Assembly: GCA_017937065.1 (NCBI GenBank)
Contig: JAGBEI010000014.1
Coordinates: forward strand, 71,154-135,153
Reading direction: 5' to 3'
Source: Clostridia bacterium
GTDB lineage: Bacteria > Bacillota > Clostridia > Oscillospirales > QAKW01
Length of the DNA: 64,000 nt
In this document: in pieces, positions 1 to 64,000 of the stretch
Layout of the letters: every line of letters starts with the position of its first letter
Position numbering within the stretch: the stretch's first letter is position 1
Position numbers and translations under genes: made by a program
The notes under the pieces: generated by a model
Told to the model about the DNA's origin: nothing
The model's database searches: none
The model's input: only the letters and a program-made list of their open reading frames with translations

Positions 1-1
1 G

Positions 2-1561
2 CAGGCGCTGGGCACGGCAATGGCGCTGTGCACCGACGCGGAGTATGACAACGACGCAAAAACCGCTGTCGGCGAGCCGACCGAATGCGCTCTTGTAAAT
101 TATGCGGCAAAAATCGGACTGAATAAAAATAATCTTAAAGAGCAGACACCGCGTGCGGGAGAGGCTCCGTTTGACTCAATGCGCAAAATGATGACGACGG
201 TGCATGACGCGGGCGGAAAATTCATGCAGTATACAAAGGGTGCGCCGGACGAAATTCTTCGCCGCTGTACTCATATTATGACAGAGCGCGGCGTGCAGGA
301 GCTCACCGAAGAAAAGCGCGCCGAAATCATGAGTAAGAACAAGGACATGGCGGACAGGGCGCTGCGCGTGCTGGCAGGCGCATGCCGGGAGTATTCGCAG
401 CTGCCGCAGGACATGTCGCCCCAAGCGCTGGAGAGTGAGCTTGTTTTTCTCGGTCTGTACGGTATGATAGACCCCATCCGCCCGGAGGTTCGCGCGGCGG
501 TTGATAAGTGCCGTGACGCCGGCATACGCGCTGTTATGATAACGGGCGACCATATCGACACCGCCGTTGCCATTGCAAAGGATTTGGGTATTCTGACCGA
601 CCCGTCGCAGGCGGTTATGGGTCAGGCACTGGACAGCATGAGCGACGAGGAGCTGGACGCAAGCATAGAAAAATACTGCGTCTATGCGCGCGTTCAGCCT
701 GAGCACAAGGTGCGAATTGTCTCCGCCTGGGAGCGGCGCGGCAAGGTAACTGCAATGACCGGCGACGGCGTGAACGACGCGCCGTCAATCAAAACCGCCG
801 ATATCGGTATCGGCATGGGTATTACCGGCACCGACGTTACAAAAAATGTTGCGGATATGATTTTGGCGGACGATAATTTTGCAACGATAGTTGCCGCTGT
901 CGGCGAGGGACGGCGCATTTACGACAATATCAGAAAATCCATTCAGTTTCTATTGTCCTCCAACCTCAGTGAGGTAATCGGCATTTTCACGGCGACCATG
1001 CTGGGCGTTGTGCTGCTGGAGCCTGTGCATATTCTGTGGATTAACCTCATAACCGACAGTCTGCCTGCACTGGCGCTTGGTATGGAGGAGGGCGAGCGCG
1101 ACGCGATGAAGCGTCCGCCGCGTGACTCAAAAGAGGGTATTTTTGCAGGCGGCGTCGGGTTTGACGTTGTCTATCAGGGTCTGCTTGTTGCGGTTTTGAC
1201 GCTTGCCGCCTACTTTATCGGGCATTATATCGAGTCGGGCGTGTGGGAAATCGCGCGCAGCCACGACGGTATAACAATGGCGTTTCTGACTCTTTCCATG
1301 GCTGAAATTTTCCAGTCCTTCAACATGCGCTCAAGGCGGCAGTCGATTTTTACGATAAAAAAGCAGAACAAGTGGCTCTGGGGCGCGGCTGGTCTTGCGC
1401 TTTTGCTGACAACCGCTGTAATTTATATTCCGTTTCTTGTTAAAATGTTCTCCTTTACTCCAATCTCCGCCATCGAGTATTTTGTTGCGCTGGGGCTTGC
1501 GTTTCTTATAATTCCGCTGGTCGAAATTGTTAAATTCATTCAAAGACGGCTGGGAAAATAA
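2..1561 (+). CDS. P-type cation-transporting ATPase (type IIA, Ca2+-like), C-terminal part; the 5' end lies outside the window
   Basis: The frame is open to the window edge. Motifs seen are ITGDH, the hinge MTGDGVNDAPSIKTADIGIGMG, and C-terminal TM helices. Confidence 0.9.
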   Translation, partial: QALGTAMALCTDAEYDNDAKTAVGEPTECALVNYAAKIGLNKNNLKEQTPRAGEAPFDSMRKMMTTVHDAGGKFMQYTKGAPDEILRRCTHIMTERGVQELTEEKRAEIMSKNKDMADRALRVLAGACREYSQLPQDMSPQALESELVFLGLYGMIDPIRPEVRAAVDKCRDAGIRAVMITGDHIDTAVAIAKDLGILTDPSQAVMGQALDSMSDEELDASIEKYCVYARVQPEHKVRIVSAWERRGKVTAMTGDGVNDAPSIKTADIGIGMGITGTDVTKNVADMILADDNFATIVAAVGEGRRIYDNIRKSIQFLLSSNLSEVIGIFTATMLGVVLLEPVHILWINLITDSLPALALGMEEGERDAMKRPPRDSKEGIFAGGVGFDVVYQGLLVAVLTLAAYFIGHYIESGVWEIARSHDGITMAFLTLSMAEIFQSFNMRSRRQSIFTIKKQNKWLWGAAGLALLLTTAVIYIPFLVKMFSFTPISAIEYFVALGLAFLIIPLVEIVKFIQRRLGK

Positions 1562-1567
1562 ATTAAC

Positions 1568-1602
1568 AAAAAAACAGCTTGGATTATTCCAAGCTGTTTT
1601 TT
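1568..1602. terminator. bidirectional intrinsic terminator between convergent genes
   Basis: A-run, stem CAGCTTGG, loop ATTATT, stem CCAAGCTG, then a T-run. Confidence 0.8.
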
Positions 1603-2074
1603 ATATTCCGACTCTGTATATTATAAGTCCGCTTTGCCGGGCAAAATGTACGGTATACGCCGTGCCGCCGTAATTTTTTTTAAGATATGCGATACATACG
1701 GAGCTTTCGTTCACCATTTTTTTATTTCGCTCATGCATACAGGTTCGCGTGTAGGCGGGATACATCACCTCAACGCTGTCCGCAAGCAGCTTAACCTCAT
1801 TATAAGCCGCCTTTTGCAGCATGGAAAAATATTTATCCTGGTCTTGACACGGCAGTATCAGCCGCAGCTTTATGTCTTTAAGCTCACGCTTCAGCTTCAG
1901 CACCGTTTCGGCGCAAAGCTGGTCGTAGCCTATGGCGCCGCCGCAGACAAATGTGCGGTAGCCGCGCCCGTAAAGCACGCGGATTGCGTGTTCGGTCTGT
2001 GATGTTATTTTTTCAGTGTCCGCCGCCGGCACGCTTCTGTGTCCGGTAAAACAGCATGTTATGTCTTTGTCCAT
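1601..2074 (-). CDS. SLOG/DUF1273 family protein (YspA-like)
   Basis: Carries the CCFTGHR signature and the GGAIGYD motif. I prefer the ATG at 2074 (MDKDITCC...) over the GTG at 2116, which would overlap the upstream kinase gene. Confidence 0.7.
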   Translation of the reverse strand: MDKDITCCFTGHRSVPAADTEKITSQTEHAIRVLYGRGYRTFVCGGAIGYDQLCAETVLKLKRELKDIKLRLILPCQDQDKYFSMLQKAAYNEVKLLADSVEVMYPAYTRTCMHERNKKMVNESSVCIAYLKKNYGGTAYTVHFARQSGLIIYRVGI

Positions 2075-2093
2075 TTTCCGATTGTATCCTGTC

Positions 2094-3479
2094 TTATTTG
2101 TTTTGTGTATTTTCACCGCTGAATTTCAGGGTAAATTCGGTAAACTGTCCCTTGCGGCTTTTAACGGTAAGCTCCGCGCCGATAATACGCGCGCTTTCCT
2201 TTGCAATGGCAAGCCCCAGTCCCGTGCCCCCCGTATCTCTGCCGCGCGATTTGTCGGCGCGGTAAAAACGCTCGAAAATGTGTTCTATGTCTTCGGGCGC
2301 TATTCCCTGCCCGTTGTCATGCACGGTAATGAACGGCGGCTCTTCCCCCGAAACACGCACGCTTATCTCGCCGCCGGGCAGGCTGTATTTTACTGCATTT
2401 GACAAAAGATTGTAAATAATCGTTCTGATAAGCTCTCTGTCGGACACAATACTGCCCCCGCCCGTGATATAAACGGTAAGCCCTTTTTTGTCGCTTTCTA
2501 TCTTCAATGTGTCCGCAACGTCGCCGCACAGCTTAAACAGATCTATCTCCTCGCGCACGGCGGACTGCTGTTCCAATTTTGACAGATACAGCAGCTGACC
2601 GACAATGCCTGCCATGCGGTCTGCTTCGCTGTCCACGGTTGCAAGAAAGCGCTTTTGCGTATCCCTGTCAACCTCCATCGCACGCAGCGTCTGGCTGTAG
2701 CTTTTTATAACGGTAAGCGGTGTTTTCAGCTCATGCGATACGTTTGCGACAAACTCCCGCTGCGCCCGCTCCGCTCTTTCAAACTCGTCAAAGTCGTTTT
2801 GTATCTGTCTGCCCATCTCGTTGAATACGGTGCAGAGACTGCCGATTTCGTCATGAGTTTTAACCTCGATTTCGGAAAACTGCCCGCGCGACATGTCGCG
2901 CGCGCCCTTTTCCAGCTTTTTGATTGACGCCGTCAGCCGTTTTGAAATAAAAAAGCTGAGCAGTGCGGCAAGCGCCACGCCGAAAAGCAGCGCCTGCAGA
3001 AACAGGAGCGACACGTCGCGCAGCTGTGAAAAAAGCTCGCCTCTCGTGTCGACAACATATACCGTGTAGCCGTCCCCCAAACTGAACGCGAAGTCCAGCG
3101 CGTCCGATGTGAGGTCGCGGTCGGTGCTGTAACCGCCGTCAAGCACTTGCTTTAAATTGCTTGTCATTTTCAAAATTCCGCCGGTGCGTGAGCTTTTTAT
3201 TACATTGCCGTCTTTTAATATGTAATAGTCGCGCTGTGAATTCTGGTTCAAAACACTGTCGGAAGCTTCAAGATACTCAAGCAGCGGCGAAATGTCTCCG
3301 TCAAAGCCGCGGCAGATGTTGAAAAACCGCTCGTTTTCAAAGACAAGCGTGACCGTGCGCTCAAAATTGCGGTAGTATCCCAGCATGATGTTGATAATGA
3401 GCGCCGCGCCCACAAACGCCAGCACCGCCGCCGTGACAAGCAGCATTGCAAGATTTAGTTTTGTGCTGATTTTTTTCAT
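2094..3479 (-). CDS. sensor histidine kinase (TM-extracellular domain-TM-HAMP-HisKA-HATPase)
   Basis: H-box SHELKTPLT, N/G boxes DNGQGI and GGTGLGLAI, and two N-terminal TM segments. Confidence 0.9.
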   Translation of the reverse strand: MKKISTKLNLAMLLVTAAVLAFVGAALIINIMLGYYRNFERTVTLVFENERFFNICRGFDGDISPLLEYLEASDSVLNQNSQRDYYILKDGNVIKSSRTGGILKMTSNLKQVLDGGYSTDRDLTSDALDFAFSLGDGYTVYVVDTRGELFSQLRDVSLLFLQALLFGVALAALLSFFISKRLTASIKKLEKGARDMSRGQFSEIEVKTHDEIGSLCTVFNEMGRQIQNDFDEFERAERAQREFVANVSHELKTPLTVIKSYSQTLRAMEVDRDTQKRFLATVDSEADRMAGIVGQLLYLSKLEQQSAVREEIDLFKLCGDVADTLKIESDKKGLTVYITGGGSIVSDRELIRTIIYNLLSNAVKYSLPGGEISVRVSGEEPPFITVHDNGQGIAPEDIEHIFERFYRADKSRGRDTGGTGLGLAIAKESARIIGAELTVKSRKGQFTEFTLKFSGENTQNK

Positions 3480-4153
3480 ATTATATAATATCCCGCGCCG
3501 CGGCGGCTGAGAATTATCTCCGGCTCGGACGGTGTTTTCTCCACCTTGGCGCGCAGTCTGCCGATTGCGACGTCCACTGTGTGCAGGTCACCCAAAAAAT
3601 TGTTGTAGCCCCACACCTTTTCCAGTATTTCCTCGCGGGAGACGACCCGCCCGCGGTTTTGTACAAGAAGCATGAGAATTTCGTATTCCTTTTTGCTGAC
3701 CGAAATTTCCTCTCCGTTTTTTAAAACAGCCATTTTGTCGGCGTTTATTTCAAGGTCGCCTGCGGCAAAAACGGTTTCCTTTGGCGGCTTTTTCTCAGTG
3801 CGCGCAAGATTCACCTTTATGCGTGCAATAAGCTCGTTTACCGAAAACGGCTTTGTCACATAGTCGTCCGCCATAAGCGACAGTCCGCGCAGCTTATCCT
3901 CCTCGCTGTCCAGCGCGCTGAGGATTATAACCGGCATGTCCGATGTCTTACGCAGCTGCCGCAGCACCTCAAAGCCCGACATTGACGGCAGCATGAGATC
4001 CAGCACCAAAAGGTCGGCGCCTTCGTTTATAAGCCGGAAAAGCCCTGTCTTTCCGTCGCTCTCTGCCGCAGTCTCAAAGCCCGCCGCTTTGAGATTGAAT
4101 TCTATTATAGAGGAAATGCTGACGTCGTCCTCAAGAATAAATATCTTTTTCAT
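3476..4153 (-). CDS. OmpR/PhoB-family response regulator (WalR-like by eye)
   Basis: The receiver has EDD, LVLDLMLP and ADDYVTKPFS motifs, followed by a winged-helix C-terminus. There is a 4-nt overlap with the kinase gene. Confidence 0.9.
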   Translation of the reverse strand: MKKIFILEDDVSISSIIEFNLKAAGFETAAESDGKTGLFRLINEGADLLVLDLMLPSMSGFEVLRQLRKTSDMPVIILSALDSEEDKLRGLSLMADDYVTKPFSVNELIARIKVNLARTEKKPPKETVFAAGDLEINADKMAVLKNGEEISVSKKEYEILMLLVQNRGRVVSREEILEKVWGYNNFLGDLHTVDVAIGRLRAKVEKTPSEPEIILSRRGAGYYII

Positions 4154-6669
4154 CAGTCGTCCCTTTTCACCATCATTTCCTGATACTCCGCCATTGTCAT
4201 GATAACCTGTCTGGGCTTTGCGCCCTCGTACGGGCCGATTATACCCTTTTCCTCCATTGTGTCAATAATGCGCGCCGCTCTTGCGTAGCCCAGCGAGAAC
4301 TTGCGCTGCAAAACGGAGGTGGATGCCTTTCCGCTCTCGATGACAAATGCAACTGCCTGCCAGAACATCTCGTCCAGCTCCTCGCCGCCGTCGCGGTCTG
4401 CGGGCGCACTGCCGTCCTGCTTTGTATAGCTTTCCATGGCGTCGTTTGCGCTCTGGTCATAATCGGCGGTGCCGCAGTGGCGCTTTACGTATTCCACCAC
4501 CGTCTCGACCTCCTCGTCGCTGACAAAGCAGCACTGAATTCTCCGCGGAGAATTCATGGTTCTGCCCTTGAACAGCATATCGCCCTTGCCCAGCAGCTTT
4601 TCCGCGCCCGAACCGTCCAGAATGACGCGCGAGTCAATCTGCGATGTGACGGCAAACGCGATTCGGGAGGGTACGTTTGCCTTTATAAGCCCCGTTACAA
4701 CATTGACGGAGGGGCGCTGTGTTGCGATTATAAGGTAAATGCCGGCGGCGCGCGCCTTCTGACAGAGGCGCACAATATAGTCCTCCACCTCCTTGGCGCA
4801 GACCATCATAAGGTCGGCAAGCTCGTCAATGACAATTACAATCTGCGGCACCGTCTCGCACACGTCGGAATGCTTTTTGGCATAGGTATTGTAGCCGTGC
4901 ACGTTGCGTACGTTGACGCTGAAAAAGAGGTTGTAGCGCCGCTCCATCTCGTTTACCGCCCACTGGAGCGCGCCCGCTGCCTTTTTGGGGTTGGAGACGA
5001 CGGGGACGATAAGGTGCGGGATTTTGTTGTATACCTCCAGCTCCACCACCTTGGGGTCTATGAGTATCAGCTTTACGTCATTCGGGGACGCTTTGTACAG
5101 CAGCGACATAAGGATTGTGTTTATACATACCGATTTACCGGAGCCGGTAGCGCCCGCGACAAGCAGATGCGGCATGTCGGACAGGTCGCCGTATACGAGG
5201 TTGCCGGAAATGTCCTTGCCCAGTGCAACGGTTAGCGGGTTGCTGCTGCTTGTAAACTCGTCCGAGTCTAAAAGCTCTTTTATGTAAACCATGCTCTTTT
5301 TCTTGTTCGGTATCTCAATGCCGACCGCCGCCTTGCCGGGAATGGGCGCTTCAATTCTGATAGAGGTCGCCGCAAGCGACAGCGCGATGTCGTCCGACAG
5401 CGAGGTGATTTTGGAAACGCGCACGCCCTTGCTGGGCGCCAGCTCATAGCGTGTAACAATCGGTCCGATTGCCGCGCCGACCATTGTTGCCTCTATGCCG
5501 AAGTCACGCAGCGTTTGGATAAGCTTCTGCTCTGTCTGAGCAAGCTCGGTTTTGGAAATCCCGGTTGCCGCGCGCGGTGCTTCAAGCAGCGATGTGGGAG
5601 GGAAAATATAGCTTTCGTCTTTTTTTGCGCTTTCCGCAGACGCATGTCTGTCGGCGCGCACCGCGGTTTTTGCGGAGGAAAAAGCTGCGGGCGCAGAATC
5701 GGGGACTGCGGATAAGTTTTTGTCCGCTTTGTCCGCGTCATCAAAAACGCCGCTTCTGTCAATGTTTCCGACAACCATATCGGCGGTTGTTATGTATTCG
5801 TCGCGGTTTATGTCGTCATGCACAAAAAACGGCATGGGTGACGTCTGTTCAAACTGCGAGGTTTCGGTATTTTCTTCGTCCTGTACAAATATATCGGAGC
5901 GGGGCATGTCCCCCTGCCCTGATACGTCGTCCTGCTCGGAAAACTCTGTTTCCTCGTCCACGAAAATGTCTATTTTATTTTTCTTTTTCGGTTTTTCAAT
6001 ATGCGGCTTTACAACCTCCGGTTCATCGGGGTCGTGCTCCTCCCTTTCAAACGGAGCGCGCAGCTTTTTCCATATCTGATAAAGGGTAATGTCGAAAAAC
6101 GTGAGCGCACAGATAAGCGCCGCCGTAATAAACAGAATTGCAAAGCCGATTTTCGTCAGCAGGCAGATGAGCGGATACGCAAAAATTCCGCCCGCGATTC
6201 CGCCCGCACGGTTTACCATGTCGGGAATTCCCTTTATGAAGAACTGACCGAGGGAGAACGAGCCGAAATATTCACCGCTTTCAAAGAGGTAGCAAACGCC
6301 GCACAGCGACAGAACAAGCACAAGCCCCGTCCACAGCCGGGTAGGAGTGGACACGCGCCTGCGCTCTCTTGCAAGCTCGATTCCAAGCCACAGCGTCAGC
6401 ACGGGCAGGAGATAGGAAACATACCCGAATGCACCTCTGAACACCGTGCGCAGAAACGTGCCGAACGCGCCCAGAAAGTTGTGATATACCGAGAGAATGA
6501 GCAGCAGCGTCAGTGCGAAAAAGATGACTGACAGTACATTGTCCCGCACCTCTTTCCGAATTGGCTTTCGCGCAGCGCTCGTTTTTGCGCCGCCTGCCGC
6601 GGCTTTTTTACCAGCAGCAGACTTTGCTGCTGGTCTGTTTTTTGTTTTTCTTTCGTTTTTGACTGCCAT
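4153..6669 (-). CDS. ftsK: DNA translocase FtsK/SpoIIIE
   Basis: N-terminal TM helices, a long linker, Walker A GATGSGKS, and a C-terminal gamma winged helix (SVLQRKFSLGYARAARIID). Confidence 0.93.
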   Translation of the reverse strand: MAVKNERKTKNRPAAKSAAGKKAAAGGAKTSAARKPIRKEVRDNVLSVIFFALTLLLILSVYHNFLGAFGTFLRTVFRGAFGYVSYLLPVLTLWLGIELARERRRVSTPTRLWTGLVLVLSLCGVCYLFESGEYFGSFSLGQFFIKGIPDMVNRAGGIAGGIFAYPLICLLTKIGFAILFITAALICALTFFDITLYQIWKKLRAPFEREEHDPDEPEVVKPHIEKPKKKNKIDIFVDEETEFSEQDDVSGQGDMPRSDIFVQDEENTETSQFEQTSPMPFFVHDDINRDEYITTADMVVGNIDRSGVFDDADKADKNLSAVPDSAPAAFSSAKTAVRADRHASAESAKKDESYIFPPTSLLEAPRAATGISKTELAQTEQKLIQTLRDFGIEATMVGAAIGPIVTRYELAPSKGVRVSKITSLSDDIALSLAATSIRIEAPIPGKAAVGIEIPNKKKSMVYIKELLDSDEFTSSSNPLTVALGKDISGNLVYGDLSDMPHLLVAGATGSGKSVCINTILMSLLYKASPNDVKLILIDPKVVELEVYNKIPHLIVPVVSNPKKAAGALQWAVNEMERRYNLFFSVNVRNVHGYNTYAKKHSDVCETVPQIVIVIDELADLMMVCAKEVEDYIVRLCQKARAAGIYLIIATQRPSVNVVTGLIKANVPSRIAFAVTSQIDSRVILDGSGAEKLLGKGDMLFKGRTMNSPRRIQCCFVSDEEVETVVEYVKRHCGTADYDQSANDAMESYTKQDGSAPADRDGGEELDEMFWQAVAFVIESGKASTSVLQRKFSLGYARAARIIDTMEEKGIIGPYEGAKPRQVIMTMAEYQEMMVKRDD

Positions 6670-6685
6670 TTTTTCACCCTGAAAA

Positions 6686-7522
6686 TCAGTATATAAAGCT
6701 CATGACAATGCTGCCTGTACCCACAATCGCGCAGTAGTACACAAACCAGCCGAAGCGGTCTTTTCTTGTGACGTACTGAACAAGCTTTACCGCTAAAAAT
6801 CCGAAAACGGCTGCGGTGACAATGCCTATGATATAGGGCAGGATAAGCGTGCTGTCAATGCCTGAATTTACAATATCCCTGATGTTGAGGATATTTGCGC
6901 CGATGACGGCAGGAATGCCCAGTATGAATGAGAATTCAACCGCGGTCTCCCGTGTAAAGCCCATATTTATTCCCGCGGCGATGGTGGAGCCGCTGCGCGA
7001 CAGACCGGGCAGCGTCGCTATCATCTGGAACAGTCCGATTTTGAGCGCCTGGAACGGCGTCATGTCACGGATTTCCTTTTTGCCCTGCACGCTGTGGTCT
7101 GCGATAAACAGCAGTCCCGCCGTAACAAGCAGCATGATGCCGACGGGCAGAAGCCCTGTCATTTTGCTCTCAATCGTGTCGTTTACAAATACTACAAGCA
7201 CCAGCGGGAGAGTGGCGATTATCACGAATATGTCCATAAGCTGATACTTGTTGGCTTTTCTGAATTTGAATTTACCCGTAAAAATCTGACCGAGCATTCT
7301 GAAAAACTCAACAGCCATGCCCGCTATCGTTTTGCGGTATACTGCAAAAACCGCGATAAGCGTGCCCAAATGCAGCAGGATGTCAAAGGTCATGTCCCCC
7401 GACAGCTTTTCAAGACCCGGCAGAAACGTCTTGAAAATCACAAGATGTCCCGAGCTGGATATCGGCAGAAATTCCGCCAGTCCCTGTATAATTCCGAGTA
7501 TAACCGAGCTTAGTATTGTCAT
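6686..7522 (-). CDS. uppP: undecaprenyl-diphosphate phosphatase
   Basis: Polytopic protein with the LAEFLPISSSGH motif. The ATG at 7522 has a GGAGGG RBS; the ORF-track start at 7555 has none. Confidence 0.9.
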   Translation of the reverse strand: MTILSSVILGIIQGLAEFLPISSSGHLVIFKTFLPGLEKLSGDMTFDILLHLGTLIAVFAVYRKTIAGMAVEFFRMLGQIFTGKFKFRKANKYQLMDIFVIIATLPLVLVVFVNDTIESKMTGLLPVGIMLLVTAGLLFIADHSVQGKKEIRDMTPFQALKIGLFQMIATLPGLSRSGSTIAAGINMGFTRETAVEFSFILGIPAVIGANILNIRDIVNSGIDSTLILPYIIGIVTAAVFGFLAVKLVQYVTRKDRFGWFVYYCAIVGTGSIVMSFIY

Positions 7523-7595
7523 GTTTCCCTCCGAGTGCTTTACATATATAGTCATTATATCATATTAATTTATAATTTACTACTCTTTTTTAATG

Positions 7596-7624
7596 TTGAC
7601 TTTAATCAAATACAAATATATAAT
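7596..7624 (+). promoter_or_regulatory. sigma-A-type promoter for the GH20 gene
   Basis: TTGACT, 17-nt spacer, TATAAT. Confidence 0.55.
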
Positions 7625-7662
7625 AGAATTTAATATCTCTACCGAAAGGACATACCCTGAGA

Positions 7663-9150
7663 ATGCTTGACAATAATTTCTTTAAGGAGCCGATGCCCGT
7701 ACCGGCGCAGATATCGACGCTTGACGCTCCCGTGCAGATAGAGCCGATGCTTTCGTTTCACAGCGACGACCCTCTTATAAAAGGCGCGCTGATGCTTTTT
7801 ATCCGTGATTTTGAGCGCTATCACGGTGTTAAGATAAAGATAACCGACGCCGTCAAAGCCGCCGGATTTGTTCTTTTCCGAAAGAAGGCGGACGAGCTGA
7901 ACCTTGAAAATCCGTCTGCTTTTGAGGAATGTCGCGCAGAAAACTATTCGATTGTATCAGAAAACGGCACATTGGTTCTGAACTATATCGGGCTTAAAAG
8001 TCTTAACCACGCGCTCGCCGCGCTCCTGAGGCTTTCCGAGATAAGGGACGGCAAAATACTGTGGAATTACTCCGAGCTGCTGGACGGTCCGCAGTGCAAA
8101 TACCGCGCTTTTCATGTGGATTTGGGCAGGAATTTTCACAGTGTCGGCAGACTTTTCGAATATATAGACATGTGCTTTTGCTATAATCTCAGTCATCTGC
8201 ACCTGCATTTTAACGAAAATCAGAGCTACACCCTGCCGTCCAAGCTGTATCCCAAGCTTCCCACCAAGGATAGACACTATTCGTTTGAGGAAATACGCGA
8301 GCTTAACAGGTATGCGCTTCGCCGCGGGGTCAGTCTTGTGCCTGAGGTGGACATTCCCGGGCACTGCAATGCATTCGGCGCGGCGTATCCCAAGCTGTTC
8401 GGTACAAGCGGCGTCATCTGTCAGCACGAAGATTCAATGAAAGCGGTGCGTGAGATTGTTGATGAGGTCTGCACAATGTTTCCCTACTCCGAATATATTC
8501 ACGTAGGCGGCGACGAGGCGGATATAAAAAAGTGGACTGAGTGTGAAAAATGCCTTGCTTACTTTGAGACGGTTGACAAGGCGGCGGTGGACGCATTTAA
8601 AAACGGCGGGGACAGCCGTGCGCTTGCCGAGCGTATGCTTGCACACTTTATAACGGTTACCTGCGACGTTGTCTTAAAGGCGGGCAGAACTCCCATTGTG
8701 TGGGAGGGCTTTAATAAGTGCGTAAATGATTTTATATCCCGAAAAATCGTCGTTATGAGCTGGGAAAATTACTATCAGACGACAGACGAGCTTTTGGACG
8801 CGGGATTTAATATTATAAACTGCTCATGGAATCCTCTGTATATCGTGACTCCCAATAAGATGTGGAGTCCGTCGGAGATAGCGGACTGGGATATTTTCAA
8901 GTGGACGCCCGTTCATCCCGACTCCCCCTATATCGGACGTACGCTGGAGATTGACAAAAGCTTTGGAAAACAGATATGGGGCGCGCAGCTGCACGCCTGG
9001 GGCGACTGTCTTGCAAGGAAATTTGAGGATATTGAACAGGGTGTGGCAAAGGAGACGGAAAACATTGCAAATCGCCTGCCGGCGCTTTCACTGAACGTTT
9101 GGAACACTCCGGAGCAGAAGGAAAGGGCTCTGAAAAAGACGCGGCAATAA
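7663..9150 (+). CDS. glycoside hydrolase family 20 (beta-N-acetylhexosaminidase-like)
   Basis: RAFHVDLGRNF and HVGGDE catalytic-region motifs. No signal peptide is visible. Confidence 0.8.
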   Translation: MLDNNFFKEPMPVPAQISTLDAPVQIEPMLSFHSDDPLIKGALMLFIRDFERYHGVKIKITDAVKAAGFVLFRKKADELNLENPSAFEECRAENYSIVSENGTLVLNYIGLKSLNHALAALLRLSEIRDGKILWNYSELLDGPQCKYRAFHVDLGRNFHSVGRLFEYIDMCFCYNLSHLHLHFNENQSYTLPSKLYPKLPTKDRHYSFEEIRELNRYALRRGVSLVPEVDIPGHCNAFGAAYPKLFGTSGVICQHEDSMKAVREIVDEVCTMFPYSEYIHVGGDEADIKKWTECEKCLAYFETVDKAAVDAFKNGGDSRALAERMLAHFITVTCDVVLKAGRTPIVWEGFNKCVNDFISRKIVVMSWENYYQTTDELLDAGFNIINCSWNPLYIVTPNKMWSPSEIADWDIFKWTPVHPDSPYIGRTLEIDKSFGKQIWGAQLHAWGDCLARKFEDIEQGVAKETENIANRLPALSLNVWNTPEQKERALKKTRQ

Positions 9151-9163
9151 GTAATTTATAAAA

Positions 9164-9193
9164 GCACGGGGACATTTTGTCCCCGTGCTTTTT
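9164..9193 (+). terminator. intrinsic terminator
   Basis: Stem GCACGGGGAC, loop ATTTT, stem GTCCCCGTGC, then TTTTT. Confidence 0.85.
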
Positions 9194-9228
9194 AATTTTA
9201 TATTTGTTCATAAATATTTACTCTGCGC

Positions 9229-9257
9229 TTGACACATTTTCGTAAAAGATGTATAAT
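9229..9257 (+). promoter_or_regulatory. sigma-A consensus promoter for rny
   Basis: TTGACA, 17-nt spacer, TATAAT. The ORF-track start at 9249 falls inside this promoter. Confidence 0.65.
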
Positions 9258-9302
9258 ATTAAAAGCTATGCTGTATATAAATTCAAACAAAGGGAGGACA
9301 TT

Positions 9303-10856
9303 ATGACTGCATTAACAGTAGTTATCATTGCGGTCGCCGCTGCCCTTGTTGCCGGATTTATTGCTTTTATATGTGGATTTTTTTACAGAAAATCGGTATC
9401 GGAAAAACAAATTGGTTCTGCTAACGATGAAGCGAGAAGAATTATCAATGAGGCGATAAAAACAGCTGACACGAAAAAGAAAGAAGCGATTCTCGAGGCT
9501 AAGGAACAGCTACATAAGGAGAGGACCGAACAGGAGCGCGAGATAAAGGAGCGCCGTGTCGAGGTGACAAGGCAGGAAAAGCGCCTGCAGCAGAGAGAGG
9601 AAACTCTTGACAGAAAGTACGATAATCTTGACAGAAAAGAAGAGCAGCTCAATGCAAAGCTGAAAAAGGCGGAGGAGCTGCAGCAGGAAATGGAGGAGCA
9701 GAAGCGCGCGCAGATTGCGGTGCTGGAGCGTATTTCCGGCTATACCGCGGAGGCGGCAAAGGCTGAGCTTCTGCACGAGCTTGAGCAGCAGCTTGAGCAT
9801 GACTATGCCGTTAAAATTACGGAGCATGAGGCGCGTTATGCCGAGAATGCCGACGAAAAGGCGAGAAACCTTTTGTCGCTTGCGATACAGAAATGCGCCG
9901 CCGACCATGTTGTGGAGTCCACCGTCTCGGTGGTCGCGCTGCCCAGCGACGAGATGAAGGGCAGAATTATCGGGCGCGAGGGCAGAAATATTCGGTCGCT
10001 TGAAACAATCACGGGTGTTGACCTTATAATCGACGATACGCCCGAGGCGATAACGCTGTCCAGCTTTGACCCCATCCGCCGCGAGGTTGCAAGGCTTACT
10101 CTTGAAAAGCTCATATCTGACGGGCGCATCCATCCCGCACGTATTGAAGAAACCGTGGAAAAAATGAAGCGCGAGCTGGATATCACTATTAAAAAAGAAG
10201 GCGAGCGCGCTGTGTTTGAAACGGGCGTTCACGGTCTTCACCCGGAGATTATTAAACTGCTGGGCAGACTTAAATACAGAACAAGCTACGGTCAGAACGT
10301 GCTCAACCACTCCATTGAGGTGGCGCAGCTGTGCGGCATCATCGCGTCGGAGATGGGCGAGGACGTAACTCTTGCAAAGCGCGCGGGTCTTTTGCATGAC
10401 CTGGGTAAGAGCGTAGACTTTGAAATGGAGGGCTCTCATATCCAAATCGGTGTAGAGCTTGCTAAAAAATACAAGGAGTCTTACGGCGTTATTCACGCGA
10501 TAGAGGCACATCACGGCGATGTGGAAACAAAAACCAATATTGCGGCTATCGTTCAGGCGGCAGACGCAATTTCGGCGGCAAGACCTGGCGCCAGACGCGA
10601 AAATCTCGAAAATTATATCAAGCGTCTTGAAAAGCTCGAGGAGATTGCAAACTCCTTTGACGGCGTTGAAAAAACCTATGCCATTCAGGCGGGACGTGAA
10701 ATACGCATAATGGTAAATCCGGAGCAGATATCGGACGATAAGCTGGTGCTGTTGTCCCACGATATCTGTAAGAAAATTGAAAACGAACTGGAGTATCCTG
10801 GACAAATCAAGGTTCATCTTATCCGCGAAAACCGTGCAATCGATTACGCAAAGTAA
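9303..10856 (+). CDS. rny: ribonuclease Y
   Basis: N-terminal TM, coiled coil, KH domain ([12 protein letters not shown]) and HD domain (HHGD). The ATG at 9303 follows an AGGGAGGA RBS. Confidence 0.95.
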
Positions 10857-10871
10857 AATATGCAAATAAAA

Positions 10872-10905
10872 ATACCGGCTGTATTAACACAGCCGGTATC
10901 TTTTT
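10872..10905 (+). terminator. intrinsic terminator
   Basis: Stem ATACCGGCTGT paired with ACAGCCGGTAT, followed by CTTTTT. Confidence 0.85.
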
Positions 10906-10916
10906 GTTGTTGTGCA

Positions 10917-10945
10917 TTGACATATGTATGATATCGTACTATAAT
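10917..10945 (+). promoter_or_regulatory. sigma-A consensus promoter for the marR-MATE operon
   Basis: TTGACA, 17-nt spacer, TATAAT. Confidence 0.65.
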
Positions 10946-10966
10946 AGCTTGGTATGATTTCGTACT
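10926..10966 (+). promoter_or_regulatory. pair of 15-nt direct repeats (candidate MarR operators)
   Basis: GTATGATATCGTACT at 10926-10940 and GTATGATTTCGTACT at 10952-10966. Each is near-palindromic. Confidence 0.5.
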
Positions 10967-10982
10967 TTAAGGAGGAAAGCTC

Positions 10983-11420
10983 ATGACTAAATATATAACG
11001 GAGCAGATGAAACGGTTTAATTATCTTACATCTGAGATAGATTCTGTCTATCATGAAGCTGCGTACAGATTAGGCGTTTGCGACAGCGTTATGCAGATAC
11101 TGTATGCCGTTTGCAATAAGGAGGGTGAGTGTCCGATAAATTTTATTGTAAGCATGACGGGTATAAAAAAACAGACGGTGAATTCTGCGCTCAGAAAGCT
11201 CGAAAGCGAGAATTTTGTGTACCTGAAGCCCATCGGCGGTAAAAACAAGGCGGTATGCTTTACCGAAAAAGGCTCCGAGTTTGCCGAAAAGACAGTCGAA
11301 CATATAATAGACATCGAAAATGATATATTTGACAGCTGGACGCCGCGCGAGCGCGAAGAGTATCTGAGACTTACGCAAAAATACTTGACTTCTCTTAAGG
11401 AAAGGGTGGAAAGGCTTTAA
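10983..11420 (+). CDS. MarR-family transcriptional regulator
   Basis: Size and winged-helix core fit the family (ECPINFIVSMTGIKKQTVNSALRKLESENFV). Only 2 nt separate it from the downstream MATE gene. Confidence 0.8.
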   Translation: MTKYITEQMKRFNYLTSEIDSVYHEAAYRLGVCDSVMQILYAVCNKEGECPINFIVSMTGIKKQTVNSALRKLESENFVYLKPIGGKNKAVCFTEKGSEFAEKTVEHIIDIENDIFDSWTPREREEYLRLTQKYLTSLKERVERL

Positions 11421-11422
11421 TT

Positions 11423-12751
11423 ATGAGAATTCAGTTATCCGATCATTTTACATACAAAAAGTTGTTCAGGTTTACGCTGCCGTCGGTTGTTATGATGATA
11501 TTTACTTCGGTTTACGGAGTGGTGGACGGCTTTTTCGTCTCAAACTTTGTCGGTAAGACTCCTTTTGCGGCGGTTAATTTTATTATGCCGTTTCTTATGA
11601 TACTGGGTGCTGTCGGATTTATGTTCGGCACAGGAGGCAGCGCGCTTATTTCCAAAACGATGGGAGAGGGAGACAGTGTGCGCGCAAACCGCCTGTTTTC
11701 CATGTTTGTGTATATATCCGCGGTCTGCGGAATAATTATTGCGGTGTTCGGCATAATCTTTCTGCGCCCGATTGCCGTGCTTTTGGGCGCCGAAGGTGTT
11801 ATGCTTGACAACTGTGTGGTTTACGGCAGGATTATTCTCTTGGCGTTGCCGGCGTATATGCTCCAGTTTGAATTTCAGAGCTTTTTTGTCACCGCCGGCA
11901 AGCCGCAGCTGGGGCTTGCGGTGACAATTATTTCGGGAGCTGCCAATATGGTGCTTGACGCGCTGCTGGTTGCGGTGTTTGACTTCGGTCTTTCCGGCGC
12001 CGCTGCGGCAACTGCGATAAGCCAGTGTATAGGCGGACTTGTGCCGGTAATATATTTCCTGTGCCCCAACTCCTCGCTCCTTCGGCTGACAAAAACAGCT
12101 TTTGACGGCAGGGCGCTGCTTACCGGCTGTGTCAACGGCTCGTCGGAGCTTATGTCCAACATATCCATGTCTCTTGTAAGTATGCTTTATAATGTTCAGC
12201 TTATGAAGTTTGCCGGTGAGGACGGAGTTGCGGCATATGGAGTATTGATGTATGTCAATATGATATTTTTAGCCGCGTTTATCGGATACTCGGTAGGGAC
12301 TGCGCCCGTTATAGGCTATAACTACGGGGCGAAAAACAGCGCCGAGCTGAAAAATATGTTTAAAAAAAGCCTTATTATAATCGCGACTCTTTCGGCGGCT
12401 ATGTTTGCGTCTGCGGAGCTTTTTGCAGTTCCCCTTTCCAAAATTTTTGTGGGATATGATTCCGCGCTGCTTGAAATTACAAAAAGAGGCTTTATAATCT
12501 ACTCCTTTTCCTTTCTGTTTGCGGGTATTGCAATTTACGGCTCCGCCTTTTTCACAGCGCTCAATAACGGTCTTGTTTCGGCACTGATATCGTTTTTGCG
12601 CACATTGGTGCTTCAGGTTGCCGCAGTGCTGCTTCTGCCTGCTGTCTGGGGTGTTGACGGCATATGGTTGTCAATAGTTGCAGCCGAGCTTCTTGCAGCC
12701 GTCATCACGTTTTGTTTTCTTGCGGCAAAACGTAATAAATATCAGTATTGA
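11423..12751 (+). CDS. MATE-family efflux transporter
   Basis: 12-TM protein with a typical MATE N-terminus (LPSVVMMIFTSVYGVVDGFFV). Confidence 0.88.
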   Translation: MRIQLSDHFTYKKLFRFTLPSVVMMIFTSVYGVVDGFFVSNFVGKTPFAAVNFIMPFLMILGAVGFMFGTGGSALISKTMGEGDSVRANRLFSMFVYISAVCGIIIAVFGIIFLRPIAVLLGAEGVMLDNCVVYGRIILLALPAYMLQFEFQSFFVTAGKPQLGLAVTIISGAANMVLDALLVAVFDFGLSGAAAATAISQCIGGLVPVIYFLCPNSSLLRLTKTAFDGRALLTGCVNGSSELMSNISMSLVSMLYNVQLMKFAGEDGVAAYGVLMYVNMIFLAAFIGYSVGTAPVIGYNYGAKNSAELKNMFKKSLIIIATLSAAMFASAELFAVPLSKIFVGYDSALLEITKRGFIIYSFSFLFAGIAIYGSAFFTALNNGLVSALISFLRTLVLQVAAVLLLPAVWGVDGIWLSIVAAELLAAVITFCFLAAKRNKYQY

Positions 12752-12776
12752 AAAAACCAAATCAAAGTTGTATAAT
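12748..12776 (+). promoter_or_regulatory. sigma-A-type promoter for the second MATE gene
   Basis: TTGAAA, 17-nt spacer ending in TG, TATAAT. Confidence 0.55.
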
Positions 12777-12808
12777 ACATTTCTGAACAATATCGGGGGG
12801 GAATTTGT

Positions 12809-14158
12809 ATGGTAAAAAGCATGACCGAGGGCAGCCCGACAAAAGCGATTGTCAGCTTTACGCTGCCGATACTTATTGGAAATGTATTTCAGCAGTTTTA
12901 CAGCATGGCGGACACCATCATCGTGGGTAAAATCCTGGGCTCTCAGGCGCTGGCAGGCGTCGGCTCGACAGGCACGATATCCTTTCTGTTTTTCGGACTG
13001 ATTGCGGGCATGTCGGTCGGATTTACCGTGCTCACCGCACAGAAATTCGGCGCCGGAGACATGGACGCCATGCGGAAAACGGTCGGGTGTGCCGTTGTTC
13101 TGTCGGCGGTGATAACGGCGGTTATGACCGTTGTCACGGTTTTGCTTATGAGGCCGCTTTTAAATATAATGAACACGCCGGACAGCTTTTACAGCGAGGC
13201 ATACGACTATATAATAGTAATCTCCGCAGGGCTTTTTGCCCAGGTGATGTATAATCTGCTGTCGTCCGTTCTGCGCGCGCTGGGGGACAGCCGCGCACCG
13301 CTCTGGTTTCTTATTATTTCCGCCCTGCTCAATATCGGACTGGACTTTTGGTTTATTGCCGGCATCGGCATGGGTACGGAGGGCGCCGCATATGCCACCG
13401 TGTTATCTCAGCTTGTGTCGTCGGTGCTGTGCTTTGTATATATTGTTAAAAAAGTGCCGGTTCTGCATCTGAAAAAATCGGATTTTCGTCCCGACAAAAG
13501 TATAATGCTCAATCAGCTGCGGCTGGGTTGTCCTATGGCGCTGCAATATTCCGTAACGGCGGTGGGCGCTATGATATTACAGTCGGCGCTCAATCCGCTC
13601 GGACATATTGCCGTTTCCGGTTATACCGCTGCCAATAAAATCGAGCAAATCGGCACGCAGGCATATGTTGCATGCGGCACAACGATGGCGACCTACTGTG
13701 CGCAGAATACCGGCGCGGGTGAGCACTACCGCATCCGGCGCGGTTTTCGCAGCATTATGCTGCTGGCGTCGGTTTACACCGTTATCATCAGCCCGCTTTT
13801 CTTTTTCTTCGGAAAGCATCTGACGGTGCTGTTTGTCAGCGAGGATATTTCTCTTATTACGCCCTATGCCGATATGTATATTAAATTCATGACCGTATTT
13901 CTGCTTCCGCTTGCGGTTGTGAACATATTCCGCAACGGACTTCAGGGAATCGGACTTGCGCTTATGCCGTTTTTGGGCGGAGTGGCAGAGCTTTTGGCTC
14001 GCTGGGTGGTTGCCGCATTCGGCGCGGCACACAGCAGCTATAAAATAATTTGCCTTGCAAGCCCGCTCGCGTGGGTTGCGGCGGCTGTGCTGCTGCTTGC
14101 CGTTTACTTTGCGGTGGTGCGCCGGCCGCAGTATAAAAAGACGGATACTGCCGGCTGA
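12809..14158 (+). CDS. MATE-family efflux transporter
   Basis: 12-TM protein with the N-terminus LPILIGNVFQQFYSMADTIIVG. Confidence 0.88.
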   Translation: MVKSMTEGSPTKAIVSFTLPILIGNVFQQFYSMADTIIVGKILGSQALAGVGSTGTISFLFFGLIAGMSVGFTVLTAQKFGAGDMDAMRKTVGCAVVLSAVITAVMTVVTVLLMRPLLNIMNTPDSFYSEAYDYIIVISAGLFAQVMYNLLSSVLRALGDSRAPLWFLIISALLNIGLDFWFIAGIGMGTEGAAYATVLSQLVSSVLCFVYIVKKVPVLHLKKSDFRPDKSIMLNQLRLGCPMALQYSVTAVGAMILQSALNPLGHIAVSGYTAANKIEQIGTQAYVACGTTMATYCAQNTGAGEHYRIRRGFRSIMLLASVYTVIISPLFFFFGKHLTVLFVSEDISLITPYADMYIKFMTVFLLPLAVVNIFRNGLQGIGLALMPFLGGVAELLARWVVAAFGAAHSSYKIICLASPLAWVAAAVLLLAVYFAVVRRPQYKKTDTAG

Positions 14159-14309
14159 GCCTGCATTGTGTCATAATAAATCGCGGCAGCGCCGGCAGAT
14201 GATAATCACCTGTCGGCGCCGCTTTTTTAAAATTGCGCTTATGTGCGGACTTGACTTATAAATATTATAATTATATAATGTAGTTACATACTGAAAAAGA
14301 GGTATTGAA

Positions 14310-17213
14310 ATGAAAAGAACAGTCTGCATTTTAACGGCTTTTATAATGTGCCTTTCCCTTTTAGGCGGCATGTCGTTTGCCGCAGGGGGTATTTCCGTCA
14401 AGGTTCAGCCCTCCGTCTTTCTGTGCGGGGATATATACAATATTGTCTGGTCCACGAATGTAAACGGCACGGGCTATGTCGACTATACATACAACGGCAA
14501 GGCTTACAGGGTGTATGATGAGGAAGCGGGCGTTGTCCGCACAGATGATTATATACATACGGTATCGGTGCCCGTGGAGCATCTTAATGCCGCGGGTGCA
14601 TACAGCGTTACCTCCGTTGCGGTTTCCTCCCGCACTCCGTACAGCATAAATTACGGGGATTCATGCACGGAGACACGCGAATTTATTAGCTATCACGGTC
14701 AGGAGGAAATAAATATATGGACTCTGTCCGACCTGCACCGTACGCCGACAAACAATATAATGAATTATGTCAACAAAGCGGTGTCGAATCTGAAGGGAGG
14801 CTCTCCCGACCTTATCATGCTGCTTGGCGATATCTGCAATGACATGCAGAACAAGGACTATGCGGAAATCGGTATTTTCGACACGGCAGCGCAGCTTTCG
14901 GGCGGTACCGTTCCCTGCGTGTATACGCGCGGAAACCATGAAACGCGCGGCGAGTTTTCGGGATATCTGCTTCAGTACCTGCCCTCGGATACGGGTGAAT
15001 TTTACTTTACATTTGAATACGGTCCGATGTCGTCGGTTGTTTTGGATTTCGGCGAGGATAAAATCGATACTCACCCCGAATATTCCGGACTTGTCGACTA
15101 TAATAATTACCGCATTGAAGAAAACGACTGGCTGGGTACCGTTCAAAGCTACGGCGGAGAACCGACTTACCGCATTGCATTCTGTCACGGACCGAATATC
15201 ATTAACCATTTCGGCTTCAACTGGCTAAGCAACCTGTCCGCCATGGGAACGGATCTGCTTGTCGGCGGGCACTATCACGGCATTGAAATGTGGGAGCCGG
15301 GCGGCAAAAACTCGGACAGCTGCACCGATTTTCCGATTATGCTGGACGGTTCGCATGTCAACAGTACAGGGTTTAACGCAAGCCAGCTTCTGCTGAAGGA
15401 CGGTAAGATAACCTGCTACGGAGTGTCCGATACTGGAGAGCAAAAGCTGTCCTATGAGCTGACGGCAGGCGGAAATGTGAAAACCGAGAGCGCAAACCAG
15501 ATAAGTAGCGCTTCTGCTTATGCGAATATAAGCGGCGCGGATACTATTGAAAATACATCTGTTCCCACAGCCTACGGAAAGTCTGTTAGCCGCGTGCTTA
15601 AGGGTGCGTCTGCCGACTTCGGATTTATTACAAAGCCCACCGTTTTTGATACCGGCGATACATATACGGTTGCATGGGCAACTACCGAGGGTAAAAACTC
15701 CATGGGCGAGGTACATCTTGTATATGAGGGCAGGGAGCGTAGGTTTACCGATTCGGAGGGCGGCACCCTGCGCTGCCTGTCCAATATGCATGCGGTGCGT
15801 ATCCCGAAAAAATATCTTGAGAACAACTCCTATGAGGTTGTGTCCCAGCACATAATAAAGCACGGCGCATACTCAGCCCAGAAAGGGGCTCTTGTCACCT
15901 CGGGCTATCTTGAATTTTCCGGCTATAACGGACAGGATGAGGTTGAAATGCTCATGGTCAGCGACCTGAATTCCGACAGGACTCTTATCCCGAAAATCCG
16001 TGCGGCGGCGAGCGGGTATGACCTTTTGGTGCTGGGAGGGAACATACTGAAAGACGCCGCCGGTGACAGTGAGGTGATAAACGGCTTGCTGTATAATGCC
16101 GGTATGCTCACAGGCGGAAAAATCCCCGTTGTGTTCCTCAGGGGAGAAAATGAGACTTTGGGTGAATATGCGCCCTACCTCACACGAATTGTGCGCAACT
16201 CCACCCGCCAGTTTTACGAGGCGGTGCAATACGGCCCGGTTTCCATGCTGGTTCTTGATACCGCGGGACTGTATCCGGACGAAAGTCCTGCGTATAACGG
16301 GCTTGCAAGCTTTGAATCGGTTCGGGAAAAACAGCAGCAGTGGCTTGAAAACCAGTCCTACGGTAACGCGCAGTACAAGCTTGTACTCGCACATGCTCCT
16401 GTTATTCATAATCAGCTGGGATATAAATACAGCCGCACGCTCAATACGCTGGGCACCGACCTTGCGCTGTTTGCTCATGAGCAGACATCCGCCTTTTATG
16501 ACGCGGGGTATCATAATCAGAATTTTGTCAGCGCCGTGAACGGCAGTTATTCCGTTGACGGAACGCTGGGTACTCTTGTCAGCTTCAGCGGCGGAGATAT
16601 AACGCTTAAAACACTGGGAGAAAACGGTACGGTTAAGGCTCAGAAAACATTCGCAGCTTCTGATAATGACCTTGCGGCGTTTTCAGACGTACCGCAAAAC
16701 CGCTGGTATTCAAGCGCAGTCAATTACGCGCAGACGCAGCTGCTTATGCGCGGCGTTACGGAGGACAGCTTTCAGCCGTCTGCCGAGCTTACCCGCGGTA
16801 TGGCGGTGACGGTACTGGCACGTCTTGCGGACGTTGATACCGCCGCCTTTGAGGACAGCGCGACGGCGTTTTCGGACGTTGAGCAGAACCGTTACTATAC
16901 GGGCGCCGTACAGTGGGCGGCACAGAATGAGATTACAAACGGTACTGATGTCGGACAGTTTTCGCCGGACGCACCTCTTACGCGCCAGATGCTTTGCGCC
17001 ATGATATACCGTATGTATTCCGATGATTTTGAACTGTCTGAGAAAACCTGCGGGTTTGCTGATTTTGATGATGTCAGCGCGTATGCCAAGGACGCGGTTG
17101 CAGCGCTTGCCGCAAGTGGCGTAATAAACGGCATGGGCGATAATAGGTTCCAGCCGAAAACAGCCGTAACCCGCGCAATGCTTGCGCAAATTATATATAA
17201 CGGTAAATTTTAA
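14310..17213 (+). CDS. secreted SLH-anchored protein with two tandem calcineurin-like metallophosphoesterase modules
   Basis: Signal peptide present. Module 1 has SDLH, GD, GNHE and GHYH. Module 2 has degenerate equivalents. Three C-terminal SLH repeats (FSDV...NRWY/NRYY...). Confidence 0.8.
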   Translation: MKRTVCILTAFIMCLSLLGGMSFAAGGISVKVQPSVFLCGDIYNIVWSTNVNGTGYVDYTYNGKAYRVYDEEAGVVRTDDYIHTVSVPVEHLNAAGAYSVTSVAVSSRTPYSINYGDSCTETREFISYHGQEEINIWTLSDLHRTPTNNIMNYVNKAVSNLKGGSPDLIMLLGDICNDMQNKDYAEIGIFDTAAQLSGGTVPCVYTRGNHETRGEFSGYLLQYLPSDTGEFYFTFEYGPMSSVVLDFGEDKIDTHPEYSGLVDYNNYRIEENDWLGTVQSYGGEPTYRIAFCHGPNIINHFGFNWLSNLSAMGTDLLVGGHYHGIEMWEPGGKNSDSCTDFPIMLDGSHVNSTGFNASQLLLKDGKITCYGVSDTGEQKLSYELTAGGNVKTESANQISSASAYANISGADTIENTSVPTAYGKSVSRVLKGASADFGFITKPTVFDTGDTYTVAWATTEGKNSMGEVHLVYEGRERRFTDSEGGTLRCLSNMHAVRIPKKYLENNSYEVVSQHIIKHGAYSAQKGALVTSGYLEFSGYNGQDEVEMLMVSDLNSDRTLIPKIRAAASGYDLLVLGGNILKDAAGDSEVINGLLYNAGMLTGGKIPVVFLRGENETLGEYAPYLTRIVRNSTRQFYEAVQYGPVSMLVLDTAGLYPDESPAYNGLASFESVREKQQQWLENQSYGNAQYKLVLAHAPVIHNQLGYKYSRTLNTLGTDLALFAHEQTSAFYDAGYHNQNFVSAVNGSYSVDGTLGTLVSFSGGDITLKTLGENGTVKAQKTFAASDNDLAAFSDVPQNRWYSSAVNYAQTQLLMRGVTEDSFQPSAELTRGMAVTVLARLADVDTAAFEDSATAFSDVEQNRYYTGAVQWAAQNEITNGTDVGQFSPDAPLTRQMLCAMIYRMYSDDFELSEKTCGFADFDDVSAYAKDAVAALAASGVINGMGDNRFQPKTAVTRAMLAQIIYNGKF

Positions 17214-17228
17214 AGGGCAAAATCTGAT

Positions 17229-17954
17229 TTGAGACTGATAGTAATTGCATCGGGCAGCAGTGCAAATGCTGCCGTAGTGGAAAATAACGGCGCCGCAGTT
17301 CTTGTGGACTGCGGCGTAACGCTGAGAACGCTGAAATGCGGGCTTGCAAATGCGGGACTTTCGCTTTCCGATTTGCGCGCTGTGTTTATAACTCACAGGC
17401 ACTCAGACCATATAAAGGGTCTGCCGGTGCTTGCACGCGCGGCGGATATTCCGATTTACTCGGCGGTGGATATCGGGCTGTGCACTCACTTTGAGGACAG
17501 AATGACGCAGGGCGGCTTTGAGGTGCAGGCGTTTGAATGCTCGCATGACGTGCCGTGCGTGGGATATAAAATAAGCTGCGGAGAAAAATCAGTCTGTATC
17601 GCAACCGATTCGGGGACTGTGACGCAGTCTATGCTTCAGGCGCTTTACGGCTGTGAAACAGTCATGATTGAAAGCAACCATGATATTGATATGCTGAAAA
17701 ACGGCTTTTATCCCGCGCGCCTCAAGGCGCGGATTATGTCCTCGCGCGGGCATCTGTCAAACAGCGACTGCGCAAAGCTTGTCAGCTATCTTGCCGGCGG
17801 CGGGCTGAGGAATGCAGTGCTTGCTCACCTGAGCGAAAATAACAATACTCCCCTGCTCGCGCGCGCCGAGACGCAGGGCGCCCTTTCCCGTCTTGCACCG
17901 GACAGCGGCGTTAACGTCCGCCACGCCGACGCAGGACTTATAATTGAATTTTAA
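17229..17954 (+). CDS. MBL-fold metallo-hydrolase
   Basis: HRHSDHIKG motif and a conserved downstream His/Asp pattern. TTG start. Confidence 0.8.
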   Translation: MRLIVIASGSSANAAVVENNGAAVLVDCGVTLRTLKCGLANAGLSLSDLRAVFITHRHSDHIKGLPVLARAADIPIYSAVDIGLCTHFEDRMTQGGFEVQAFECSHDVPCVGYKISCGEKSVCIATDSGTVTQSMLQALYGCETVMIESNHDIDMLKNGFYPARLKARIMSSRGHLSNSDCAKLVSYLAGGGLRNAVLAHLSENNNTPLLARAETQGALSRLAPDSGVNVRHADAGLIIEF

Positions 17955-17969
17955 AGGAGAGCTGTCAAT

Positions 17970-18581
17970 ATGACCTCTTATGAAAAAATGCACAGCGGCG
18001 ATATTTATTTCTGCAATGATGAGGAGCTGTCGCGCCGCCAGCTTGCGTGTCTTGAAAAGCTGTATGACTATAATGCCACCCGCCCGTCGCAGGGCAAGCT
18101 GAGGGCACAGCTTTTAAAGGATATGTTTGCCCAAATCGGAGACGGATGCTATATCGAACCGCCGCTTCATGCGAATTGGGCGGGTGCACACGTGCATTTC
18201 GGAAACAATGTATACGCCAATTTTAATTTGACGCTTGTGGATGACACTCATATCTATGTCGGCGACGGCACCATGTTCGGCCCAAATGTAGTTATTGCGA
18301 CAGCAGGGCACCCGATTTTGCCGGAGCTGCGGGAGCGTGTCGGTCAGTTCAACATGCCCGTTCATATCGGCAAAAACTGCTGGCTGGGCGCCGGAGTTAT
18401 TGTTTTACCGGGTGTGTCGGTGGGCGACAATACCGTTATAGGCGCCGGCAGCGTTGTCACAAAGGATATTCCCGCAAACGTAGTTGCGCTCGGCAGTCCG
18501 TGCCGCGTTCTGCGTGAAATCGGCGAGCATGACCGAGAATATTATTTTAAAGATAAAAGGATAGATTTTGATAAAATTTAG
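17970..18581 (+). CDS. sugar O-acetyltransferase (maltose/galactoside acetyltransferase family)
   Basis: Maa-type N-terminus (MHSGDIYFCNDEEL) and hexapeptide repeats (GKNCWLGAGVIVLPGVSVGDNTVIGAGSVV). Confidence 0.85.
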   Translation: MTSYEKMHSGDIYFCNDEELSRRQLACLEKLYDYNATRPSQGKLRAQLLKDMFAQIGDGCYIEPPLHANWAGAHVHFGNNVYANFNLTLVDDTHIYVGDGTMFGPNVVIATAGHPILPELRERVGQFNMPVHIGKNCWLGAGVIVLPGVSVGDNTVIGAGSVVTKDIPANVVALGSPCRVLREIGEHDREYYFKDKRIDFDKI

Positions 18582-18712
18582 TAAAAGGGCGGGTTTTATC
18601 CCGCTCTTTGCTGTTTTTTGTCGGCGACAGGTGAATAATCTGTTATTTACAGGTCATTGTGCTGTCATTTTAACGCTGTATAATATGTTCAAAACAATAG
18701 GAGGAGACCTTT

Positions 18713-19396
18713 ATGGAAATACTGAAAATCGAAAATCTGACTAAGATTTACGGCAGCGGCGAAAATGAAGTGCGCGCTTTGGACGATGTATCCTTTTCGG
18801 TGGAAAAGGGCGAGTTTTTGGCTATAATCGGCCCGTCCGGCAGCGGAAAGTCCACGCTTTTGCATATGATAGGAGGCGTTGACCGCCCGACGTCGGGCAG
18901 AATACTTATGAACGGACAGGATGTTTACGCGCAAAACGAGGATCAGCTGGCAATTTTCAGGCGACGTCAGGTGGGGCTGATATACCAGTTTTATAATCTT
19001 ATTCCGATTTTAAACGTCACTGAAAATATGACGCTTCCCGTGCTGATGGACGGGCGGCGGGTAAACAATGACTTTTTAAACGAGCTTATAGACACGCTTG
19101 ACCTGCGCGGAAGAGAAAAACATCTTCCCAACCAGCTGTCGGGCGGACAGCAGCAGCGTGTTTCCATCGGCCGTGCGCTGATGAATATGCCGGCTGTCGT
19201 ACTGGCAGACGAGCCGACGGGCAATCTTGACTCAAAAAACAGTCAGGAGATTTTGGAGCTTTTGAAGCTGTCCAATAAAAAATACAATCAGACGCTTATT
19301 GTCATTACTCATGACGAGAATATTGCGATTCAGGCAGACCGCGTTATTTCCATTGAGGACGGTAAAATCACGCGGGACAGCGCAGCACGGGGGTAA
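18713..19396 (+). CDS. ABC transporter ATP-binding protein (MacB/FtsE-like)
   Basis: Walker [10 protein letters not shown], signature LSGGQQQRV, Walker [12 protein letters not shown]. Confidence 0.93.
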
Positions 19397-19402
19397 GGCA
19401 TC

Positions 19403-22078
19403 GTGAATATTTTCAGGAAATATACGGTGCGCTCACTGCTGAAAAACAAAATGCGCACCTTTGTAACCATTGTCGGCATTGTGCTTTCCGTTGCAATGTT
19501 CACCGCCGTGACGGAGGCGGTGGCAAGCCTTCGCGGATATCTTATAGATGACGTTAAAAACAGCCTGGGAGGATTTTATGCAAGCACCGAGGAGATAGAC
19601 GCCTTATCGCTTTCAGAGCTTAAAGATGCGCCCGGTGTTGAAAAGACGGTCACACTGGGCAGCGTCGGCTATGCGGATATCGGCTCGCAAAATCCATATA
19701 AGCCCTATCTCTTTGTGGCTGATATGTCGGCGGGCTTTTCGGAGCTTGTGGCGGTGAATTTGGAAAGCGGCCGTCTGCCCGAACGGGAGGACGAAATTGT
19801 CCTGCCTATTCATCTTTCGACAAACGGAAGTGTGGAGTACAGCATAGGAGATACGCTGACGCTTCGCATAGGCGAGCGTATGTCGGACGGCTTCAGGCTT
19901 AACCAGGATAATATGTATACGGACGGGGAGGAGCTTGCCGGGGAATATGAAAAAACCTACACGGTTGTGGGTTTCTATACGCGTTTTTCAACGGAAATCG
20001 AGCCTTATTCCGCGCCGGGATATACAGCGCTGACTGTCGGCGGGGAATGCAGCCGTTACAGCTTGTTTTTCACTCTTGACAATATCCGTGATACGTTTGA
20101 TTTTATAAATTCCAATTCGGAATACGGTGATATTTCCGCCAACAGCGAGCTTTTGATGCTTTACGGCGTGAGCGGCTATGATAACATGCTGTCGGTGCTT
20201 ATCGGCATGGCGGCGGTGCTCATAGGACTTATAATGTTCGGATCGGTTTCACTTATTTATAATTCCTTTTCTATTTCCGTCAGCGAGCGGACAAAGCAGT
20301 TTGGCATACTCAAGTCGATAGGCGCTACCAAAAAGCAGATACGCCGCACAGTATTCTATGAAGCGCTTTTTCTCTGTATCATCGCGGTTCCGCTGGGTAT
20401 TATTGCCGGGTGTGCGGGGCTTGGAATTACGCTGTATCTGCTGCGCGGCGCGTTCAGCTCCGCAGATATGTTTTTCGATATCGGCGCGGGGCTGGCACCC
20501 AGGCTTATAATTTCGCCGACGGCACTTGCAGCCGCCGCGGTTATCGGCGTCGTAACGACGGTAATTTCGGCATATTTGCCAGCCCGCCGTGCAGTTAAGG
20601 TGCCGCCGATTGAGGCGGTGCGCCGCTCAAACGACATTACCGCAAAGCAGGTAAAGGTACGCGGAAACGGAATTATTTATAAGCTGTTCGGGTTTGAGGG
20701 CATGATTGCCGCAAAAAATTTTAGACGCAACAAAAAACAATACCGTACAGCAATACTGTCGTTGTTTATGAGCGTTGTTCTGTTTGTCTCCGCCTCCTCC
20801 TTCTGCCGGTATCTGACTGATGCTGCGGGCGATGTAGACAGAAGCGCCGGATATGATATATCCTATGTCATGAACGATGCGTACAATACCGACGCGGCTG
20901 ACCGGATTTACAGTGCTCTTGCAAAGGCGGACGGCGTAACGGAATCAGTGCTGCTGAGCGCGGGCTCGCATCAGGCTGTGACGCCGTACGAGTTTTTGTC
21001 CGAAAGGGCTCGGCAGCTGCTGTTTGGTGACGCGGACGGCAGCTTGGAGCAGGAAACGGAGTGGGACTGGGTATATCCGCGCATTTATTATGTAAGTGAC
21101 GCGCAGTATGAAAAACTGGCAAAAAGCAGCGGACTTTCAGTTGACATGTCAGACCCCGCAGCGCTTGTGTTTGATAATTTCAAGGCGTATATCAATGACG
21201 GCGGAAACAACATGAAGGTATATGAAATAGAGTACTTAAATCACAGTCGGATAACCGACAAGCTGGAGTTTTATTCGGTGCGCGAGCGGGAGGGCTACGG
21301 TTTTTTGAGGTTTGAAGACGGCTTTGCGCTCTACCTGCCGGAAGATGTGATGATGGATGATACGGAGTCCATTCGGGACGAGGATTATCTGCGCGTGAGC
21401 ATTGACGAGGCGCTGGATTATAACCCTATGAAAATTGCGGGGTTTGTAAAAGAAAAACCGTTTTTTGTAAATGACGAGCTGGCGCTGATTTATCCGCGCA
21501 GTGCAATATCTGATGCGCAGGTGGAGCTGTACAGTGCGAACATGTACTTTCTGGCAAAGGATCATGTCAAGACCTTCAATGATATGACAAAAATCCTGTC
21601 TGACATGAACGCCGACAAGTCGGGGCTTTTCGATGTTGCGGCAGATGCGGAGAGAGCGCGGTCGCTCACGGTAATTGTAAATGTATTTGCATACGGTTTT
21701 ATAATACTCATCTCACTTATAGCGCTGACAAATGTTTTCAACACCGTTTCGACAAACATATTTCTGCGCAGGCGGGAGCTGGCGATGTTTAAATCCATCG
21801 GCATGACGCGCGGCGGCTTTAACAAAATGATGAATTATGAGTGCATCATCTGCGGCGCGCGGGGACTTATGCTGGGGCTTCCCGTTTCGGTGCTTGTAAC
21901 ATTTCTGATATACGGTATTATGGGTCAGGGCTTTTCTTCTCGCTTTTATATCCCGTGGTACAGTATAGCTATTGCCGTGTTCAGCGTGTTTGCGGTCGTT
22001 TTTGTCGCGATGCTGTATTCAATGAGTAAGATACGCAGGGAAAACACGATAGACACACTTAAAAACGAGAATATATAG
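19403..22078 (+). CDS. ABC transporter permease with a duplicated FtsX/MacB-type module and two large extracytoplasmic domains
   Basis: Two repeats of one TM, a large loop, then three TMs. FtsX-like motifs are KSIGATKKQIRR and KSIGMTRGGFNK. Confidence 0.85.
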   Translation: MNIFRKYTVRSLLKNKMRTFVTIVGIVLSVAMFTAVTEAVASLRGYLIDDVKNSLGGFYASTEEIDALSLSELKDAPGVEKTVTLGSVGYADIGSQNPYKPYLFVADMSAGFSELVAVNLESGRLPEREDEIVLPIHLSTNGSVEYSIGDTLTLRIGERMSDGFRLNQDNMYTDGEELAGEYEKTYTVVGFYTRFSTEIEPYSAPGYTALTVGGECSRYSLFFTLDNIRDTFDFINSNSEYGDISANSELLMLYGVSGYDNMLSVLIGMAAVLIGLIMFGSVSLIYNSFSISVSERTKQFGILKSIGATKKQIRRTVFYEALFLCIIAVPLGIIAGCAGLGITLYLLRGAFSSADMFFDIGAGLAPRLIISPTALAAAAVIGVVTTVISAYLPARRAVKVPPIEAVRRSNDITAKQVKVRGNGIIYKLFGFEGMIAAKNFRRNKKQYRTAILSLFMSVVLFVSASSFCRYLTDAAGDVDRSAGYDISYVMNDAYNTDAADRIYSALAKADGVTESVLLSAGSHQAVTPYEFLSERARQLLFGDADGSLEQETEWDWVYPRIYYVSDAQYEKLAKSSGLSVDMSDPAALVFDNFKAYINDGGNNMKVYEIEYLNHSRITDKLEFYSVREREGYGFLRFEDGFALYLPEDVMMDDTESIRDEDYLRVSIDEALDYNPMKIAGFVKEKPFFVNDELALIYPRSAISDAQVELYSANMYFLAKDHVKTFNDMTKILSDMNADKSGLFDVAADAERARSLTVIVNVFAYGFIILISLIALTNVFNTVSTNIFLRRRELAMFKSIGMTRGGFNKMMNYECIICGARGLMLGLPVSVLVTFLIYGIMGQGFSSRFYIPWYSIAIAVFSVFAVVFVAMLYSMSKIRRENTIDTLKNENI

Positions 22079-22100
22079 CTTCTTAATTCATTGCAAATTA

Positions 22101-22128
22101 AAACCGGACACTTTTGTGTCCGGTTTTA
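22101..22128. terminator. bidirectional intrinsic terminator
   Basis: AAACCGGACAC, loop TTTT, GTGTCCGGTTT. Confidence 0.85.
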
Positions 22129-22134
22129 TACTGT

Positions 22135-22779
22135 CTAAAATGCAAAATTGCACATGCTGCACCTGCCGCCGAGCTTTTTGAAAATCTCCGTAAATTCGGG
22201 ATACCTTTCAAACAGTCCGTCAACATTTCGCACCACCGTATCACCCTTGGTATAGGTCGAAATCAGAATCAGAGCCATTGCCATGTGCGGATTGTTTTTT
22301 GCATTCAACACCGTGTACTCCAACGACCGCTGCGGCCAGATCCACAAATCGTTGCCGTTAAACTCGCACCGCGCGCCCAGCGCATGGAGGTTTTCGATTA
22401 TAAGCTCCTGAAGCTCAGCCGCTGCGGCAAAGCCCGAAATGTGCGTTTTGCCCTTTGCAAACAGTGCCGGTATGGAGATTACAGGCGCTAATACCGGAAA
22501 TTCCTCGATATTGACATGACAGCCCCGCAGGGTATCGGCACGCACGTTTACGCTGTCGCCGCCGCGTGTGATTTTTGCGCCGAAGCGGCGCAGTATGTCC
22601 AGTACCATTTTTCCGTTTTGCTCGCTGCCTGCGTTCAGGTTTGTACAGATAACGGACGAATCAAGCGCCGCGCGCGCAAAAAACATGCCGGCAAAGCTGT
22701 AATCGCCGCTGTATTTTCCTATCAGCGGCGCGCTGAACTCGCCGCGTATATCGCATTTTTTAACTTCTATATCCGACAT
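22135..22779 (-). CDS. EPSP-synthase/EPT-fold protein, C-terminal half only, with catalytic residues substituted
   Basis: Aligns by eye to the C-terminal ~200 aa of AroA (ALFAKGKT, NNPHMAMAL, ERYPEF). Its own ATG lies 5 nt after the upstream stop. Confidence 0.65.
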   Translation of the reverse strand: MSDIEVKKCDIRGEFSAPLIGKYSGDYSFAGMFFARAALDSSVICTNLNAGSEQNGKMVLDILRRFGAKITRGGDSVNVRADTLRGCHVNIEEFPVLAPVISIPALFAKGKTHISGFAAAAELQELIIENLHALGARCEFNGNDLWIWPQRSLEYTVLNAKNNPHMAMALILISTYTKGDTVVRNVDGLFERYPEFTEIFKKLGGRCSMCNFAF

Positions 22780-22784
22780 TCCGT

Positions 22785-23594
22785 TTAAAACCGACCGTTA
22801 AATACCGACTGCATAAAGTCTGCGACCTGCTCTGAGGTTACACTTTCTTTTCCTGCAAGCTCGCTGTACCGCGCAAAAAGCGCCGCACTGTTCTGCGCGG
22901 TTTTTTGCTTGAATTCCTCACTCGGCTGCCATTTATAGCCCTTGTCCGCGCTGTATGCGTCATCTGCATTGTTTTTTTCGTTTATTTCTTCAATATAATC
23001 GCCCACGCGCAAGAGCAGATTTTTCGGCTCCGAAAAATCCGGAATGCGCGACAAAACCGCCGCTTTTGCCTTATCGTACTGACCGATATATTCTTCAAGA
23101 CTGCCGCCCGACAGCGCCTCTTTCTCATTCTGTGCAATCGTGACCATGCCTGCTGCGTCAATCCGCGGATATGCCTCGGTATAAATCGGCAGCAGATAGA
23201 TAAGCTCGTCTCCGTAAACCCAAGGCTGTGCGTCGATTATGTATGTTTCGCCTTTTTTCATGTTCATTCTTGATACAAACTCGTCTGTCGTGCCCAGGCA
23301 GTACAGCTTTGCCTGCCCCGACGGCGTGTAGCCGTCAAGGCTTTGGGTGATGTTGACTGTATACACAGTGTATTTTGTGAGGTCAATATTATATTTTGTA
23401 ATAAGTGCGTCCTCGGTTGCGACCGACAGAATTTCGCCCACAAAGAGATTTTTCTGAAGCTCGACCGTGTTTTCCAGGCGGCTTGTAATCGCCGTATCTT
23501 CGCCTACTATTTTCTGCCCCTGTCCGCTGTCGGCGCAGCCGCTGCACAAAAGCACCGCCGCTGTGAGAATCAGACCTATCAGTCGTTTTACCAT
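22785..23594 (-). CDS. lipoprotein of unknown function
   Basis: Lipobox LLCSGC is present after the start at MVKRLIG. That ATG overlaps the upstream stop (TAATG). Confidence 0.7.
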   Translation of the reverse strand: MVKRLIGLILTAAVLLCSGCADSGQGQKIVGEDTAITSRLENTVELQKNLFVGEILSVATEDALITKYNIDLTKYTVYTVNITQSLDGYTPSGQAKLYCLGTTDEFVSRMNMKKGETYIIDAQPWVYGDELIYLLPIYTEAYPRIDAAGMVTIAQNEKEALSGGSLEEYIGQYDKAKAAVLSRIPDFSEPKNLLLRVGDYIEEINEKNNADDAYSADKGYKWQPSEEFKQKTAQNSAALFARYSELAGKESVTSEQVADFMQSVFNGRF

Positions 23595-25585
23595 TATTGT
23601 TTTATATCCTCCTGTATATCCCAAATCTGATGCGACGGTGTGTTCTGACCGCGCCCGCTCGCGGGATTCCATACGTCGGACGAATTCTCGCCCTCCGGCG
23701 TGCCTTCGGAATTTTCGGGATTATCTGTCGTTTGTGAAGAATCGGACGTTTCGCCGCTGTCAGTGCCGTTCTCCGCGTCAGGCTTTGTGTCCGTCTCATT
23801 TGCCGGAGACTGAACCGTATCCGAGTCTGACGGGTTGTCCGTGCTTTCGGGCGTTTGGGACGGATTTTCCGTCCGCGTGCCCTCGCCCGTCTGTGTGCCG
23901 CTTTCATCATTGCTGCTGTCGGCGGGATTGCTCGTGCTCGGAGTGTCGCCGCCGCTTTCGGTGTCGGTCGGGGTTTGCGTTTCAGGCTCTATTTCCTCCG
24001 GCGTTACGCCGTCGTCGGTATCGGGCGCCGCGGGTTCTTCGGGAACCTCGGGAGTCTCCTGCGGGACGTCCTCGTAAACGCTTTCGGCATACAGCGCGAC
24101 CGCCTGCTCGAAGAATACGTTCTGGCGCTCGTAAAAGCTCTGCAATTTAAAATACATATCGGAAATTTTTTCGCCGAACTTAAACTCGTTTTCACTCTCT
24201 ATCTTGTTCTTCACCGCCTCCGCAATGCTGAACTTTGACGAGAGATCCAGCTCAACGCCCGTGTCGATAAGATTTTTGTAAAAAACGGGGGTGGAATATC
24301 CGTTTATAAGCATGGTGTCGTTAAGGCGCGCTATCTCCAGCCTGTCGCTGTAATCGGGCTTGATGTATGCGCGGATATAATGCGGCGCCCAGGAATCGTA
24401 AGGGTTTTCGGCGCGGATTGACATGCTGCTGATATCGAAAACGCACATGCCCTCGGGCATTTCCAGCTTGAAGGATGAGGTTGTGCCCAGCTCAAAATCG
24501 TCGGTGCCCAAAGTGTCTAACAGAAAGCTCTCGGTATACCCGCCGCTGGGCTTTTCGGAAAAGAAGGTGACGTCCAAAAACAGCCGCCCGTCGTAGTCCA
24601 GCGAGTCGGTTTCGGGGATATCCACGCCTTTTGTATAATAGGTAAGAATATTATTTTGGATTTGGATATTTACCGTTTCGATATCAAGATACAAAAATTT
24701 TCCGCCGTTAAGCCCCAGTGAATCGAGCGCGTCCGCCTTGAGCGTGTCGCTCATGAGCTCGGTCGCGCCTTTTTGCGCAAGGCTCAGATAATATGAGTAT
24801 ATCTGCTTTGTGCGGTTGTATTTATTGTTTTCACCGTGCACGATTTCCAGCGTTGACTGTTTGACGGTGTTTTCACCGTCGCCGAACACCGCAACGTCCT
24901 CCCAGCTCTCGCGCGCGAGCATCATCGGCTCGTTGCCGAGCAGAAAATAAACCCGCGCCCAGCGGCAGTGCCACTGGTCGTAATTGTTGTTGATGTCGGG
25001 CAGAACGGCAATCGTGTATTCGGTAATGTCAAACGGCGTATAGCCGAAAGGCAGAATGAGCGTGAACGTGTCGGTCATGCCGCTTTCGAAATTGTCGTAG
25101 TTTGAGTTTTGGAGCGCAAATTCGGTAGTATTTCCGTCGGAAAAGGCAAGGCGGATATTTACGCCGCCGCGGTCCAGCCCCACGCCGCGGGGGTTTATAT
25201 AGTTTTCGTCGTCTGTTTTAAGCGTGACCTGTATGCGGTTGGACGAGCCGAGCGCGTAAAGTGAGCGCAGATACGGCACCGTGTCGTCAAACTCGGTCAT
25301 GGTCAGGCGCGAGATAATGCGGCGGTTGCCGTCAAAAAACGGACAGACAAATTTTGTAAACAGCGCGGACATAACGCACAGCACCGCGATGCATGCCGCC
25401 GCGGCGCAGCCGGTGATAAACGGCACGCTTTTAATAAAGCTTTTAAATCGGGCGCTTTTGAAAAAGCGTTTTATTTTGCGCAAGGTGAATTTTATATTAA
25501 CCGCCGCCCATTTTTTCAGGCGTTTTCTGTAACGGTAATCGTTGAATTTTTCGATTAATTTTTTCAAGGCGGGATTTCCTTTCAA
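23594..25585 (-). CDS. single-pass membrane protein with two PLAT-like internal repeats and a long acidic Thr/Pro/Ser/Glu-rich tail
   Basis: Basic N-terminus followed by one TM. Repeat signature is F.L..P.G...FDI....I...D.W....R.Y. The last ~160 aa are low complexity. Confidence 0.6.
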   Translation of the reverse strand: MKGNPALKKLIEKFNDYRYRKRLKKWAAVNIKFTLRKIKRFFKSARFKSFIKSVPFITGCAAAACIAVLCVMSALFTKFVCPFFDGNRRIISRLTMTEFDDTVPYLRSLYALGSSNRIQVTLKTDDENYINPRGVGLDRGGVNIRLAFSDGNTTEFALQNSNYDNFESGMTDTFTLILPFGYTPFDITEYTIAVLPDINNNYDQWHCRWARVYFLLGNEPMMLARESWEDVAVFGDGENTVKQSTLEIVHGENNKYNRTKQIYSYYLSLAQKGATELMSDTLKADALDSLGLNGGKFLYLDIETVNIQIQNNILTYYTKGVDIPETDSLDYDGRLFLDVTFFSEKPSGGYTESFLLDTLGTDDFELGTTSSFKLEMPEGMCVFDISSMSIRAENPYDSWAPHYIRAYIKPDYSDRLEIARLNDTMLINGYSTPVFYKNLIDTGVELDLSSKFSIAEAVKNKIESENEFKFGEKISDMYFKLQSFYERQNVFFEQAVALYAESVYEDVPQETPEVPEEPAAPDTDDGVTPEEIEPETQTPTDTESGGDTPSTSNPADSSNDESGTQTGEGTRTENPSQTPESTDNPSDSDTVQSPANETDTKPDAENGTDSGETSDSSQTTDNPENSEGTPEGENSSDVWNPASGRGQNTPSHQIWDIQEDIKQ

Positions 25586-25713
25586 AAAAACTGTACATAA
25601 TAATTATATCACAGAATATCCGATTTTTAAATGTTTTTTTAAATTTAATAAATTTGCGTATAGTGCGCGCTTTTTTGTCAATAATAGTTACGAGCCCAAA
25701 GGAGAGATGAAAA

Positions 25714-25938
25714 ATGATGGATAAGCTGGCGCTTACACTCGTGACTATCGGCGCTATCAACTGGGGCAGCGTCGGACTGTTTAAGTTTGACATAGTGGGA
25801 TTTATTTTCGGCGGTACCGATTCGCTTGTCAGCCGTATAATTTTCACGCTCGTTGGTCTTGCAGGTCTGTGGACAATCTCAGTGCTTTTCAAAAAGATTG
25901 TACCCGCGGACTCTGTTGTAACCGAGAATCACGAATAA
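25714..25938 (+). CDS. DUF378 small membrane protein
   Basis: TIGAINWGSVGLFKFDIV signature, 74 aa, AAGGAG RBS. Confidence 0.8.
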   Translation: MMDKLALTLVTIGAINWGSVGLFKFDIVGFIFGGTDSLVSRIIFTLVGLAGLWTISVLFKKIVPADSVVTENHE

Positions 25939-25970
25939 AAATCACGGCGGTGTATACCGCCGTGATTTTT
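25937..25970. terminator. bidirectional intrinsic terminator
   Basis: AAAA, stem ATCACGGCGGT, loop GTAT, stem ACCGCCGTGAT, TTTT. Confidence 0.85.
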
Positions 25971-26817
25971 ATATTTTTCTCTTTTTTCTGATAATCAAAA
26001 TTACAATGCCTGCCGCGATGAGAAGCAAGACAGCCCCGCCGATGTAAAAGGGCGTATAGTTATAAACTATTCTGTATGCGCCGCCGTTTAATTTAGGGTC
26101 TTTTTCCCACGGCATAAGATGTACGATTTGAACGGGATAGTCCTTGGCGTAAATTTTAAGCGCTTCCCTTGCGGTATAGATTTTCCCGTTTTCAAGGTCT
26201 GTGAAATCGGGGCGAGAGGTGTACGGAATGAGATACTCCGTGCCGCCTGCCAAGACGTATACAAAATCAAATTTGTCCGCCGTGACATATTTAATCTGCT
26301 CTATGTCCGTTATGTTTTTTTCTTTATTTAATTTTTCGGTAATTCCCTTTAGTGAGAAATCCAAATCGAGCTTGTTTCCGTCGTCGTCGGTGTAAACAGG
26401 ACTGTTTCCCGAACTGCCAAACTCCCAGCCGTCACCGTTGCTTCCGAATGAAATGTAAATATTTTCCTTATATAGAGGTATTATCCAGCTGTAATTGCTG
26501 TCAATCAGAGATGCAAAGCTGCCGTTTTTCTTGTAGTCATCGGCAATATAGCTTGTGTTCAGCCTGTATTTTTTATAGGCATTGTCCGTTTTTATGCTGC
26601 TTATAATTTCGTTTTTGTCAACGGAGGGGTTAAGGCTTAGCATCATGCTTGAGAAAAACTCACTGTTGGAGTCAATAAGCTGCTGAATTCGGCGCAGCTC
26701 TTCCCTGCTGTTTTCTTCTTCTCTTTTTATAAGGTCTTGCGCGCTTTCGGCAGAGCAGACACAGCACAGAATCGAAATTAGTGCAATTATTAATAGCATT
26801 ACGGCAGATTTTTTCAT
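25969..26817 (-). CDS. hypothetical exported protein with an N-terminal signal peptide and a C-terminal TM anchor with a basic tail
   Basis: 282-aa ORF, visibly AT-richer than its neighbours. I recognise no motif. Confidence 0.6.
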   Translation of the reverse strand: MKKSAVMLLIIALISILCCVCSAESAQDLIKREEENSREELRRIQQLIDSNSEFFSSMMLSLNPSVDKNEIISSIKTDNAYKKYRLNTSYIADDYKKNGSFASLIDSNYSWIIPLYKENIYISFGSNGDGWEFGSSGNSPVYTDDDGNKLDLDFSLKGITEKLNKEKNITDIEQIKYVTADKFDFVYVLAGGTEYLIPYTSRPDFTDLENGKIYTAREALKIYAKDYPVQIVHLMPWEKDPKLNGGAYRIVYNYTPFYIGGAVLLLIAAGIVILIIRKKRKI

Positions 26818-26881
26818 AATTTGACCTACGCCCTTTTTGTTTTATATTAGCATATTTATTTGCGGGTTGTCAAATTAAAGT

Positions 26882-26910
26882 AAAACACGGCGGTATACCG
26901 CCGTGTTTTT
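26882..26910 (-). terminator. intrinsic terminator (near-copy of the 25941 hairpin)
   Basis: Stem ACACGGCGG, loop TATA, stem CCGCCGTGT, flanked by A and T runs. Confidence 0.7.
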
Positions 26911-26931
26911 AAAGTAAGAAAACAAATGCGC

Positions 26932-26983
26932 TTTATTACATTTATTTCCATATAATATTATAAATGGAAATAAATGTAATAAA
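26932..26983. repeat. perfect 20-bp inverted repeat with a 12-nt spacer
   Basis: TTTATTACATTTATTTCCAT (26932-26951) is the exact reverse complement of ATGGAAATAAATGTAATAAA (26964-26983). Confidence 0.9.
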
Positions 26984-27059
26984 TATTAAATATTTAGTGT
27001 TCACCAATAAATACTGAAATTATTTTAAAGTTCAATTATAATAACATTGATGCAGGAAA

Positions 27060-27341
27060 TCACATCTTCTTTTTACGTGTTATCTTGTCGATAAAATCAG
27101 CACCGTTTATAAGATCAGCGGGGTCAACCTCCAAAGCTCTGGCAATATCAAAAAATATGTCTAAATTAAAAGATTTTGCAATTCCTGGCGCTTCAATTAC
27201 GCTGATGAGTGCGCGACTAACATTTGCTTTTTCGGCAAATTCAGCTTGTGACAAGCCCCTTATTCTTCTAAGCGTTGAAATTGTAGCGCTTAATTGTATA
27301 AGCTGATCCCGGCTTTCCGGCGACATCGTTCTATTTCCCAT
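27060..27341 (-). CDS. XRE-family HTH transcriptional regulator (paralog 1)
   Basis: HTH core is GLSQAEFAEKANVSRALISVIEAPG. The ATG at 27341 (MGNRT...) follows a GAGGTG RBS at 9-nt spacing. Confidence 0.8.
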   Translation of the reverse strand: MGNRTMSPESRDQLIQLSATISTLRRIRGLSQAEFAEKANVSRALISVIEAPGIAKSFNLDIFFDIARALEVDPADLINGADFIDKITRKKKM

Positions 27342-27409
27342 AAGTAAATTCACCTCAAAATAATTATATATTATATTTATGTAAAATTCAGCATATTATT
27401 CGTAAGATA

Positions 27410-27438
27410 TTGACAACAATCGTAAGCAAATATATAAT
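27410..27438 (+). promoter_or_regulatory. perfect consensus sigma-A promoter, antisense to XRE paralog 2
   Basis: TTGACA (27410-27415), 17-nt spacer, TATAAT (27433-27438). TCGTAAG direct repeats sit at 27400 and 27420. Confidence 0.55.
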
Positions 27439-27454
27439 ATAAATGATTTAACTA

Positions 27455-27703
27455 TTATTTCTCAGAGGCATCTATTAATTCTGCTGCACGTATATTCAAT
27501 GCATCTGCAATATCATATAAAACCTCTAAATCAAAGTCGCAAGCACTTCCTGGTGCTTCAATTACACTAAGATAAGAACGGCTAATGTCGGCGAGCTCGG
27601 CTAATTTATCCTGAGATAATCCTTGCTCCTTTCTAAGTTTGGCAATGGTTATACCTAACTGAACAAATCGATCACGATTCTTAAATTTGACTTCTTTTCC
27701 CAT
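27455..27703 (-). CDS. XRE-family HTH transcriptional regulator (paralog 2)
   Basis: HTH core is GLSQDKLAELADISRSYLSVIEAPG. AAGGAGA RBS. Confidence 0.8.
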   Translation of the reverse strand: MGKEVKFKNRDRFVQLGITIAKLRKEQGLSQDKLAELADISRSYLSVIEAPGSACDFDLEVLYDIADALNIRAAELIDASEK

Positions 27704-27749
27704 AATAGTATCTCCTTTGCTTCTTTAATATTATTATAAAAGATCTTTA

Positions 27750-27778
27750 TATATATTTCAGCATTTATATAAAAGCAA
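27750..27778 (-). promoter_or_regulatory. candidate sigma-A promoter for the XRE pair
   Basis: On the minus strand: TTGCTT, 17-nt spacer, TATATA. Confidence 0.4.
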
Positions 27779-27827
27779 TTAATAGGTATTTATAAGCTAT
27801 TGTGTTTCGGATTAACAAGGGAATAAT

Positions 27828-28205
27828 ATGAATAATAATCTGTCTTTGGAAAATATAGAAATAACTGTTTTAAATGATACAAGGTGCTCCATTGAGCAAA
27901 TCTGCAAATTAACAGGTATGACATCAGGGGAACTGATTGATCGTCTTGTACTGAAGTGGGAGCCACGAGACCCTATGTGCGCGGCGCAATTAATCTTAGA
28001 CAGTATTGTGATATACACAAGAAAAATGAATGATGAACAGTTTGATAAAACAATAGCGGTTGTATTCAATGTGCTTAAAGAATGTTTGAAAAAAGATGGC
28101 TTAAAGTCTTTGCGCGGTATATTTGAACAATTTGAGACCGCGCTTGGCGCAAAAAATATTTCAGCAGATGATTATGATATTTTAAAAAAAGTATTTCAAA
28201 AGTGA
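27828..28205 (+). CDS. hypothetical 125-aa helical protein
   Basis: ORF with an AAGGGA RBS. It is divergent from the XRE pair and has a possible HTH-like stretch (IEQICKLTGMTSGELIDRL). Confidence 0.55.
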   Translation: MNNNLSLENIEITVLNDTRCSIEQICKLTGMTSGELIDRLVLKWEPRDPMCAAQLILDSIVIYTRKMNDEQFDKTIAVVFNVLKECLKKDGLKSLRGIFEQFETALGAKNISADDYDILKKVFQK

Positions 28206-28336
28206 GCGCTGTGCGCTGCTGCCGTTTCCGCGGGATGTTCCTTTTTTTGATAATTTTTCGTTGTTATTCCCGCGGGAATTTGTGCAGTGCATTTACATAT
28301 ATTTCCATTTAGCTCTAAACATGCTGCTACATAAAA

Positions 28337-28370
28337 CCAAAGCGCCAAGCGTTAACGCTTGGCGCTTTGG
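28337..28370 (-). terminator. intrinsic terminator for the YaaH-like gene
   Basis: Perfect 15-bp stem (CCAAAGCGCCAAGCG, loop TTAA, CGCTTGGCGCTTTGG), with TTTTAT following on the minus strand. Confidence 0.85.
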
Positions 28371-28374
28371 TACA

Positions 28375-29502
28375 TTATATCTTAATAATATCAAACATGC
28401 TGTCCATAACCGTCATCATCGGCTTATAGAACGACATCACCGTCCAGATTGAATAGCCTGCAAGATTATAATTGCGCAAAAGCTGCATTTTCGCCGCGAC
28501 CGAGCGTGCGTCCTCAAACCAGACGACGTGCTGACGTCCGTTTGAGTCATAGTAGTTATAATAGGGCGTCTGCGCGGTCTCATCGTACATTATTTCCGCG
28601 CCCACCTCGCGCGCCAGCTCTATCGCCCTGTTGTTGGAAATCGCCTGTGCGGCGTTGCCCTTGATAAACGGCAAAGTCCAGTCATAGGCGTAATTGGGTA
28701 TTCCCATCAGCAGCTTTTCGGGCGGAATTTGGCTTACGGCGTACCGCACAACCTCCTCCACCTTGTTAAGCGGCGCGACCGCCATGGGCGGGCCGTAGGT
28801 ATAGCCCCATTCATAGGTCATTATCAGCACATAATCCGCCGCCGCGCCCAAAGCTGCATAGTCGTGCGCCTCGTACAGCAGTCCCGGCTGATCTGAACTG
28901 GTTTTCGGCGCCAGCGCCACCATAACCTTATAGCCCAGCGGCTGGGCAAGCGAGTGCAGAAGCTCGATAAACTTGACATACTGCTGTTTAAATCTCGGTG
29001 GTATGTACTCAAAGTCAACGTCTACGCCGAAATAGTTGTGCGTCTGCAATTTTGCAATAATATTGTTTGCCAGCGCCATTGTCGCCTCCTCACTGCCCAA
29101 AATCGCCGCCGCATTCTCCGAGCTGAACCGCCCGTCCTCGGTAAGCGTTGTAACAAGCAGTACGGGAGCTACGTTGTTATTTTCCGCGATGGTTATGAGC
29201 TCGCTGTCGTCCAGGTCGACAAGCGTGCCGTTGGGACGTATTCCGTACGAAAACGGAGTCAGCGTTGACAGAAACGGCAGCGTCGGAAACAGCGCCGCTT
29301 TGTCAATATGCGGATAAGCATAGCCGTTTGCCAGAACTCTGCCCAGCTTTTCGGCGGGAGACGGCACAATAATCGCCTGACCGACTATCAGCGTGGGCTG
29401 CACCGTCGGACCGTTTGCCGCCAAGAGCTGCTCTATCGTCACCCCGTACATTTTTCCGATAGAGTATAGAGAATCGCCCTTTTGTGTCACATGGATTATC
29501 AT
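28375..29502 (-). CDS. LysM-domain glycoside hydrolase family 18 (YaaH/SleL-type spore peptidoglycan hydrolase)
   Basis: N-terminal LysM (GDSLYSIGKMYGVTIEQLLAANG) and the GH18 catalytic motif GVDVDFEY. Confidence 0.85.
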   Translation of the reverse strand: MIIHVTQKGDSLYSIGKMYGVTIEQLLAANGPTVQPTLIVGQAIIVPSPAEKLGRVLANGYAYPHIDKAALFPTLPFLSTLTPFSYGIRPNGTLVDLDDSELITIAENNNVAPVLLVTTLTEDGRFSSENAAAILGSEEATMALANNIIAKLQTHNYFGVDVDFEYIPPRFKQQYVKFIELLHSLAQPLGYKVMVALAPKTSSDQPGLLYEAHDYAALGAAADYVLIMTYEWGYTYGPPMAVAPLNKVEEVVRYAVSQIPPEKLLMGIPNYAYDWTLPFIKGNAAQAISNNRAIELAREVGAEIMYDETAQTPYYNYYDSNGRQHVVWFEDARSVAAKMQLLRNYNLAGYSIWTVMSFYKPMMTVMDSMFDIIKI

Positions 29503-29583
29503 TTAAAGCACCTCGTAAAATTGATGTGTACTCTATAACATATGTTGTTCAAAAAAATAAAATGCAACATATAATATACGGAG

Positions 29584-30153
29584 GTGATTAATATTTATAA
29601 AATTTTTATTGACCAGGGTCATAACCCGCAGGGCTTCAACGCAGGCGCCGAGGGTCATGGACTGAGAGAACAGGACGTTACGTATCAGGTCGGGGTCTAT
29701 CTCTCCGAGCTTTTACAGGAAAACGGAAACTTTGAGACAATGCTCTCCCGCCCGACGCCCGAAACGGTGCTGGGTACCTCCAACGCGACCAGCCTTCAGG
29801 CGCGCGTAAACATGGCAAATAACTGGGGTGCCGACTATTTTATCAGCATCCACTGCAACGCCTCCGAAAACCCGCAGGCAAACGGTACAGAGGTGTATGT
29901 TTACAGCCGCAGCTCCCCCGCCTTCGGCATGGCTGAGGATATCCAGCAGCAGATTGTGTCGAGACTGGGCACCAAGGATTTGGGCGTTAAGGAAAATACC
30001 TCCCTTTACGTGCTCCGCCGCACGTCCATGCCCGCAATGCTCGTTGAACTGGCATTTATAACCAACGAGAGCGACGCGCAGCTTTTGCGCTATGACCAGT
30101 ATCAGTTTGCATATGCCATTTATCAGGGAATTTTGCAGTATCTGGGACTGTGA
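29584..30153 (+). CDS. N-acetylmuramoyl-L-alanine amidase (Amidase_3, CwlD-like)
   Basis: IDQGHN, SIHCNA and NGTEVYV motifs. The exact start is uncertain because the GTG overlaps the GGAGGTG RBS. Confidence 0.8.
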   Translation: MINIYKIFIDQGHNPQGFNAGAEGHGLREQDVTYQVGVYLSELLQENGNFETMLSRPTPETVLGTSNATSLQARVNMANNWGADYFISIHCNASENPQANGTEVYVYSRSSPAFGMAEDIQQQIVSRLGTKDLGVKENTSLYVLRRTSMPAMLVELAFITNESDAQLLRYDQYQFAYAIYQGILQYLGL

Positions 30154-30267
30154 CAAACAGGCAAAAGCGCAAATTTAACCCCTTTAAAACGTATTAGGAC
30201 AATTTTCTGCGGCGTTATTTAATTTCCTTTTTTTTACTGGAAAAATTTAGGTAAATTTTGTCTTTCA

Positions 30268-30274
30268 TTCGACA
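30268..30274 (-). promoter_or_regulatory. perfect 0A box (TGTCGAA) upstream of the spo0A-like gene
   Basis: The plus strand reads TTCGACA, 67 nt upstream of the ATG. Confidence 0.4.
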
Positions 30275-30340
30275 TTTATCGTCGTTTTTTCAGTTTATAT
30301 ATTGCTATAATTATCGCATAACAACGACAGGAGAAAAAAG

Positions 30341-31123
30341 ATGAACACAAAACTTAAAGCCATAGTAGTACAGCCTAATATGGAAAACATGAGAACCGTG
30401 TGTGAATTTTTAAAATCACACGGCTATGAGATAAGCGCAACAACACCGTCAGGCAGCGAAGCGGCTGCGCTTATTGTCAAAAACGAGCCTCAGGTAATAA
30501 TATCCGACGCATATCTGCTTGATGTGGACGTGTGCGGTATGCTGGATATTTTGGAGCAGCGCGGTTTTTCGGGAAAGTCGGTTTTTGTAGTGGCAACAGG
30601 TATTAACAGCGCCTGTATAATCGAAAACGTTCTTAACCGCGGCGTCGACCTGTTTACGCTTATTCCGTTTAACAGCGAATATGCCGACAGAAAAATCCGC
30701 GATATTTACGCTAAAAAACAGCAGTCCGCATTGGCTGGACGTTCCTCATGCGGCGCGCAGATGGACGAATTCGAGCTTTTGAACTACGTTTCAAGGCTTA
30801 TGCACGAGGTCGGCGTGCCCGCATCAATCCGCGGCTACGACTATATACGCGAGTCCATTATGATGGCGCTGGACGACCGCAATATTTTAAAGTCCATAAC
30901 AAAGGAGCTGTACCCCAGCATTGCCAAAAGCAACGACACGACCTCCTCCAGGGTGGAGCGCGCGATAAGGCACGCGGTTGAGGTCGCATGGCAGCGCGGC
31001 GATGTTGAGGTTTTAAACAATATTTTCGGATATACGGTTAAAAGCACAAAGGGCAAACCGACCAACGGCGAGTTTATTTCCATGCTGACGGAGCGTGTTC
31101 GTCTTGATCTGAAAATTTCCTGA
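30341..31123 (+). CDS. spo0A: Spo0A-like sporulation transcription factor with an atypical receiver domain
   Basis: The C-terminal Spo0A DNA-binding domain is unmistakable (YPSIAKSNDTTSSRVERAIRHAVEVAW). The N-terminal REC-like domain lacks the DD pair and the Lys. Confidence 0.8.
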   Translation: MNTKLKAIVVQPNMENMRTVCEFLKSHGYEISATTPSGSEAAALIVKNEPQVIISDAYLLDVDVCGMLDILEQRGFSGKSVFVVATGINSACIIENVLNRGVDLFTLIPFNSEYADRKIRDIYAKKQQSALAGRSSCGAQMDEFELLNYVSRLMHEVGVPASIRGYDYIRESIMMALDDRNILKSITKELYPSIAKSNDTTSSRVERAIRHAVEVAWQRGDVEVLNNIFGYTVKSTKGKPTNGEFISMLTERVRLDLKIS

Positions 31124-31171
31124 TATCAGTAAAAACGCCGTGTTTTTCACGGCGGCAGGGGTCAAAATATT

Positions 31172-31203
31172 AACAGGGACGGTTTTAACCGTCCCTGTTT
31201 AAT
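31172..31203. terminator. bidirectional intrinsic terminator
   Basis: AACAGGGACGG paired with CCGTCCCTGTT, followed by TAATTTT. Confidence 0.8.
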
Positions 31204-31216
31204 TTTGTGCTTCCGA

Positions 31217-32365
31217 TTACAGCTTTGCAAAAAAGCTCTCGATTTCGCTTCTTTCGGCGTGGATGCTGCCCTGTATCATCTTTTCGCTTCCGCCGCACCG
31301 CGCCGAAAGCTTCTCCCGCATTGCCTTTGCAAGCTCTCGCATATCGCAGCTGTCCGCGCCCGCCGCCGCAAAGCTGTATCCGTCCCCGTCATTGCCCGAC
31401 AGTACGGCGCATATTTTACCGTATTTTCCGTCAAGGGCGTTGACGGTCAGGCGCAGCGCACCCGTATCGGTGTTGTCTTCAAACAGAATTATATTTTTGT
31501 CTGTTTTCTCAACGGCGGCGCATCTCAGAAGTGTCAGCTGCCGCTTCAGCTCGCTTACATTCTGCTTTAACAGCTGTGTGTCCGCCGTGAATTTTTTGAA
31601 AAACTGCGCCGCGTTTGTCGGCTTGCAGGACAGCTCTGCGGCAATCAGCTCGAGATTTTTCTGCTTTACCGCGTAGTCGCGCAGGGCGCGCATGCCGCAC
31701 AGCATATGTATGCGTATACCGCCCTTGTACGCCATGCTGTCGGTAAACTTGATAAGCCCGATTTCTCCCGTTCTTGCGACATGCGGCGCACAGCATGCGC
31801 AGCGGTCGACGCCCTCTATTTCTACAATGCGTATATCTCCGTCGATTTCCTTTTTGGAGCGGTAGTCAAGCGTTTCAAGCTCGCCTGCCGACGGGTAAAA
31901 CCCGCGCACGGGCAGGTTTTGCTGCACGGCGCTGTTTGCAAGCGTTTCTACTTCATCAAGCTGCGCTTTTGTGAGCGGACCGTCAAAGTCAAATGTCGTG
32001 TCGTCGCTTCCCAGATGAAAGCCGACGTTTTCATAGCCGTAAAGCCTGTGCACAATCCCGCAGACGATGTGCTCGCCCGTGTGCTGCTGCATTCTGTCAA
32101 GCCGTGAGCTGCCGTCTATCATACAGTGTACCTGTCCCGACACGCTGCCGTCCGTCAAATGCACAATCTGCCCGCCGCGCAGAGATACATGTTTTACGCG
32201 GACATCGCCTATCGTGCCGCTGTCGCAGTCCTGCCCGCCCTCCTCGGGGAAAAACGCGGTTCTGTCCAATACGGTTTCAAAGCCGTGCTCCGTTTCGGTG
32301 CAGTCCAGCACGCGGGCTTCAAACTCAAAAATATATGCGTTTTTATCGTAAAGCTTTTCCGTCAT
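31217..32365 (-). CDS. alanyl-tRNA editing protein (AlaX-L type: editing domain plus DHHA1-like C-terminus)
   Basis: Zn-binding motifs HTGEH and CCAPH. Confidence 0.8.
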   Translation of the reverse strand: MTEKLYDKNAYIFEFEARVLDCTETEHGFETVLDRTAFFPEEGGQDCDSGTIGDVRVKHVSLRGGQIVHLTDGSVSGQVHCMIDGSSRLDRMQQHTGEHIVCGIVHRLYGYENVGFHLGSDDTTFDFDGPLTKAQLDEVETLANSAVQQNLPVRGFYPSAGELETLDYRSKKEIDGDIRIVEIEGVDRCACCAPHVARTGEIGLIKFTDSMAYKGGIRIHMLCGMRALRDYAVKQKNLELIAAELSCKPTNAAQFFKKFTADTQLLKQNVSELKRQLTLLRCAAVEKTDKNIILFEDNTDTGALRLTVNALDGKYGKICAVLSGNDGDGYSFAAAGADSCDMRELAKAMREKLSARCGGSEKMIQGSIHAERSEIESFFAKL

Positions 32366-33288
32366 TTTGTAATCTTGTCTCTGAAATGCTCGCCTATTGA
32401 GCGGATCGTGTTCAAAAACGGCAGGATAAGCGGTTCTTCTGTATTTTTCAGGCTTACCTGCATGAAGGTCTCGAAATTGAGGTCGCCGTCATAGCCGATA
32501 AAGCGGAGCGCGTCACAGAATTCGTTCCAGTCGATATTTCCGGTGTACGGCATAAGGTGCGCGTCCCTGTCCATGGAATTGTCGTGTATATGCAGAGCCT
32601 TGATGCGCCGTCCCAGTATCTCGATATACGGGCGCTGGCGCATATTCAGCAGATTGAGATGCCCCGTGTCAAGACAAAGCCCGAAGCACTCTTTCCCCGC
32701 AAGCCCGTTTAAGCTGTCGATGTATTTTACGGCTTCATGCGGGTCGGAGCAGGTGCCGGCATACACATATCTGCCCTTGAAGGAGGTAAACAGGTTTTCC
32801 AGCAAAATCATGACCCCCGTCTCCTTGGCGGCGGGAATGAGCGAACTGTACATGTGCATGTTGAGCTCAAAAAACTGTTTGTCTGTCATTGTATTGTCGT
32901 TGTAAGGGCGGGAAATACCGTGGATTACAAGTCTCGGACAGCCCGCGTACTGACAGAGCTTCAGGGTGTTTTTATAGACTTCTATGCAGAAATCTGTAAA
33001 TTCCGGTCTGCCCTTTGCGTATGCGGGAAACGCCGCATGCGCCTGGGTCGGGTGCAGACCGAATTTTTTCATTGCCGCAAGCTGCGGCTCAAACTCTGCT
33101 ATGATTTTGTCCATAGGTTCGTGAAAAATTGTTTTTTCGGGGATAATCCCCGCCTTTACCTGTTTCCTGTCCCAGACATGGTCAAGACACCAGTCAACGG
33201 CGGTAAAACCTGCCGCTGCTATCATTTCAAAGCTTCGCTCTGTTCCAACGTCGTCTGTGAGGTTTGCGTTTTGTACTGAAAGCTCCAT
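32362..33288 (-). CDS. sugar phosphate isomerase/epimerase (xylose-isomerase-like TIM barrel)
   Basis: Pattern typical of the family (LVIHG, LENL, LCLDTGH, HIHDN). 4-nt overlap with the downstream gene. Confidence 0.75.
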   Translation of the reverse strand: MELSVQNANLTDDVGTERSFEMIAAAGFTAVDWCLDHVWDRKQVKAGIIPEKTIFHEPMDKIIAEFEPQLAAMKKFGLHPTQAHAAFPAYAKGRPEFTDFCIEVYKNTLKLCQYAGCPRLVIHGISRPYNDNTMTDKQFFELNMHMYSSLIPAAKETGVMILLENLFTSFKGRYVYAGTCSDPHEAVKYIDSLNGLAGKECFGLCLDTGHLNLLNMRQRPYIEILGRRIKALHIHDNSMDRDAHLMPYTGNIDWNEFCDALRFIGYDGDLNFETFMQVSLKNTEEPLILPFLNTIRSIGEHFRDKITK

Positions 33289-33395
33289 TTCTGCTCTCCT
33301 TTATTGTTTTTTATAATTATAAAACAAACGGATATTTATATCAAGAAAAATTTATATTGACAAACAGAGTTAAATTGTATAATATGTAAGAAATT

Positions 33396-33554
33396 GATAG
33401 AGGTGCGGAAATTATGAGTACGCCGGGATTACATGGGAAAGCATACCGGCGGAAAGGAATAACGCCGAAGCCGCAGTTTTGTCCCTTTTCCGGTCAGGTG
33501 CGGCTGGCGCAGGTCAGAATATGTCCTGTGCTGTCACGCAAGTGGAGAGCTATC
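33396..33554 (+). promoter_or_regulatory. lysine riboswitch (L-box) aptamer
   Basis: Conserved blocks appear in order: GATAGAGGTGCG, GAGTA, GGGAAAG, GCCGAAG, GCTGG, CTGTCA, GGAGAGCTATC. The P1 helix is GATAG/CTATC. Confidence 0.85.
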
Positions 33555-33577
33555 GTGTCTGTCATTCGGTTCGCGGC

Positions 33578-33615
33578 AGCTTTTGGGCTGTGCGCGGGCT
33601 TTTTATTTTTCGGCG
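33578..33615 (+). terminator. riboswitch expression-platform terminator
   Basis: Imperfect stem CGCGGCAGC/GCTGTGCGCG followed by GGCTTTTTATTTTT. Confidence 0.55.
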
Positions 33616-33648
33616 CCGCTGTCAAAAACTAAAATAGGAGAAGGGAAA

Positions 33649-35430
33649 ATGAAAAACAAAAGGATATTTTTGTTTGTTGCCGTCATACTCTGCGTGACGA
33701 TGCTGTTTTCCACCGCTTTTGCAGACGGCGAAACAGCGCCCGATGCGCCCGATTTATCGGTGTCGTCGGATATAGGCGGTGACGCCGCGCCGGCAGACGG
33801 CGCCGATGCAGCTTCAGATGAAGCTGCGCCTGACGCTTTAAGTTCGGATGATGGCGCGTCCGACACCGCCGAAGGCGAAGAGGAGGAGTATCAAAGTCCG
33901 TTTTATTCAACAATTTGGGCACTGCTTCCTCCGCTTATCGCAATAGCGCTTGCACTTATCACAAAAGAGGTTTATTCCTCGCTCTTTATCGGTATCCTTG
34001 TGGGCGGTCTTTTGTGGTCGGGCTTCAGCTTTGAGGGCACCATGACCCATGTGCTGTCCGACGGGTTTGTCGGCTCGCTGGCGGACAGCTACAACGTCGG
34101 TATTCTGCTGTTTCTTGTAATACTCGGCGCGCTGGTTGTCATGATGAACAAGGCGGGCGGCTCTGCGGCGTTCGGCCGCTGGGCGGCGGAGCATATAAAA
34201 TCGAGAACAGGCGCGCAGATTGCGACAATAATTCTCGGTATACTTATCTTTATTGACGATTATTTCAACTGCCTGACAGTCGGCTCGGTAATGCGCCCTG
34301 TCACCGACAAGCAGAATGTGTCGCGCGCCAAGCTGTCCTATCTTATTGACGCGACTGCGGCGCCCGTTTGCATCATCGCACCCGTTTCGTCCTGGGCGGC
34401 GGCGGTCGCAGGCTTTGCCGAGGGCTCGGGTATGAACGGTTTCGAGCTGTTTGTGCGTGCCATTCCGTATAACCTCTATGCACTTCTGACAATCGGCATG
34501 ATGTTTGCCATCACTCTGATGAAGTTTGATTTCGGTCCGATGAAAAGGCATGAGGAGAATGCCAAAAAAGGCGATATTTTTTCCAACGAAAAGCTCAAAG
34601 AGGTCGCCGACAGTATGGAGGGCAACCCGCGCGGCAGAGTGTACGACCTTGTTCTGCCGATTGCCGTGCTGATAGTCTTGTGCGTACTCGGTATGATTTA
34701 TTCCGGAAATTTCTTTACCCCCGGCAAGGAGGGCTATCACAACTTTGTAACTGCATTTTCCGGCAGTGACGCGTCGGTAGGTCTGGTTATCGGCTCGTTC
34801 GGCGCGCTGATTTTCACCGTTATATATCTTATTTGCAGACGTGTGCTGTCGTTTAAGAGCTGTATGGAGTCAATTCCCGAGGGCTTTAAGTCAATGGTAC
34901 CTGCCATCATGATTCTGACCTGCGCATGGACGCTTAAAACGATGACCGACAGTCTGGGCGCCGCTGACTATATTCATGATATTGTTCAGGGCTCGGCGCG
35001 TGCGCTTCAGAGCTTTTTGCCTGCTATCATCTTCCTTATTGCGGTAGGACTTTCTTTTGCGACAGGTACGTCCTGGGGCACTTTCGGCATACTTATTCCG
35101 ATAGTTATAGATGTGTTCGGCTTTAACAGCGGCGAGATTACCATTATTGCCATCTCCGCGTGTATGGCGGGCGCTGTCTGCGGCGACCACTGCTCGCCCA
35201 TCTCCGACACTACCATTATGGCGTCGGCGGGCGCCCAGTGTAACCATCTTGTGCACGTTTCGACGCAGCTGCCCTACGCGCTGTTTGTTGCGGGTATATC
35301 TTTTGTCGGCTATATTGTCGCGGGCTTTGTAAGAAATGTATACATCTCGCTTATCGTATCTTTCGCATTGCTTGCACTGGCGCTTTTCCTTGCATATGTC
35401 ATTTCCGGCCGCAGCAAATCAAAAGCCTGA
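33649..35430 (+). CDS. NhaC-family transporter (LysW-type candidate lysine transporter)
   Basis: Polytopic NhaC-like core. The ATG at 33649 follows a GGAGAAGGG RBS. The ORF-track start at 33583 lies inside the riboswitch terminator. Confidence 0.85.
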   Translation: MKNKRIFLFVAVILCVTMLFSTAFADGETAPDAPDLSVSSDIGGDAAPADGADAASDEAAPDALSSDDGASDTAEGEEEEYQSPFYSTIWALLPPLIAIALALITKEVYSSLFIGILVGGLLWSGFSFEGTMTHVLSDGFVGSLADSYNVGILLFLVILGALVVMMNKAGGSAAFGRWAAEHIKSRTGAQIATIILGILIFIDDYFNCLTVGSVMRPVTDKQNVSRAKLSYLIDATAAPVCIIAPVSSWAAAVAGFAEGSGMNGFELFVRAIPYNLYALLTIGMMFAITLMKFDFGPMKRHEENAKKGDIFSNEKLKEVADSMEGNPRGRVYDLVLPIAVLIVLCVLGMIYSGNFFTPGKEGYHNFVTAFSGSDASVGLVIGSFGALIFTVIYLICRRVLSFKSCMESIPEGFKSMVPAIMILTCAWTLKTMTDSLGAADYIHDIVQGSARALQSFLPAIIFLIAVGLSFATGTSWGTFGILIPIVIDVFGFNSGEITIIAISACMAGAVCGDHCSPISDTTIMASAGAQCNHLVHVSTQLPYALFVAGISFVGYIVAGFVRNVYISLIVSFALLALALFLAYVISGRSKSKA

Positions 35431-35520
35431 AAACAAGTCAAACAGAGCGGTACTTGACCGCTCTGTTTTTTTGTGTTAGAATATTTAACTGTAAAAAAAT
35501 ATTTTCGGAGGATAGATTTT

Positions 35521-36243
35521 ATGTCGGGACATTCCAAATGGCATAATATACAGGCAAAAAAGGGCAAGACAGACGCACAGCGCGCAAAGATTTTCACAAA
35601 AATGGCGCGTGAAATCATGGTTGTTGTCAGAGAGGGCGGCGCAAATCCCGCGTCCAACTCGCGCCTTGCCGACGTTATTGCAAAGGCAAAGGCGGCAAAC
35701 GTGCCCAACGACAATATTGAGCGCGCGATTAAAAAGGCGGACGGCAGCGGCGACGGCAAGAACTATGAGCATAACATTTACGAGGGTTACGGACCGGGCG
35801 GCGTTGCGGTCGTTGTCGAGTGTCTGACGGACAACAAAAACCGCACTGCGGGCGACCTGCGCCACTATTTTGACAAGTTCGGCGGAAATTTGGGCACGTC
35901 GGGCAGCGTTCTGTGGCAGTTTAAGCAGTGCGGCGTTATCGTTATAGATAAGAAAAACGCCGACGAGGACACCTTGATGATGGCAGCGCTTGACGCGGGC
36001 GCGGACGATTTCAATTCAGAGGACGATATGTATGAAATCATAACCTCTCCCGAGAATTTCTCGGCAGTGCGCTCGGCGCTTGAGGACGGCGGCTATGCCT
36101 TTGAGACGGCGGAGATTACGCGCGTTGCGGAAAACTACGTCTCGCTTACAGATGAAAATGACATTAAGTTTATGAATCTTCTGCTTGACGCGCTGGACGA
36201 CAACGACGACGTGCAGAACGTCGCGCACAACTGGGACGAGTAA
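35521..36243 (+). CDS. YebC/PmpR-family DNA-binding transcriptional regulator
   Basis: MSGHSKWHNIQAKKG N-terminus, diagnostic of the family. Confidence 0.92.
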   Translation: MSGHSKWHNIQAKKGKTDAQRAKIFTKMAREIMVVVREGGANPASNSRLADVIAKAKAANVPNDNIERAIKKADGSGDGKNYEHNIYEGYGPGGVAVVVECLTDNKNRTAGDLRHYFDKFGGNLGTSGSVLWQFKQCGVIVIDKKNADEDTLMMAALDAGADDFNSEDDMYEIITSPENFSAVRSALEDGGYAFETAEITRVAENYVSLTDENDIKFMNLLLDALDDNDDVQNVAHNWDE

Positions 36244-36806
36244 TGAACGTCTACGATTTTGACGAAACGATATACGACGGCGACAGCACGGTGGATTTTT
36301 ATAAATACTGTCTGCGCCGCCGCCCGTATATCATTTTTCGGTTCCCGTTCTGGACCGCGCTGCGCTTTGTGCTTGACAGCAGAAAAAAGCTGCAGTTCAA
36401 GGAACGCTTTTACAGGTTTCTTCGCGCGTTCGACGATATTGACAGCGAGGTTTTGCGCTTTTGGGACGGGCACGAAAAAAATATAAAGCGGTGGTATCTT
36501 GAAAATCACCGTCCGGACGACGTTGTGATTTCCGCATCGCCCGAATTTCTGTTAAGACCTGTCTGCAAAAGACTGAAAATTCCGGTGCTTATGGCGTCGG
36601 TTGTCGACAAAAAAACCGGGCTTTACAGCGGAGAGAACTGCTGGGGCAAGGAGAAGGTGCGCCGCTTTTACGAGCGGTTTGAGAACGGTAAAATCGACAG
36701 CTTCTATTCTGATTCTTATTCCGACGCACCGCTTGCCGAAATTGCGGAAAAGGCGTTTATAGTCAGTGGTGAAAAAATCACACCATGGGATAAAACCGAA
36801 TCATAA
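36243..36806 (+). CDS. HAD-IB family hydrolase
   Basis: Motif I is YDFDETIYDGDS. The start overlaps the upstream stop (TAATG). Confidence 0.75.
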   Translation: MNVYDFDETIYDGDSTVDFYKYCLRRRPYIIFRFPFWTALRFVLDSRKKLQFKERFYRFLRAFDDIDSEVLRFWDGHEKNIKRWYLENHRPDDVVISASPEFLLRPVCKRLKIPVLMASVVDKKTGLYSGENCWGKEKVRRFYERFENGKIDSFYSDSYSDAPLAEIAEKAFIVSGEKITPWDKTES

Positions 36807-36835
36807 AAAACCACCCCCGCGATGCGGGGGCTTTT
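36805..36835 (+). terminator. intrinsic terminator
   Basis: Stem CCCCCGC, loop GAT, stem GCGGGGG, then CTTTT. Confidence 0.7.
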
Positions 36836-36851
36836 AGTGTGATGAGTAAGT

Positions 36852-37574
36852 ATGAAATCAAAAACAGGATTTAAAAAGGGAATATTTGACGGACTGCCGA
36901 TTTGCATCGGTTATTTTTCCGTATCCTTTGCGTTCGGTGTGTTTGCTGTCGCGCAGGGGCTGGGTGTTTTGGAGGCGGCGCTTATTTCGCTTACAAATCT
37001 TACGTCTGCGGGTCAGCTTGCGGGGGTGCCGATAATTTGCAGCGGCGGCGGACCGGTCGAGCTGGCACTGTCTCAGCTTGTTATCAATTCACGCTATGTT
37101 TTCATGTCCGCATCCCTGTCCCAGCGGCTGGATGAAAGCGTGACTCTGCCGCAGAGATTTATTATTGCCTTCGGCAATACCGACGAAATATTCGCGGTCG
37201 CCATGTCAAATGAAACAAGCCTTAAAAGCACTTACATGTACGGGCTGATTCTCACCCCGGTAATCGGCTGGACGCTCGGAACTTTGGCGGGCGCCGTTGC
37301 GGGCAATGTCCTGCCGCAGATCTTTGTTTCGGCGCTGGGCGTTGCCATTTACGGTATGCTGACGGCGGTTGTTGTGCCTCAGGTGAAAAAGAGCCGCGGT
37401 GCGGCGCTTTGTGCGGCTTTTGCGGTTGTGCTCGGCTGCTGTTTTGAATATATCCCGCCGCTGAAGCAGGTGCCCGGCGGTTTTTCCGTGATTATCAGCG
37501 CTGTCATTGCCGCCGCGCTGCTTGCAGTGCTGATGCCCGTTTCCGGGGAGGAGGACGCCGATGCTCAGAGCTGA
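36852..37574 (+). CDS. azlC: AzlC-family branched-chain amino acid transporter subunit
   Basis: Polytopic protein with an AzlC-like N-terminus (GLPICIGYFSVSFAFG), paired with an overlapping azlD. Confidence 0.8.
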   Translation: MKSKTGFKKGIFDGLPICIGYFSVSFAFGVFAVAQGLGVLEAALISLTNLTSAGQLAGVPIICSGGGPVELALSQLVINSRYVFMSASLSQRLDESVTLPQRFIIAFGNTDEIFAVAMSNETSLKSTYMYGLILTPVIGWTLGTLAGAVAGNVLPQIFVSALGVAIYGMLTAVVVPQVKKSRGAALCAAFAVVLGCCFEYIPPLKQVPGGFSVIISAVIAAALLAVLMPVSGEEDADAQS

Positions 37575-37875
37575 TTTTTTGCCCTATCTTCTGATTATGG
37601 CGGGCGTTACTTATCTTCTGCGCATGGTGCCGCTTGTTTTTCTGCGCAGTAAGATAAAAAACAGGTTTGTAATATCCTTTCTGCACTATATCCCCGTTGC
37701 AGTGCTCAGCGTTATGGTCGTGCCCGCTGTCTTTTATGCGTCCGGCAGCCTCTTGTCGGCGGTTATCGGCTTTGCAGTCGCTGTTGTTTTTTCCTATTTT
37801 GAAAAAAGCTTGGTTCAGGTTGCATGTCTGTCCTGCGCCGCGGTTTTTGTGACCGAGCTTTTAATAAATTTATAG
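37561..37875 (+). CDS. azlD: AzlD-family small membrane protein
   Basis: 104-aa membrane protein with a 14-nt overlap with azlC. Confidence 0.75.
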   Translation: MLRADFLPYLLIMAGVTYLLRMVPLVFLRSKIKNRFVISFLHYIPVAVLSVMVVPAVFYASGSLLSAVIGFAVAVVFSYFEKSLVQVACLSCAAVFVTELLINL

Positions 37876-39615
37876 CGTGTACTTTTTGTCAAACTGCTCG
37901 AATATTCTGTTAAACTGTTCGTTTTCATGCTTTACGCCGTGCAGGTATCTGTGCGTTTCGAAGCTGCCGTGCGCAAGCTCTATGACAGCTGCCGAGATGT
38001 TGGAGCAGTGATCGGATATCCGCTCAAGGTCACTCAGCAGATTGGCAAAGGTCAGCCCTTGCTCAATGGTGCACGCTCCGCTTTGCAGGCGTTTTACATG
38101 GTTCTTGTGCATTTTCGCCGTAAGCTTGTCAATGACCTGCTCGAGCGGCTCGGTGTTTACGGCAAGCAGAGGGTCGTTGTTTAAAAACGCGTCCGAAGTT
38201 ATCTGAGTTATCTCCTTTACTGCGGCGCTTAGTACGGAAAGCTCCCGCATAGCGTCGTCCGAGTATCCCTTTGTTTTTTCCAGAAGCTCACCGGTATCAA
38301 GGCTTATATGCAGCGCATGGTCGCACATGCGTTCAAGGTCGCTTACCGTGTACAGCATACGGGACACGCGCGCGCTGTCCTCATCTGAGAGCGATTTCTC
38401 GGCGATTCGTACAAGGCTTGTAAGCAGCATGTCCTCGTACATGTCGGAGCGCTTTTCGTTATCCGCCACGGTATCGGATACCTTTTTATCGTATTTTGAT
38501 ATCTGATTGAGAGATAATAATACGGTGTCCCGTGAAAGCCGCGCCATCTCCCGCGTCTTTGACATACATTCGCTGACGGCAACCGACGGGGACATAAACA
38601 GTCGCTCGTCCAGAGCTGAAATTCCGTCTTTTTCCGGCGCGCCGTCCTTAACAATCCTGCATATGAGTTTTTCCAGCTTTGCTGTAAACGGTAAAATCAG
38701 CAGCGTTGACAGAACATTAAACGCCGTGTGCGCCGCGGCTATGCCGACAGGGCTTATTGCCGATGAGAAAAACGGACCGCCTGCGGTTATGCGCAGTATT
38801 TCAAACAGAGTGAAGAACACCGCCGTTCCGATTACGTTTACCGATGTGTGCGCCGCGGCTACCCGCTTTGCATTTTTGCTGCCGCCGATGCAGGATATCA
38901 GCGCTGTGATGCAGGTTCCGATGTTCTGACCCATGATGATCGGCAGTGCGGTTGACCAAGTCACGGCGCCCGTCAGTGCAAACGCCTGCAAAATACCCAC
39001 CGATGCCGAGGACGACTGAATCAGCGCCGTGATAACGATACCTGCAATCAGGCTTAAAAACGGATTTTCAAACTTTACCATGAGCGAGGCAAATTCCGGC
39101 GTGTCCGCAAGCGGGCTTACGGCGCTTGTCATAAACTTCATTCCGTAAATGAGTACCGCAAACCCGATAAGTACCCGTCCTGCGTCCCTTTGCCTGCTCT
39201 TTTTGGCGGACATTATTAAAATCACGCCCAAGAGCGCCAGAAACGGCGTAAAATTTTCCGGCTTGAGCATAGATACGAATATATTTTTGCTCTCAATTCC
39301 CGCAAGGCTTAAAATCCATGCGGTGACGGTTGTACCTATATTTGCGCCGAAAATAATGTACAGAGTTCCCGCAAATTCCATTATTCCGGAATTTACAAGC
39401 CCCACAAGCATAACGGACGTTGCGGACGACGACTGTATAACCATTGTTATCACCATGCCCAGAAACAGACTGAGCGCAGGCTTTTTCTGCGCATGCTTGA
39501 GCACGCGCTCCAGCCTGCCGCCGGCGGATTTTTCGAGATTTTCAGATAATGTCAGCATGCCGAACAGGAAAAATGCAATGCCGCAGATAAATTGTATAAT
39601 GCTGTAAATGCTCAT
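37870..39615 (-). CDS. Na/Pi cotransporter family protein with C-terminal PhoU-like repeats
   Basis: Duplicated QSSSA(T/S) transporter motifs and a helical PhoU-like C-terminal half. Confidence 0.85.
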   Translation of the reverse strand: MSIYSIIQFICGIAFFLFGMLTLSENLEKSAGGRLERVLKHAQKKPALSLFLGMVITMVIQSSSATSVMLVGLVNSGIMEFAGTLYIIFGANIGTTVTAWILSLAGIESKNIFVSMLKPENFTPFLALLGVILIMSAKKSRQRDAGRVLIGFAVLIYGMKFMTSAVSPLADTPEFASLMVKFENPFLSLIAGIVITALIQSSSASVGILQAFALTGAVTWSTALPIIMGQNIGTCITALISCIGGSKNAKRVAAAHTSVNVIGTAVFFTLFEILRITAGGPFFSSAISPVGIAAAHTAFNVLSTLLILPFTAKLEKLICRIVKDGAPEKDGISALDERLFMSPSVAVSECMSKTREMARLSRDTVLLSLNQISKYDKKVSDTVADNEKRSDMYEDMLLTSLVRIAEKSLSDEDSARVSRMLYTVSDLERMCDHALHISLDTGELLEKTKGYSDDAMRELSVLSAAVKEITQITSDAFLNNDPLLAVNTEPLEQVIDKLTAKMHKNHVKRLQSGACTIEQGLTFANLLSDLERISDHCSNISAAVIELAHGSFETHRYLHGVKHENEQFNRIFEQFDKKYTL

Positions 39616-39943
39616 TTTTCACCTCCGAAAATTGGTTTTGTTTCATAAGTTAGTATCGACTGTTGCCCGATAAATATTTGTAAAAATTAAGAAAGCCGCA
39701 CGAAAAAAATCCGCGCGGCTTTTGTGTGGAAAGTTATATTAGAAAAAATATTGCTGTATTGCTTTGTCTGCAGTTTTGTCCGCAGGTCTCCCCACGGGTT
39801 TGTATCCAGACTTACGACGGCAATGCCTGCCGCCGGGAGGGCTCCCGCCGAAAAACTCGATAATCCCTCCGCCTCGTTAACCAAGCTTAAAATTTTGGTC
39901 TGGCGCTTTTAAAATTCCCTTTAAAACAACTGCCCACCTTTCT
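39616..39943 (-). other. long GC-rich structured 5' leader of the Na/Pi cotransporter gene, with a terminator-like hairpin (class not recognised)
   Basis: Lies between a consensus promoter and the start codon. Hairpins seen are CGGCA/TGCCG, GGAGGG/CCCTCC, CTGC/GCAG, and AAGCCGCGCG/CGTGCGGCTT followed by a T-rich tract. Confidence 0.45.
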
Positions 39944-39949
39944 GCTGAC

Positions 39950-39978
39950 AGTATATCATAAAGGCGGGCAGTTGTCAA
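39950..39978 (-). promoter_or_regulatory. sigma-A-type promoter
   Basis: On the minus strand: TTGACA, 17-nt spacer, TATACT. Confidence 0.6.
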
Positions 39979-39988
39979 TTTGCACCAA

Positions 39989-42112
39989 TCATTTTCGTGC
40001 ACTGAATATAATAATTTGACGGTTTTCGGCAGCTTTTTCGGTAAATCTGCGTGCATTTTCAAGCCGTTTGTCATCAAAGGACCAAAACGGATCGTCCATA
40101 ATAAGCGGTAGATTCCGCTTACCCGAAATAAGGTCGCTGACCGCCGTGCGCATGGCAAAATAAACTGCGTCCGCCGTGCCGCGCGAGAAATATCCCAGCT
40201 CGTACATGGCGCCGCCCGATTTTACCCGCAGGTTGAACTCGCGGTCAAGCATTACACTCTCGTACTTTCCGTCCGTTATTTCAGACAGCGGTATTCCTGC
40301 GCACTCTGTAAGAATAGGCGAGTACATATCGCGTATGTACCTGTACGCCTCGTCCAGCGCGTCTCTTGCCGTACTCAGCACGCGGTCGTTATACATCGCG
40401 CTTTCAAGCTCTGCCGACAGCTCCTTTTCTTTTTGCTCAGCCTCAATTAAACCGAGATTTAGCTCGGCGTACCTTTTCCCCTGTGCCGACAGCTCCTTTA
40501 GCTTTTCAAGCGTGCGGCTTTTTTTCTCTGCAATTTGCAGCAGTTCATTGTTTACCTGCTCTTCGCTTATGCTGTCGGGCGTACCTGGCAAGGACAGCGC
40601 TTCAAGCTCGCTTTTGCTTTTGCCTGCCAGCAGCTCCCGCTTTTGGCTTTGCAGTGTTTCAATACTTTGGCGCACGGCTTCGCTTTCCGCCTGCATTTTT
40701 GTGCGCCGATGAAGATCTTCGGCGTCGGATATATTATATTTTTCCGATATTTGAGCGCACTTTTCTGTACATTCCCGAAGACGGTTCTGAACGCTTTTCA
40801 GCTCGACTTGGGCATTTAGGTATTCGGCGCGGCACTGCGCAAATTCGTCCTTTGAGGAGTTGTATTTTTTCAGTGCTGAGCACAGCTCCTTATGCGTCAT
40901 GCCCAGCTGCGGCGGAATTTGTACCTTGGTTTTGAATACGACTGCGCAGATAACTGCCGCCGCACCTGCGGCAGTCAGCAGTGCACCGGGCATGATAAGA
41001 CCGTAAATCATAACGCAGATTCCCATGACAGCGGCAAGCGCGCCCGCCGCGCACAGGGGCGCCCTTATGCGCGGTCTGTCGGCTGCGAGCCGTATAAACT
41101 CCGCTTCGTTTTGCGCAACCGTGCCGTACTCCGGAAAGCCTTCGTTAAGCTTTTGCAGATTAGCCTGCGCATTGTCAAGCCCTTGCTGCCGCTCCTTCAG
41201 CTGCTGCGTCAAAAGCCCGCGCATAGCGAATGTTTCGGAGATTTCTTTTGCGGTCTGAGCGTCGATTTGCACCGCGTTTTCGCAGTCTTGAAGCTCATCG
41301 TTAAGGTCTTGTATACGGCTTTCAAGCTCTTTCAGCCTTTGCAGCTTGCGGCGTGCGTCCGCTCCCCTTGCCGCAGGCAGCATTTTGCGGTATTTTTTTT
41401 CTTCTGCGTCAAGGCTTGCGGACTCTTTTTCAAGCTCGGACAGCTCATGCTGTACCGAAGACAGCAAAGTAAGTTCATTTTTCAGCTGTGATTTTGTAAG
41501 TGAGAGCTCGCCAAGCTCCTTTTGTATATCGAATATCCGTCCCGACTGGCGTCCGGAATGGCGGTATTTTGTATGTTTTTTGCGCAGTGCTTCCGCCGCG
41601 CTTTCGTAAGAGGTATCTTCGTCGCCGGTGGTCACAAGATTTTTAAGCGCCGCCTCCAGCCCGCCTGTGCCTGAGAATTTTATGTCGGTCTGGCGTATTA
41701 GAAAGGTGCGCTCAAACGTCTCCCTGTCCACACCGTACAGCATTTTTCCGGGTGAATCGGAAATGCAAAGCTCCTCTCCGCCGCTGTCACGCATAACGAC
41801 GCTCTTTTTGCGCCCGTCATTTTGTATACGCTCGATACGTATCGGCTTTCCGTCGAGTGTGAGCTCCATAGCGCCGGACAGTATCGCCTCGCCCTGCCAT
41901 GGCAGATACTTTTTCAGAAGATTTTCTTCAAGCGGCATTTTTTTGGAGGCTGTTCTTGTAAACCCGTACAGCATAAACAGTATAAAATCGGTAATGGTGC
42001 TTTTGCCGTACTCGTTTTGATGCACAAGCTCATTAAGTCCGGATTTCAGCTCTAAGGTAAAGTCCTTAAATTTGCCGAAAGAGATTATTTCCAAGCGCTT
42101 TATTACCGTCAT
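39989..42112 (-). CDS. YhaN/SbcC-like AAA ATPase (Rad50-type coiled coil with a central hydrophobic hairpin)
   Basis: N-terminal P-loop NEYGKST, long coiled coil, C-terminal LPLIMDDPF (Walker B/D-loop). Confidence 0.8.
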   Translation of the reverse strand: MTVIKRLEIISFGKFKDFTLELKSGLNELVHQNEYGKSTITDFILFMLYGFTRTASKKMPLEENLLKKYLPWQGEAILSGAMELTLDGKPIRIERIQNDGRKKSVVMRDSGGEELCISDSPGKMLYGVDRETFERTFLIRQTDIKFSGTGGLEAALKNLVTTGDEDTSYESAAEALRKKHTKYRHSGRQSGRIFDIQKELGELSLTKSQLKNELTLLSSVQHELSELEKESASLDAEEKKYRKMLPAARGADARRKLQRLKELESRIQDLNDELQDCENAVQIDAQTAKEISETFAMRGLLTQQLKERQQGLDNAQANLQKLNEGFPEYGTVAQNEAEFIRLAADRPRIRAPLCAAGALAAVMGICVMIYGLIMPGALLTAAGAAAVICAVVFKTKVQIPPQLGMTHKELCSALKKYNSSKDEFAQCRAEYLNAQVELKSVQNRLRECTEKCAQISEKYNISDAEDLHRRTKMQAESEAVRQSIETLQSQKRELLAGKSKSELEALSLPGTPDSISEEQVNNELLQIAEKKSRTLEKLKELSAQGKRYAELNLGLIEAEQKEKELSAELESAMYNDRVLSTARDALDEAYRYIRDMYSPILTECAGIPLSEITDGKYESVMLDREFNLRVKSGGAMYELGYFSRGTADAVYFAMRTAVSDLISGKRNLPLIMDDPFWSFDDKRLENARRFTEKAAENRQIIIFSARK

Positions 42113-43173
42113 TTTCCGTCACCGCCTCTGATAGCGATGACGCCCTCTTTTATGGCGTCCTCGATTATTTGCCTGTCCCCGCTGTCTGCATCTTTCAGCT
42201 TATCGGCGAGTATTTTTACAAACCTGCCCTCCAGAGTGTTGTCGCCCATGTTTTTCAGGTAATCAATATCGGCGCTTGTCCGATCCTTTATCTGCACAAA
42301 TCCGTCGGCATGTGCGCAGAGTGCGTCGCAGTCAATATAAAACGGCGTGCTCAGCTTGCCTGTAAGCACGGCGCGGGCAATTTCATTTTCTGCTGGCGTT
42401 GTTTTTGAAAGTATGCTTAAAATATCGCTTACGGAACGTGCGTTTCCGACATCAATATTATACTCTGAGTATATTTCGGCTTTGGTATGAATATATGTAT
42501 AGGAAAAATCCTGCGTATCTATTACATAAAAGCCCTTTTGTCCGCATTCGTCAAAACCGCGTCCGAACGGAACGCCTGCATACAGCGCATGCTTTCCGCC
42601 GGGCAGGAGAATGTCGTTTGTTTTGTGTATGTGCCCCAAAAGCGACAGTGCGGCGCCTGTTTCCGCCAGTGTCCGGGCATTTAAGTCAAAGCCTCCGTGT
42701 CCGCCGAGCGTGCCGTGGGAAAGCGTTATGAACCCGCCGCTCTCCTCTGCCCGTGCGGGAACATAAAAGTCCTTCCACGGGTCGGGCATGTCAAACGCAC
42801 TTGAAATAGATACACCGAAAACGGTAATGTCGCCAAGGCTTACCCCCTTCGGTTTGTCGGGGAAAACGTACAGGTTTTCGGGCGGGTTGGCGTAAAAGGC
42901 GGTGACATTCAGCGGGTCGTGGTTGCCGCAGACTGCAAGAAATCTGAGTGCGCCGTGCCGCTTGAAAACGCGGCGTACCGCCGCCGATATTTCTTCGGAA
43001 GGATTCGGAGTATCAAATAAATCTCCGCCAAGGAGCACTGCCGCGGCATTTATGCTTTCGGCGTAATCGGCGATTGAATCAAACGAGGATACAAGCTGAG
43101 CATTGCGCAGAGCCGTATTTTCGTTATTGAATTTGCTGCCGAAATGTGTGTCTGCGGTAAATATCAGCTTCAT
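42109..43173 (-). CDS. YhaO/SbcD-like metallophosphoesterase nuclease subunit
   Basis: Motifs DTHFG, GGDLFD, CGNHD and GHIH. 4-nt overlap with the ATPase gene. Confidence 0.85.
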   Translation of the reverse strand: MKLIFTADTHFGSKFNNENTALRNAQLVSSFDSIADYAESINAAAVLLGGDLFDTPNPSEEISAAVRRVFKRHGALRFLAVCGNHDPLNVTAFYANPPENLYVFPDKPKGVSLGDITVFGVSISSAFDMPDPWKDFYVPARAEESGGFITLSHGTLGGHGGFDLNARTLAETGAALSLLGHIHKTNDILLPGGKHALYAGVPFGRGFDECGQKGFYVIDTQDFSYTYIHTKAEIYSEYNIDVGNARSVSDILSILSKTTPAENEIARAVLTGKLSTPFYIDCDALCAHADGFVQIKDRTSADIDYLKNMGDNTLEGRFVKILADKLKDADSGDRQIIEDAIKEGVIAIRGGDGK

Positions 43174-43182
43174 GTTTTTCTC

Positions 43183-43860
43183 CTATATAAATCTGCAGAG
43201 AATGAGCGGGATAAACACCGCGGGCAGCAGATTTACGACCTTGATTTCGGTGATTTTCAGCATGTTTAATCCTATTGCTATAATAAGAAGCGAGCCGACG
43301 CAGGTCAACTCGTTTACCGCGCTCTGCGTCAGCAGCGGTTCGATGACGGAGGACAGAAGCGTAAGGGAGCCCTGGTATAATATCAGGACTATGCCGGACA
43401 GCGCGGTGCCGATTCCGAGCGTTGTAGCCATGATGAATATTGTTGCGCCGTCCACTACCGCCTTTGCAAAAAAAGCCGAATGGTCTCCCCGCAGTCCTGC
43501 GTCCATTGCTCCCGTAACTGCCCAGGCACCTACGCATATTAAAAGCGTAGCCGTGATAAAGCCGTCCGCTGTTTTACTTTGTTTTCCGCCTATTTTCGAC
43601 TGCACAAAGCGTCCGAAGCGGTTCAGGTATTTGTCGATGTCAATACTCTCGCCTATTACTGCGCCGACGGCGACCGAAATAATCGCAATAAGCGTGTTTT
43701 CGCCCTTCAGTGCGCCGCTGATACCGATATAGATAATGCACAGCCCCAGCCCCTTTATTACAGTATCGCATATCCGCTGCGGTATTCTGCTGCCCGCCAG
43801 TGTTCCCAGCAGGGCACAGACAATTACCGCCGCGCCGTTTACAAGTGTTCCTGTCAGCAT
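43183..43860 (-). CDS. DUF554 membrane protein
   Basis: MLTGTLVNGAAVIVCALLG N-terminus and a polytopic profile. Confidence 0.75.
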   Translation of the reverse strand: MLTGTLVNGAAVIVCALLGTLAGSRIPQRICDTVIKGLGLCIIYIGISGALKGENTLIAIISVAVGAVIGESIDIDKYLNRFGRFVQSKIGGKQSKTADGFITATLLICVGAWAVTGAMDAGLRGDHSAFFAKAVVDGATIFIMATTLGIGTALSGIVLILYQGSLTLLSSVIEPLLTQSAVNELTCVGSLLIIAIGLNMLKITEIKVVNLLPAVFIPLILCRFI

Positions 43861-43941
43861 TTCGGTTTCCTTTTCAATATGATTGCATCATAATTATAAC
43901 ATTACGGCTAAAGCCTTTCAAGCAAATTTACTGAATTTATA

Positions 43942-43970
43942 TTGATTTTTGGAGCGTATGATATTATAAT
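43942..43970 (+). promoter_or_regulatory. sigma-A-type promoter for proS
   Basis: TTGATT, 17-nt spacer, TATAAT. Confidence 0.55.
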
Positions 43971-44001
43971 TAAATATTATTAAAAGGCATGGAGAAAATT
44001 A

Positions 44002-45438
44002 ATGGACAACAGAAAAATGGTCGACGATATTACGTCGATGGATGAAGATTTTGCAAAGTGGTACACCGATATTGTTAAAAAGGCGGAGCTTGTGGGCTAT
44101 ACGAGTATTAAGGGCTGCCTTGTAATCCGCCCTTACGGCTATGCCATCTGGGAGAATATGCAGCGCATACTGGACGGAATGTTTAAGGCGACAGGGCATG
44201 AGAATGTGTGTATGCCGATGTTTATTCCCGAAAGTCTTTTGAATAAGGAAAAGGATCATGTCGAGGGCTTTGCGCCGGAGGTCGCGTGGGTCACTCACGG
44301 CGGCAGTGAAAAGTTAGAGGAGCGCCTTTGTGTCCGTCCTACATCTGAAACGCTGTTTTGCGAGCACTATTCAAATATAATACATTCTTACCGCGATTTG
44401 CCCAAGCTTTATAATCAGTGGGTGTCCGTTGTGCGCTGGGAAAAGACCACGCGTCCGTTTCTGCGCTCACGTGAATTTTTGTGGCAGGAGGGTCACACAA
44501 TTCACGAGACGGCGGCTCAGGCAGTAGAGGAGACGGAAAAAATGCTGGGCGTTTACGCAAAGTTCTGCGAGGACGCGCTTGCCATGCCTGTTGTCAAGGG
44601 AAAAAAGACCGAGTCGGATAAGTTTGCCGGTGCCGTGTCCACTTATGCCATTGAGGCGCTTATGCATGACGGAAAGGCGCTTCAGGCGGGAACGTCGCAT
44701 TATTTCGGCGACGGATTTGCACGCGCTTTTGATATCACGTTCAGCGACAGGGAGAATAAAAAGTCTTTTCCGCACCAGACCTCATGGGGCGTTTCCACCC
44801 GCCTTATCGGCGGTATTATCATGACCCACGGCGATGATAACGGATTGGCTCTGCCACCTGCCGTCGCGCCGATACAGGCGGTTATTATACCCATTGCCGC
44901 GCATAAGGGCGGTGTTATCGAAAAGGCGCGTGAGCTGGAGCAAAAGCTTAAAGCAAGCGTGCGGGTTGCGCTGGACGAGAGCGATAATTCTCCCGGCTGG
45001 AAGTTTGCGCAGTACGAGATGAAGGGTGTACCGGTAAGAATTGAGCTCGGTCCCCGCGATATTGAAAACGGAGAGTGCGTTATTGTCACACGTCACAACC
45101 GTGAAAAAACGGTTGTCAAGCTGGACGGTATAGTGCAGGCTGTTGAGCAGAAGCTGCGGGAGGTACACGACGGACTCTATAAAAAGGCGCTTGAAAACCG
45201 CATTAAGCGTACCTACGACTGCAAGACGACTGATGAGATGATTGATGTAATGCGCGAAAACGGCGACGGCTTTATCCGTGCGATGTGGTGCGGCAGCGAG
45301 GAGTGCGAGGACGCGGTTAAGGAAAAGACCGGTGCAGGTTCGCGCTGTATACCGTTTGAACAGGAAAGTATATCCGACAAGTGTGTTTGCTGTCAAAGAC
45401 CGGCAAAGACCATGGTGCTTTGGGGCAAGGCATATTGA
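44002..45438 (+). CDS. proS: proline--tRNA ligase (archaeal/eukaryote-like type, no insertion editing domain)
   Basis: [15 protein letters not shown]-terminus, class II motifs, and a C-terminal Zn-ribbon-like CxxC...CVCC. Confidence 0.92.
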
Positions 45439-45460
45439 TGAGGTTATTTTGAAAAGCATA

Positions 45461-45496
45461 AAAATACCGACCGCAATTTGCGGTCGGTATTTTTTG
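45461..45496. terminator. bidirectional intrinsic terminator
   Basis: AAAA, stem ATACCGACCGCA, stem TGCGGTCGGTAT, then TTTTTT. Confidence 0.85.
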
Positions 45497-45507
45497 CTAT
45501 TGTCATA

Positions 45508-47187
45508 TCAGCCGATATATCTCATGGCGTTTACTGCGTTACCGTTTATTCTTATTTCAAAGTGAAGATGCGGGCCGCTTGAATTTCCGGATGAACCGAT
45601 TCTTCCTATTTGCTGACCCTGATAAACCGTATCGCCGACAGATACATTAATCGCGCTTAAGTGTGCATACCATGTTTCATAGCCGTTTGAATGTCTTATT
45701 TTGATTACTCTGCCGTATCCGCCTGACCAGCCGGCATATATTACGGTTCCTGCTGCGGAGGCATAGACGGGCTTTCCGTATGCACCGCTCATTGTAAGGT
45801 CGGTGCCGGTATGTCCGCGGTAGCCGCCGAAGCCGCATGACACATAGCCGCCGTTAATCGGGCGTATAAAAGTACCTGTTCCGGCAAGCGGCGATGTGGA
45901 AACGGGAAGAGACTTTGTTCCGACGTATATCTCTTTTGTGACCGGCTCGCGCGTTACGGTCTCCGAAATGATTTTCTTTGAAACCTGCGCGCCGTCAACA
46001 TACGTCACCTCGGCAACAATATCTTTTTCACCTGTTCTGCCTGAGGTTTTTACCTTTGTCTGAGTTTTGTACATCGAGCTGTCTTCGATTTTAACCGTGT
46101 CAAAATCAATTTCCTCGGTGTAGTTGAGAGTTTTTACTATTTTTATTCCCAGGTATATTTCCGGCTGGGATATGTTAAGCTTTTTGCCGGGGACAAGTCT
46201 GCGCTCGTCCAGCTCGGGGTTGAGTGCGTAAAGCTGCGCTCTTGTAAGACCCGTCGCCTTGGATATATCCGACAGATAATCGTCCTCCTGAATGGTATAG
46301 TACATCGGGTTGGTGGAGGCGCTGAACTTTGCGCGTATCTCGTCCTCCGTATAGAAATAGGACGGGGCGTAAATACCCTTTTTGATTTCGACGTTTGCCA
46401 CAAATTCAACCGTTTCGTTCTCTTCACCCGTGACATACGGAGCCTTGAGCTCGTTCAGAACAGCGTTCAGGCTGTCCTCGTTTTCGGAGGCGGCAACAAG
46501 CGTGCCGTCTACATACAGACCGTAGTGCTCGCCAATCTCTTCGCAGACAATGGAGTAAACGCCGTCGTACATATCGGTTTTACTGTCCTCGTTTTTGAGC
46601 TTTTCCTTGCTGACTACGGTGAAAGAATACTCCGGATTGGAGGTCATAACATAATTTTCGCCTATGGACTGACCGAGGTTATTTTCCACTTCGGATACTA
46701 CCTGCGAAAACTCGCTTTCATTGGATACGTAACCGACTGTTTCGCCGTTTACGGTTACCTTGAGTGCCAAGGCGTAAAAGTTTGTTGAAAGAAGTATTGC
46801 GACAACCCCGATACCGCCAAGAGCCGGTGCCCAGTATGAAAAGTTGCGGACAAAGCTTTTGGGAATTGCCATGACGACCTTGACGGCGCCCTTCGCGCCC
46901 AGGCTTGTCCATTTAATGACGCCCTCACCTGTCGCATAAATAAACTTTACTGCGTTTACAAATACGTTTTTGTATACGGCTTTAGCAATTTTTACAATGA
47001 AACTTTCAACCGCAAAGCCTACCGAATATATGCCCTTGACAATCATCTCGCCCAGGCGGCTGATACCGTGCAGCGTACCCCTGAAGGTTATTTTCTTTAC
47101 TGCGCCGGCAATGCAAAATCCGCCGCGTACGGCTGCCCTTACAGGCTTGAGTACTATATTTATAAGTTTTTTTGAAAACTTATTCAT
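45508..47187 (-). CDS. peptidoglycan DD-metalloendopeptidase (TM, LysM, G5-like and M23 domains)
   Basis: LysM is YTIQEDDYLSDISKATGLTRAQLYALNP. M23 motifs are GHTGTDL and HLHFEI. I prefer the ATG at 47187 (GGAG upstream) over the GTG at 47199. Confidence 0.88.
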   Translation of the reverse strand: MNKFSKKLINIVLKPVRAAVRGGFCIAGAVKKITFRGTLHGISRLGEMIVKGIYSVGFAVESFIVKIAKAVYKNVFVNAVKFIYATGEGVIKWTSLGAKGAVKVVMAIPKSFVRNFSYWAPALGGIGVVAILLSTNFYALALKVTVNGETVGYVSNESEFSQVVSEVENNLGQSIGENYVMTSNPEYSFTVVSKEKLKNEDSKTDMYDGVYSIVCEEIGEHYGLYVDGTLVAASENEDSLNAVLNELKAPYVTGEENETVEFVANVEIKKGIYAPSYFYTEDEIRAKFSASTNPMYYTIQEDDYLSDISKATGLTRAQLYALNPELDERRLVPGKKLNISQPEIYLGIKIVKTLNYTEEIDFDTVKIEDSSMYKTQTKVKTSGRTGEKDIVAEVTYVDGAQVSKKIISETVTREPVTKEIYVGTKSLPVSTSPLAGTGTFIRPINGGYVSCGFGGYRGHTGTDLTMSGAYGKPVYASAAGTVIYAGWSGGYGRVIKIRHSNGYETWYAHLSAINVSVGDTVYQGQQIGRIGSSGNSSGPHLHFEIRINGNAVNAMRYIG

Positions 47188-47226
47188 CTGTGAAAACACT
47201 CCGTTACGTGAATTTAGTCGATAAAA

Positions 47227-47243
47227 ATTACAATTCAGTTACA
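47227..47243 (-). promoter_or_regulatory. WalR-type direct repeat (proximal)
   Basis: The minus strand reads TGTAAC-TGAAT-TGTAAT, matching TGTWAH-N5-TGTWAH exactly. Confidence 0.45.
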
Positions 47244-47366
47244 AACTGATACAATGATACACCATGTCTGTAATAAAATCAAGTGGTTTTTGTAATTTTT
47301 AAAAATTTTTTTTGCTGCGTCCGCCATATATATCCTATATATAATATAAACCGCAAATTGAAAAAA

Positions 47367-47383
47367 ATTACAAAATGATTACA
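47367..47383 (-). promoter_or_regulatory. WalR-type direct repeat (distal)
   Basis: The minus strand reads TGTAAT-CATTT-TGTAAT, matching TGTWAH-N5-TGTWAH exactly. Confidence 0.45.
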
Positions 47384-47385
47384 AA

Positions 47386-47414
47386 ATAAAAAACGCGGCT
47401 GTATAAGCCGCGTT
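47386..47414 (-). terminator. intrinsic terminator of the PrsA-like gene
   Basis: On the minus strand: AACGCGGCT, loop, AGCCGCGTT, then TTTTTT. Confidence 0.8.
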
Positions 47415-47442
47415 TCAGCGTTTTTAAACTTTAAAGCCGCCT

Positions 47443-48567
47443 TTATGACGGGTTTTCTTCTGTTTGGTCATCCAGACCGAGCTGCTGCTTGATTTCGTCT
47501 GTAAGCAGCTCATCTTGGTCGCTGCTGTCGGAGGTTTGAAGGTTTACAACGGACAGCTCCTGTAAAACGGAGTTATTGTATTCAACGCCGATGCGCTCCT
47601 TCAGATCTTCAAGAATTTTGTTTGACTCCTCGCTCATCATGTTTTCGATGAGCATGACTTCGGTGTCGCGTGAGTAAAGCTCATCGTCCGTGAATGAGTA
47701 TTTTTTCATTATATGATAACCGAGATTTGACTGTACAAGGCGTATTTCCCCCGCCTTCATGTCAAATGCCGCGTTGTGGAACACCTTGGTGTAAGAGCTG
47801 TCCTCTGAGGAAAATACATATCCGTCCGGATTGGACGCCATGCCCGGGTCTTCGTTATACTCGTCAATCAGCTTTTCAAAATCCTCTCCCGCTGTTGCCT
47901 TGTCATAGATTTCCTGAGCCTTTTTGCCTATTTCCTCTTTTTTGGCATTTGAAAAGTCGTTGCCCTCATCGTCCTTGGTTGAGAGAAAAACATGCTTTAC
48001 CTTTGTATAATACTCTTCGTAATACTGTCTCAGTGCGTCGCGGCTGACCGGATTTTCCGTGCTTTCAGGCCCGAAATAATACATAATGACAGCCTGCTTT
48101 TTGGCTTCATCATAATACTGGGCTTCAAAGTCCTCATATGTAAAGCCCTGGCTGCGCAGGTGTTCGTCCAGCGCCTCACGGCTGCCGTACTGCGTGATAA
48201 AGCCCTGCATCGTCTCCTCGATTTCGGCGGTAACCTCCTCATCAAGCTCCAGTCCCAGCTCATCAAAATGAATTGAATACAAATTGTAGGTGATGAGATA
48301 GGTCTGTATCATTGCGTCAAGATATTCCTGCACCGTGGAAGAATAGCTCTCGTCGATGTATCTGTCCCACAGCTCGTCGTTTTCTTCGAGATCGTTGCTT
48401 GTCAGAAACTGAGATTTTATGCTTACTGCCACCGACTTGTATCTTGCGGCCAAGATGACACGGTCGCCTATTTTAAGTGCATAGCCGCCCGAGGAACAGG
48501 AGGCAAGCGCTGTCAGTATAACGGCAGTTGCCGCAAGCGCGCTCAGCGCTCTTTTGAATATTTTCAT
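47443..48567 (-). CDS. lipoprotein peptidyl-prolyl isomerase (PrsA/SurA-like parvulin)
   Basis: Lipobox LASCSS and a parvulin domain ending in GYHIMKK. Confidence 0.8.
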   Translation of the reverse strand: MKIFKRALSALAATAVILTALASCSSGGYALKIGDRVILAARYKSVAVSIKSQFLTSNDLEENDELWDRYIDESYSSTVQEYLDAMIQTYLITYNLYSIHFDELGLELDEEVTAEIEETMQGFITQYGSREALDEHLRSQGFTYEDFEAQYYDEAKKQAVIMYYFGPESTENPVSRDALRQYYEEYYTKVKHVFLSTKDDEGNDFSNAKKEEIGKKAQEIYDKATAGEDFEKLIDEYNEDPGMASNPDGYVFSSEDSSYTKVFHNAAFDMKAGEIRLVQSNLGYHIMKKYSFTDDELYSRDTEVMLIENMMSEESNKILEDLKERIGVEYNNSVLQELSVVNLQTSDSSDQDELLTDEIKQQLGLDDQTEENPS

Positions 48568-48735
48568 CGATTAATCCTCCGTTTATTGTTAAATGCAAAT
48601 GCTTTACAGGTATATTATAGCTTCAGGAAGATGTCTTTGTCTATAACCAAAATGTAAAAAATATATAAAATCTGTTTTACAGTGTGACAAATTTATGCTA
48701 TAATTCAAGCAAGTAAGATTTCAGAGGAAATGCAG

Positions 48736-50070
48736 ATGAAAAAAAACGACAGGACGGAAGTTTTGATAGAGGGCTACTCGTCCGAGGGCTACGGTGTGGC
48801 AAAGCCGGACGGATACGTTCTGTTTATTCCGGGCACCGTGTGCGGCGAGCGGGTGCTGGCTCATGTTTTAAAGGCAGGTAAAAGTTACGGTTATGCAAGG
48901 GCGGAAAAGCTGATTGAATTATCCGACCGCCGCGCAGAGCCCGGGTGCGCTGTCAGCAGCGTCTGTGGCGGCTGTTCGCTGTGGCACATGAACTATGAAG
49001 AGGAGCTCAGGTTTAAGCGCGAAAAAGTGCGCCGCGAACTGAAAAAAGCGGGAGCTGATGTTGATTTTGAAGCGGTGGTGCGCGGCAAAACCACGGGGTA
49101 CCGGAATAAGGCGCAGTACCCTGTGCGGGAGAAGGGCGGCAAAATCGCAGTCGGGTTTTACCGGCGTGCAAGCCATGATGTTGCCGAGGGCAGGTGCAGA
49201 ATTCAGCCCGATATATTCGGCAGTATTGCCGATGCGGTTCGGGATTATATGGAGCAAAACGGGATTTCGGCTTATAACGAACAGACGCTTTGCGGCACTG
49301 TTCGTCATATTTTTCTGCGCGCGTCGCATGATTTTTCACAGATTATGCTTTGCCTTGTGGTAAACGGCAGCTTTGATTTGAAGCAGAATTTTTCGCGGCA
49401 CATAACGGACAGGTTTCCGTCCGTCAGCACCGTGCTTATAAATTATAACAGTGAAAACACAAATGTAATTCTCGGCAGCCGCTTTGAAACGGTTTCGGGC
49501 AGCGGCACCGTGACCGACACGCTGTGCGAAAAACGCTTTGAAATATCCCCGCAGGCATTTTATCAGGTAAATCATGACGTGTGTCAGAAGCTTTACGGAA
49601 TAGTATCTGATTTTGCGGCGGCGGATAAAAATACGCGCGTTTTGGATTTGTACTGCGGAATAGGCACCGTCGGACTGTGCGCCTGTCCTGACGCGGGCGA
49701 GCTTGTCGGGGTCGAGATTGTACCGCAGGCGGTGGAAAACGCACGCAAAAACGCCGCTGTCAACGGAGCGGAAAACGCGCGGTTTTATGCGTGCGATGCC
49801 GCAGGAATTGCGGCACTTAATTTGGGCAGCTTTGACGTTATTATCGTAGACCCGCCGCGGCGCGGCTGCGATGCGGCAACGCTTGATTTTATTATTGAGT
49901 CCCGACCCTTGCGGCTTGTCTATATTTCCTGTGACTGCGCAACGCTTGCGCGGGATATCGCAATACTGCAAAAGGGCGGCTTTTCCGTTTCGCGTGCGGC
50001 TTTAGCGGATATGTTTCCGCGCACAAAGCACGTTGAGACGGTGGTGCTGATGACACGCAAAGACACTTGA
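48736..50070 (+). CDS. rlmD: 23S rRNA (uracil-C5)-methyltransferase, RlmD/RumA family
   Basis: TRAM-like N-terminus, a Cys cluster (C..CGGCS), the SAM fold, and VDPPRRG. The ATG at 48736 has better RBS spacing than the one at 48730. Confidence 0.85.
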   Translation: MKKNDRTEVLIEGYSSEGYGVAKPDGYVLFIPGTVCGERVLAHVLKAGKSYGYARAEKLIELSDRRAEPGCAVSSVCGGCSLWHMNYEEELRFKREKVRRELKKAGADVDFEAVVRGKTTGYRNKAQYPVREKGGKIAVGFYRRASHDVAEGRCRIQPDIFGSIADAVRDYMEQNGISAYNEQTLCGTVRHIFLRASHDFSQIMLCLVVNGSFDLKQNFSRHITDRFPSVSTVLINYNSENTNVILGSRFETVSGSGTVTDTLCEKRFEISPQAFYQVNHDVCQKLYGIVSDFAAADKNTRVLDLYCGIGTVGLCACPDAGELVGVEIVPQAVENARKNAAVNGAENARFYACDAAGIAALNLGSFDVIIVDPPRRGCDAATLDFIIESRPLRLVYISCDCATLARDIAILQKGGFSVSRAALADMFPRTKHVETVVLMTRKDT

Positions 50071-50122
50071 ACACAAAACCTGTCACCGACAGAAAAATAC
50101 AGAGCGCAGAGAGACAGAATAC

Positions 50123-53100
50123 ATGATTACAAAATCGAACTTCAGAGATGTACTAAAGGCACTTTCTTTTATAGAAATATCCGCCGATTTATATGAAAAG
50201 CGGTATGAGATATTTGACTGTTCAATAACTGTTGATTTCAAAAAAGAAAAAATCACATACCCGGAGGATAAGGGTATGCGGATAGACCGCCATACAACGG
50301 ATAATTTTTCCGCAAACGAGAATTTTGTTGTTTTGGAATGCGTGGACAGGCTTTTATCAAAGGGCTATCGACCCGAGCACATTGAGCTTGAAAAGAAATG
50401 GTCTTTGGGACATATGATTTCCGGCGGAGAGGACAGCGGTTTTGCCGATATATGCGTTTACGGCAACGACGGCAAGGTTCTCTTTATCATAGAGTGCAAA
50501 ACCGCCGGAAGCAAATATGCAAGGGAATACGGCAAAATCCTGAGCTACGGCGGGCAGCTGTTTTCATATTGGCAGCAGCAGCGCAGCTGTAAGTTTATTA
50601 TTCTCTATGCCTCTGATTTTGCGGACGGCAGGCTGTTTTATACAACCGACAGCGTGGATTGCAGCGACGACCGGAATATCCTTGCCCTTGCCGAGAAAGA
50701 CGATTCTATTCTGCTCTACAAAAATGCACATGCCGTAGAGGATTTATACGCCGTATGGGATGAAACGTACGAAAGGCGTTTTTGCGGTGACGTCGTTTTC
50801 CGCGATGACTCCGTCGCATATAAAATCGGCGCGAAACCGCTTCGCAAGGGCGATCTCAAGGATATCAGAGAAAACGATAAGATTGTCAATAAATTTGAAG
50901 AAATTCTGCGCCATAACAGTGTTTCCGACAAGGAAAACGCCTTTAACAGACTGATTGCCCTTTTCATCTGCAAGCTCGTTGATGAAATTCAGAAGGGCGA
51001 TAACGATGAGGTGGAATTTCAGTATCGGGTAGGAACCGACACATACGAATCTCTGCAGGACAGACTTCAGCGCTTACATAAGGAGGGCATGGAGAAGTTT
51101 ATGCGCGAGGAGATTTTCTATGTTCCGGATACCTATGCCGAGGAATTGGTACAGCAGTACTGCGGGTATAAGCGCAGGAATATGATTGAAGACCTGAAAA
51201 GGACACTGCGCATTCTGAAGTTTTACACAAATAATGACTTTGCCTTTAAAAATGTTCATAATGAGGAGCTGTTCTATCAAAACGGTAAAATAGTTGTGGA
51301 AGTGGTGAAGCTTTTTGAGCGTTACCGAATTATCGACTCTTCCGATGTGCAGATGCTCGGTGATTTGTTTGAGCAGCTGCTTAATAAAGGCTTTAAACAA
51401 AATGAAGGACAGTTTTTCACGCCTATTCCGATTACAAGGTTTATCTGGGACAGTCTTCCCGTTACAGGGACAGTCAAAAAGGAACGCGGTGCGGAGTATC
51501 CGAAAATAATAGACTATGCCTGCGGCGCAGGTCATTTTTTGACGCAGGGCGTGGAGGCTGTCGATGCAGCTGTTAAAAAGACCAATCCCTCTGCCGAAAA
51601 CGGACACTCCTGGATAGAGAACAGGGTTTACGGTATAGAAAAAGACTACCGCCTTGCCCGCGTGTCGAAAATATCCCTGTTCATGCACGGCGCGGGAAAT
51701 GCAAATGTGATATTCGGCGACGGTCTTGAAAATTATTCCGACAAGGGAATCGTGCCGGGCAGCTTTGACATTCTTGTTGCCAACCCGCCTTACGCGGTTA
51801 AGGCGTTTAAGAGCCATTTGAAGCTGAAGAACAATTCGTTCAGGCTGCTGAATAAAATCACAAATGACGGTTCTGAAATCGAGACGCTTTTTGCCGAGCG
51901 TATTTCACAGCTGCTAAAGCCCGGCGGTATAGCCGCGGTTATTCTGCCATCTTCAATACTGAGCAACGATTCCGGCAGTTATACGGGAGCGCGAGAGGAG
52001 CTTTTACAGCATTTTCGTATTTGTGCAATTACCTGCTTCGGCAGTAAAACCTTCGGTGCGACGGGGACGAATACGGTTGTTTTGTTTCTGCAAAAGCTTG
52101 ATGAGACGCCCGCGCGCTTTAAATTGGCGGAGGACAGCGCAGATGCAGTTCTTTCCGGCAGATCCCTTGAGAATTGGGAGGACGGGGAAATATATTATTC
52201 CTACCTTGCACAAGTTGAGTGTGACAGGAAATTTTACAGAGCCTTAATCAAAGAATCAAAGCCGTACGGCTATTTCGCAAACGATAAATACCTGAAAAAC
52301 TATACCGCTGCGTTTGAGGAGCTTGCGGATGTAAAAGCCAAGAAAAGGCAGAAAACATTTAAGAACATGAGCGCCGGGGAGCAGGCAAAATGGATGAATC
52401 AGCGTTTCTATGCCTTTGTTAAGGAAAGAGAAAAGGAAAAGCTGATGTATTTTGCCATGGTTTACAAGCAGACGGTTTTGATTGTTACAGCGCCTGCGGA
52501 CAATGCAAAACAGAAAGCGTTTCTCGGCTATGACTGGAGCAACCGCAAGGGCAATGAGGGTATTGTTATCAATACGCCCGGAGGAATGCTGTATGACGAC
52601 AGCGACCGCTTTGCAGACGATACGCTTTCCGGCATGATACGTGATTCGTTTGCCGGTAAGCTGAGATCGCTGCCGAAATATGAGCAATACTATCGCTATG
52701 CAAATCTGCGTGATATGATTGATTTTTCACGGGTTGAATTTAACAAGGCGATAAAGACTGCCGTCAAAAATAGGCTTCAAAGCAAATACCCTCTTGTACC
52801 TTTGAAAACATTATTGCTGGATATTATCGGAAATACCACTAAGACGGCAAATACAGATACCCTGCCGAGCGGGAGTATCCCTGTCGTTTCGCAAAATACG
52901 GATTCGTTAATAAGCGGCTATGTTGAAACAAGCAGACCTATAGAGGACTTGCCCGTTATATTGTTCGGTGATCATACCTGTTGTTTCAAGTATATTGATT
53001 TTCCGTTTGTAAGGGGCGCGGACAATACGCAGCTTTTAAAATTCAACGACACCGTTATTCCGAAATATATGTATTACGTGCTGCCGGAAATTGAAATCGA

Positions 53101-53806
53101 AAATAAGGATAAATACGAAAGACATTTCAAGTATTTAAAACAGGCGCTTGTCCCCGTTGCGCCGCTCGATATTCAGCAGAAAATCGTTGACGAGTGTGCC
53201 TTAATAGACGAGGAGTATAACGCTGTGCGTACAGCTATTGAAAAACATCGGGAAAGCATTGAAAAACTTTTTGCCGAGGCTGCAGCGTCAGGCGGGACAA
53301 CGGTAAGGCTTGACTCTTCGGAATTATTCGCGCTCGGTATAGGAAAGCGGGTTTTGAAAAAGCAGATTACGGATACAGGCATACCTATTTACAGTGCAAA
53401 CGTAAACGAGCCTTTCGGATATATAGAGGATGCTGTGTTTGATGATTATTCTGTCGGCACCGTTATCTGGGGGATTGACGGCGATTGGGATGTAAGCTAT
53501 ATCCCGCCGCAGACTCCGTTCTATCCGACAGACCACTGCGGAACCCTGCGTGTTTTATCCGACGGAATAAACGCGCATTATGTTGCTTTCGCTCTCAAGG
53601 CGGAGGGCATACGGCAGAGATTTACCCGCTCAAACCGTGCGTCAGCCGACCGTGTGAAGGCGTTGAGATTAACGCTGCCCGATAAAAAAGTACAGGACGA
53701 TTTTACGGCAAAGGCAGAAAAAGCAGATACTGAAATCGCAAAGCTCAATGCAAGGCTTGCGGCTGTCAACGCGGCAAAACGGGATGTGCTGAAAAAATAT
53801 TTGTGA
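50123..53806 (+). CDS. single-chain restriction-modification-specificity enzyme (Type IIB/IIG-like)
   Basis: N-terminal PD-(D/E)xK (FADICVY...FIIECK). Gamma-class N6-adenine methyltransferase with motif I DYACGAGHFL and motif IV NPPY. The C-terminus holds two HsdS-like target-recognition domains separated by helical spacers. Confidence 0.8.
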   Translation: MITKSNFRDVLKALSFIEISADLYEKRYEIFDCSITVDFKKEKITYPEDKGMRIDRHTTDNFSANENFVVLECVDRLLSKGYRPEHIELEKKWSLGHMISGGEDSGFADICVYGNDGKVLFIIECKTAGSKYAREYGKILSYGGQLFSYWQQQRSCKFIILYASDFADGRLFYTTDSVDCSDDRNILALAEKDDSILLYKNAHAVEDLYAVWDETYERRFCGDVVFRDDSVAYKIGAKPLRKGDLKDIRENDKIVNKFEEILRHNSVSDKENAFNRLIALFICKLVDEIQKGDNDEVEFQYRVGTDTYESLQDRLQRLHKEGMEKFMREEIFYVPDTYAEELVQQYCGYKRRNMIEDLKRTLRILKFYTNNDFAFKNVHNEELFYQNGKIVVEVVKLFERYRIIDSSDVQMLGDLFEQLLNKGFKQNEGQFFTPIPITRFIWDSLPVTGTVKKERGAEYPKIIDYACGAGHFLTQGVEAVDAAVKKTNPSAENGHSWIENRVYGIEKDYRLARVSKISLFMHGAGNANVIFGDGLENYSDKGIVPGSFDILVANPPYAVKAFKSHLKLKNNSFRLLNKITNDGSEIETLFAERISQLLKPGGIAAVILPSSILSNDSGSYTGAREELLQHFRICAITCFGSKTFGATGTNTVVLFLQKLDETPARFKLAEDSADAVLSGRSLENWEDGEIYYSYLAQVECDRKFYRALIKESKPYGYFANDKYLKNYTAAFEELADVKAKKRQKTFKNMSAGEQAKWMNQRFYAFVKEREKEKLMYFAMVYKQTVLIVTAPADNAKQKAFLGYDWSNRKGNEGIVINTPGGMLYDDSDRFADDTLSGMIRDSFAGKLRSLPKYEQYYRYANLRDMIDFSRVEFNKAIKTAVKNRLQSKYPLVPLKTLLLDIIGNTTKTANTDTLPSGSIPVVSQNTDSLISGYVETSRPIEDLPVILFGDHTCCFKYIDFPFVRGADNTQLLKFNDTVIPKYMYYVLPEIEIENKDKYERHFKYLKQALVPVAPLDIQQKIVDECALIDEEYNAVRTAIEKHRESIEKLFAEAAASGGTTVRLDSSELFALGIGKRVLKKQITDTGIPIYSANVNEPFGYIEDAVFDDYSVGTVIWGIDGDWDVSYIPPQTPFYPTDHCGTLRVLSDGINAHYVAFALKAEGIRQRFTRSNRASADRVKALRLTLPDKKVQDDFTAKAEKADTEIAKLNARLAAVNAAKRDVLKKYL

Positions 53807-53869
53807 TAAAAAGGTTTAAAGGTCTTGCTGAGGGTATTTTGATAGGGACTGAAAACGGAGGATATGAAA

Positions 53870-55408
53870 ATGCGCTCTGAACAAAAAGGAAATGTAAAAA
53901 ACAGCGTCGGTCGCCTGGCACTGGCGGCGCTTGCAATTATCGCACAAATAGTCTGGCTTGTCTATATTGCCTTAAAGCTGAATAAATATTCGACCGTAAT
54001 TTCGCTTTGCAGCAGTCTTATTGCGCTGCTGCTGGTGCTTAAAATTTACAGCAAGCGTACCAATTCCGCCTTTAAAACGCTGTGGATAATTTTGATTTTG
54101 GTGTTTCCCGTTATGGGGATAAGCTTTTACTTTCTTTTCGGCAACAAGCATGCAACGTCATATATCCGCCGTAAGTTTTCGTCGCTTCACGATGCGCTGT
54201 TTTCGGGGCTTTGCGATGACAGCGGGGCGTTAAGCGAGCTGTCTGCGGATGACCGCTATGCGGCAAATCAGTTCCGGTACCTGTCCGGGCACGAGGGCTT
54301 TCCCGTGCGCGCGGGTACGTCCGTAAGGTTTTTTGCGGACGCCGCCGACGGATTTGAGGCTCAGCTTTGCGATATTGCGCGTGCGGAGAAATATATTTTT
54401 ATGGAATATCATGCCGTTGAGGACATGGAGTCCTTTTCGCGGCTTTTTGAGATACTGGCGCAAAAGGCGGCAAACGGGGTGGAGGTCAGGCTTCTTTACG
54501 ACGATGTGGGAAGTATCGGCTTTGTCAATTTCGGGTTTGTCAAAAAAATGAGACAGAGCGGAATACGCTGCAAGGTGTTCAATCCCGTTCTGCCCGTGCT
54601 TCAAATATTTATGAATAACCGTGACCACAGAAAGATTACGGTTATTGACGGCAGGGTTGCCTTTACGGGCGGGTATAATCTTGCGGACGAATATTTCAAT
54701 ATCACCCACCCCTACGGAAGATGGAAGGACACGGGGCTGAGGCTGGAGGGCGACGCAGTTCACAGTCTGCTTGCCATGTTTCTTGAAATGTGGGACTGTA
54801 CCGAAAAGTCTGCCGAGAATTTTGAAAAGTATTTTTGCAATAACGTAAGTCTGCCGCAGGACGGTTTTGTTGCGCCGTATGCCGACAGTCCGCTGGACAA
54901 CAGCTGCGTAGGCGAGAACGTGTACCTGAATCTTATAAAAAGCGCCGCTCATTACCTGTATATTACAACCCCCTATCTTATAATCAGCGACGAGATGAAC
55001 AGGGAGCTCACGCTTGCGGCGCAGCGCGGCGTCGATGTGCGCATAATTACGCCCGGAATCCCCGATAAAAAGCTGATTTACAGGGTGACGCGCTCCTACT
55101 ATCCCGCGCTTGCACGAGCGGGGGTGCGCATTTTTGAGTATACGCCGGGATTTATGCACGCCAAGCAGATGCTGGCGGATGGGAAAACTGCGGCGGTCGG
55201 GACGATAAATCTTGATTACCGCAGTCTGTATCATCATTTTGAAAACGGAGTTCTCATGCACGGCTGCAGGGCTGTAAACGATATTCTTCGGGATTTTGAG
55301 GACACCTTTGCAAAGTGCTGTGAGGTTACGGAAAAATACAGTCAGGACAGATTTGCCGTGACGCGGGGAATAGACTGTATACTGCGGCTTGCAGCTCCGC
55401 TTTTGTAA
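53870..55408 (+). CDS. cls: cardiolipin synthase
   Basis: Two N-terminal TMs and two HKD motifs (HRKITVIDG, HAKQMLADG). The ATG at 53870 is 7 nt after GGAGGA. Confidence 0.92.
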   Translation: MRSEQKGNVKNSVGRLALAALAIIAQIVWLVYIALKLNKYSTVISLCSSLIALLLVLKIYSKRTNSAFKTLWIILILVFPVMGISFYFLFGNKHATSYIRRKFSSLHDALFSGLCDDSGALSELSADDRYAANQFRYLSGHEGFPVRAGTSVRFFADAADGFEAQLCDIARAEKYIFMEYHAVEDMESFSRLFEILAQKAANGVEVRLLYDDVGSIGFVNFGFVKKMRQSGIRCKVFNPVLPVLQIFMNNRDHRKITVIDGRVAFTGGYNLADEYFNITHPYGRWKDTGLRLEGDAVHSLLAMFLEMWDCTEKSAENFEKYFCNNVSLPQDGFVAPYADSPLDNSCVGENVYLNLIKSAAHYLYITTPYLIISDEMNRELTLAAQRGVDVRIITPGIPDKKLIYRVTRSYYPALARAGVRIFEYTPGFMHAKQMLADGKTAAVGTINLDYRSLYHHFENGVLMHGCRAVNDILRDFEDTFAKCCEVTEKYSQDRFAVTRGIDCILRLAAPLL

Positions 55409-55443
55409 AGCGGAGCTTATTGAAAACGGAGGAATAATTATTT

Positions 55444-64000: not shown

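Follow-up and report, generated by a model that had tools for sequence, protein, structure and literature searches.

A Clostridial gene that encodes one lobe of a two-lobe enzyme raises the question of what, if anything, its product does for the cell. EPSP synthase (EPSPS) of the shikimate pathway and MurA are two-lobe enzymes, and both lobes close on the substrates for chemistry to occur. The gene lies in a 64,000-nucleotide stretch of DNA from a Clostridia bacterium, which was analyzed as a whole and is called the window here; coordinates without a locus label refer to it. The coding sequence (22135-22779, minus strand) runs from an ATG to a TAG and specifies a stand-alone EPSPS-fold domain of 214 amino acids, the half-EPSPS protein. 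The product is identical in sequence to NCBI entry MBP3480639.1, "hypothetical protein J6K66_03440 [Clostridia bacterium]", from a Clostridia metagenome-assembled genome (MAG). The exact 214-aa protein is present in at least 99 sample blocks, one of these a 2.1-Mb contig. Some annotation pipelines (JGI names) call members of the family "3-phosphoshikimate 1-carboxyvinyltransferase". On the sequence evidence, this is a working protein with a changed job and not a broken gene. We place the probability at roughly 0.55 that it is a functional, cytoplasmic, one-domain pseudoenzyme that is derived from aroA and acts by binding.

The homology to EPSPS is far beyond chance. A preliminary description of this locus had aligned the protein by eye with only the C-terminal half of AroA, and Pfam, phmmer, hhalign, and Foldseek all support this placement. 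The Pfam model PF00275 matches at 79 bits (E = 3.8e-22; gathering cut-off, 22.8 bits), aligning residues 24-198 with profile positions 233-415 of 417. A phmmer search of PDB sequences matches residues 234-405 of E. coli AroA (1G6S; E = 2e-10), and hhalign aligns the family profile across residues 231-420 of E. coli AroA (reference sequence identical to 1G6S_A) with a probability of 97.7%. The three motif pairs noted by eye are recovered in both the phmmer and the hhalign alignments. An AlphaFold2 model built with the family alignment as input forms a single lobe (pLDDT 92.7, pTM 0.90). When this model is compared to the PDB with Foldseek, EPSPS is the top match and MurA is found as well (E ~1e-14, probability 1.00), with superposition on their C-terminal lobes at an rmsd of 2.0-2.5 Å over 184-194 columns. 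The TM-score is ~0.75 when normalized to the query and ~0.38 when normalized to the target, which shows that the model spans one of the two EPSPS/MurA lobes. In the model, the predicted order of strands and helices fits three beta-alpha-beta-alpha-beta-beta units, the three-unit, inside-out alpha/beta lobe of the EPT/RTPC-like fold. The two-lobe architecture of ~400-450 aa at equivalog score is not found in the 214-aa protein, which reaches 83.1 bits against the AroA equivalog TIGR01356 (cut-off 287.25) and 40 bits against the MurA model TIGR01072 (cut-off 392.7).

In published EPSPS structures, the lobe of residues ~241-427 also takes in residues 1-19 from the N-terminus, which complete it. 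The half-EPSPS protein begins ~25 residues ahead of the classical domain boundary, and its first strands (residues 3-7 and 12-15, pLDDT >90 in the model) correspond by homology to the F-x-I-x-G...Y hairpin found ahead of this boundary in full-length AroAs. These two strands may fill the place of the missing AroA N-terminal strand. An internal deletion, in which AroA residues 1-19 were fused to residues 241-427, was considered and rejected because the matches to full-length AroAs are collinear (profile position 4-9 to target residues about 116 and 218) and because the N-terminal strands align with the hairpin. Two other candidate features were set aside. A Walker-A-like A-x4-GKT stretch is not a P-loop but a helix-turn-strand inherited from AroA. 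A metal site, hinted at by a neighboring cation-diffusion-facilitator (CDF) gene and by C45 and C138, is doubtful: these cysteines occupy buried hydrophobic positions of AroA, and a C-terminal CxxC is found only in some members (its Cys210 is kept in 52% of the family).

Though the fold is retained, the active site is not. The columns of 58 family members were compared to those of 125 full-length relatives in which KESDR and DHR are kept, over the C-terminal half. The equivalents of D313, K340, E341, R344, D384, H385, R386, and K411 are 94-100% conserved in these catalytic relatives and are replaced in the half-EPSPS family. The catalytic Asp313, an Asp in 99% of the relatives, becomes Gln, Val, or Lys in the family, with Gln in 81% of members and Val in the window protein (V96; 22492-22494, minus strand). 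In place of the K340-E341-x-D-R344 block, whose three named residues are 99%, 99%, and 100% conserved in the relatives, is a loop (A118-E122; 22414-22428, minus strand) at which the family varies most, and the R344 column is Leu in 91% of members. The only acidic residue of this loop, E122, is 48% conserved and falls under E341, D343, or R344 depending on which of three aligners is used; no basic residue lies opposite K340 or R344 in any of the three alignments. The His385-Arg386 positions, both 100% conserved in the relatives, are occupied in the family by Pro (91%) and by Tyr, Phe, or His (Tyr in 81%), and in the window protein by P164-H165 (22285-22290, minus strand). D384, also 100% conserved in the relatives, is His or Asn. 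Lys411, present in 94% of the relatives, corresponds to a variable family position that is E191 here (22207-22209, minus strand), and it is followed by R192, which is 98% conserved in the family and is Ser at its AroA counterpart. The Asp of the QGD motif (D273) is found in 98% of the catalytic relatives, versus Gly in 98% of the family, and the E240 equivalent is Gly or Ser. The substitutions first read by eye, D313 to V, H385/R386 to P/H, and K411 to E, thus map to V96, P164/H165, and E191, and the catalytic residues do not reappear in a profile alignment. The initial statement that the KETDR block is absent was essentially right, with the exception that a Glu (E122) may occupy the E341 position.

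The N-terminal lobe of EPSPS contains the S3P- and PEP-binding residues K22, R27, G96, R124, S169-Q171, S197, and Y200. This lobe is encoded neither in the window nor at 31 related loci. The half-EPSPS protein has no S3P/PEP-binding lobe and has lost all conserved active-site residues of the lobe that is left, so on sequence grounds it cannot synthesize EPSP by itself.

The half-EPSPS family consists of ~60 orthologues of 209-230 aa with 42-93% identity, and all of the source organisms are MAGs of uncultured gut Clostridia or Eubacteriales. A word-indexed search returned 63 relatives, 57 of which are near-full-length (209-230 aa), with 54-90% identity across their whole length. In an exhaustive HMM search that covered 1.84 billion representatives, the family is isolated at 398-167 bits, with its own representative at 398 bits; the most divergent member, P0064, scores 218 bits (205 aa, 42% identity). 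Below the family, at 134 bits or less, are full-length AroAs of ~420 aa that align collinearly (profile 9-207 versus residues 218-419). The nearest full-length relatives are the AroAs of uncultured Clostridia and Clostridiales. Within the family alignment, 26 columns are invariant and 59 are nearly invariant.

The genes are maintained. All 13 orthologue coding sequences examined are intact, and dN/dS (Nei-Gojobori, pairs with unsaturated dS) is 0.056 between the window and locus L006 and 0.073, 0.059, and 0.12 in further pairs. For the same genome pair, twelve neighboring genes have dN/dS values of 0-0.17, with 0.044 for Spo0A, 0.10 for a 663-aa protein, and 0.17 for a lipoprotein. The preliminary description had considered the gene to be retained and not debris, and this is upheld by the absence of frameshifts from the 13 coding sequences and by dN/dS of 0.06-0.12 across orthologues, as low as that of Spo0A next door. 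Frameshifts or stops, dN/dS near 1, and a lack of expression signals are the marks of a pseudogene, and they are not seen here. What the sequences indicate is the combination expected of a pseudoenzyme, the loss of catalytic residues under purifying selection. One frameshifted version, P0052, is encoded on a 536,759-bp ENA contig from the same species. The lipoprotein and Spo0A (P0357, P0374) are truncated on this contig too, which is an indel-rich, error-rich assembly and no evidence of pseudogenes. The P0052 frameshift is read as an assembly error because the same contig breaks at least three unrelated genes.

The early observation that no N-terminal half is encoded nearby extends to the window and 31 related loci. 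A PF00275 scan of 43 further window ORFs, which are all others of at least 150 aa without overlap to a longer ORF except the ABC-ATPase gene at 18713-19396, gave no second match, and no PF00275 domain is present in the called neighbors at related loci. When the N-terminal halves of 11 AroAs were searched by tblastn against the window and 29 related loci (443 kb), no remnant was detected, and the only matches were to internal repeats of the half-EPSPS gene. Among the best 120 matches listed for two AroA searches, none is on a contig sized like the half-gene contigs. These searches for the N-terminal half ranged over the 64-kb window and flanks of 7-10 kb at the other loci. Within the window and flanks, neither a cognate N-half gene nor intact catalytic residues, the two components of a split EPSP synthase, were found. 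A 199-codon open frame upstream of the gene in L013 was also considered, but it is only the antisense of a CDF gene.

In the window, the half-EPSPS gene is the third and last of three co-directional genes. The first (23594-25585, minus strand) encodes the 663-aa protein, and the second (22785-23594, minus strand) encodes the lipoprotein, which is 269 aa long and starts with MVKRLIGLILTAAVLLCSGC; neither belongs to a Pfam family. The stop of the 663-aa gene and the start of the lipoprotein gene overlap by 1 nt. The lipoprotein gene ends in TAA (22785-22787), and the half-EPSPS ORF is intact and starts 5 nt past this stop, as reported previously. The lipobox is conserved in five homologues (L001, L006-8, L017). 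The 663-aa protein has an acidic C-terminal tail of ~150 aa that is rich in Glu, Thr, Pro, Ser, and Asp. Two spurious ORFs, 23467-24150 (plus strand) and 23602-23910 (minus strand), overprint the low-complexity, GC-rich tail of this gene and are composition artefacts. Upstream of the 663-aa gene is a promoter-like TTTAAA-17-TATAAT with an extended TG (25603-25631, minus strand), a consensus match only and a candidate for the operon promoter. At the other end, a perfect 12-bp hairpin with A/T-run flanks (22100-22127) is located between the convergent half-EPSPS and FtsX-permease genes. The hairpin folds on either strand, at -20.8 and -22.4 kcal/mol (z about -8), and looks like a bidirectional intrinsic terminator. 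It escaped a consensus terminator scan, probably because its stem takes up the T run. Beyond the hairpin is the convergent ABC-ATPase/FtsX-permease pair.

Half-EPSPS genes are found in three classes of context. Class A, with the 663-aa, lipoprotein, and half-EPSPS genes in a row, includes the window, L006-L008, L025-L029, and the distant L017 (55% identity). In class B the gene is divergent from a CDF gene (L005, L013, L019, L023, L024, and the P0064 locus), and in class C it is beside DAGK_cat and the type II dehydroquinase gene aroQ (L001, L020, L022). Genes for DUF378, ClpC, AhpC, DUF3810, MatE, and SLH proteins recur loosely around the half-EPSPS loci. These neighborhoods look like one slowly rearranging chromosomal region and not a functional operon, and because the three classes are unrelated, context provides no functional lead. 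As a matter of speculation, the proximity of aroQ is compatible with descent from an aroA gene that was once inside an aro cluster. The placement of the gene at the end of an envelope operon holds for the window, its close relatives, and one distant member, but it is not a property of the family, as the CDF and DAGK_cat-aroQ contexts demonstrate. Of the three classes, only A has the lipoprotein gene as a neighbor and the three genes in a row; L001 does carry the pair, but other genes lie between it and the half-EPSPS gene.

Several features of these regions were recorded in passing. The 663-aa and lipoprotein genes are always an overlapping pair (window, L001, L006-8, L025-29). In L030, beside the gene for P0064, the CDF gene (3681-4864, minus strand) is called as two pieces of 222 aa and 126 aa and may be frameshifted. 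A low-GC islet at 26750-28250 of the window (GC 0.32-0.35 versus ~0.5 around it) contains Xre-type HTH ORFs at 27060-27353 and 27455-27703 (both minus strand) and a 125-aa ORF at 27828-28205 (plus strand). In strains with an identical half-EPSPS protein (L025-L029), the islet position holds AAA_14/DUF4143 or SLH and Peptidase_C39_2 genes, and this is a strain-variable spot. Further away, at 50123-53806 (plus strand), a single 1227-aa chain combines N6_Mtase/Eco57I methylase domains with an HSDR_N-like N-terminus and resembles a fused, type IIG-like restriction-modification enzyme.

How the gene would be expressed is suggested by the loci of class B. The pattern TTGAAA-N16-18-TAYAAT-N5-7-ATG has one match in each of 8 loci (7 distinct contigs). 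The matches end at the half-EPSPS ATG every time, and none is found elsewhere in the 32 loci. The sites are located at 8005-8042 in L005, 6360-6397 in L011, 3414-3451 in L013, 9966-10003 in L014, 7966-8003 in L019, 6077-6114 in L023, and 6966-7003 in L024. The loci with this pattern are those of class B plus L011 and L014, the flanks of which are unannotated. The pattern implies a dedicated sigma-A-type promoter and shows that expression of the half-EPSPS gene does not depend on any envelope genes. It also fixes the start codon, and longer gene calls of 228-230 aa (P0038, P0045, P0051) were rejected since the extension is translated promoter. No Shine-Dalgarno sequence is present at the seven promoter-abutting starts. 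Because the promoter ends 5-7 nt before the ATG, the mRNA at these loci is suggested to be leaderless.

A pathway from enzyme to pseudoenzyme can be proposed from these observations. A copy of aroA lost roughly its first 215 codons, leaving the C-terminal lobe of a Clostridial EPSP synthase to stand alone. The two N-terminal strands would complete the third folding unit, which is the role of residues 1-19 in the full enzyme, and the protein would act by binding, as a pseudoenzyme without EPSP synthesis. The former cleft face is without about ten conserved charges (E240, D273, D313, K340, E341, R344, D384, H385, R386, and K411), and its loops have the conserved hydrophobic or aromatic residues F94, F117, L123, P164, and Y/H165. 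An uncharged, aromatic cleft face of this kind is more typical of a protein-protein interface than of a phosphorylated-substrate site. On strands whose inward hydrophobic residues are conserved in AroA, the outward positions are the family-specific invariant W146, W148, and R184. The W146-I147-W148 codons (22336-22344, minus strand) are on a beta-strand, and the AroA counterparts of these Trp residues are variable and polar. The alternation pattern suggests that the Trp side chains are exposed, and the strand is a candidate interaction surface; the exposure and clustering of conserved residues were deduced throughout from strand alternation and knowledge of the EPSPS fold. The remodeled cleft face, together with W146/W148 and R184/R192, would then serve as a protein-protein interface for homodimer formation or partner docking. 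Many polar residues that are invariant and specific to the family (R36, R72, N78, K111, N130, E139, Q150, R184, D187, and R192) could just as well make up a new active site or a small-molecule site. The preliminary description had proposed a retained pseudoenzyme or binding module. The retained, catalytically degenerate, stand-alone half stands, as fold, origin, loss of catalytic residues, selection, and independent expression are all shown; that it binds rather than catalyzes, and by which surface, we infer.

Other explanations differ in how they account for the same evidence. That the gene is a decaying aroA fragment whose frame is open by chance is refuted by the selection analysis. It is a truncated enzyme homologue without catalytic residues, and the 536,759-bp contig does encode a frameshifted version, but length and start codon are kept across 42-93% identity, the gene is under purifying selection and has a dedicated promoter, and that contig is the error-rich assembly described above. 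Nearly as improbable, and essentially excluded, is a split EPSP synthase subunit that reassembles with a separately encoded N-terminal half. A break near residue 215 leaves a complete lobe, and in the account given in PMC3922620, separately expressed fragments of engineered split EPSPS reassociate and regain activity without protein splicing (Chen et al. 2001, Chin et al. 2003). However, all eight conserved catalytic or ligand-binding residues of the C-terminal lobe are replaced, and neither a gene nor a remnant of the N-terminal half is present in the window or the 31 loci.

An accessory role in an envelope operon, where the protein would work with the upstream 663-aa membrane protein and the lipoprotein, is quite improbable as well. 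The 1-nt overlap and the 5-nt gap are tight stop/start coupling, and the window shares the lipoprotein-half pair with L006-L008 (72-93% identity) and with the distant L017 (55%). In L001, though, genes for L28, HprK, and ROK intervene between the 663-aa/lipoprotein pair and the half gene; at least ten other loci have neither partner nearby, and the half gene has its own promoter; and the lipoprotein is exported, whereas the half-EPSPS protein has no signal peptide. A new enzyme is unlikely: the lobe, probably by pairing into a homodimer with a two-lobe cleft formed anew, would use the family-specific invariant residues R36, R72, K111, E139, R184, D187, and R192 for a different reaction or to bind a different anionic substrate. 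In its favor are roughly 30 family-specific positions with conservation of 90% or more, five basic and two acidic residues among them, selection that equals in strength that on housekeeping enzymes, and the survival of two EPSPS-fold motifs at helix N-termini, GD-S-A and S-x-Q. Yet no part of the protein varies more than the former K340/E341/R344 loop, the former cleft face is uncharged, unlike a phosphorylated-substrate site, and no metabolic genes are recurrently co-localized save aroQ, in 3 of ~16 contexts. Somewhat more doubtful than the new enzyme is the possibility that the lobe is a regulator that docks, by its remodeled cleft face, onto a two-lobe enolpyruvyl transferase of the same cell (AroA or MurA) or onto itself, or that it provides a new ligand-binding or catalytic site.

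Whichever partner the binding pseudoenzyme would have, the existence of a clade-wide, stand-alone lobe under strong selection means that one EPSPS lobe evolves as a unit of its own and can be recruited elsewhere. If the reading as a regulator or new site were true, the family would be the enolpyruvyl-transferase fold's first natural case of a single lobe with a function of its own, and as a regulator it would control the flux of aromatic amino-acid or peptidoglycan precursors. EPSPS labels on half proteins would miscredit gut Clostridia in surveys of the shikimate pathway or of glyphosate sensitivity. The immediate impact is modest since the family is small and found in uncultured organisms only. 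No account of a natural stand-alone or truncated EPSPS domain turned up in the literature searched. A curated EPSPS survey drops sequences shorter than 350 aa as truncated (bioRxiv 10.1101/2020.05.27.118265), and the family has been overlooked because EPSPS surveys discard such sequences.

Compared to known systems, the half-EPSPS protein is closest to full-length Clostridial AroA (EC 2.5.1.19; P0066, P0398), with ~30-34% identity, the same C-terminal lobe fold, and the shared motifs GD-S-A, NL-x-x-S-x-Q, G-K-T-x-I, and Y-P-x-F...LGG. Unlike AroA, it is half the length, has one lobe and replaced active-site residues, and belongs to an isolated clade. MurA is a member of the same two-lobe fold family, and its structure 1UAE fits about as well as EPSPS (query-normalized TM-score, 0.77), but the sequence similarity is much weaker, and the lobe with the catalytic Cys115 loop of MurA is absent here. 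The engineered EPSPS fragments keep the catalytic residues and need an N-terminal partner; the half-EPSPS protein has neither.

Degenerate EPSPS homologues in metagenomes (P0067/P0082, P0087, P0147) have also lost KESDR and DHR, but they keep N-lobe sequence. P0067, P0087, and P0147 are full-length (414-427 aa), and P0082 (349 aa) is a relative of P0067 with a truncated N-terminus; by their sequences, all four may be two-lobe pseudo-EPSPS proteins. P0147 and the half-EPSPS family have in common a Pro at His385 and GKT-x-I-x-GF, and a crude NJ tree places them together. As a full-length sister, P0147 was rejected: it is a singleton, its nearest relatives, at 39% identity or less, are ordinary AroAs, and its grouping may well be long-branch attraction.

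Rcl1 is a non-catalytic RNA-cyclase-like protein of the EPT/RTPC-like superfamily that has a binding role, with Bms1 as its partner. It is the best functional analogy for the proposed role of the half-EPSPS protein, for which it would represent the same course within one fold superfamily, namely catalysis lost and the protein retained for binding. Rcl1 differs in being eukaryotic, full-length, and derived from RtcA instead of AroA, and the likeness is drawn at the level of the fold.

Follow-up and report, generated by a model that had tools for sequence, protein, structure and literature searches.

A Spo0A-family protein with a predicted pseudo-receiver domain in an uncultured Oscillospirales-like gut lineage

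Introduction

All Spo0A proteins studied so far are activated by phosphorylation of an aspartate (PMC11210211; bioRxiv 10.1101/2022.02.07.479450). Reviews extend this activation at the conserved Asp to every endospore former, and the question left for Clostridia is which kinases act on it (PMC11210211). The window analysed here (the whole stretch of 64,000 nucleotides) carries a spo0A-family gene whose receiver domain departs from this scheme. Can the product still be switched by phosphorylation, and is it the Spo0A of its host? Through literature search, we found no published description of a pseudo-receiver or phosphorylation-independent Spo0A.

Results

The gene and its DNA-binding domain

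The spo0A-family gene is located at 30,341–31,123 on the forward strand and contains 260 codons plus the stop. It was the sole long ORF at its position, and the ATG is the earliest start codon past the preceding in-frame stop. The product of 260 amino acids matched the equivalog model spore_0_A (TIGR02875) over model positions 2–262 of 262, with a score (204.3 bits) that passed the cut-off of 200 by a narrow margin, and NCBI labels the identical protein MBP3480649.1 as Spo0A. The AlphaFold model of the protein had a pLDDT of 85.4. Two domains are joined by a variable linker (residues 126–149; 30,716–30,787, forward strand), which was modelled with low confidence (pLDDT below 50 at residues 133–140) and showed 25–48% identity among most orthologues and 77% to the closest one, L007.

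The preliminary description of this locus regarded the C-terminal half as a Spo0A DNA-binding domain, and all searches agreed. Residues 150–252 (30,788–31,096, forward strand) matched the DNA-binding and transcription-activation domain Spo0A_C (PF08769; 141 bits, E-value 1.5e-41) and the PDB Spo0A-C entries 1lq1 (8e-39) and 1fc3 (4e-38), and Foldseek superposed the model on 1fc3 and 1lq1 with an rmsd of 1.4–1.7 Å and a TM of 0.88–0.93 relative to target. The identity to the B. subtilis C-domain was 54%. The recognition-helix segment SRVERAIRHA (residues 203–212; 30,947–30,976, forward strand) was invariant in 66 aligned proteins of the related clades A–C and identical in Spo0A of B. subtilis and G. 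stearothermophilus.

Receiver domain and phosphorylation pocket

Residues 1–125 (30,341–30,715, forward strand) were predicted by AlphaFold as a receiver-type domain with (βα)5 fold. The model contained five strands (residues 6–10, 30–35, 52–55, 81–86 and 104–107) and five helices (14–26, 38–48, 64–73, 91–99 and 112–132) with pLDDT mostly 85–95, and Foldseek matched it to the Spo0A receiver 5wq0 with a TM of 0.79–0.85 relative to target.

In sequence the domain is strongly diverged, with 20% identity to the B. subtilis Spo0A receiver. PF00072 gave it 21.7 bits, under the gathering threshold of 30.2; the OmpR-type regulator in the same window reached 83 bits. The same profile scored 102.7 bits in B. 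subtilis Spo0A, 69 in canonical Oscillospirales Spo0A, 43 in clade C, 42 in clade D, 34.5 in clade B and 29 in clade A, and the Spo0A_C score was steady at 138–154 bits across all of these and the window protein. The B. subtilis sequence used for comparison was validated with Pfam (102.7 and 150 bits).

Two alignments gave the same mapping of the pocket. HMMER aligned "aivvqpnmenm" with "vaiaddnkelv" and "ftlipf" with "fmlkpf" of 5wq0, and MAFFT alignment with B. subtilis Spo0A assigned the same residues. The Mg-binding acidic pair D10 and D11 corresponded to Gln11-Pro12 (codons CAG CCT; 30,371–30,376, forward strand), the phospho-acceptor D56 to Asp56 (GAC; 30,506–30,508, forward strand), T86 to Thr86 (30,596–30,598, forward strand), and the invariant K108 to Ile108, followed by Pro109 (ATT CCG; 30,662–30,667, forward strand). 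In the AlphaFold model, these residues were located at the C-terminal ends of β1, β3, β4 and β5, as expected for pocket residues, with Gln11-Pro12 in the β1–α1 loop. Because the alignments and the modelled positions agree, the acidic pair and the Lys have been lost from the domain rather than displaced within it. The window receiver therefore keeps two of the five pocket residues (D and T) and is without DD1, DD2 and K. The sole acidic residue nearby was Glu15, equivalent to the E of the canonical DDNxE, and reading of the sequence shows neither the usual Pro at D+4 nor the usual Gly at D+8.

Among 102 cluster representatives (53 of clade A and 49 of clade B), none had an acidic residue at either DD position, and both positions were highly variable (2.4–2.6 bits of entropy). 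Position 108 in clade A was occupied by Ile (41), Met (5), Val (4), Leu (2) or Arg (1), always followed by Pro109, and the Lys position in clade B by Pro, Leu or Met. Asp56 was present in 53 of 53 clade-A representatives and nearly invariant across clades A–C; Thr or Ser was found at position 86 in 43 of the 53, and the small Gly87 (T+1) and Phe105 were kept. In C. difficile Spo0A, the single changes D10A, D11A, S86A and K108A each reduced sporulation severely (bioRxiv 10.1101/2022.02.07.479450). These results bear out what had been read from the letters of this gene: an Asp kept at the acceptor position, Gln-Pro replacing the acidic pair, Ile replacing the Lys, and a domain unlikely to be phosphorylated in the usual way.

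Pseudo-receivers have been defined as recognisable receiver folds in which one or more of the five active-site residues are lacking (PMC12632262). With three missing by our mapping, the modelled domain belongs among them. The protein lies outside the class of aspartate-less receivers (ALR; PMC4395418), Asp56 being present.

Upstream and downstream regions

A perfect 0A box (TGTCGAA on the reverse strand, TTCGACA on the coding strand) is located at 30,268–30,274, as reported previously. The autoregulation read from it needed other evidence, for the single box itself is not above chance (seven TGTCGAA 7-mers in the window against 8.5 expected). We dropped window statistics alone as evidence and required conservation across orthologues. 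Perfect boxes in the same orientation were detected in four of 13 clade-A, 16 of 28 clade-B and six of seven clade-C loci, where about 0.015 would be expected on each strand of a locus. In ten of twelve clade-A upstream regions, the CGAC core of the box lay about 31–33 nt upstream of the −10 element.

This putative extended −10 element (TGcTATAAT; 30,303–30,311, forward strand) includes TATAAT, the only invariant block among twelve aligned orthologous upstream regions. The sigma-70 consensus scan made no promoter call before the gene because a good −35 was absent, and the −10 was assigned by conservation. Boxes recurring at a fixed position and orientation beside an invariant −10 speak for a probable autoregulation, and to that extent the earlier suggestion stood.

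A second, degenerate box (ATCGTCG; 30,278–30,284, reverse strand) is a weak candidate, 10 nt from the first; the segment aligned with it in L008 reads TTCGCCG, and two clade-C loci contained a pair of perfect boxes 10 nt apart. A ribosome-binding site AGGAG, conserved in the orthologues, is found 7 nt before the ATG (30,329–30,333, forward strand). Downstream, an intrinsic-terminator-like hairpin with a 12-bp stem (31,172–31,199, forward strand) separates spo0A from a convergent alaX-like gene.

Distribution and selection

Clades A, B and C comprised 48 genes. They came from 47 GTDB species genomes, each of them an uncultured, Oscillospirales-like MAG. Each MAG had one such gene, except one with two clade-A copies; the GTDB scan used query-specific peptide patterns, and a canonical gene of the TNSEFIAM type is beyond their reach. 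By the invariant TNGEFISM pattern, clades A–D excluded one another in MAGs. The monophyly of A+B+C had 100% bootstrap, also on the C-domain alone, and the members have in common the loss of pocket residues and the gene neighbourhood. Both domains are under strong purifying selection, with dN/dS of 0.027 for the receiver (against L007) and 0.028 for the C-domain at dS of 0.4–0.8.

In clade D (P0140–P0159) the acceptor position itself is changed. Nineteen of 20 proteins had S, T, A, N, R or Q in place of the Asp, with P0147 alone keeping it, and Glu replaced the Lys. The gene is beside spoIVB in four loci of this clade. However, the monophyly of A+B+C+D had only 15–19% bootstrap and clade D is not the sister group of A+B+C; therefore its synteny is a precedent only, and we rejected the argument that its linkage to spoIVB proves the window gene orthologous. 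Clade D can be considered a precedent for an orthologous Spo0A with lost pocket. It fits the aspartate-less receivers, of which RitR is the archetype (PMC4395418), whereas Asp56 is retained in the window protein.

There are also A-like proteins that have diverged further and whose recognition helices are altered. A JGI metagenome scan with diverged A-like proteins (P0386, P0426, P0465 and P0505) gave four loci, which had no spoIVB, second Spo0A_C or common neighbours.

Gene neighbourhood

The gene directly upstream (29,584–30,153, forward strand) encodes an Amidase_3 protein of 189 amino acids. It had been called CwlD-like; the amidase assignment stood in the profile search, and CwlD was the best match, but with 100 bits against the cut-off of 221.55 of the NCBIfam model. 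Reading the N-terminus for a signal or anchor, we found none obvious. Considering the low score and this N-terminus, the name CwlD-like holds only loosely. The amidase gene is also directly upstream of spo0A in L007–L010, and its orthologue is 3–9 kb away in eleven clade-B loci. A LysM and GH18 protein with YaaH/SleL-like architecture (28,375–29,502, reverse strand) is a further neighbour, adjoining the amidase in L007–L010 too.

Neither spoIVB nor recN was present in the 64-kb window, matching the earlier remark that this is not the usual spo0A context, and no SpoIVB homologue was found in the window or in the clade A–C loci. As an argument about the identity of the gene this is weak: in the cultured Acidaminobacterium chupaoyuni, the canonical spo0A likewise does not adjoin spoIVB, and a position away from spoIVB thus says little. 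An "empty" ancestral locus of the clade-D type (CarD, IspD, IspF, aminotransferase) was considered at 59.5–61.5 kb and rejected, the ORFs there encoding a short-chain dehydrogenase and an MFS transporter.

Discussion

Proposed role of the protein

We lean towards the view that an uncultured Oscillospirales-like gut lineage has the window gene as its spo0A, and that the receiver of this Spo0A has turned into a pseudo-receiver. Without the Mg2+ site and the Lys, the domain would be unable to catalyse His–Asp phosphotransfer, so kinases or a phosphorelay would not switch the protein. We infer that it may dimerise, bind 0A boxes like other Spo0A proteins and act at its own promoter in a positive feedback. 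The pseudo-receiver might be a module for dimerisation or regulation that works without phosphorylation. In it, the invariant Asp56, Thr86 and Phe105 and the conserved α4–β5 segment would have a role in folding or at the interface of the dimer, like the pocket Asp of GlnR and RamR. Activation without phosphotransfer would then be decided by the amount of protein (transcription and feedback), by binding partners, or by both.

A wider claim is that a whole uncultured gut lineage, with at least 47 species-level genomes, initiates spore formation by a Spo0A that receives no phosphate at any time and is driven by the feedback promoter and/or partners, and that the same change occurred independently in clade D. 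We might speculate in this direction, while regarding it as less likely to be true than not.

Alternative explanations

The genome may also have a canonical, phosphorylatable spo0A, with the window gene being a lineage-specific duplicate and a modulator. Such a duplicate could compete at 0A boxes or form heterodimers with the real Spo0A, like WhiI for BldM in the precedent of PMC4125116. We consider this unlikely, though not to be set aside lightly. The gene lies outside the spoIVB neighbourhood; A+B+C form a long branch, and against canonical Oscillospirales Spo0A their C-domain reaches an identity of only 56–59%, compared with about 78% among the canonical proteins. Proteins with altered recognition helices and the MAG with two clade-A copies point in the same direction, and in the protein library Spo0A_C is also known in other architectures, including two to four tandem copies. 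On the other hand, the unchanged recognition helix and a C-domain as constrained as the receiver are more in keeping with a primary regulator than with a duplicate that is drifting. The location is matched by the canonical gene of A. chupaoyuni, and clade D indicates that the pocket can be lost even from the gene beside spoIVB. Through tblastn with the Spo0A C-domain, we found a single copy in the window and a single copy in each of 65 related loci (about 1 Mb in total), with no further Spo0A_C in either, and the NCBI equivalog model accepts the window protein as Spo0A.

A second explanation is that the lineage no longer sporulates, and that a Spo0A-derived factor independent of phosphorylation serves stationary-phase or cell-envelope functions. 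Neither the 64-kb window nor the 10-kb flanks of the gene in the clade A–C loci contained an unambiguous sporulation-specific gene, an absence that covers a small visible fraction of the genome. With a longest contig of about 2.1 Mb, the genome is a small one, and a rearrangement around spoIVB was found in L056 of clade D. But the 0A recognition helix and the autoregulatory boxes are strongly conserved over a deep clade, and the closest relatives have neighbours of spore-cortex type (Amidase_3 and LysM-GH18). We regard a relic of this kind as rather improbable.

It is more doubtful still that Asp56 is phosphorylated by an unconventional route, with metal ligands from Glu15 or other residues, or with a partner protein. 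The conservation of Asp56 together with Thr/Ser86, Gly87 and Phe105 speaks for such a route, and some remaining modification at that site would also fit it; clade B moreover has a D/E-E-E cluster two residues past the DD position. Against this, the DD positions are non-acidic and highly variable, which shows that metal binding is not being selected for. Hydrophobic residues or Pro stand in place of the Lys, and the Pro at D+4 and the Gly at D+8 have gone. Single alanine changes at these sites severely impair sporulation in C. difficile (bioRxiv 10.1101/2022.02.07.479450), and GlnR and RamR keep the pocket Asp for dimerisation instead of phosphorylation (PMC12632262).

An artefact or decaying pseudogene, to which the receiver score under the Pfam threshold might point, is refuted by the intact reading frame, the identical protein in 80 assembly blocks (a 2.1-Mb contig among them) and the confidently predicted fold, and decay also by the receiver dN/dS of 0.027.

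Comparison with known systems and significance

Compared with canonical Spo0A (B. subtilis, G. stearothermophilus and C. difficile), the window protein has the same two domains in 260 instead of the 267 amino acids of B. subtilis, the identical SRVERAIRHA, 0A boxes upstream of its own gene, and a passed TIGR02875 model. It differs in the receiver, with QP for DD, Ile for Lys and 20% identity, and the gene is not beside spoIVB.

In Myxococcus xanthus, the developmental master regulator FruA keeps the acceptor Asp, lacks metal-binding acidic residues and is not known to be phosphorylated; it has another output domain than the window protein and belongs to another phylum. The Streptomyces proteins WhiI and BldM are developmental (sporulation) regulators and orphan, atypical response regulators, whose activity is determined by partner choice and not by phosphorylation (PMC4125116). 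Their output domain and type of sporulation are unrelated, and a partner of the window protein is hypothetical.

Pseudo-receivers such as GlnR, RamR, HP1043 and ChxR act without phosphorylation, and many are constitutive dimers controlled by abundance; DD2 is most often lost, and GlnR and RamR use their pocket Asp to form dimers (PMC12632262). The window protein resembles them in a receiver fold without pocket residues and in the lost D+4 Pro and D+8 Gly. But their outputs are of OmpR or NarL type, none is Spo0A_C, and the review does not mention Spo0A (PMC12632262). If the proposed role is true, a Spo0A_C output would be added to the poorly understood bacterial pseudo-receivers (PMC12632262), and two or more independent origins (clades A–C and clade D) could be compared.

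If the window gene is the sole spo0A of its host, a prevalent group of gut bacteria may have no kinase input at all, and the sporulation decision would lie with promoter control, feedback or partner proteins. Sporulation starting without phosphorylated Spo0A would be a natural exception to the Asp-phosphorylation rule for all endospore formers. Automatic annotation gives such proteins as plain "Spo0A", and therefore sporulation predictors for MAGs that count spo0A would miss the difference.

Gene assignment and receiver pocket

The spo0A-like gene occupies 30341-31123 (+), and its 260 codons begin with the earliest ATG possible past the upstream stop, preceded at 7 nt by an AGGAG site. A 187-nt spacer separates it from the upstream Amidase_3 gene, and a hairpin with a 12-bp stem (31172-31199) lies between it and the convergent alaX-like gene. 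An identical sequence in a MAG record, MBP3480649.1, is already called "sporulation transcription factor Spo0A". As the preliminary description had claimed, the C-terminal half is a Spo0A DNA-binding domain: Pfam Spo0A_C matched residues 150-252 (1.5e-41), and the solved Spo0A-C structures 1lq1 and 1fc3 were matched at 8e-39 and 4e-38. The N-terminal domain matched the solved Spo0A receiver 5wq0 at 7e-8; its Pfam Response_reg score of 21.7 bits was below the gathering score of 30.2, and the NCBI Spo0A equivalog model TIGR02875 was passed by a small margin (204.3 vs 200). In the AlphaFold model (66 homologues as input, pLDDT 85.4) the receiver forms a regular (beta-alpha)5 fold, and Foldseek retrieved both Spo0A-C and Spo0A-N structures with this model.

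The five phosphorylation residues of B. subtilis Spo0A (D10, D11, D56, T86 and K108) correspond to Q11, P12, D56, T86 and I108 in two independent alignments. HMMER placed AIVVQPNMENM opposite VAIADDNKELV of 5wq0, and FTLIPF opposite FMLKPF; MAFFT gave the identical mapping with a B. subtilis Spo0A sequence checked by Pfam (102.7 and 150 bits). The N-x-E of the DDNxE motif is retained as N13-x-E15, which anchors QP on the DD position, and the AlphaFold model puts the pocket residues at the ends of beta1, beta3, beta4 and beta5. The acidic pair and the Lys are thus absent, as proposed, and not merely shifted. Among the markers of PMC12632262, the D+4 Pro is replaced by Leu60 and the D+8 Gly by Val64; a small residue persists at T+1 (Gly87), as do the K+2 Phe and the Y-T coupling pair (Thr86, Phe105). 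Under the definition of PMC12632262 the domain is a pseudo-receiver, and not an aspartate-less one.

An ordinary HAMP-HisKA-HATPase kinase (2094-4153, -) was found beside an OmpR-type regulator with a receiver score of 83 bits, so normal two-component signalling exists in this genome.

Conservation and related clades

A homologue search covered 5.8 billion proteins, and no canonical pocket was found among the best 120 matches, which sorted into clades A (53 clusters, at least 53% identity to the window protein), B (49 clusters, ~46%) and C (13 clusters, ~44%). In clade A the DD columns hold Q, A, H, C or others followed by P, T, A, G or others, D56 is Asp in 53/53, T86 is T or S in 43/53, and K108 is I, M, V or L. 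Clade B has Q then S/T/A, D56 as Asp (rarely Glu), S at T86 and P/L/M at K108; clade C has varied DD residues, D or E, S, and R (rarely K). The 102 representatives of clades A and B have no acidic residue in the DD columns, whose entropy was 2.4-2.6 bits. Clade A shows no variation at Asp56, Asp63, Asp103, Pro109, Phe23 and Tyr29, and its most conserved part is the alpha4-beta5 segment. Neighbor-joining with 100 bootstraps grouped A, B and C with 100% support, both at full length and with the C-domain alone.

Decay of the receiver was rejected, because dN/dS against the 96% identical L007 orthologue was 0.027 for the receiver (dS 0.76) and 0.028 for the C-domain (dS 0.42), and 80 assembly blocks, one of them a 2.1-Mb contig, encode exactly this protein.

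Clade D (P0140-P0159) was defined from lower-ranking GTDB matches and from a further homologue search that used one of them as query. Its Asp is replaced by S/T/A/N/R/Q in 19 of 20 representatives (P0147 keeps it), its Lys by Glu, and at most one acidic residue is left at DD. At locus L058 (8581-10690) a Peptidase_S55+PDZ gene, which is spoIVB, immediately precedes the gene, and SpoIVB homologues lie 1-3 kb from it at L054, L056 and L060. Clade D shows only that pocket loss can occur in a genuine spo0A linked to spoIVB, a locus that here encodes an aspartate-less receiver. Clade D lies near the canonical Oscillospirales-type Spo0A, its C-domain being 72% identical to those and 59% to A-C, and its grouping with A-C had bootstrap values of only 15-19%; the spoIVB linkage was therefore rejected as proof of orthology for the window gene. 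PF00072 scores dropped stepwise from B. subtilis (102.7 bits) and canonical Oscillospirales Spo0A (69) to clade C (43.3), D (41.9), B (34.5), A (29.2) and the window protein (21.7); Spo0A_C scores of all these proteins were steady at 138-154 bits.

The nearest canonical relatives include that of cultured Acidaminobacterium chupaoyuni (pocket DD, D, S, K), whose spo0A does not adjoin spoIVB. The window gene does lie away from spoIVB, but the argument that its context is unusual thereby loses most of its force.

Many Oscillospirales-type Spo0A proteins (P0162-P0164, P0168, P0172, P0175-P0178, P0186, P0187, P0191, P0193, P0196 and others) keep DD and Lys and carry Glu at the phospho-acceptor (…VIVTEAMLP…). 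Asp to Glu at this position is the classic phosphomimetic substitution.

Carriers and gene neighbourhood

Scanning 185,579 GTDB species genomes gave 55 loci. Every one lies in an uncultured MAG that carries the name Clostridia or Eubacteriales bacterium and comes from the gut of a human, ruminant, rabbit or other host; 48 loci, in 47 MAGs, belong to clades A-C. Each MAG has one gene, except for one gene split across two contigs and one MAG (JAZPZR01) with two closely related clade-A copies. The latter (L013 and L015) sit on two different short contigs and resemble each other upstream; they reflect either a duplication of recent date or the binning of two strains into one MAG. The taxonomic guess made earlier was reasonable, since the window ProRS is 80-81% identical to those of MAGs labelled Oscillospiraceae or Acutalibacteraceae.

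LysM-GH18 and Amidase_3 genes are directly upstream of the spo0A-like gene in related loci L007-L010. The clade B gene adjoins an NhaC-type gene and has the amidase orthologue 3-9 kb off, and in clade C the counterpart of the rotamase / TRAM-methyltransferase pair (window 47443-50070) is nearby. From these common neighbourhoods, clades A, B and C are positional orthologues of each other. The upstream amidase had been described as CwlD-like; CwlD is its best match, but at only 100 vs 221.55 bits. No unambiguous sporulation gene was seen near the gene in clades A-C, and with so weak a CwlD likeness a non-sporulating host is possible.

Two small XRE-family HTH genes (27060-27353 and 27455-27703, both -) lie ~3 kb upstream of the spo0A-like gene, with weak NCBIfam similarity to SlrR/SinR-type regulators, and are present in L007. 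The window's NhaC-type Na+/H+ antiporter-family gene (33583-35430, +) is immediately preceded by a lysine riboswitch (33390-33560, +), an arrangement kept in L007-L009.

Promoter and 0A boxes

Autoregulation had been proposed from one 0A box. By window count a single box is uninformative (TGTCGAA, 7 observed vs 8.5 expected), but boxes are conserved across clades. In 12 aligned clade-A upstream regions the sole invariant block is TATAAT (30306-30311, with TG at 30303-30304), and the box's CGAC core, ~31-33 nt upstream of it, ranks second in conservation. Within ~250 nt upstream of the gene (~316 nt for clade C), perfect boxes occur in 4/13 clade A, 16/28 clade B and 6/7 clade C loci, always in the same orientation, against a chance expectation of ~0.015 per locus and strand; two clade-C loci have a pair spaced by 10 nt. 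In clade D, 5/5 loci carry boxes, oriented the opposite way. Relative to the start site placed from the -10 element, the box is centred at ~-47 and a weaker second one at ~-37, positions suggestive of activation. Recurring at fixed position and orientation, the boxes lend good support to autoregulation as a probable family trait.

Proposed mode of action

In C. difficile Spo0A, the substitutions D10A, D11A, S86A and K108A each cripple sporulation, and these residues matter for dimerisation too (bioRxiv 10.1101/2022.02.07.479450). The pseudo-receivers GlnR, HP1043, ChxR and RamR are constitutive dimers, and the pocket Asp of GlnR and RamR is needed for dimer formation, not phosphorylation (PMC12632262). 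We infer that the window protein lacks Mg2+-dependent phosphotransfer. Such a role in dimer formation would most simply explain why Asp56 is invariant, though it accounts for this strict conservation only partly. The protein may thus dimerise independently of phosphorylation; its activity would track its concentration, which feedback on its own promoter would amplify, perhaps with partners acting as a gate.

It is also conceivable, though we consider it unlikely, that a second, canonical spo0A exists elsewhere in the genome and the window gene is a duplicate. The long branch of A+B+C, the occurrence of Spo0A_C in other architectures and the existence of diverged A-like proteins whose recognition helices are altered favour this; a search of the window and of related loci totalling ~1 Mb gave no second Spo0A_C. 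Those diverged proteins (P0386, P0426, P0465 and P0505; loci L069-L072) carry a pseudo-receiver and share 33-41% identity with the window protein; in their recognition helix SVERAIRVAVKRSW, for example, replaces SRVERAIRHAVEVAW, and they could be paralogues or faster-evolving lineages. The other architectures include tandem proteins of 2-4 Spo0A_C domains without receiver (P0380, 394 aa; P0381, 454 aa; P0382, P0383, P0385, P0448, P0477 and P0493); Pfam found 3, 4 and 2 stretches in three of them.

For the phosphorylation-independent Spo0A favoured here, we found no description in the literature of a Spo0A with degenerate receiver: a pseudo-receiver review does not mention Spo0A (PMC12632262), and a clostridial sporulation review takes Asp phosphorylation as universal (PMC11210211). 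Pseudo-receivers are already known, as they make up ~6% of bacterial receivers (PMC12632262); what is new is one on the sporulation master regulator.

Other features of the window

A full-length glmS ribozyme (39756-39918, -; 85.9 bits) is followed on the same strand not by glmS but by a 581-aa Na/Pi-cotransporter + PhoU-domain gene (37870-39615, -). This arrangement is kept in three related species, with ribozymes at L007 19359-19521, L008 12852-13012 and L009 12017-12176. The similarity of a 214-aa ORF (22135-22779, -), conserved in L007, to EPSP synthase / MurA-type enzymes is confined to their C-terminal half (positions 223-413 of the 415 in the aroA model); its product could be a shortened enzyme or an independent domain. 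The 1227-aa protein at 50123-53806 (+), with N6_Mtase and Eco57I methylase domains, probably combines restriction and modification in one fused enzyme of type IIG/IIL.

Follow-up and report, generated by a model that had tools for sequence, protein, structure and literature searches.

A glmS ribozyme ahead of a Na/Pi-PhoU transporter gene in a small clade of spore-forming Clostridia

Background

The gene for a Na/Pi symporter in a member of the Clostridia is preceded by a long structured leader, and the question raised by this locus is what the leader RNA is and whether it takes part in the control of the transporter gene. An initial annotation of the DNA had considered the leader to be of unrecognised class. 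The window analysed here is the whole 64-kb stretch of DNA around the locus and belongs to a metagenome scaffold of 352 kb (protein MBP3480658.1). The same species recurs across many samples, and a 2.1-Mb contig and the assembly GCA_964323745.1 are among its sequences.

Identification of the leader RNA

The whole 64-kb window scanned against Rfam at gathering thresholds has given two matches, among them a match to the glmS ribozyme family (RF00234) on the minus strand at 39918-39756. The match scores 85.9 bits, where the gathering score is 37, and its E-value of 2e-18 for the whole window places the structured RNA far above chance. It spans model positions 1-167 without truncation. The claim of an unrecognised class falls because of this significant match: the RNA corresponds to a full-length glmS ribozyme, a class missing from the list that the initial annotation had gone through. 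That annotation had proposed an Rfam scan and had taken a significant match to a known family as speaking against its proposal, and such a match is what the scan returned. The sequence features that it had described are all real and lie at the coordinates it gave. The match to RF00234 includes the helices P1, P2, P2a, P3, P4 and P4.1, and the GC-rich centre, with the sequence quoted for it, is correctly described, with 52% GC between AT-rich flanks.

The alignment to the family displays the ACGAGG hexamer, the P2 pairing GGAGG/CCUCC, a UCGA...UCGG hairpin, the CGGCGG segment and the helices P3, P4 and P4.1. The self-cleavage site predicted from membership of the family lies on the minus strand between A39907 and G39906 (AAAA/GCGCC). 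A mutational and simulation study of the ribozyme of Bacillus subtilis has named A37, C38, G39, A40, G41, G42 and C54 as active-site residues, together with G55, A56, U61, G67 and the IL4 purines A114 and A139-141 (PMC11602151). When mapped via the consensus alignment, all of these residues fall on bases that are present in the window ribozyme and invariant in the five lineages compared below. We infer from this mapping that the window ribozyme keeps an intact catalytic core. Its departures from the consensus are a short P1 of 6 bp and an A for G immediately 5' of ACGAGG, the latter being outside the residue network named in PMC11602151. Of the double pseudoknot of the core (P2.1/P2.2), the complementarity of CGCC (39905-39902) and GGCG for P2.2 could be recognised by eye; the Rfam model ignores pseudoknots, and the bases concerned are all invariant and so offer no covariation test.

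The ribozymes of B. subtilis, B. anthracis and Thermoanaerobacter tengcongensis belong to the same family and share with the window copy the helices, the A/GCGCC context of the cleavage site, the ACGAGG/CGGCGG core and the IL4 purines. A search of a plasmid collection for canonical glmS examples to serve as comparison gave no match. Based on these sequence comparisons the leader RNA is considered a bona fide glmS ribozyme, that is, a member of a GlcN6P-dependent self-cleaving family. Its chemistry is presumably that of the known glmS ribozymes, with GlcN6P as the catalytic cofactor. As an RNA it is an ordinary member of RF00234, and the unusual part is its genomic context.

A lysine riboswitch (RF00168, 80 bits) has also been identified in the window, on the plus strand at 33390-33560, upstream of an ORF at 33583-35430 that encodes a Na+/H+ antiporter-family protein of NhaC type. 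It also occurs in the related loci L085-L089, with 49-75 bits. The association of a lysine riboswitch with an NhaC-type gene is of a known type, and the gene is a candidate lysine transporter.

Genomic context of the ribozyme

The gene downstream of the ribozyme (37870-39615, minus strand) encodes a Na/Pi symporter of 581 residues with a C-terminal PhoU-like domain. Pfam domains Na_Pi_cotrans (2e-58) and PhoU (5e-21) have been assigned to it, and it matches the NCBIfam family NF037997 (Na/Pi symporter) with 196 bits against a cutoff of 50, in agreement with the cotransporter assignment made initially. It is the sole co-oriented gene 3' of the ribozyme, the next genes, AzlD and AzlC, being convergent. 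On the 5' side the leader is flanked by genes for SbcD-like and SbcC-like proteins.

Neither in the 64-kb window nor in any of the related loci that were fetched did tblastn detect a GlmS homologue. The query was a probe for E. coli GlmS, in which Pfam confirms the SIS and GATase domains. The possibility of a glmS gene nearby or in the same operon has been considered and set aside, given this result and the convergent genes after the transporter. The arrangement departs from the canonical feedback on glmS, as the gene downstream of the ribozyme is that of a Na/Pi-PhoU transporter.

The remainder of the window encodes RNase Y (9249-10856, plus strand), a protein with LysM and GH18 domains (28375-29502, minus strand) and Spo0A (30341-31123, plus strand). 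The organism, a member of the Clostridia, forms spores and has amino-sugar-releasing enzymes. An ORF of 663 residues without a Pfam match is located at 23594-25585 (minus strand), and a protein of 1227 residues with N6_Mtase, Eco57I-type methylase and HSDR_N regions, encoded at 50123-53806 (plus strand), looks like a fused restriction-modification enzyme. In some assemblies genes occur in two pieces, namely the SbcC-like gene in the locus L093 (3158-5274) and the NhaC-type gene in the locus L095, which lies on the 2.1-Mb contig (14185-15967). Frameshifts introduced during assembly are the probable cause, and the genes are unlikely to be true pseudogenes.

Organisation of the leader

The leader begins with a sigma-70-type promoter on the minus strand (39950-39978), made up of TTGACA (39978-39973), a spacing of 17 nt and TATACT (39955-39950) with an extended -10 TG. 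It agrees with the consensus at 11 of 12 positions. The initial annotation had described it as strong and had placed it about 330 nt from the start codon; the -10 element is 335 nt from the ATG at 39615. A promoter with 10-11 of 12 matches occurs at the same position in the relatives L088, L091 and L092, and the TG is kept. Transcription is predicted to start near 39943, and the length of the predicted 5' fragment is constant across the lineages at 36-37 nt.

The promoter is embedded in a hairpin on the minus strand at 39926-39974, with the arms CAACTGCCCGCCTTT and AAAGGTGGGCAGTTG followed by U4, which starts 14 nt 3' of the stop codon that ends the SbcC-like reading frame. The upstream operon probably has its terminator in this hairpin, which encloses the promoter of the ribozyme. 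The -35 element overlaps its 5' arm, the -10 element is within the loop, and the 3' arm forms the 5' end of the ribozyme transcript. The -10 element is conserved even though the loop is free of structural constraint, and conservation is higher in the 3' arm than in the 5' one. The five lineages retain the inner 12 pairs, with 85% of cells paired compared to 44-57% in slid controls; covariation measures for this hairpin do not exceed those of shuffles in the five lineages.

Between the ribozyme and the terminator lies a box of 21 nt (39720-39740, minus strand) with the sequence AATATAACTTTCCACAC(A/G)AAA, which is 95-100% identical in the five lineages and is separated from the ribozyme by a variable spacer in their alignment. 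As AATATAACTTTCCACACAAAA the box is invariant across lineages whose synonymous sites are saturated. It occurs as a single copy in the window and in the loci of the relatives, and it is absent from 80 outgroup loci. By eye, the part AUAACUUUCC of the box can also pair with the 5' strand GGAGGGAUUAU of P2.

The box is followed by an intrinsic terminator (39682-39722, minus strand) with a 13-bp GC-rich stem, a loop of 5 nt and the tail CUUAAUUUUU. The terminator scan has located the hairpin AAAGCCGCGCGG...CGTGCGGCTTT at 39722-39692, followed by CTTAATTTTT. It is the hairpin with a U-rich tract that had been noticed before the RBS, and 76 nt separate its end from the start codon. It folds with -21.2 kcal/mol in the window, and its counterparts in L088, L091 and L092, which are followed by tracts of U7-8, fold with -16.5 to -18.1 kcal/mol. 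The sequence of the stem varies by lineage and the fold is kept in each of the five.

The distance from the end of the terminator to the start codon is 60-102 nt across the lineages, and this spacer is AT-rich and poorly conserved. Within it a bipartite motif has been identified by alignment (39650-39678, minus strand), consisting of AATATT (39678-39673), 15 nt and GATACTAA (39657-39650). Across the lineages it takes the form AATATT-N14-16-GATA(C/A)TAA in an otherwise unalignable spacer, and it is a weak candidate for an alternative promoter. The -10 element recognised by clostridial sigma-E and sigma-K has a conserved CATA (PMC3789822). A sigma-E/sigma-K promoter at the bipartite motif has been rejected, the conserved C of CATA being missing. 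Matches to a sigma-70 promoter between the terminator and the RBS are at chance level or non-conserved in the window, L088, L091 and L092. The Shine-Dalgarno sequence GGAGG of the transporter gene, read from the DNA and conserved in the alignment, is located at 39622-39626 (minus strand).

Conservation and distribution

A protein search with the transporter has revealed relatives graded at 91-93%, 80% and 75-76% identity, followed by a gap to 53%. Four diverged lineages have been compared with the window, in which the transporter is 92% (L085), 76% (L088), 75% (L091) and 75% (L092) identical. All four share the gene order SbcD, SbcC, a gap of 360-400 nt and Na/Pi-PhoU. A full-length glmS ribozyme with a score of 84-88 bits is encoded in that gap in each of them, and their shared layout includes a near-consensus promoter, the ribozyme, the 21-nt box, an intrinsic terminator and an RBS.

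The helices of RF00234 have been mapped on the five lineages. The 35 pairs are formed in 98.3% of cells, compared to 30-49% in slid controls. Compensatory changes are seen at 7 pairs, in P4 and P4.1, and the core helices are invariant. The initial annotation had called for conservation and covariation to be checked in relatives, and the four diverged lineages keep the RNA, with these compensatory pairs. Four-fold degenerate sites of the transporter gene are 29-42% identical between the distant lineages and are thus saturated. Over the same comparison the ribozyme is 82-88% and the 21-nt box 95-100% identical. The alignments show that purifying selection has retained the ribozyme within the Na/Pi-PhoU leader, and that it has done so in a clade of spore-forming Clostridia that is small and isolated.

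The glmS core motif was not found in 80 loci of GTDB species representatives whose Na/Pi-PhoU orthologues are 45-52% identical, and these 80 outgroup loci have no flanking gene in common with the clade. In the 20 closest of them no Rfam element was found upstream of the gene. A metagenome scan with the ribozyme pattern of the clade, independent of the downstream context, has returned two loci, both of the 92% lineage and both with the transporter downstream. The association of ribozyme and transporter is clade-restricted.

Possible mode of action

The reading that we favour, with a probability of roughly one half, is that the ribozyme has been recruited so that cleavage triggered by GlcN6P destabilises the read-through mRNA of the transporter. 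Control in cis is favoured because the sole strong and conserved promoter precedes the ribozyme and none that is convincing follows the terminator. Transcription would proceed from the conserved near-consensus promoter with its start at about 39943. When GlcN6P is abundant the folded ribozyme would cut between A39907 and G39906. The 5' fragment set free would be about 37 nt long, and the RNA 3' of the cut would carry a 5'-hydroxyl. An RNA with such an end would be open to 5'-to-3' decay of the RNase J type, as for glmS of B. subtilis. For these steps after cleavage we rely on work in B. subtilis, as reviewed in PMC5473149 and PMC6765202. No gene for RNase J has been seen in the window. The terminator at 39722-39692 would halt most transcripts. 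High GlcN6P would be expected to lower the transporter mRNA, because the transporter would be made from the fraction of transcripts that read through. Terminator and 21-nt box would provide attenuation, and the box, upstream of the terminator, probably serves as a second input, for example as the site of a factor that modulates read-through.

Some considerations weigh against control in cis. A terminator of -16 to -21 kcal/mol intervenes between ribozyme and gene, so that much or all of the transcription may stop before the transporter. Moreover, the whole neighbourhood has come down to the five lineages from a common ancestor, and their conserved adjacency is therefore not proof of functional coupling.

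A serious though rather unlikely alternative is that promoter, ribozyme, box and terminator make up a self-contained small RNA of about 260 nt, and that the transporter is merely a neighbour with its own weak or alternative promoter. The single-stranded box would then be a seed or a protein-binding site, and cleavage would set the stability of the RNA or unmask the box. A structured domain followed by a conserved single strand and a terminator is the layout typical of trans-acting small RNAs, and the leader has this layout. The locus fits a self-contained terminated RNA because the terminator is strong and conserved, lying directly 3' of the box in every lineage, and because the box is constrained like the catalytic core at a distance at which neutral sites are saturated. 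The conserved bipartite motif between terminator and RBS is also in keeping with a separate promoter for the transporter, but it lacks the CATA, and no convincing promoter has been recognised after the terminator. Nor has the module been found apart from the transporter gene in the metagenome scan.

The pairing potential of the box bears on the same alternative. In unconstrained minimum-energy folds of all five lineages the 5' leader GGUGGG(C/U)AGU, which belongs to the fragment released by cleavage, pairs with the box through 8-13 pairs enclosing the ribozyme, as would be expected if cleavage were to unmask it. This is not supported by shuffled boxes, against which the duplex gives p = 0.03-0.24, or by the comparison of cognate and non-cognate pairs, at -13.5 and -12.8 kcal/mol, which reveals no gain. 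The predicted long-range helix between leader and box is a lead. No significant target of the box has been found in the 64-kb window, the best complementary site being marginal at -18.2 kcal/mol compared to -17.7 kcal/mol for the best shuffled box. That site, at 8695-8706 on the plus strand, is a contiguous complement of 12 bp (UUGUGUGGGAGG) with two G-U pairs and is located inside a GH20 gene (7663-9150) that encodes a beta-N-acetylhexosaminidase, an amino-sugar enzyme. A follow-up look-up for this site returned the same species alone.

It is highly improbable that the ribozyme is an evolutionary relic, a functionless glmS leader stranded by rearrangement or by loss of glmS. Its position away from glmS and the terminator that follows it would suit such an origin, but the ribozyme, with its compensatory changes and invariant core, and the box are conserved at a distance at which neutral sites are saturated, and a decaying relic is therefore excluded. 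The promoter is conserved as well, and tblastn has placed glmS beside the transporter in no relative.

A new riboswitch class, in which some other ligand, perhaps related to phosphate, would act through a terminator and an antiterminator, is barely credible: the terminator does lie 3' of the structured RNA, and in 4 of the 5 lineages the GC-rich P2/P3 strand offers its 5' arm an alternative partner, with -12 to -17 kcal/mol, but this pairing is missing in L092 and is weaker than the terminator, and the RNA is a full-length RF00234 member with intact catalytic core. The attenuation layout proposed by the initial annotation stands as regards an intrinsic terminator 3' of a sensor. It is not supported as regards the mechanism, since no conserved antiterminator competing with the terminator was found in the five lineages and glmS ribozymes act via GlcN6P-dependent self-cleavage and do not refold upon ligand binding (PMC6765202, PMC11602151).

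Comparison with known systems

The glmS ribozyme has been described as confined to the leaders of glmS (PMC6765202, PMC5473149, PMC9971707). Known members precede glmS, whereas the copy in the window precedes a Na/Pi-PhoU transporter gene; the window leader also differs from the known glmS leaders in the conserved 21-nt box and the strong terminator between ribozyme and ORF. In the survey of McCown et al. 2011, all but two of 463 glmS ribozyme representatives reportedly occurred in glmS mRNAs. Isolated exceptions outside glmS may already be on record. A literature search has yielded no reported link of the glmS ribozyme to a phosphate transporter or to any gene other than glmS. What is new here is the context of ribozyme and transporter, with a conserved box and a terminator between sensor and gene; the RNA family itself is known. 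The suggestion of a novel ligand-sensing leader on a phosphate/sodium symporter accordingly holds for the unusual presence of a metabolite-sensing RNA at such a gene, and not for the RNA class.

No riboswitch class is commonly associated with phosphate transporters (PMC9971707). Fluoride riboswitches likewise are sensing RNAs upstream of phosphate transporters, an association that is occasional and defensive, and they differ from the present case in RNA class and ligand (PMC9971707). In Faecalibacterium prausnitzii, a gut member of the Clostridia, glmM is preceded by an HDV-like ribozyme, another self-cleaving RNA that is linked to GlcN6P and to a gene other than glmS. It differs in that it belongs to another family, its target is in the amino-sugar pathway and GlcN6P is a modulator and not a cofactor (PMC6765202).

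A conceptual parallel for a small RNA released from such a leader is found in SreA and SreB of Listeria, which are terminated riboswitch RNAs acting in trans, and in GlmY and GlmZ, through which the enterobacterial glmS is controlled by small RNAs according to GlcN6P status; at the present locus no trans target has been found. We know of no small RNA that uses a self-cleaving ribozyme as its gate.

Implications

The presence of a selected copy before a Na/Pi-PhoU gene suggests that the glmS ribozyme can be redeployed as a general sensor of GlcN6P. That it has become, by uncoupling from glmS, a portable GlcN6P sensor serving either a phosphate transporter or the gating of a trans-acting RNA of about 260 nt is a speculative proposal that we consider unlikely at present. 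Metabolite-sensing RNAs on genes of phosphate homeostasis are conspicuously missing according to Breaker's survey of 2022, and the leader would be one of the rare cases. The conserved box and the terminator hint at a second regulatory input or at a role in trans, and a ribozyme-gated trans-acting RNA, if true, would be the first ribozyme-gated regulatory RNA. The glmS ribozymes are also being pursued as targets for antibiotics, the premise being that their activation starves cells of GlcN6P, and targets other than glmS would complicate this picture in gut commensals.

Follow-up and report, generated by a model that had tools for sequence, protein, structure and literature searches.

A single open reading frame, which would encode a protein of 1227 amino acids, lies between the genes for an RlmD-type methyltransferase and a cardiolipin synthase, exactly as a preliminary description of this DNA had placed it (Table 1). 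The genes immediately around it are rlmD, cls, birA and prsA, and rlmD, the restriction-modification (R-M) gene, cls and birA form a run on the same strand. The identical protein is found on three public contigs, and the reading frame is intact there as well as in the window, by which we mean the whole 64-kb stretch of DNA that was analysed. An intact copy occurs, for example, in the source genome of GCA_902472985.1. The gene was said to be AT-richer than its flanks, and this is so to a modest degree: its GC content is 45.4%, compared with 53.0% for rlmD, 49.7% for cls and 49.1% for the window. Among ten genes compared, it has the lowest GC3 (0.51), by a small margin only (0.53-0.60 in the nine neighbouring genes). 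No partner genes had been noticed, and none came to light: tblastn found no paralogous M, S or R fragments elsewhere in the window, and, this gene aside, the ten largest ORFs of the window encode ordinary cellular functions unrelated to R-M. The sole helicase nearby is RecG.

Table 1. Positions of the R-M gene, its predicted parts and its flanking genes in the window
Feature	Position	Strand	Residues	Basis
RumA/RlmD-type methyltransferase (rlmD), upstream flank	48730..50070			TRAM and tRNA_U5-meth_tr domains
Candidate single-chain R-M-S (Type IIB/IIG) gene, complete	50123..53806	+	1227 aa	ORF; ATG start
N-terminal PD-(D/E)xK endonuclease domain	50123..50767	+	1-215	Alignment to BsaXI REase domain
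Putative catalytic residues	50390-50392; 50447-50449; 50492-50494; 50498-50500	+	E90; D109; E124; K126	BsaXI alignment
Multi-helical connector, nuclease to methyltransferase	50840..51337	+	~240-405	Model and homologue conservation
Gamma-class N6-adenine DNA methyltransferase domain	51350..52102	+	410-660	Pfam and BsaXI alignment
Methyltransferase motif FFTP		+	431-434	
Methyltransferase motif I, DYACGAGHF	51512-51538	+	464-472	
Methyltransferase motif IV, NPPY	51782-51793	+	554-557	
Helical 'knob'-like region and linker to specificity module	52103..52762	+	661-880	Model, Foldseek, TstI elements
Target recognition domain 1 (TRD1)	52763..53158	+	881-1012	PADLOC Type I specificity profiles
Conserved helical region CR1	53159..53293	+	~1013-1057	Model helix, TstI alignment
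Target recognition domain 2 (TRD2)	53294..53683	+	~1058-1187	Specificity profiles, model
Conserved helical region CR2 and stop codon	53684..53806	+	~1188-1227	Model helix, TstI alignment
Cardiolipin synthase (cls), downstream flank	53864..55408			Two PLD domains; followed by BirA

The gaps on either side of the R-M gene measure only 52 bp and 57 bp, and a scan for promoters and terminators found no site resembling either in them. Shuffled controls gave counts close to those of the scan, which lay about 1.5-1.8 sd above their mean; the best promoter-like site is located at 48676-48704, upstream of rlmD. Since the short gaps hold no such site, the gene may be co-transcribed with its neighbours, a weak inference.

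The N-terminal part had been read as a PD-(D/E)xK nuclease on the basis of the motifs FADICVY (residues 107-113) and FIIECK (121-126), and alignment to BsaXI bears this reading out. Mutagenesis has established that E73, D90, E105 and K107 of BsaXI are essential for cleavage (PMC11997821). These residues align opposite E90, D109, E124 and K126, of which E124 is kept in 106 of 107 full-length homologues and the other three are invariant in all of them. The Pfam profiles HSDR_N_2 and HSDR_N match the domain weakly, and PADLOC IIG profiles match the N-terminal 259 aa with an E value of 1e-73. In the AlphaFold model the alpha/beta core of the nuclease has a pLDDT of 85-93. The connector that follows is all-helical in the model, with low confidence (pLDDT 41-65). 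In sequence it is better conserved than any other stretch, with 71-86% mean identity to the query among homologues, and part of it (residues 268-325) aligns to the connector of BsaXI.

The assignment of the middle part to the gamma class of N6-adenine methyltransferases stands. Pfam profiles match residues 410-660 (N6_Mtase, E 1.9e-29; Eco57I, E 1e-11), and residues 392-660 align to the RM subunit of BsaXI with a domain E value of 2e-26. FFTP, motif I and NPPY are invariant in the 107 full-length homologues; motif I stands before NPPY, and both are C-terminal of the nuclease in one chain. Beyond the methyltransferase the model places a helix bundle at about residues 687-780 (pLDDT 86-96), and the knob-like region with its linker shares the elements FLGYxWSxxKGxEGI and DFSRVxFxKxI with TstI. 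A helical knob between the methyltransferase and the specificity module is predicted in all modelled single-chain RMS enzymes (PMC11997821).

The C-terminal 350 aa, previously likened to a complete HsdS, form a full TRD1-CR1-TRD2-CR2 module according to three approaches: specificity profiles, fold matches of the AlphaFold model and alignment to TstI. PADLOC Type I Specificity profiles cover residues 880-1053 with E values from 1.6e-31 to 3e-19, and they match the isolated TRD2 segment at 7e-6 to 5e-5. Pfam Methylase_S gives no match in the isolated C-terminal 367 aa; it matches the orthologous remnant ORF of a relative, L004, with an E value of 1.9e-4. In the model, two helices of about 40 residues separate two alpha/beta domains. 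CR1 is a helix of 41 residues (1015-1055) and CR2 a C-terminal helix of 39 residues (1188-1226), and they contain the conserved segments quoted earlier, LDIQQKIVDE (1015-1024) and KAEKADTEIAKL (1197-1208). The CR1 element PLDxQxxIVDECxxID and the terminal VLKKYL are common to TstI. Model confidence is low for TRD1 (pLDDT 35-65) and high for TRD2 (81-92). Foldseek matches to whole HsdS structures include 1ydx (397 columns, 374-residue target), 1yf2 (425/425) and the S subunits of PacII and BsaXI.

Homologues are 46-90% identical to the query in residues 1-880 and 7-22% in residues 881-1227. The specificity module as a whole is hypervariable, and its TRDs are reassorted independently from one homologue to another. 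TRD1 has 14-22% identity and is present or absent independently of TRD2. Reassortment of TRDs has been shown experimentally for single-chain R-M-S Type IIB enzymes (PMC4081073). By analogy with these enzymes, specificity would be set by two swappable TRDs and would differ from that of TstI. We dropped a prediction of the half-site by TRD comparison: a single solved relative came up, TRD1 of the EcoR124 HsdS, and that match (E 0.004) is too weak.

When the protein is searched as a whole, it is matched from end to end by PDLC03624 (REase_MTase_IIG), a PADLOC profile derived from REBASE for enzymes that fuse restriction and methylation (residues 1-1227 against profile positions 1-1269 of 1271, E 8.7e-300); the seed members of this profile are unnamed. 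More than 7,500 homologues were detected. Since such a profile already exists and homologues number in the thousands, the protein is a member of a known family. Its best sequence relative in the PDB is RM.BsaXI (8w0p, E 3.4e-34), and the alignment takes in nuclease, connector and methyltransferase. The AlphaFold2 model, which covers residues 28-1227 at a mean pLDDT of 75, matches BsaXI RM in Foldseek with an E value of 4e-19 over 879-891 columns. No helicase, ResIII or SNF2 domain was detected in the protein by Pfam and NCBIfam profile searches, in keeping with the earlier statement that it is not a Type I enzyme. Profile, structure and direct-alignment tests agree on the architecture that had been suggested. 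Thus, with a probability of about 0.88, we interpret the gene as a self-contained single-chain R-M-S system of Type IIB (also IIC/IIG), of the AloI/PpiI/TstI/CjeI kind, a judgement drawn from sequence, model and analogy.

If this is correct, what is known of TstI, AloI and BsaXI biochemistry suggests that each of the two recognition domains would read one half of a bipartite, asymmetric site. One adenine per half-site, on opposite strands, would be methylated with S-adenosylmethionine, and host DNA would be protected in this way, as in the relatives. Cleavage flanking the site on both sides, oligomeric state and cofactor dependence would likewise be expected to follow the relatives. A partner methyltransferase, specificity subunit or translocase would not be needed.

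How did the gene come to stand where it does? The proposal of a one-gene defence insertion survives in part. The gene does stand alone and is slightly richer in AT, but it and its neighbours have diverged together under purifying selection, which does not fit a recent insertion. A sister lineage carries an ortholog at the same place, with 85.6% nucleotide identity and divergence equal to that of the flanks. In this comparison dS is 0.58-0.76 and dN/dS is 0.08-0.125, like the housekeeping neighbours, with 0.08 for the N-terminal 450 codons (the nuclease part) and, for the S part, 0.125. In L004 only a remnant is left, in which residues 1-1063 are deleted and one TRD survives, and in more distant relatives (L005-L007) the R-M gene and cls are both absent. 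An ortholog with flank-like divergence, together with a remnant in another relative, means that the R-M gene is an old resident of a variable locus, not a recent arrival. We had considered a recent horizontal insertion and rejected it: besides the matching divergence, there are no flanking repeats and no close plasmid or phage relatives, the best of these being 28% identical. Phase variation or a shufflon was rejected as well. The window has no silent TRD cassettes, no meaningful inverted or direct repeats surround the gene, and there are no homopolymers of A/T >= 8 or G/C >= 6.

The decay of the locus in sister lineages shows that the gene is dispensable, and it could be inactive here from a cause invisible in the sequence. 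A related suggestion is that the enzyme is effectively an orphan DNA methyltransferase, whose bipartite methylation would have an epigenetic or regulatory role, the nuclease being silent or lost in function. The frameshift and the deletion in relatives are compatible with such a role, as is the position of the gene among housekeeping genes with which it may be co-transcribed; TstI, as described in PMC4027205, methylates sites that are unmodified at rates similar to those of cleavage. However, all four catalytic residues of the nuclease are intact and are conserved across the family, and the nuclease part is under the same constraint as the methyltransferase part. We therefore consider an orphan methyltransferase unlikely.

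The frameshift itself deserves a comment. The sister-lineage ortholog (L084-L087) is interrupted by a single 1-nt deletion directly 3' of the heptamer A_AAA_AAG, which is in frame (L084 7986-7992). If ribosomes slipped by -1 at this heptamer, a stop-free enzyme of 1227 aa would be restored. Within-lineage diversity of this allele is low. No downstream stimulatory RNA structure was detected at the L084 heptamer (z = -0.10). It is improbable, in our opinion, that the frameshift is programmed and not pseudogenising, and that it sets how much of a 462-aa product with the nuclease only is made relative to the full-length R-M-S protein. We know of no description of programmed -1 frameshifting for a Type IIB enzyme.

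One might also suppose that the enzyme is Type IIG and resembles MmeI and BpuSI, with a continuous asymmetric site and a one-sided cut. 'Type IIG' is indeed the PADLOC label, and BpuSI (3s1s) and DrdV (7lo5) are among the fold matches. Yet such enzymes have a single recognition domain (PMC11997821), whereas the protein described here has two TRDs and two long CR helices and is matched by whole two-TRD HsdS structures. Furthermore, its C-terminus aligns to that of TstI, a two-sided cutter, and the BsaXI fold score is about ten orders of magnitude better than that of BpuSI, which makes a one-sided cutter very unlikely. It is scarcely credible that the protein serves as methyltransferase to a defence system of several genes with partners elsewhere, whether as a PglX of BREX, a MAD2 of MADS or an HsdM-S fusion of Type I: its methyltransferase domain is HsdM-like and there are partial NCBIfam matches to MAD2 (82 bits) and PglX (39 bits), but these span the shared methyltransferase core only and fall far below the curated cut-offs of 720 and 500 bits, BREX, MADS and HsdR genes are absent among the neighbours and the ten largest other ORFs of the window, the tblastn search of the window found no paralogous fragment, and a protein with its own nuclease and S module does not require a partner.

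We return, then, to a probable single-chain Type IIB enzyme. Its architecture is already known, and nothing here alters existing knowledge of how Type IIB systems work. What is gained is one more candidate enzyme of this type, whose specificity is likely to be new and bipartite. Type IIB enzymes serve reduced-representation sequencing of the 2b-RAD type, and TRD swaps can engineer new specificities. The locus also offers a view of one solitary R-M gene in several states, all at the same fixed site of the chromosome within a clade of gut Clostridia: intact, frameshifted, reduced to a one-TRD remnant and absent.

Several known systems can be compared with this one. It resembles the HsdM-HsdS core of Type I systems (EcoKI, EcoR124, the HsdS proteins of M. 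genitalium and M. jannaschii) in its HsdM-like N6_Mtase domain and its TRD1-CR1-TRD2-CR2 order, and its TRD1 falls into TRD classes that also occur in Type I S subunits (E 1.6e-31). Unlike Type I systems, it has no HsdR helicase/translocase, and the nuclease is fused at the N-terminus; hence cleavage would be expected at fixed positions near the site instead of distant random ones.

The closest solved structure is that of BsaXI, a Type IIB (RM)2S heterotrimer (PDB 8w0p/8w2p). Nuclease, helical connector and methyltransferase align, as the knob-like region probably does, and the catalytic E/D/E/K residues are identical in position, at about 20% sequence identity. The S subunit of BsaXI is separate, and the enzyme carries a long 'paddle' at the C-terminus (PMC11997821), whereas here the S module is fused and no pair of antiparallel helices resembling a paddle can be seen ahead of it in the model. 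Because of this fusion, the stoichiometry of R, M and S would be 1:1:1 instead of 2:2:1.

The nearest counterparts are TstI, AloI and PpiI, in which nuclease, gamma-methyltransferase and two-TRD S module occur in the same order in one chain. TstI, a homotetramer, is of the same size class (1251 aa, compared with 1227 aa here). The direct comparison covers the last 40% or so of the protein: from residue 765 to the last residue (463 residues) it is co-linear with the C-terminal 495 residues of TstI (E 1e-29), and the framework FLGYxWS, DFSRVxFxKxI, PLDxQxxIVDEC and VLKKYL is kept. Identity is about 26%, a figure that holds for the compared region only. In sequence, neither TRD is related to those of TstI, and the recognition site should therefore differ from CAC-N6-TCC. 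The gene comes from an uncultured lineage of gut Clostridia and not from Thermus or Acinetobacter. Like TstI, AloI and PpiI, the enzyme is the product of a solitary gene with reassorting TRDs (PMC4081073).

The open reading frame of the R-M gene lies exactly where the preliminary description had placed it, at 50123..53806 on the + strand of the window, with an ATG start and a product of 1227 aa. All of the motifs quoted for that product are present.

Motifs located in the R-M protein, in residue numbers
Motif	Residues
FADICVY	107-113
FIIECK	121-126
DYACGAGHF	464-472
NPPY	554-557
LDIQQKIVDE	1015-1024
KAEKADTEIAKL	1197-1208

PADLOC profile PDLC03624, 'REase_MTase_IIG', is matched over the whole length of the protein (residues 1-1227 on profile positions 1-1269 of 1271, E 8.7e-300); therefore a family model for the fused architecture already exists. 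Pfam places N6_Mtase at aa 410-660 (E 1.9e-29), Eco57I at aa 544-642 and, below threshold, HSDR_N_2 and HSDR_N at aa 79-173. Among solved structures the best match in sequence is to the RM chain from BsaXI, a Type IIB enzyme (8w0p, E 3.4e-34); the alignment falls into separate stretches, located in the nuclease region, in the connector and in the methyltransferase. Alanine mutagenesis of BsaXI showed that E73, D90, E105 and K107 are needed for cleavage, and the cryo-EM paper describes them as conserved throughout the Type IIB enzymes (PMC11997821). When positions are counted in the HMMER alignment, these residues face E90, D109, E124 and K126 of the R-M protein. Aligned by MAFFT with 106 full-length homologues, the query shares E90, D109 and K126 with all of them, and 106 of the 107 sequences have E124; in the methyltransferase FFTP 431-434, D464, C467 and N554-P-P-Y557 are invariant, with A469 in 105/107. 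The motif residues of the proposed PD-(D/E)xK nuclease do therefore align with a known catalytic set, that of BsaXI, and the N6_Mtase match with invariant D464 and C467 of motif I and NPPY bears out the assignment of a gamma-class N6-adenine methyltransferase.

The C-terminus had been read as an HsdS-like module with two target recognition domains (TRDs) and helical spacers. Pfam gives no Methylase_S match on the isolated C-terminus, and for this reason the claim was tested by other routes. PADLOC Type I 'Specificity' profiles match aa 880-1053 (E 1.6e-31) and the isolated second half (E 7e-6), and an orthologous remnant of that half in a close relative (contig L004) does match Methylase_S (E 1.9e-4). 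An AlphaFold2 model (aa 28-1227, 51-sequence alignment, mean pLDDT 75) predicts two alpha/beta domains, with a 41-residue helix (1015-1055) between them and a 39-residue helix (1188-1226) after them. In a Foldseek search of the PDB the top match is the RM chain of BsaXI (E 4e-19, ~880 aligned columns), followed by complete HsdS subunits: 1ydx (397 columns, 374-residue target), 1yf2 (425/425), 3okg, PacII S and BsaXI S. For TstI, a single-chain Type IIB enzyme that has been characterised biochemically, the C-terminal 495 residues were taken from supplementary Figure S1 of PMC4027205; this part is co-linear with query 765-1227 to the final residue (E 1e-29). All of these routes agree with the proposed module. 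The protein thus combines nuclease, methyltransferase and specificity regions, and its catalytic motifs are intact.

Detected homologues number more than 7,500. Mean identity between homologues and query runs at 46-90% in aa 1-880 and drops to 7-22% in aa 881-1227. One homologue (P0002) resembles the query in the core (82%) and in TRD1 (73%) without sharing its TRD2; in another (P0003) the likeness covers the core (78%) and TRD2 (78%) and leaves out TRD1; P0005 and P0006 have only the core in common with it. By these comparisons the segments behave as independent modules. A shorter form also recurs in the family, of ~1062 aa (P0057, P0063, P0066, P0104), which corresponds to query aa 1 to ~1050 and is without TRD2 and the conserved helical region CR2. 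Such single-TRD variants might work as dimers at symmetric sites, in the manner of HaeIV, or may simply be truncated.

The flanking genes are those named earlier, as their domain content confirms. Upstream is an RNA methyltransferase of RumA/RlmD type with TRAM and tRNA_U5-meth_tr, preceded by an M23 peptidase and a PrsA-like PPIase; downstream are cardiolipin synthase (cls), with two PLD domains, and birA. The gene is indeed AT-richer than its flanks, modestly so (GC 45.4% vs 53.0% and 49.7%, window 49.1%; GC3 0.51 vs 0.53-0.60 for the surroundings). The window contains no further R, M or S fragment. One of its ten largest other ORFs is without a Pfam hit; the rest encode FtsK, RNase Y, a P-type ATPase, an SbcC-like protein, transporters, a glycosyl hydrolase and an S-layer-homology phosphoesterase. 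The window search turned up neither repeats flanking the gene nor silent cassettes nor long homopolymers. The rlmD gene (window 49824-49856) and the R-M gene (51757-51789) have a direct repeat of 33 nt in common (79% identity); it encodes the SAM-methyltransferase motif IV region (GSFDVIIVDPP and GSFDILVANPP) and is probably motif-level similarity, not recombination. A scan for promoters and terminators detected no site in the gaps of 52 bp and 57 bp on either side of the gene, the best promoter-like site being upstream of rlmD. This weakly suggests co-transcription with the neighbours, and weakly because the counts lie close to those for shuffled controls, about 1.5-1.8 sd over their mean. 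Farther on, between hyp172 and recG, a gene for a small acid-soluble spore protein is expected at window ~57140-57320 (-) from co-linearity with L001 and L084, two other contigs whose gene calls include such a protein of 60 aa (PF00269). If it is there, the host would be spore-forming.

The preliminary description suggested a one-gene defence insertion. The gene is solitary; a recent insertion is rejected. In a sister lineage (L084-L087, at least 24 contigs) synteny is complete from proS to fabG and includes an ortholog with 85.6% nt identity, within the range of the flanking genes (80-88%). Nei-Gojobori estimates for the R-M gene (dS 0.58-0.76, dN/dS 0.08-0.125) are similar to those for rlmD, cls, birA, proS, recG and prsA (dS 0.60-0.88, dN/dS 0.04-0.12). 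Relatives show several states. Three public contigs carry a 100%-identical protein in the same context, and the sister ortholog is frameshifted. In L004 window 50046-53335 (3.29 kb) is gone, with ~186 bp in its place, and the gene is reduced to aa 1064-1227 (TRD2-CR2, 83% identity); in the interval 11317-11973, the counterpart of window 50046-53806, this remnant forms a 150-aa ORF with a TTG start. In the more distant L005-L007 rlmD is followed directly by birA (e.g. L007 11330-11953), the R-M gene and cls both being absent; their gain or loss may have been a joint event. On plasmids and phages there are none but distant relatives, of 28% identity or less. Given the divergence, the constraint and these states, the R-M gene has long resided in this variable interval, is vertically inherited and under constraint, and some lineages are losing it.

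Two side observations concern this interval. The ~186 bp in L004 lengthen rlmD to an ORF of 507 aa whose tail is SKGEVDSKKIRVEFSLEDMDMSEFQDGATYPQIKEYVLEHTGLKVSNLYISQIKRKCGIEVSESVF; this tail has a 54%-identical match on pAPRE01, a conjugative plasmid of Anaerococcus prevotii, in an unannotated stretch close to genes for a recombinase and a MobQ relaxase. The tail may be the scar of a mobile element once at the rlmD 3' end. In L001, which has the 100%-identical gene, positions 6341-8501 (window ~53864-56400) cover 51% of cls and 59% of birA with fragmented gene calls; the cause could lie in the assembly, as an artefact, or in local divergence.

The sister ortholog (6634..10316) has lost one nucleotide, at window position 51475, and is split by this deletion into ORFs of 462 and 771 aa. 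By default we read it as a recent pseudogenisation; diversity within the lineage (1-5 differences per 3683 nt) is too low for a constraint test. A much less likely alternative would be programmed -1 frameshifting. The deletion falls directly 3' of an in-frame A_AAA_AAG (L084 7986-7992, window ~51466-51475), the sole in-frame slippery heptamer in the N-terminal ORF; the zero frame stops 10 codons past it, and a -1 slip there would restore a protein of 1227 aa, free of stops and co-linear with the window's. Downstream of this putative slippery site no stimulatory RNA structure was found (z = -0.10). An old pseudogene is argued against by the low pairwise dN/dS.

As to how the enzyme would work, we infer recognition, methylation, oligomerisation and cleavage by analogy with TstI, AloI, BcgI and BsaXI (PMC4027205, PMC4081073, PMC11997821). 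The two TRDs would read an asymmetric bipartite site, and one adenine per half-site would be N6-methylated, on opposite strands. Oligomers, a tetramer in the case of TstI, would bridge two unmodified sites and make double-strand cuts on both sides at fixed distances.

Among known systems, MAD2 (82 vs a 720-bit cut-off) and PglX (39 vs 500) match in NCBIfam only within the methyltransferase core, and the protein lacks the defining features of Type I, MmeI-type IIG, BREX and MADS systems. Type I systems have a translocase whereas this protein has none, as had been claimed in setting it apart from them; MmeI-type IIG enzymes have one TRD and this protein has two. The proposed AloI/PpiI/TstI-type architecture holds up. 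With the C-terminal part of TstI the protein shares the framework elements FLGYxWSxxKGxEGI, DFSRVxFxKxI, PLDxQxxIVDECxxID and terminal VLKKYL; the TRDs differ. The modular pattern among homologues is the TRD reassortment described for that family (PMC4081073). The protein has each defining feature of single-chain Type IIB enzymes that sequence and modelling could test fully; superposition on the knob, and homology along the whole length of a characterised enzyme, were covered in part, the latter for TstI over query 765-1227. The fused architecture is thus already known, and the new element would be the sequence that this enzyme recognizes.
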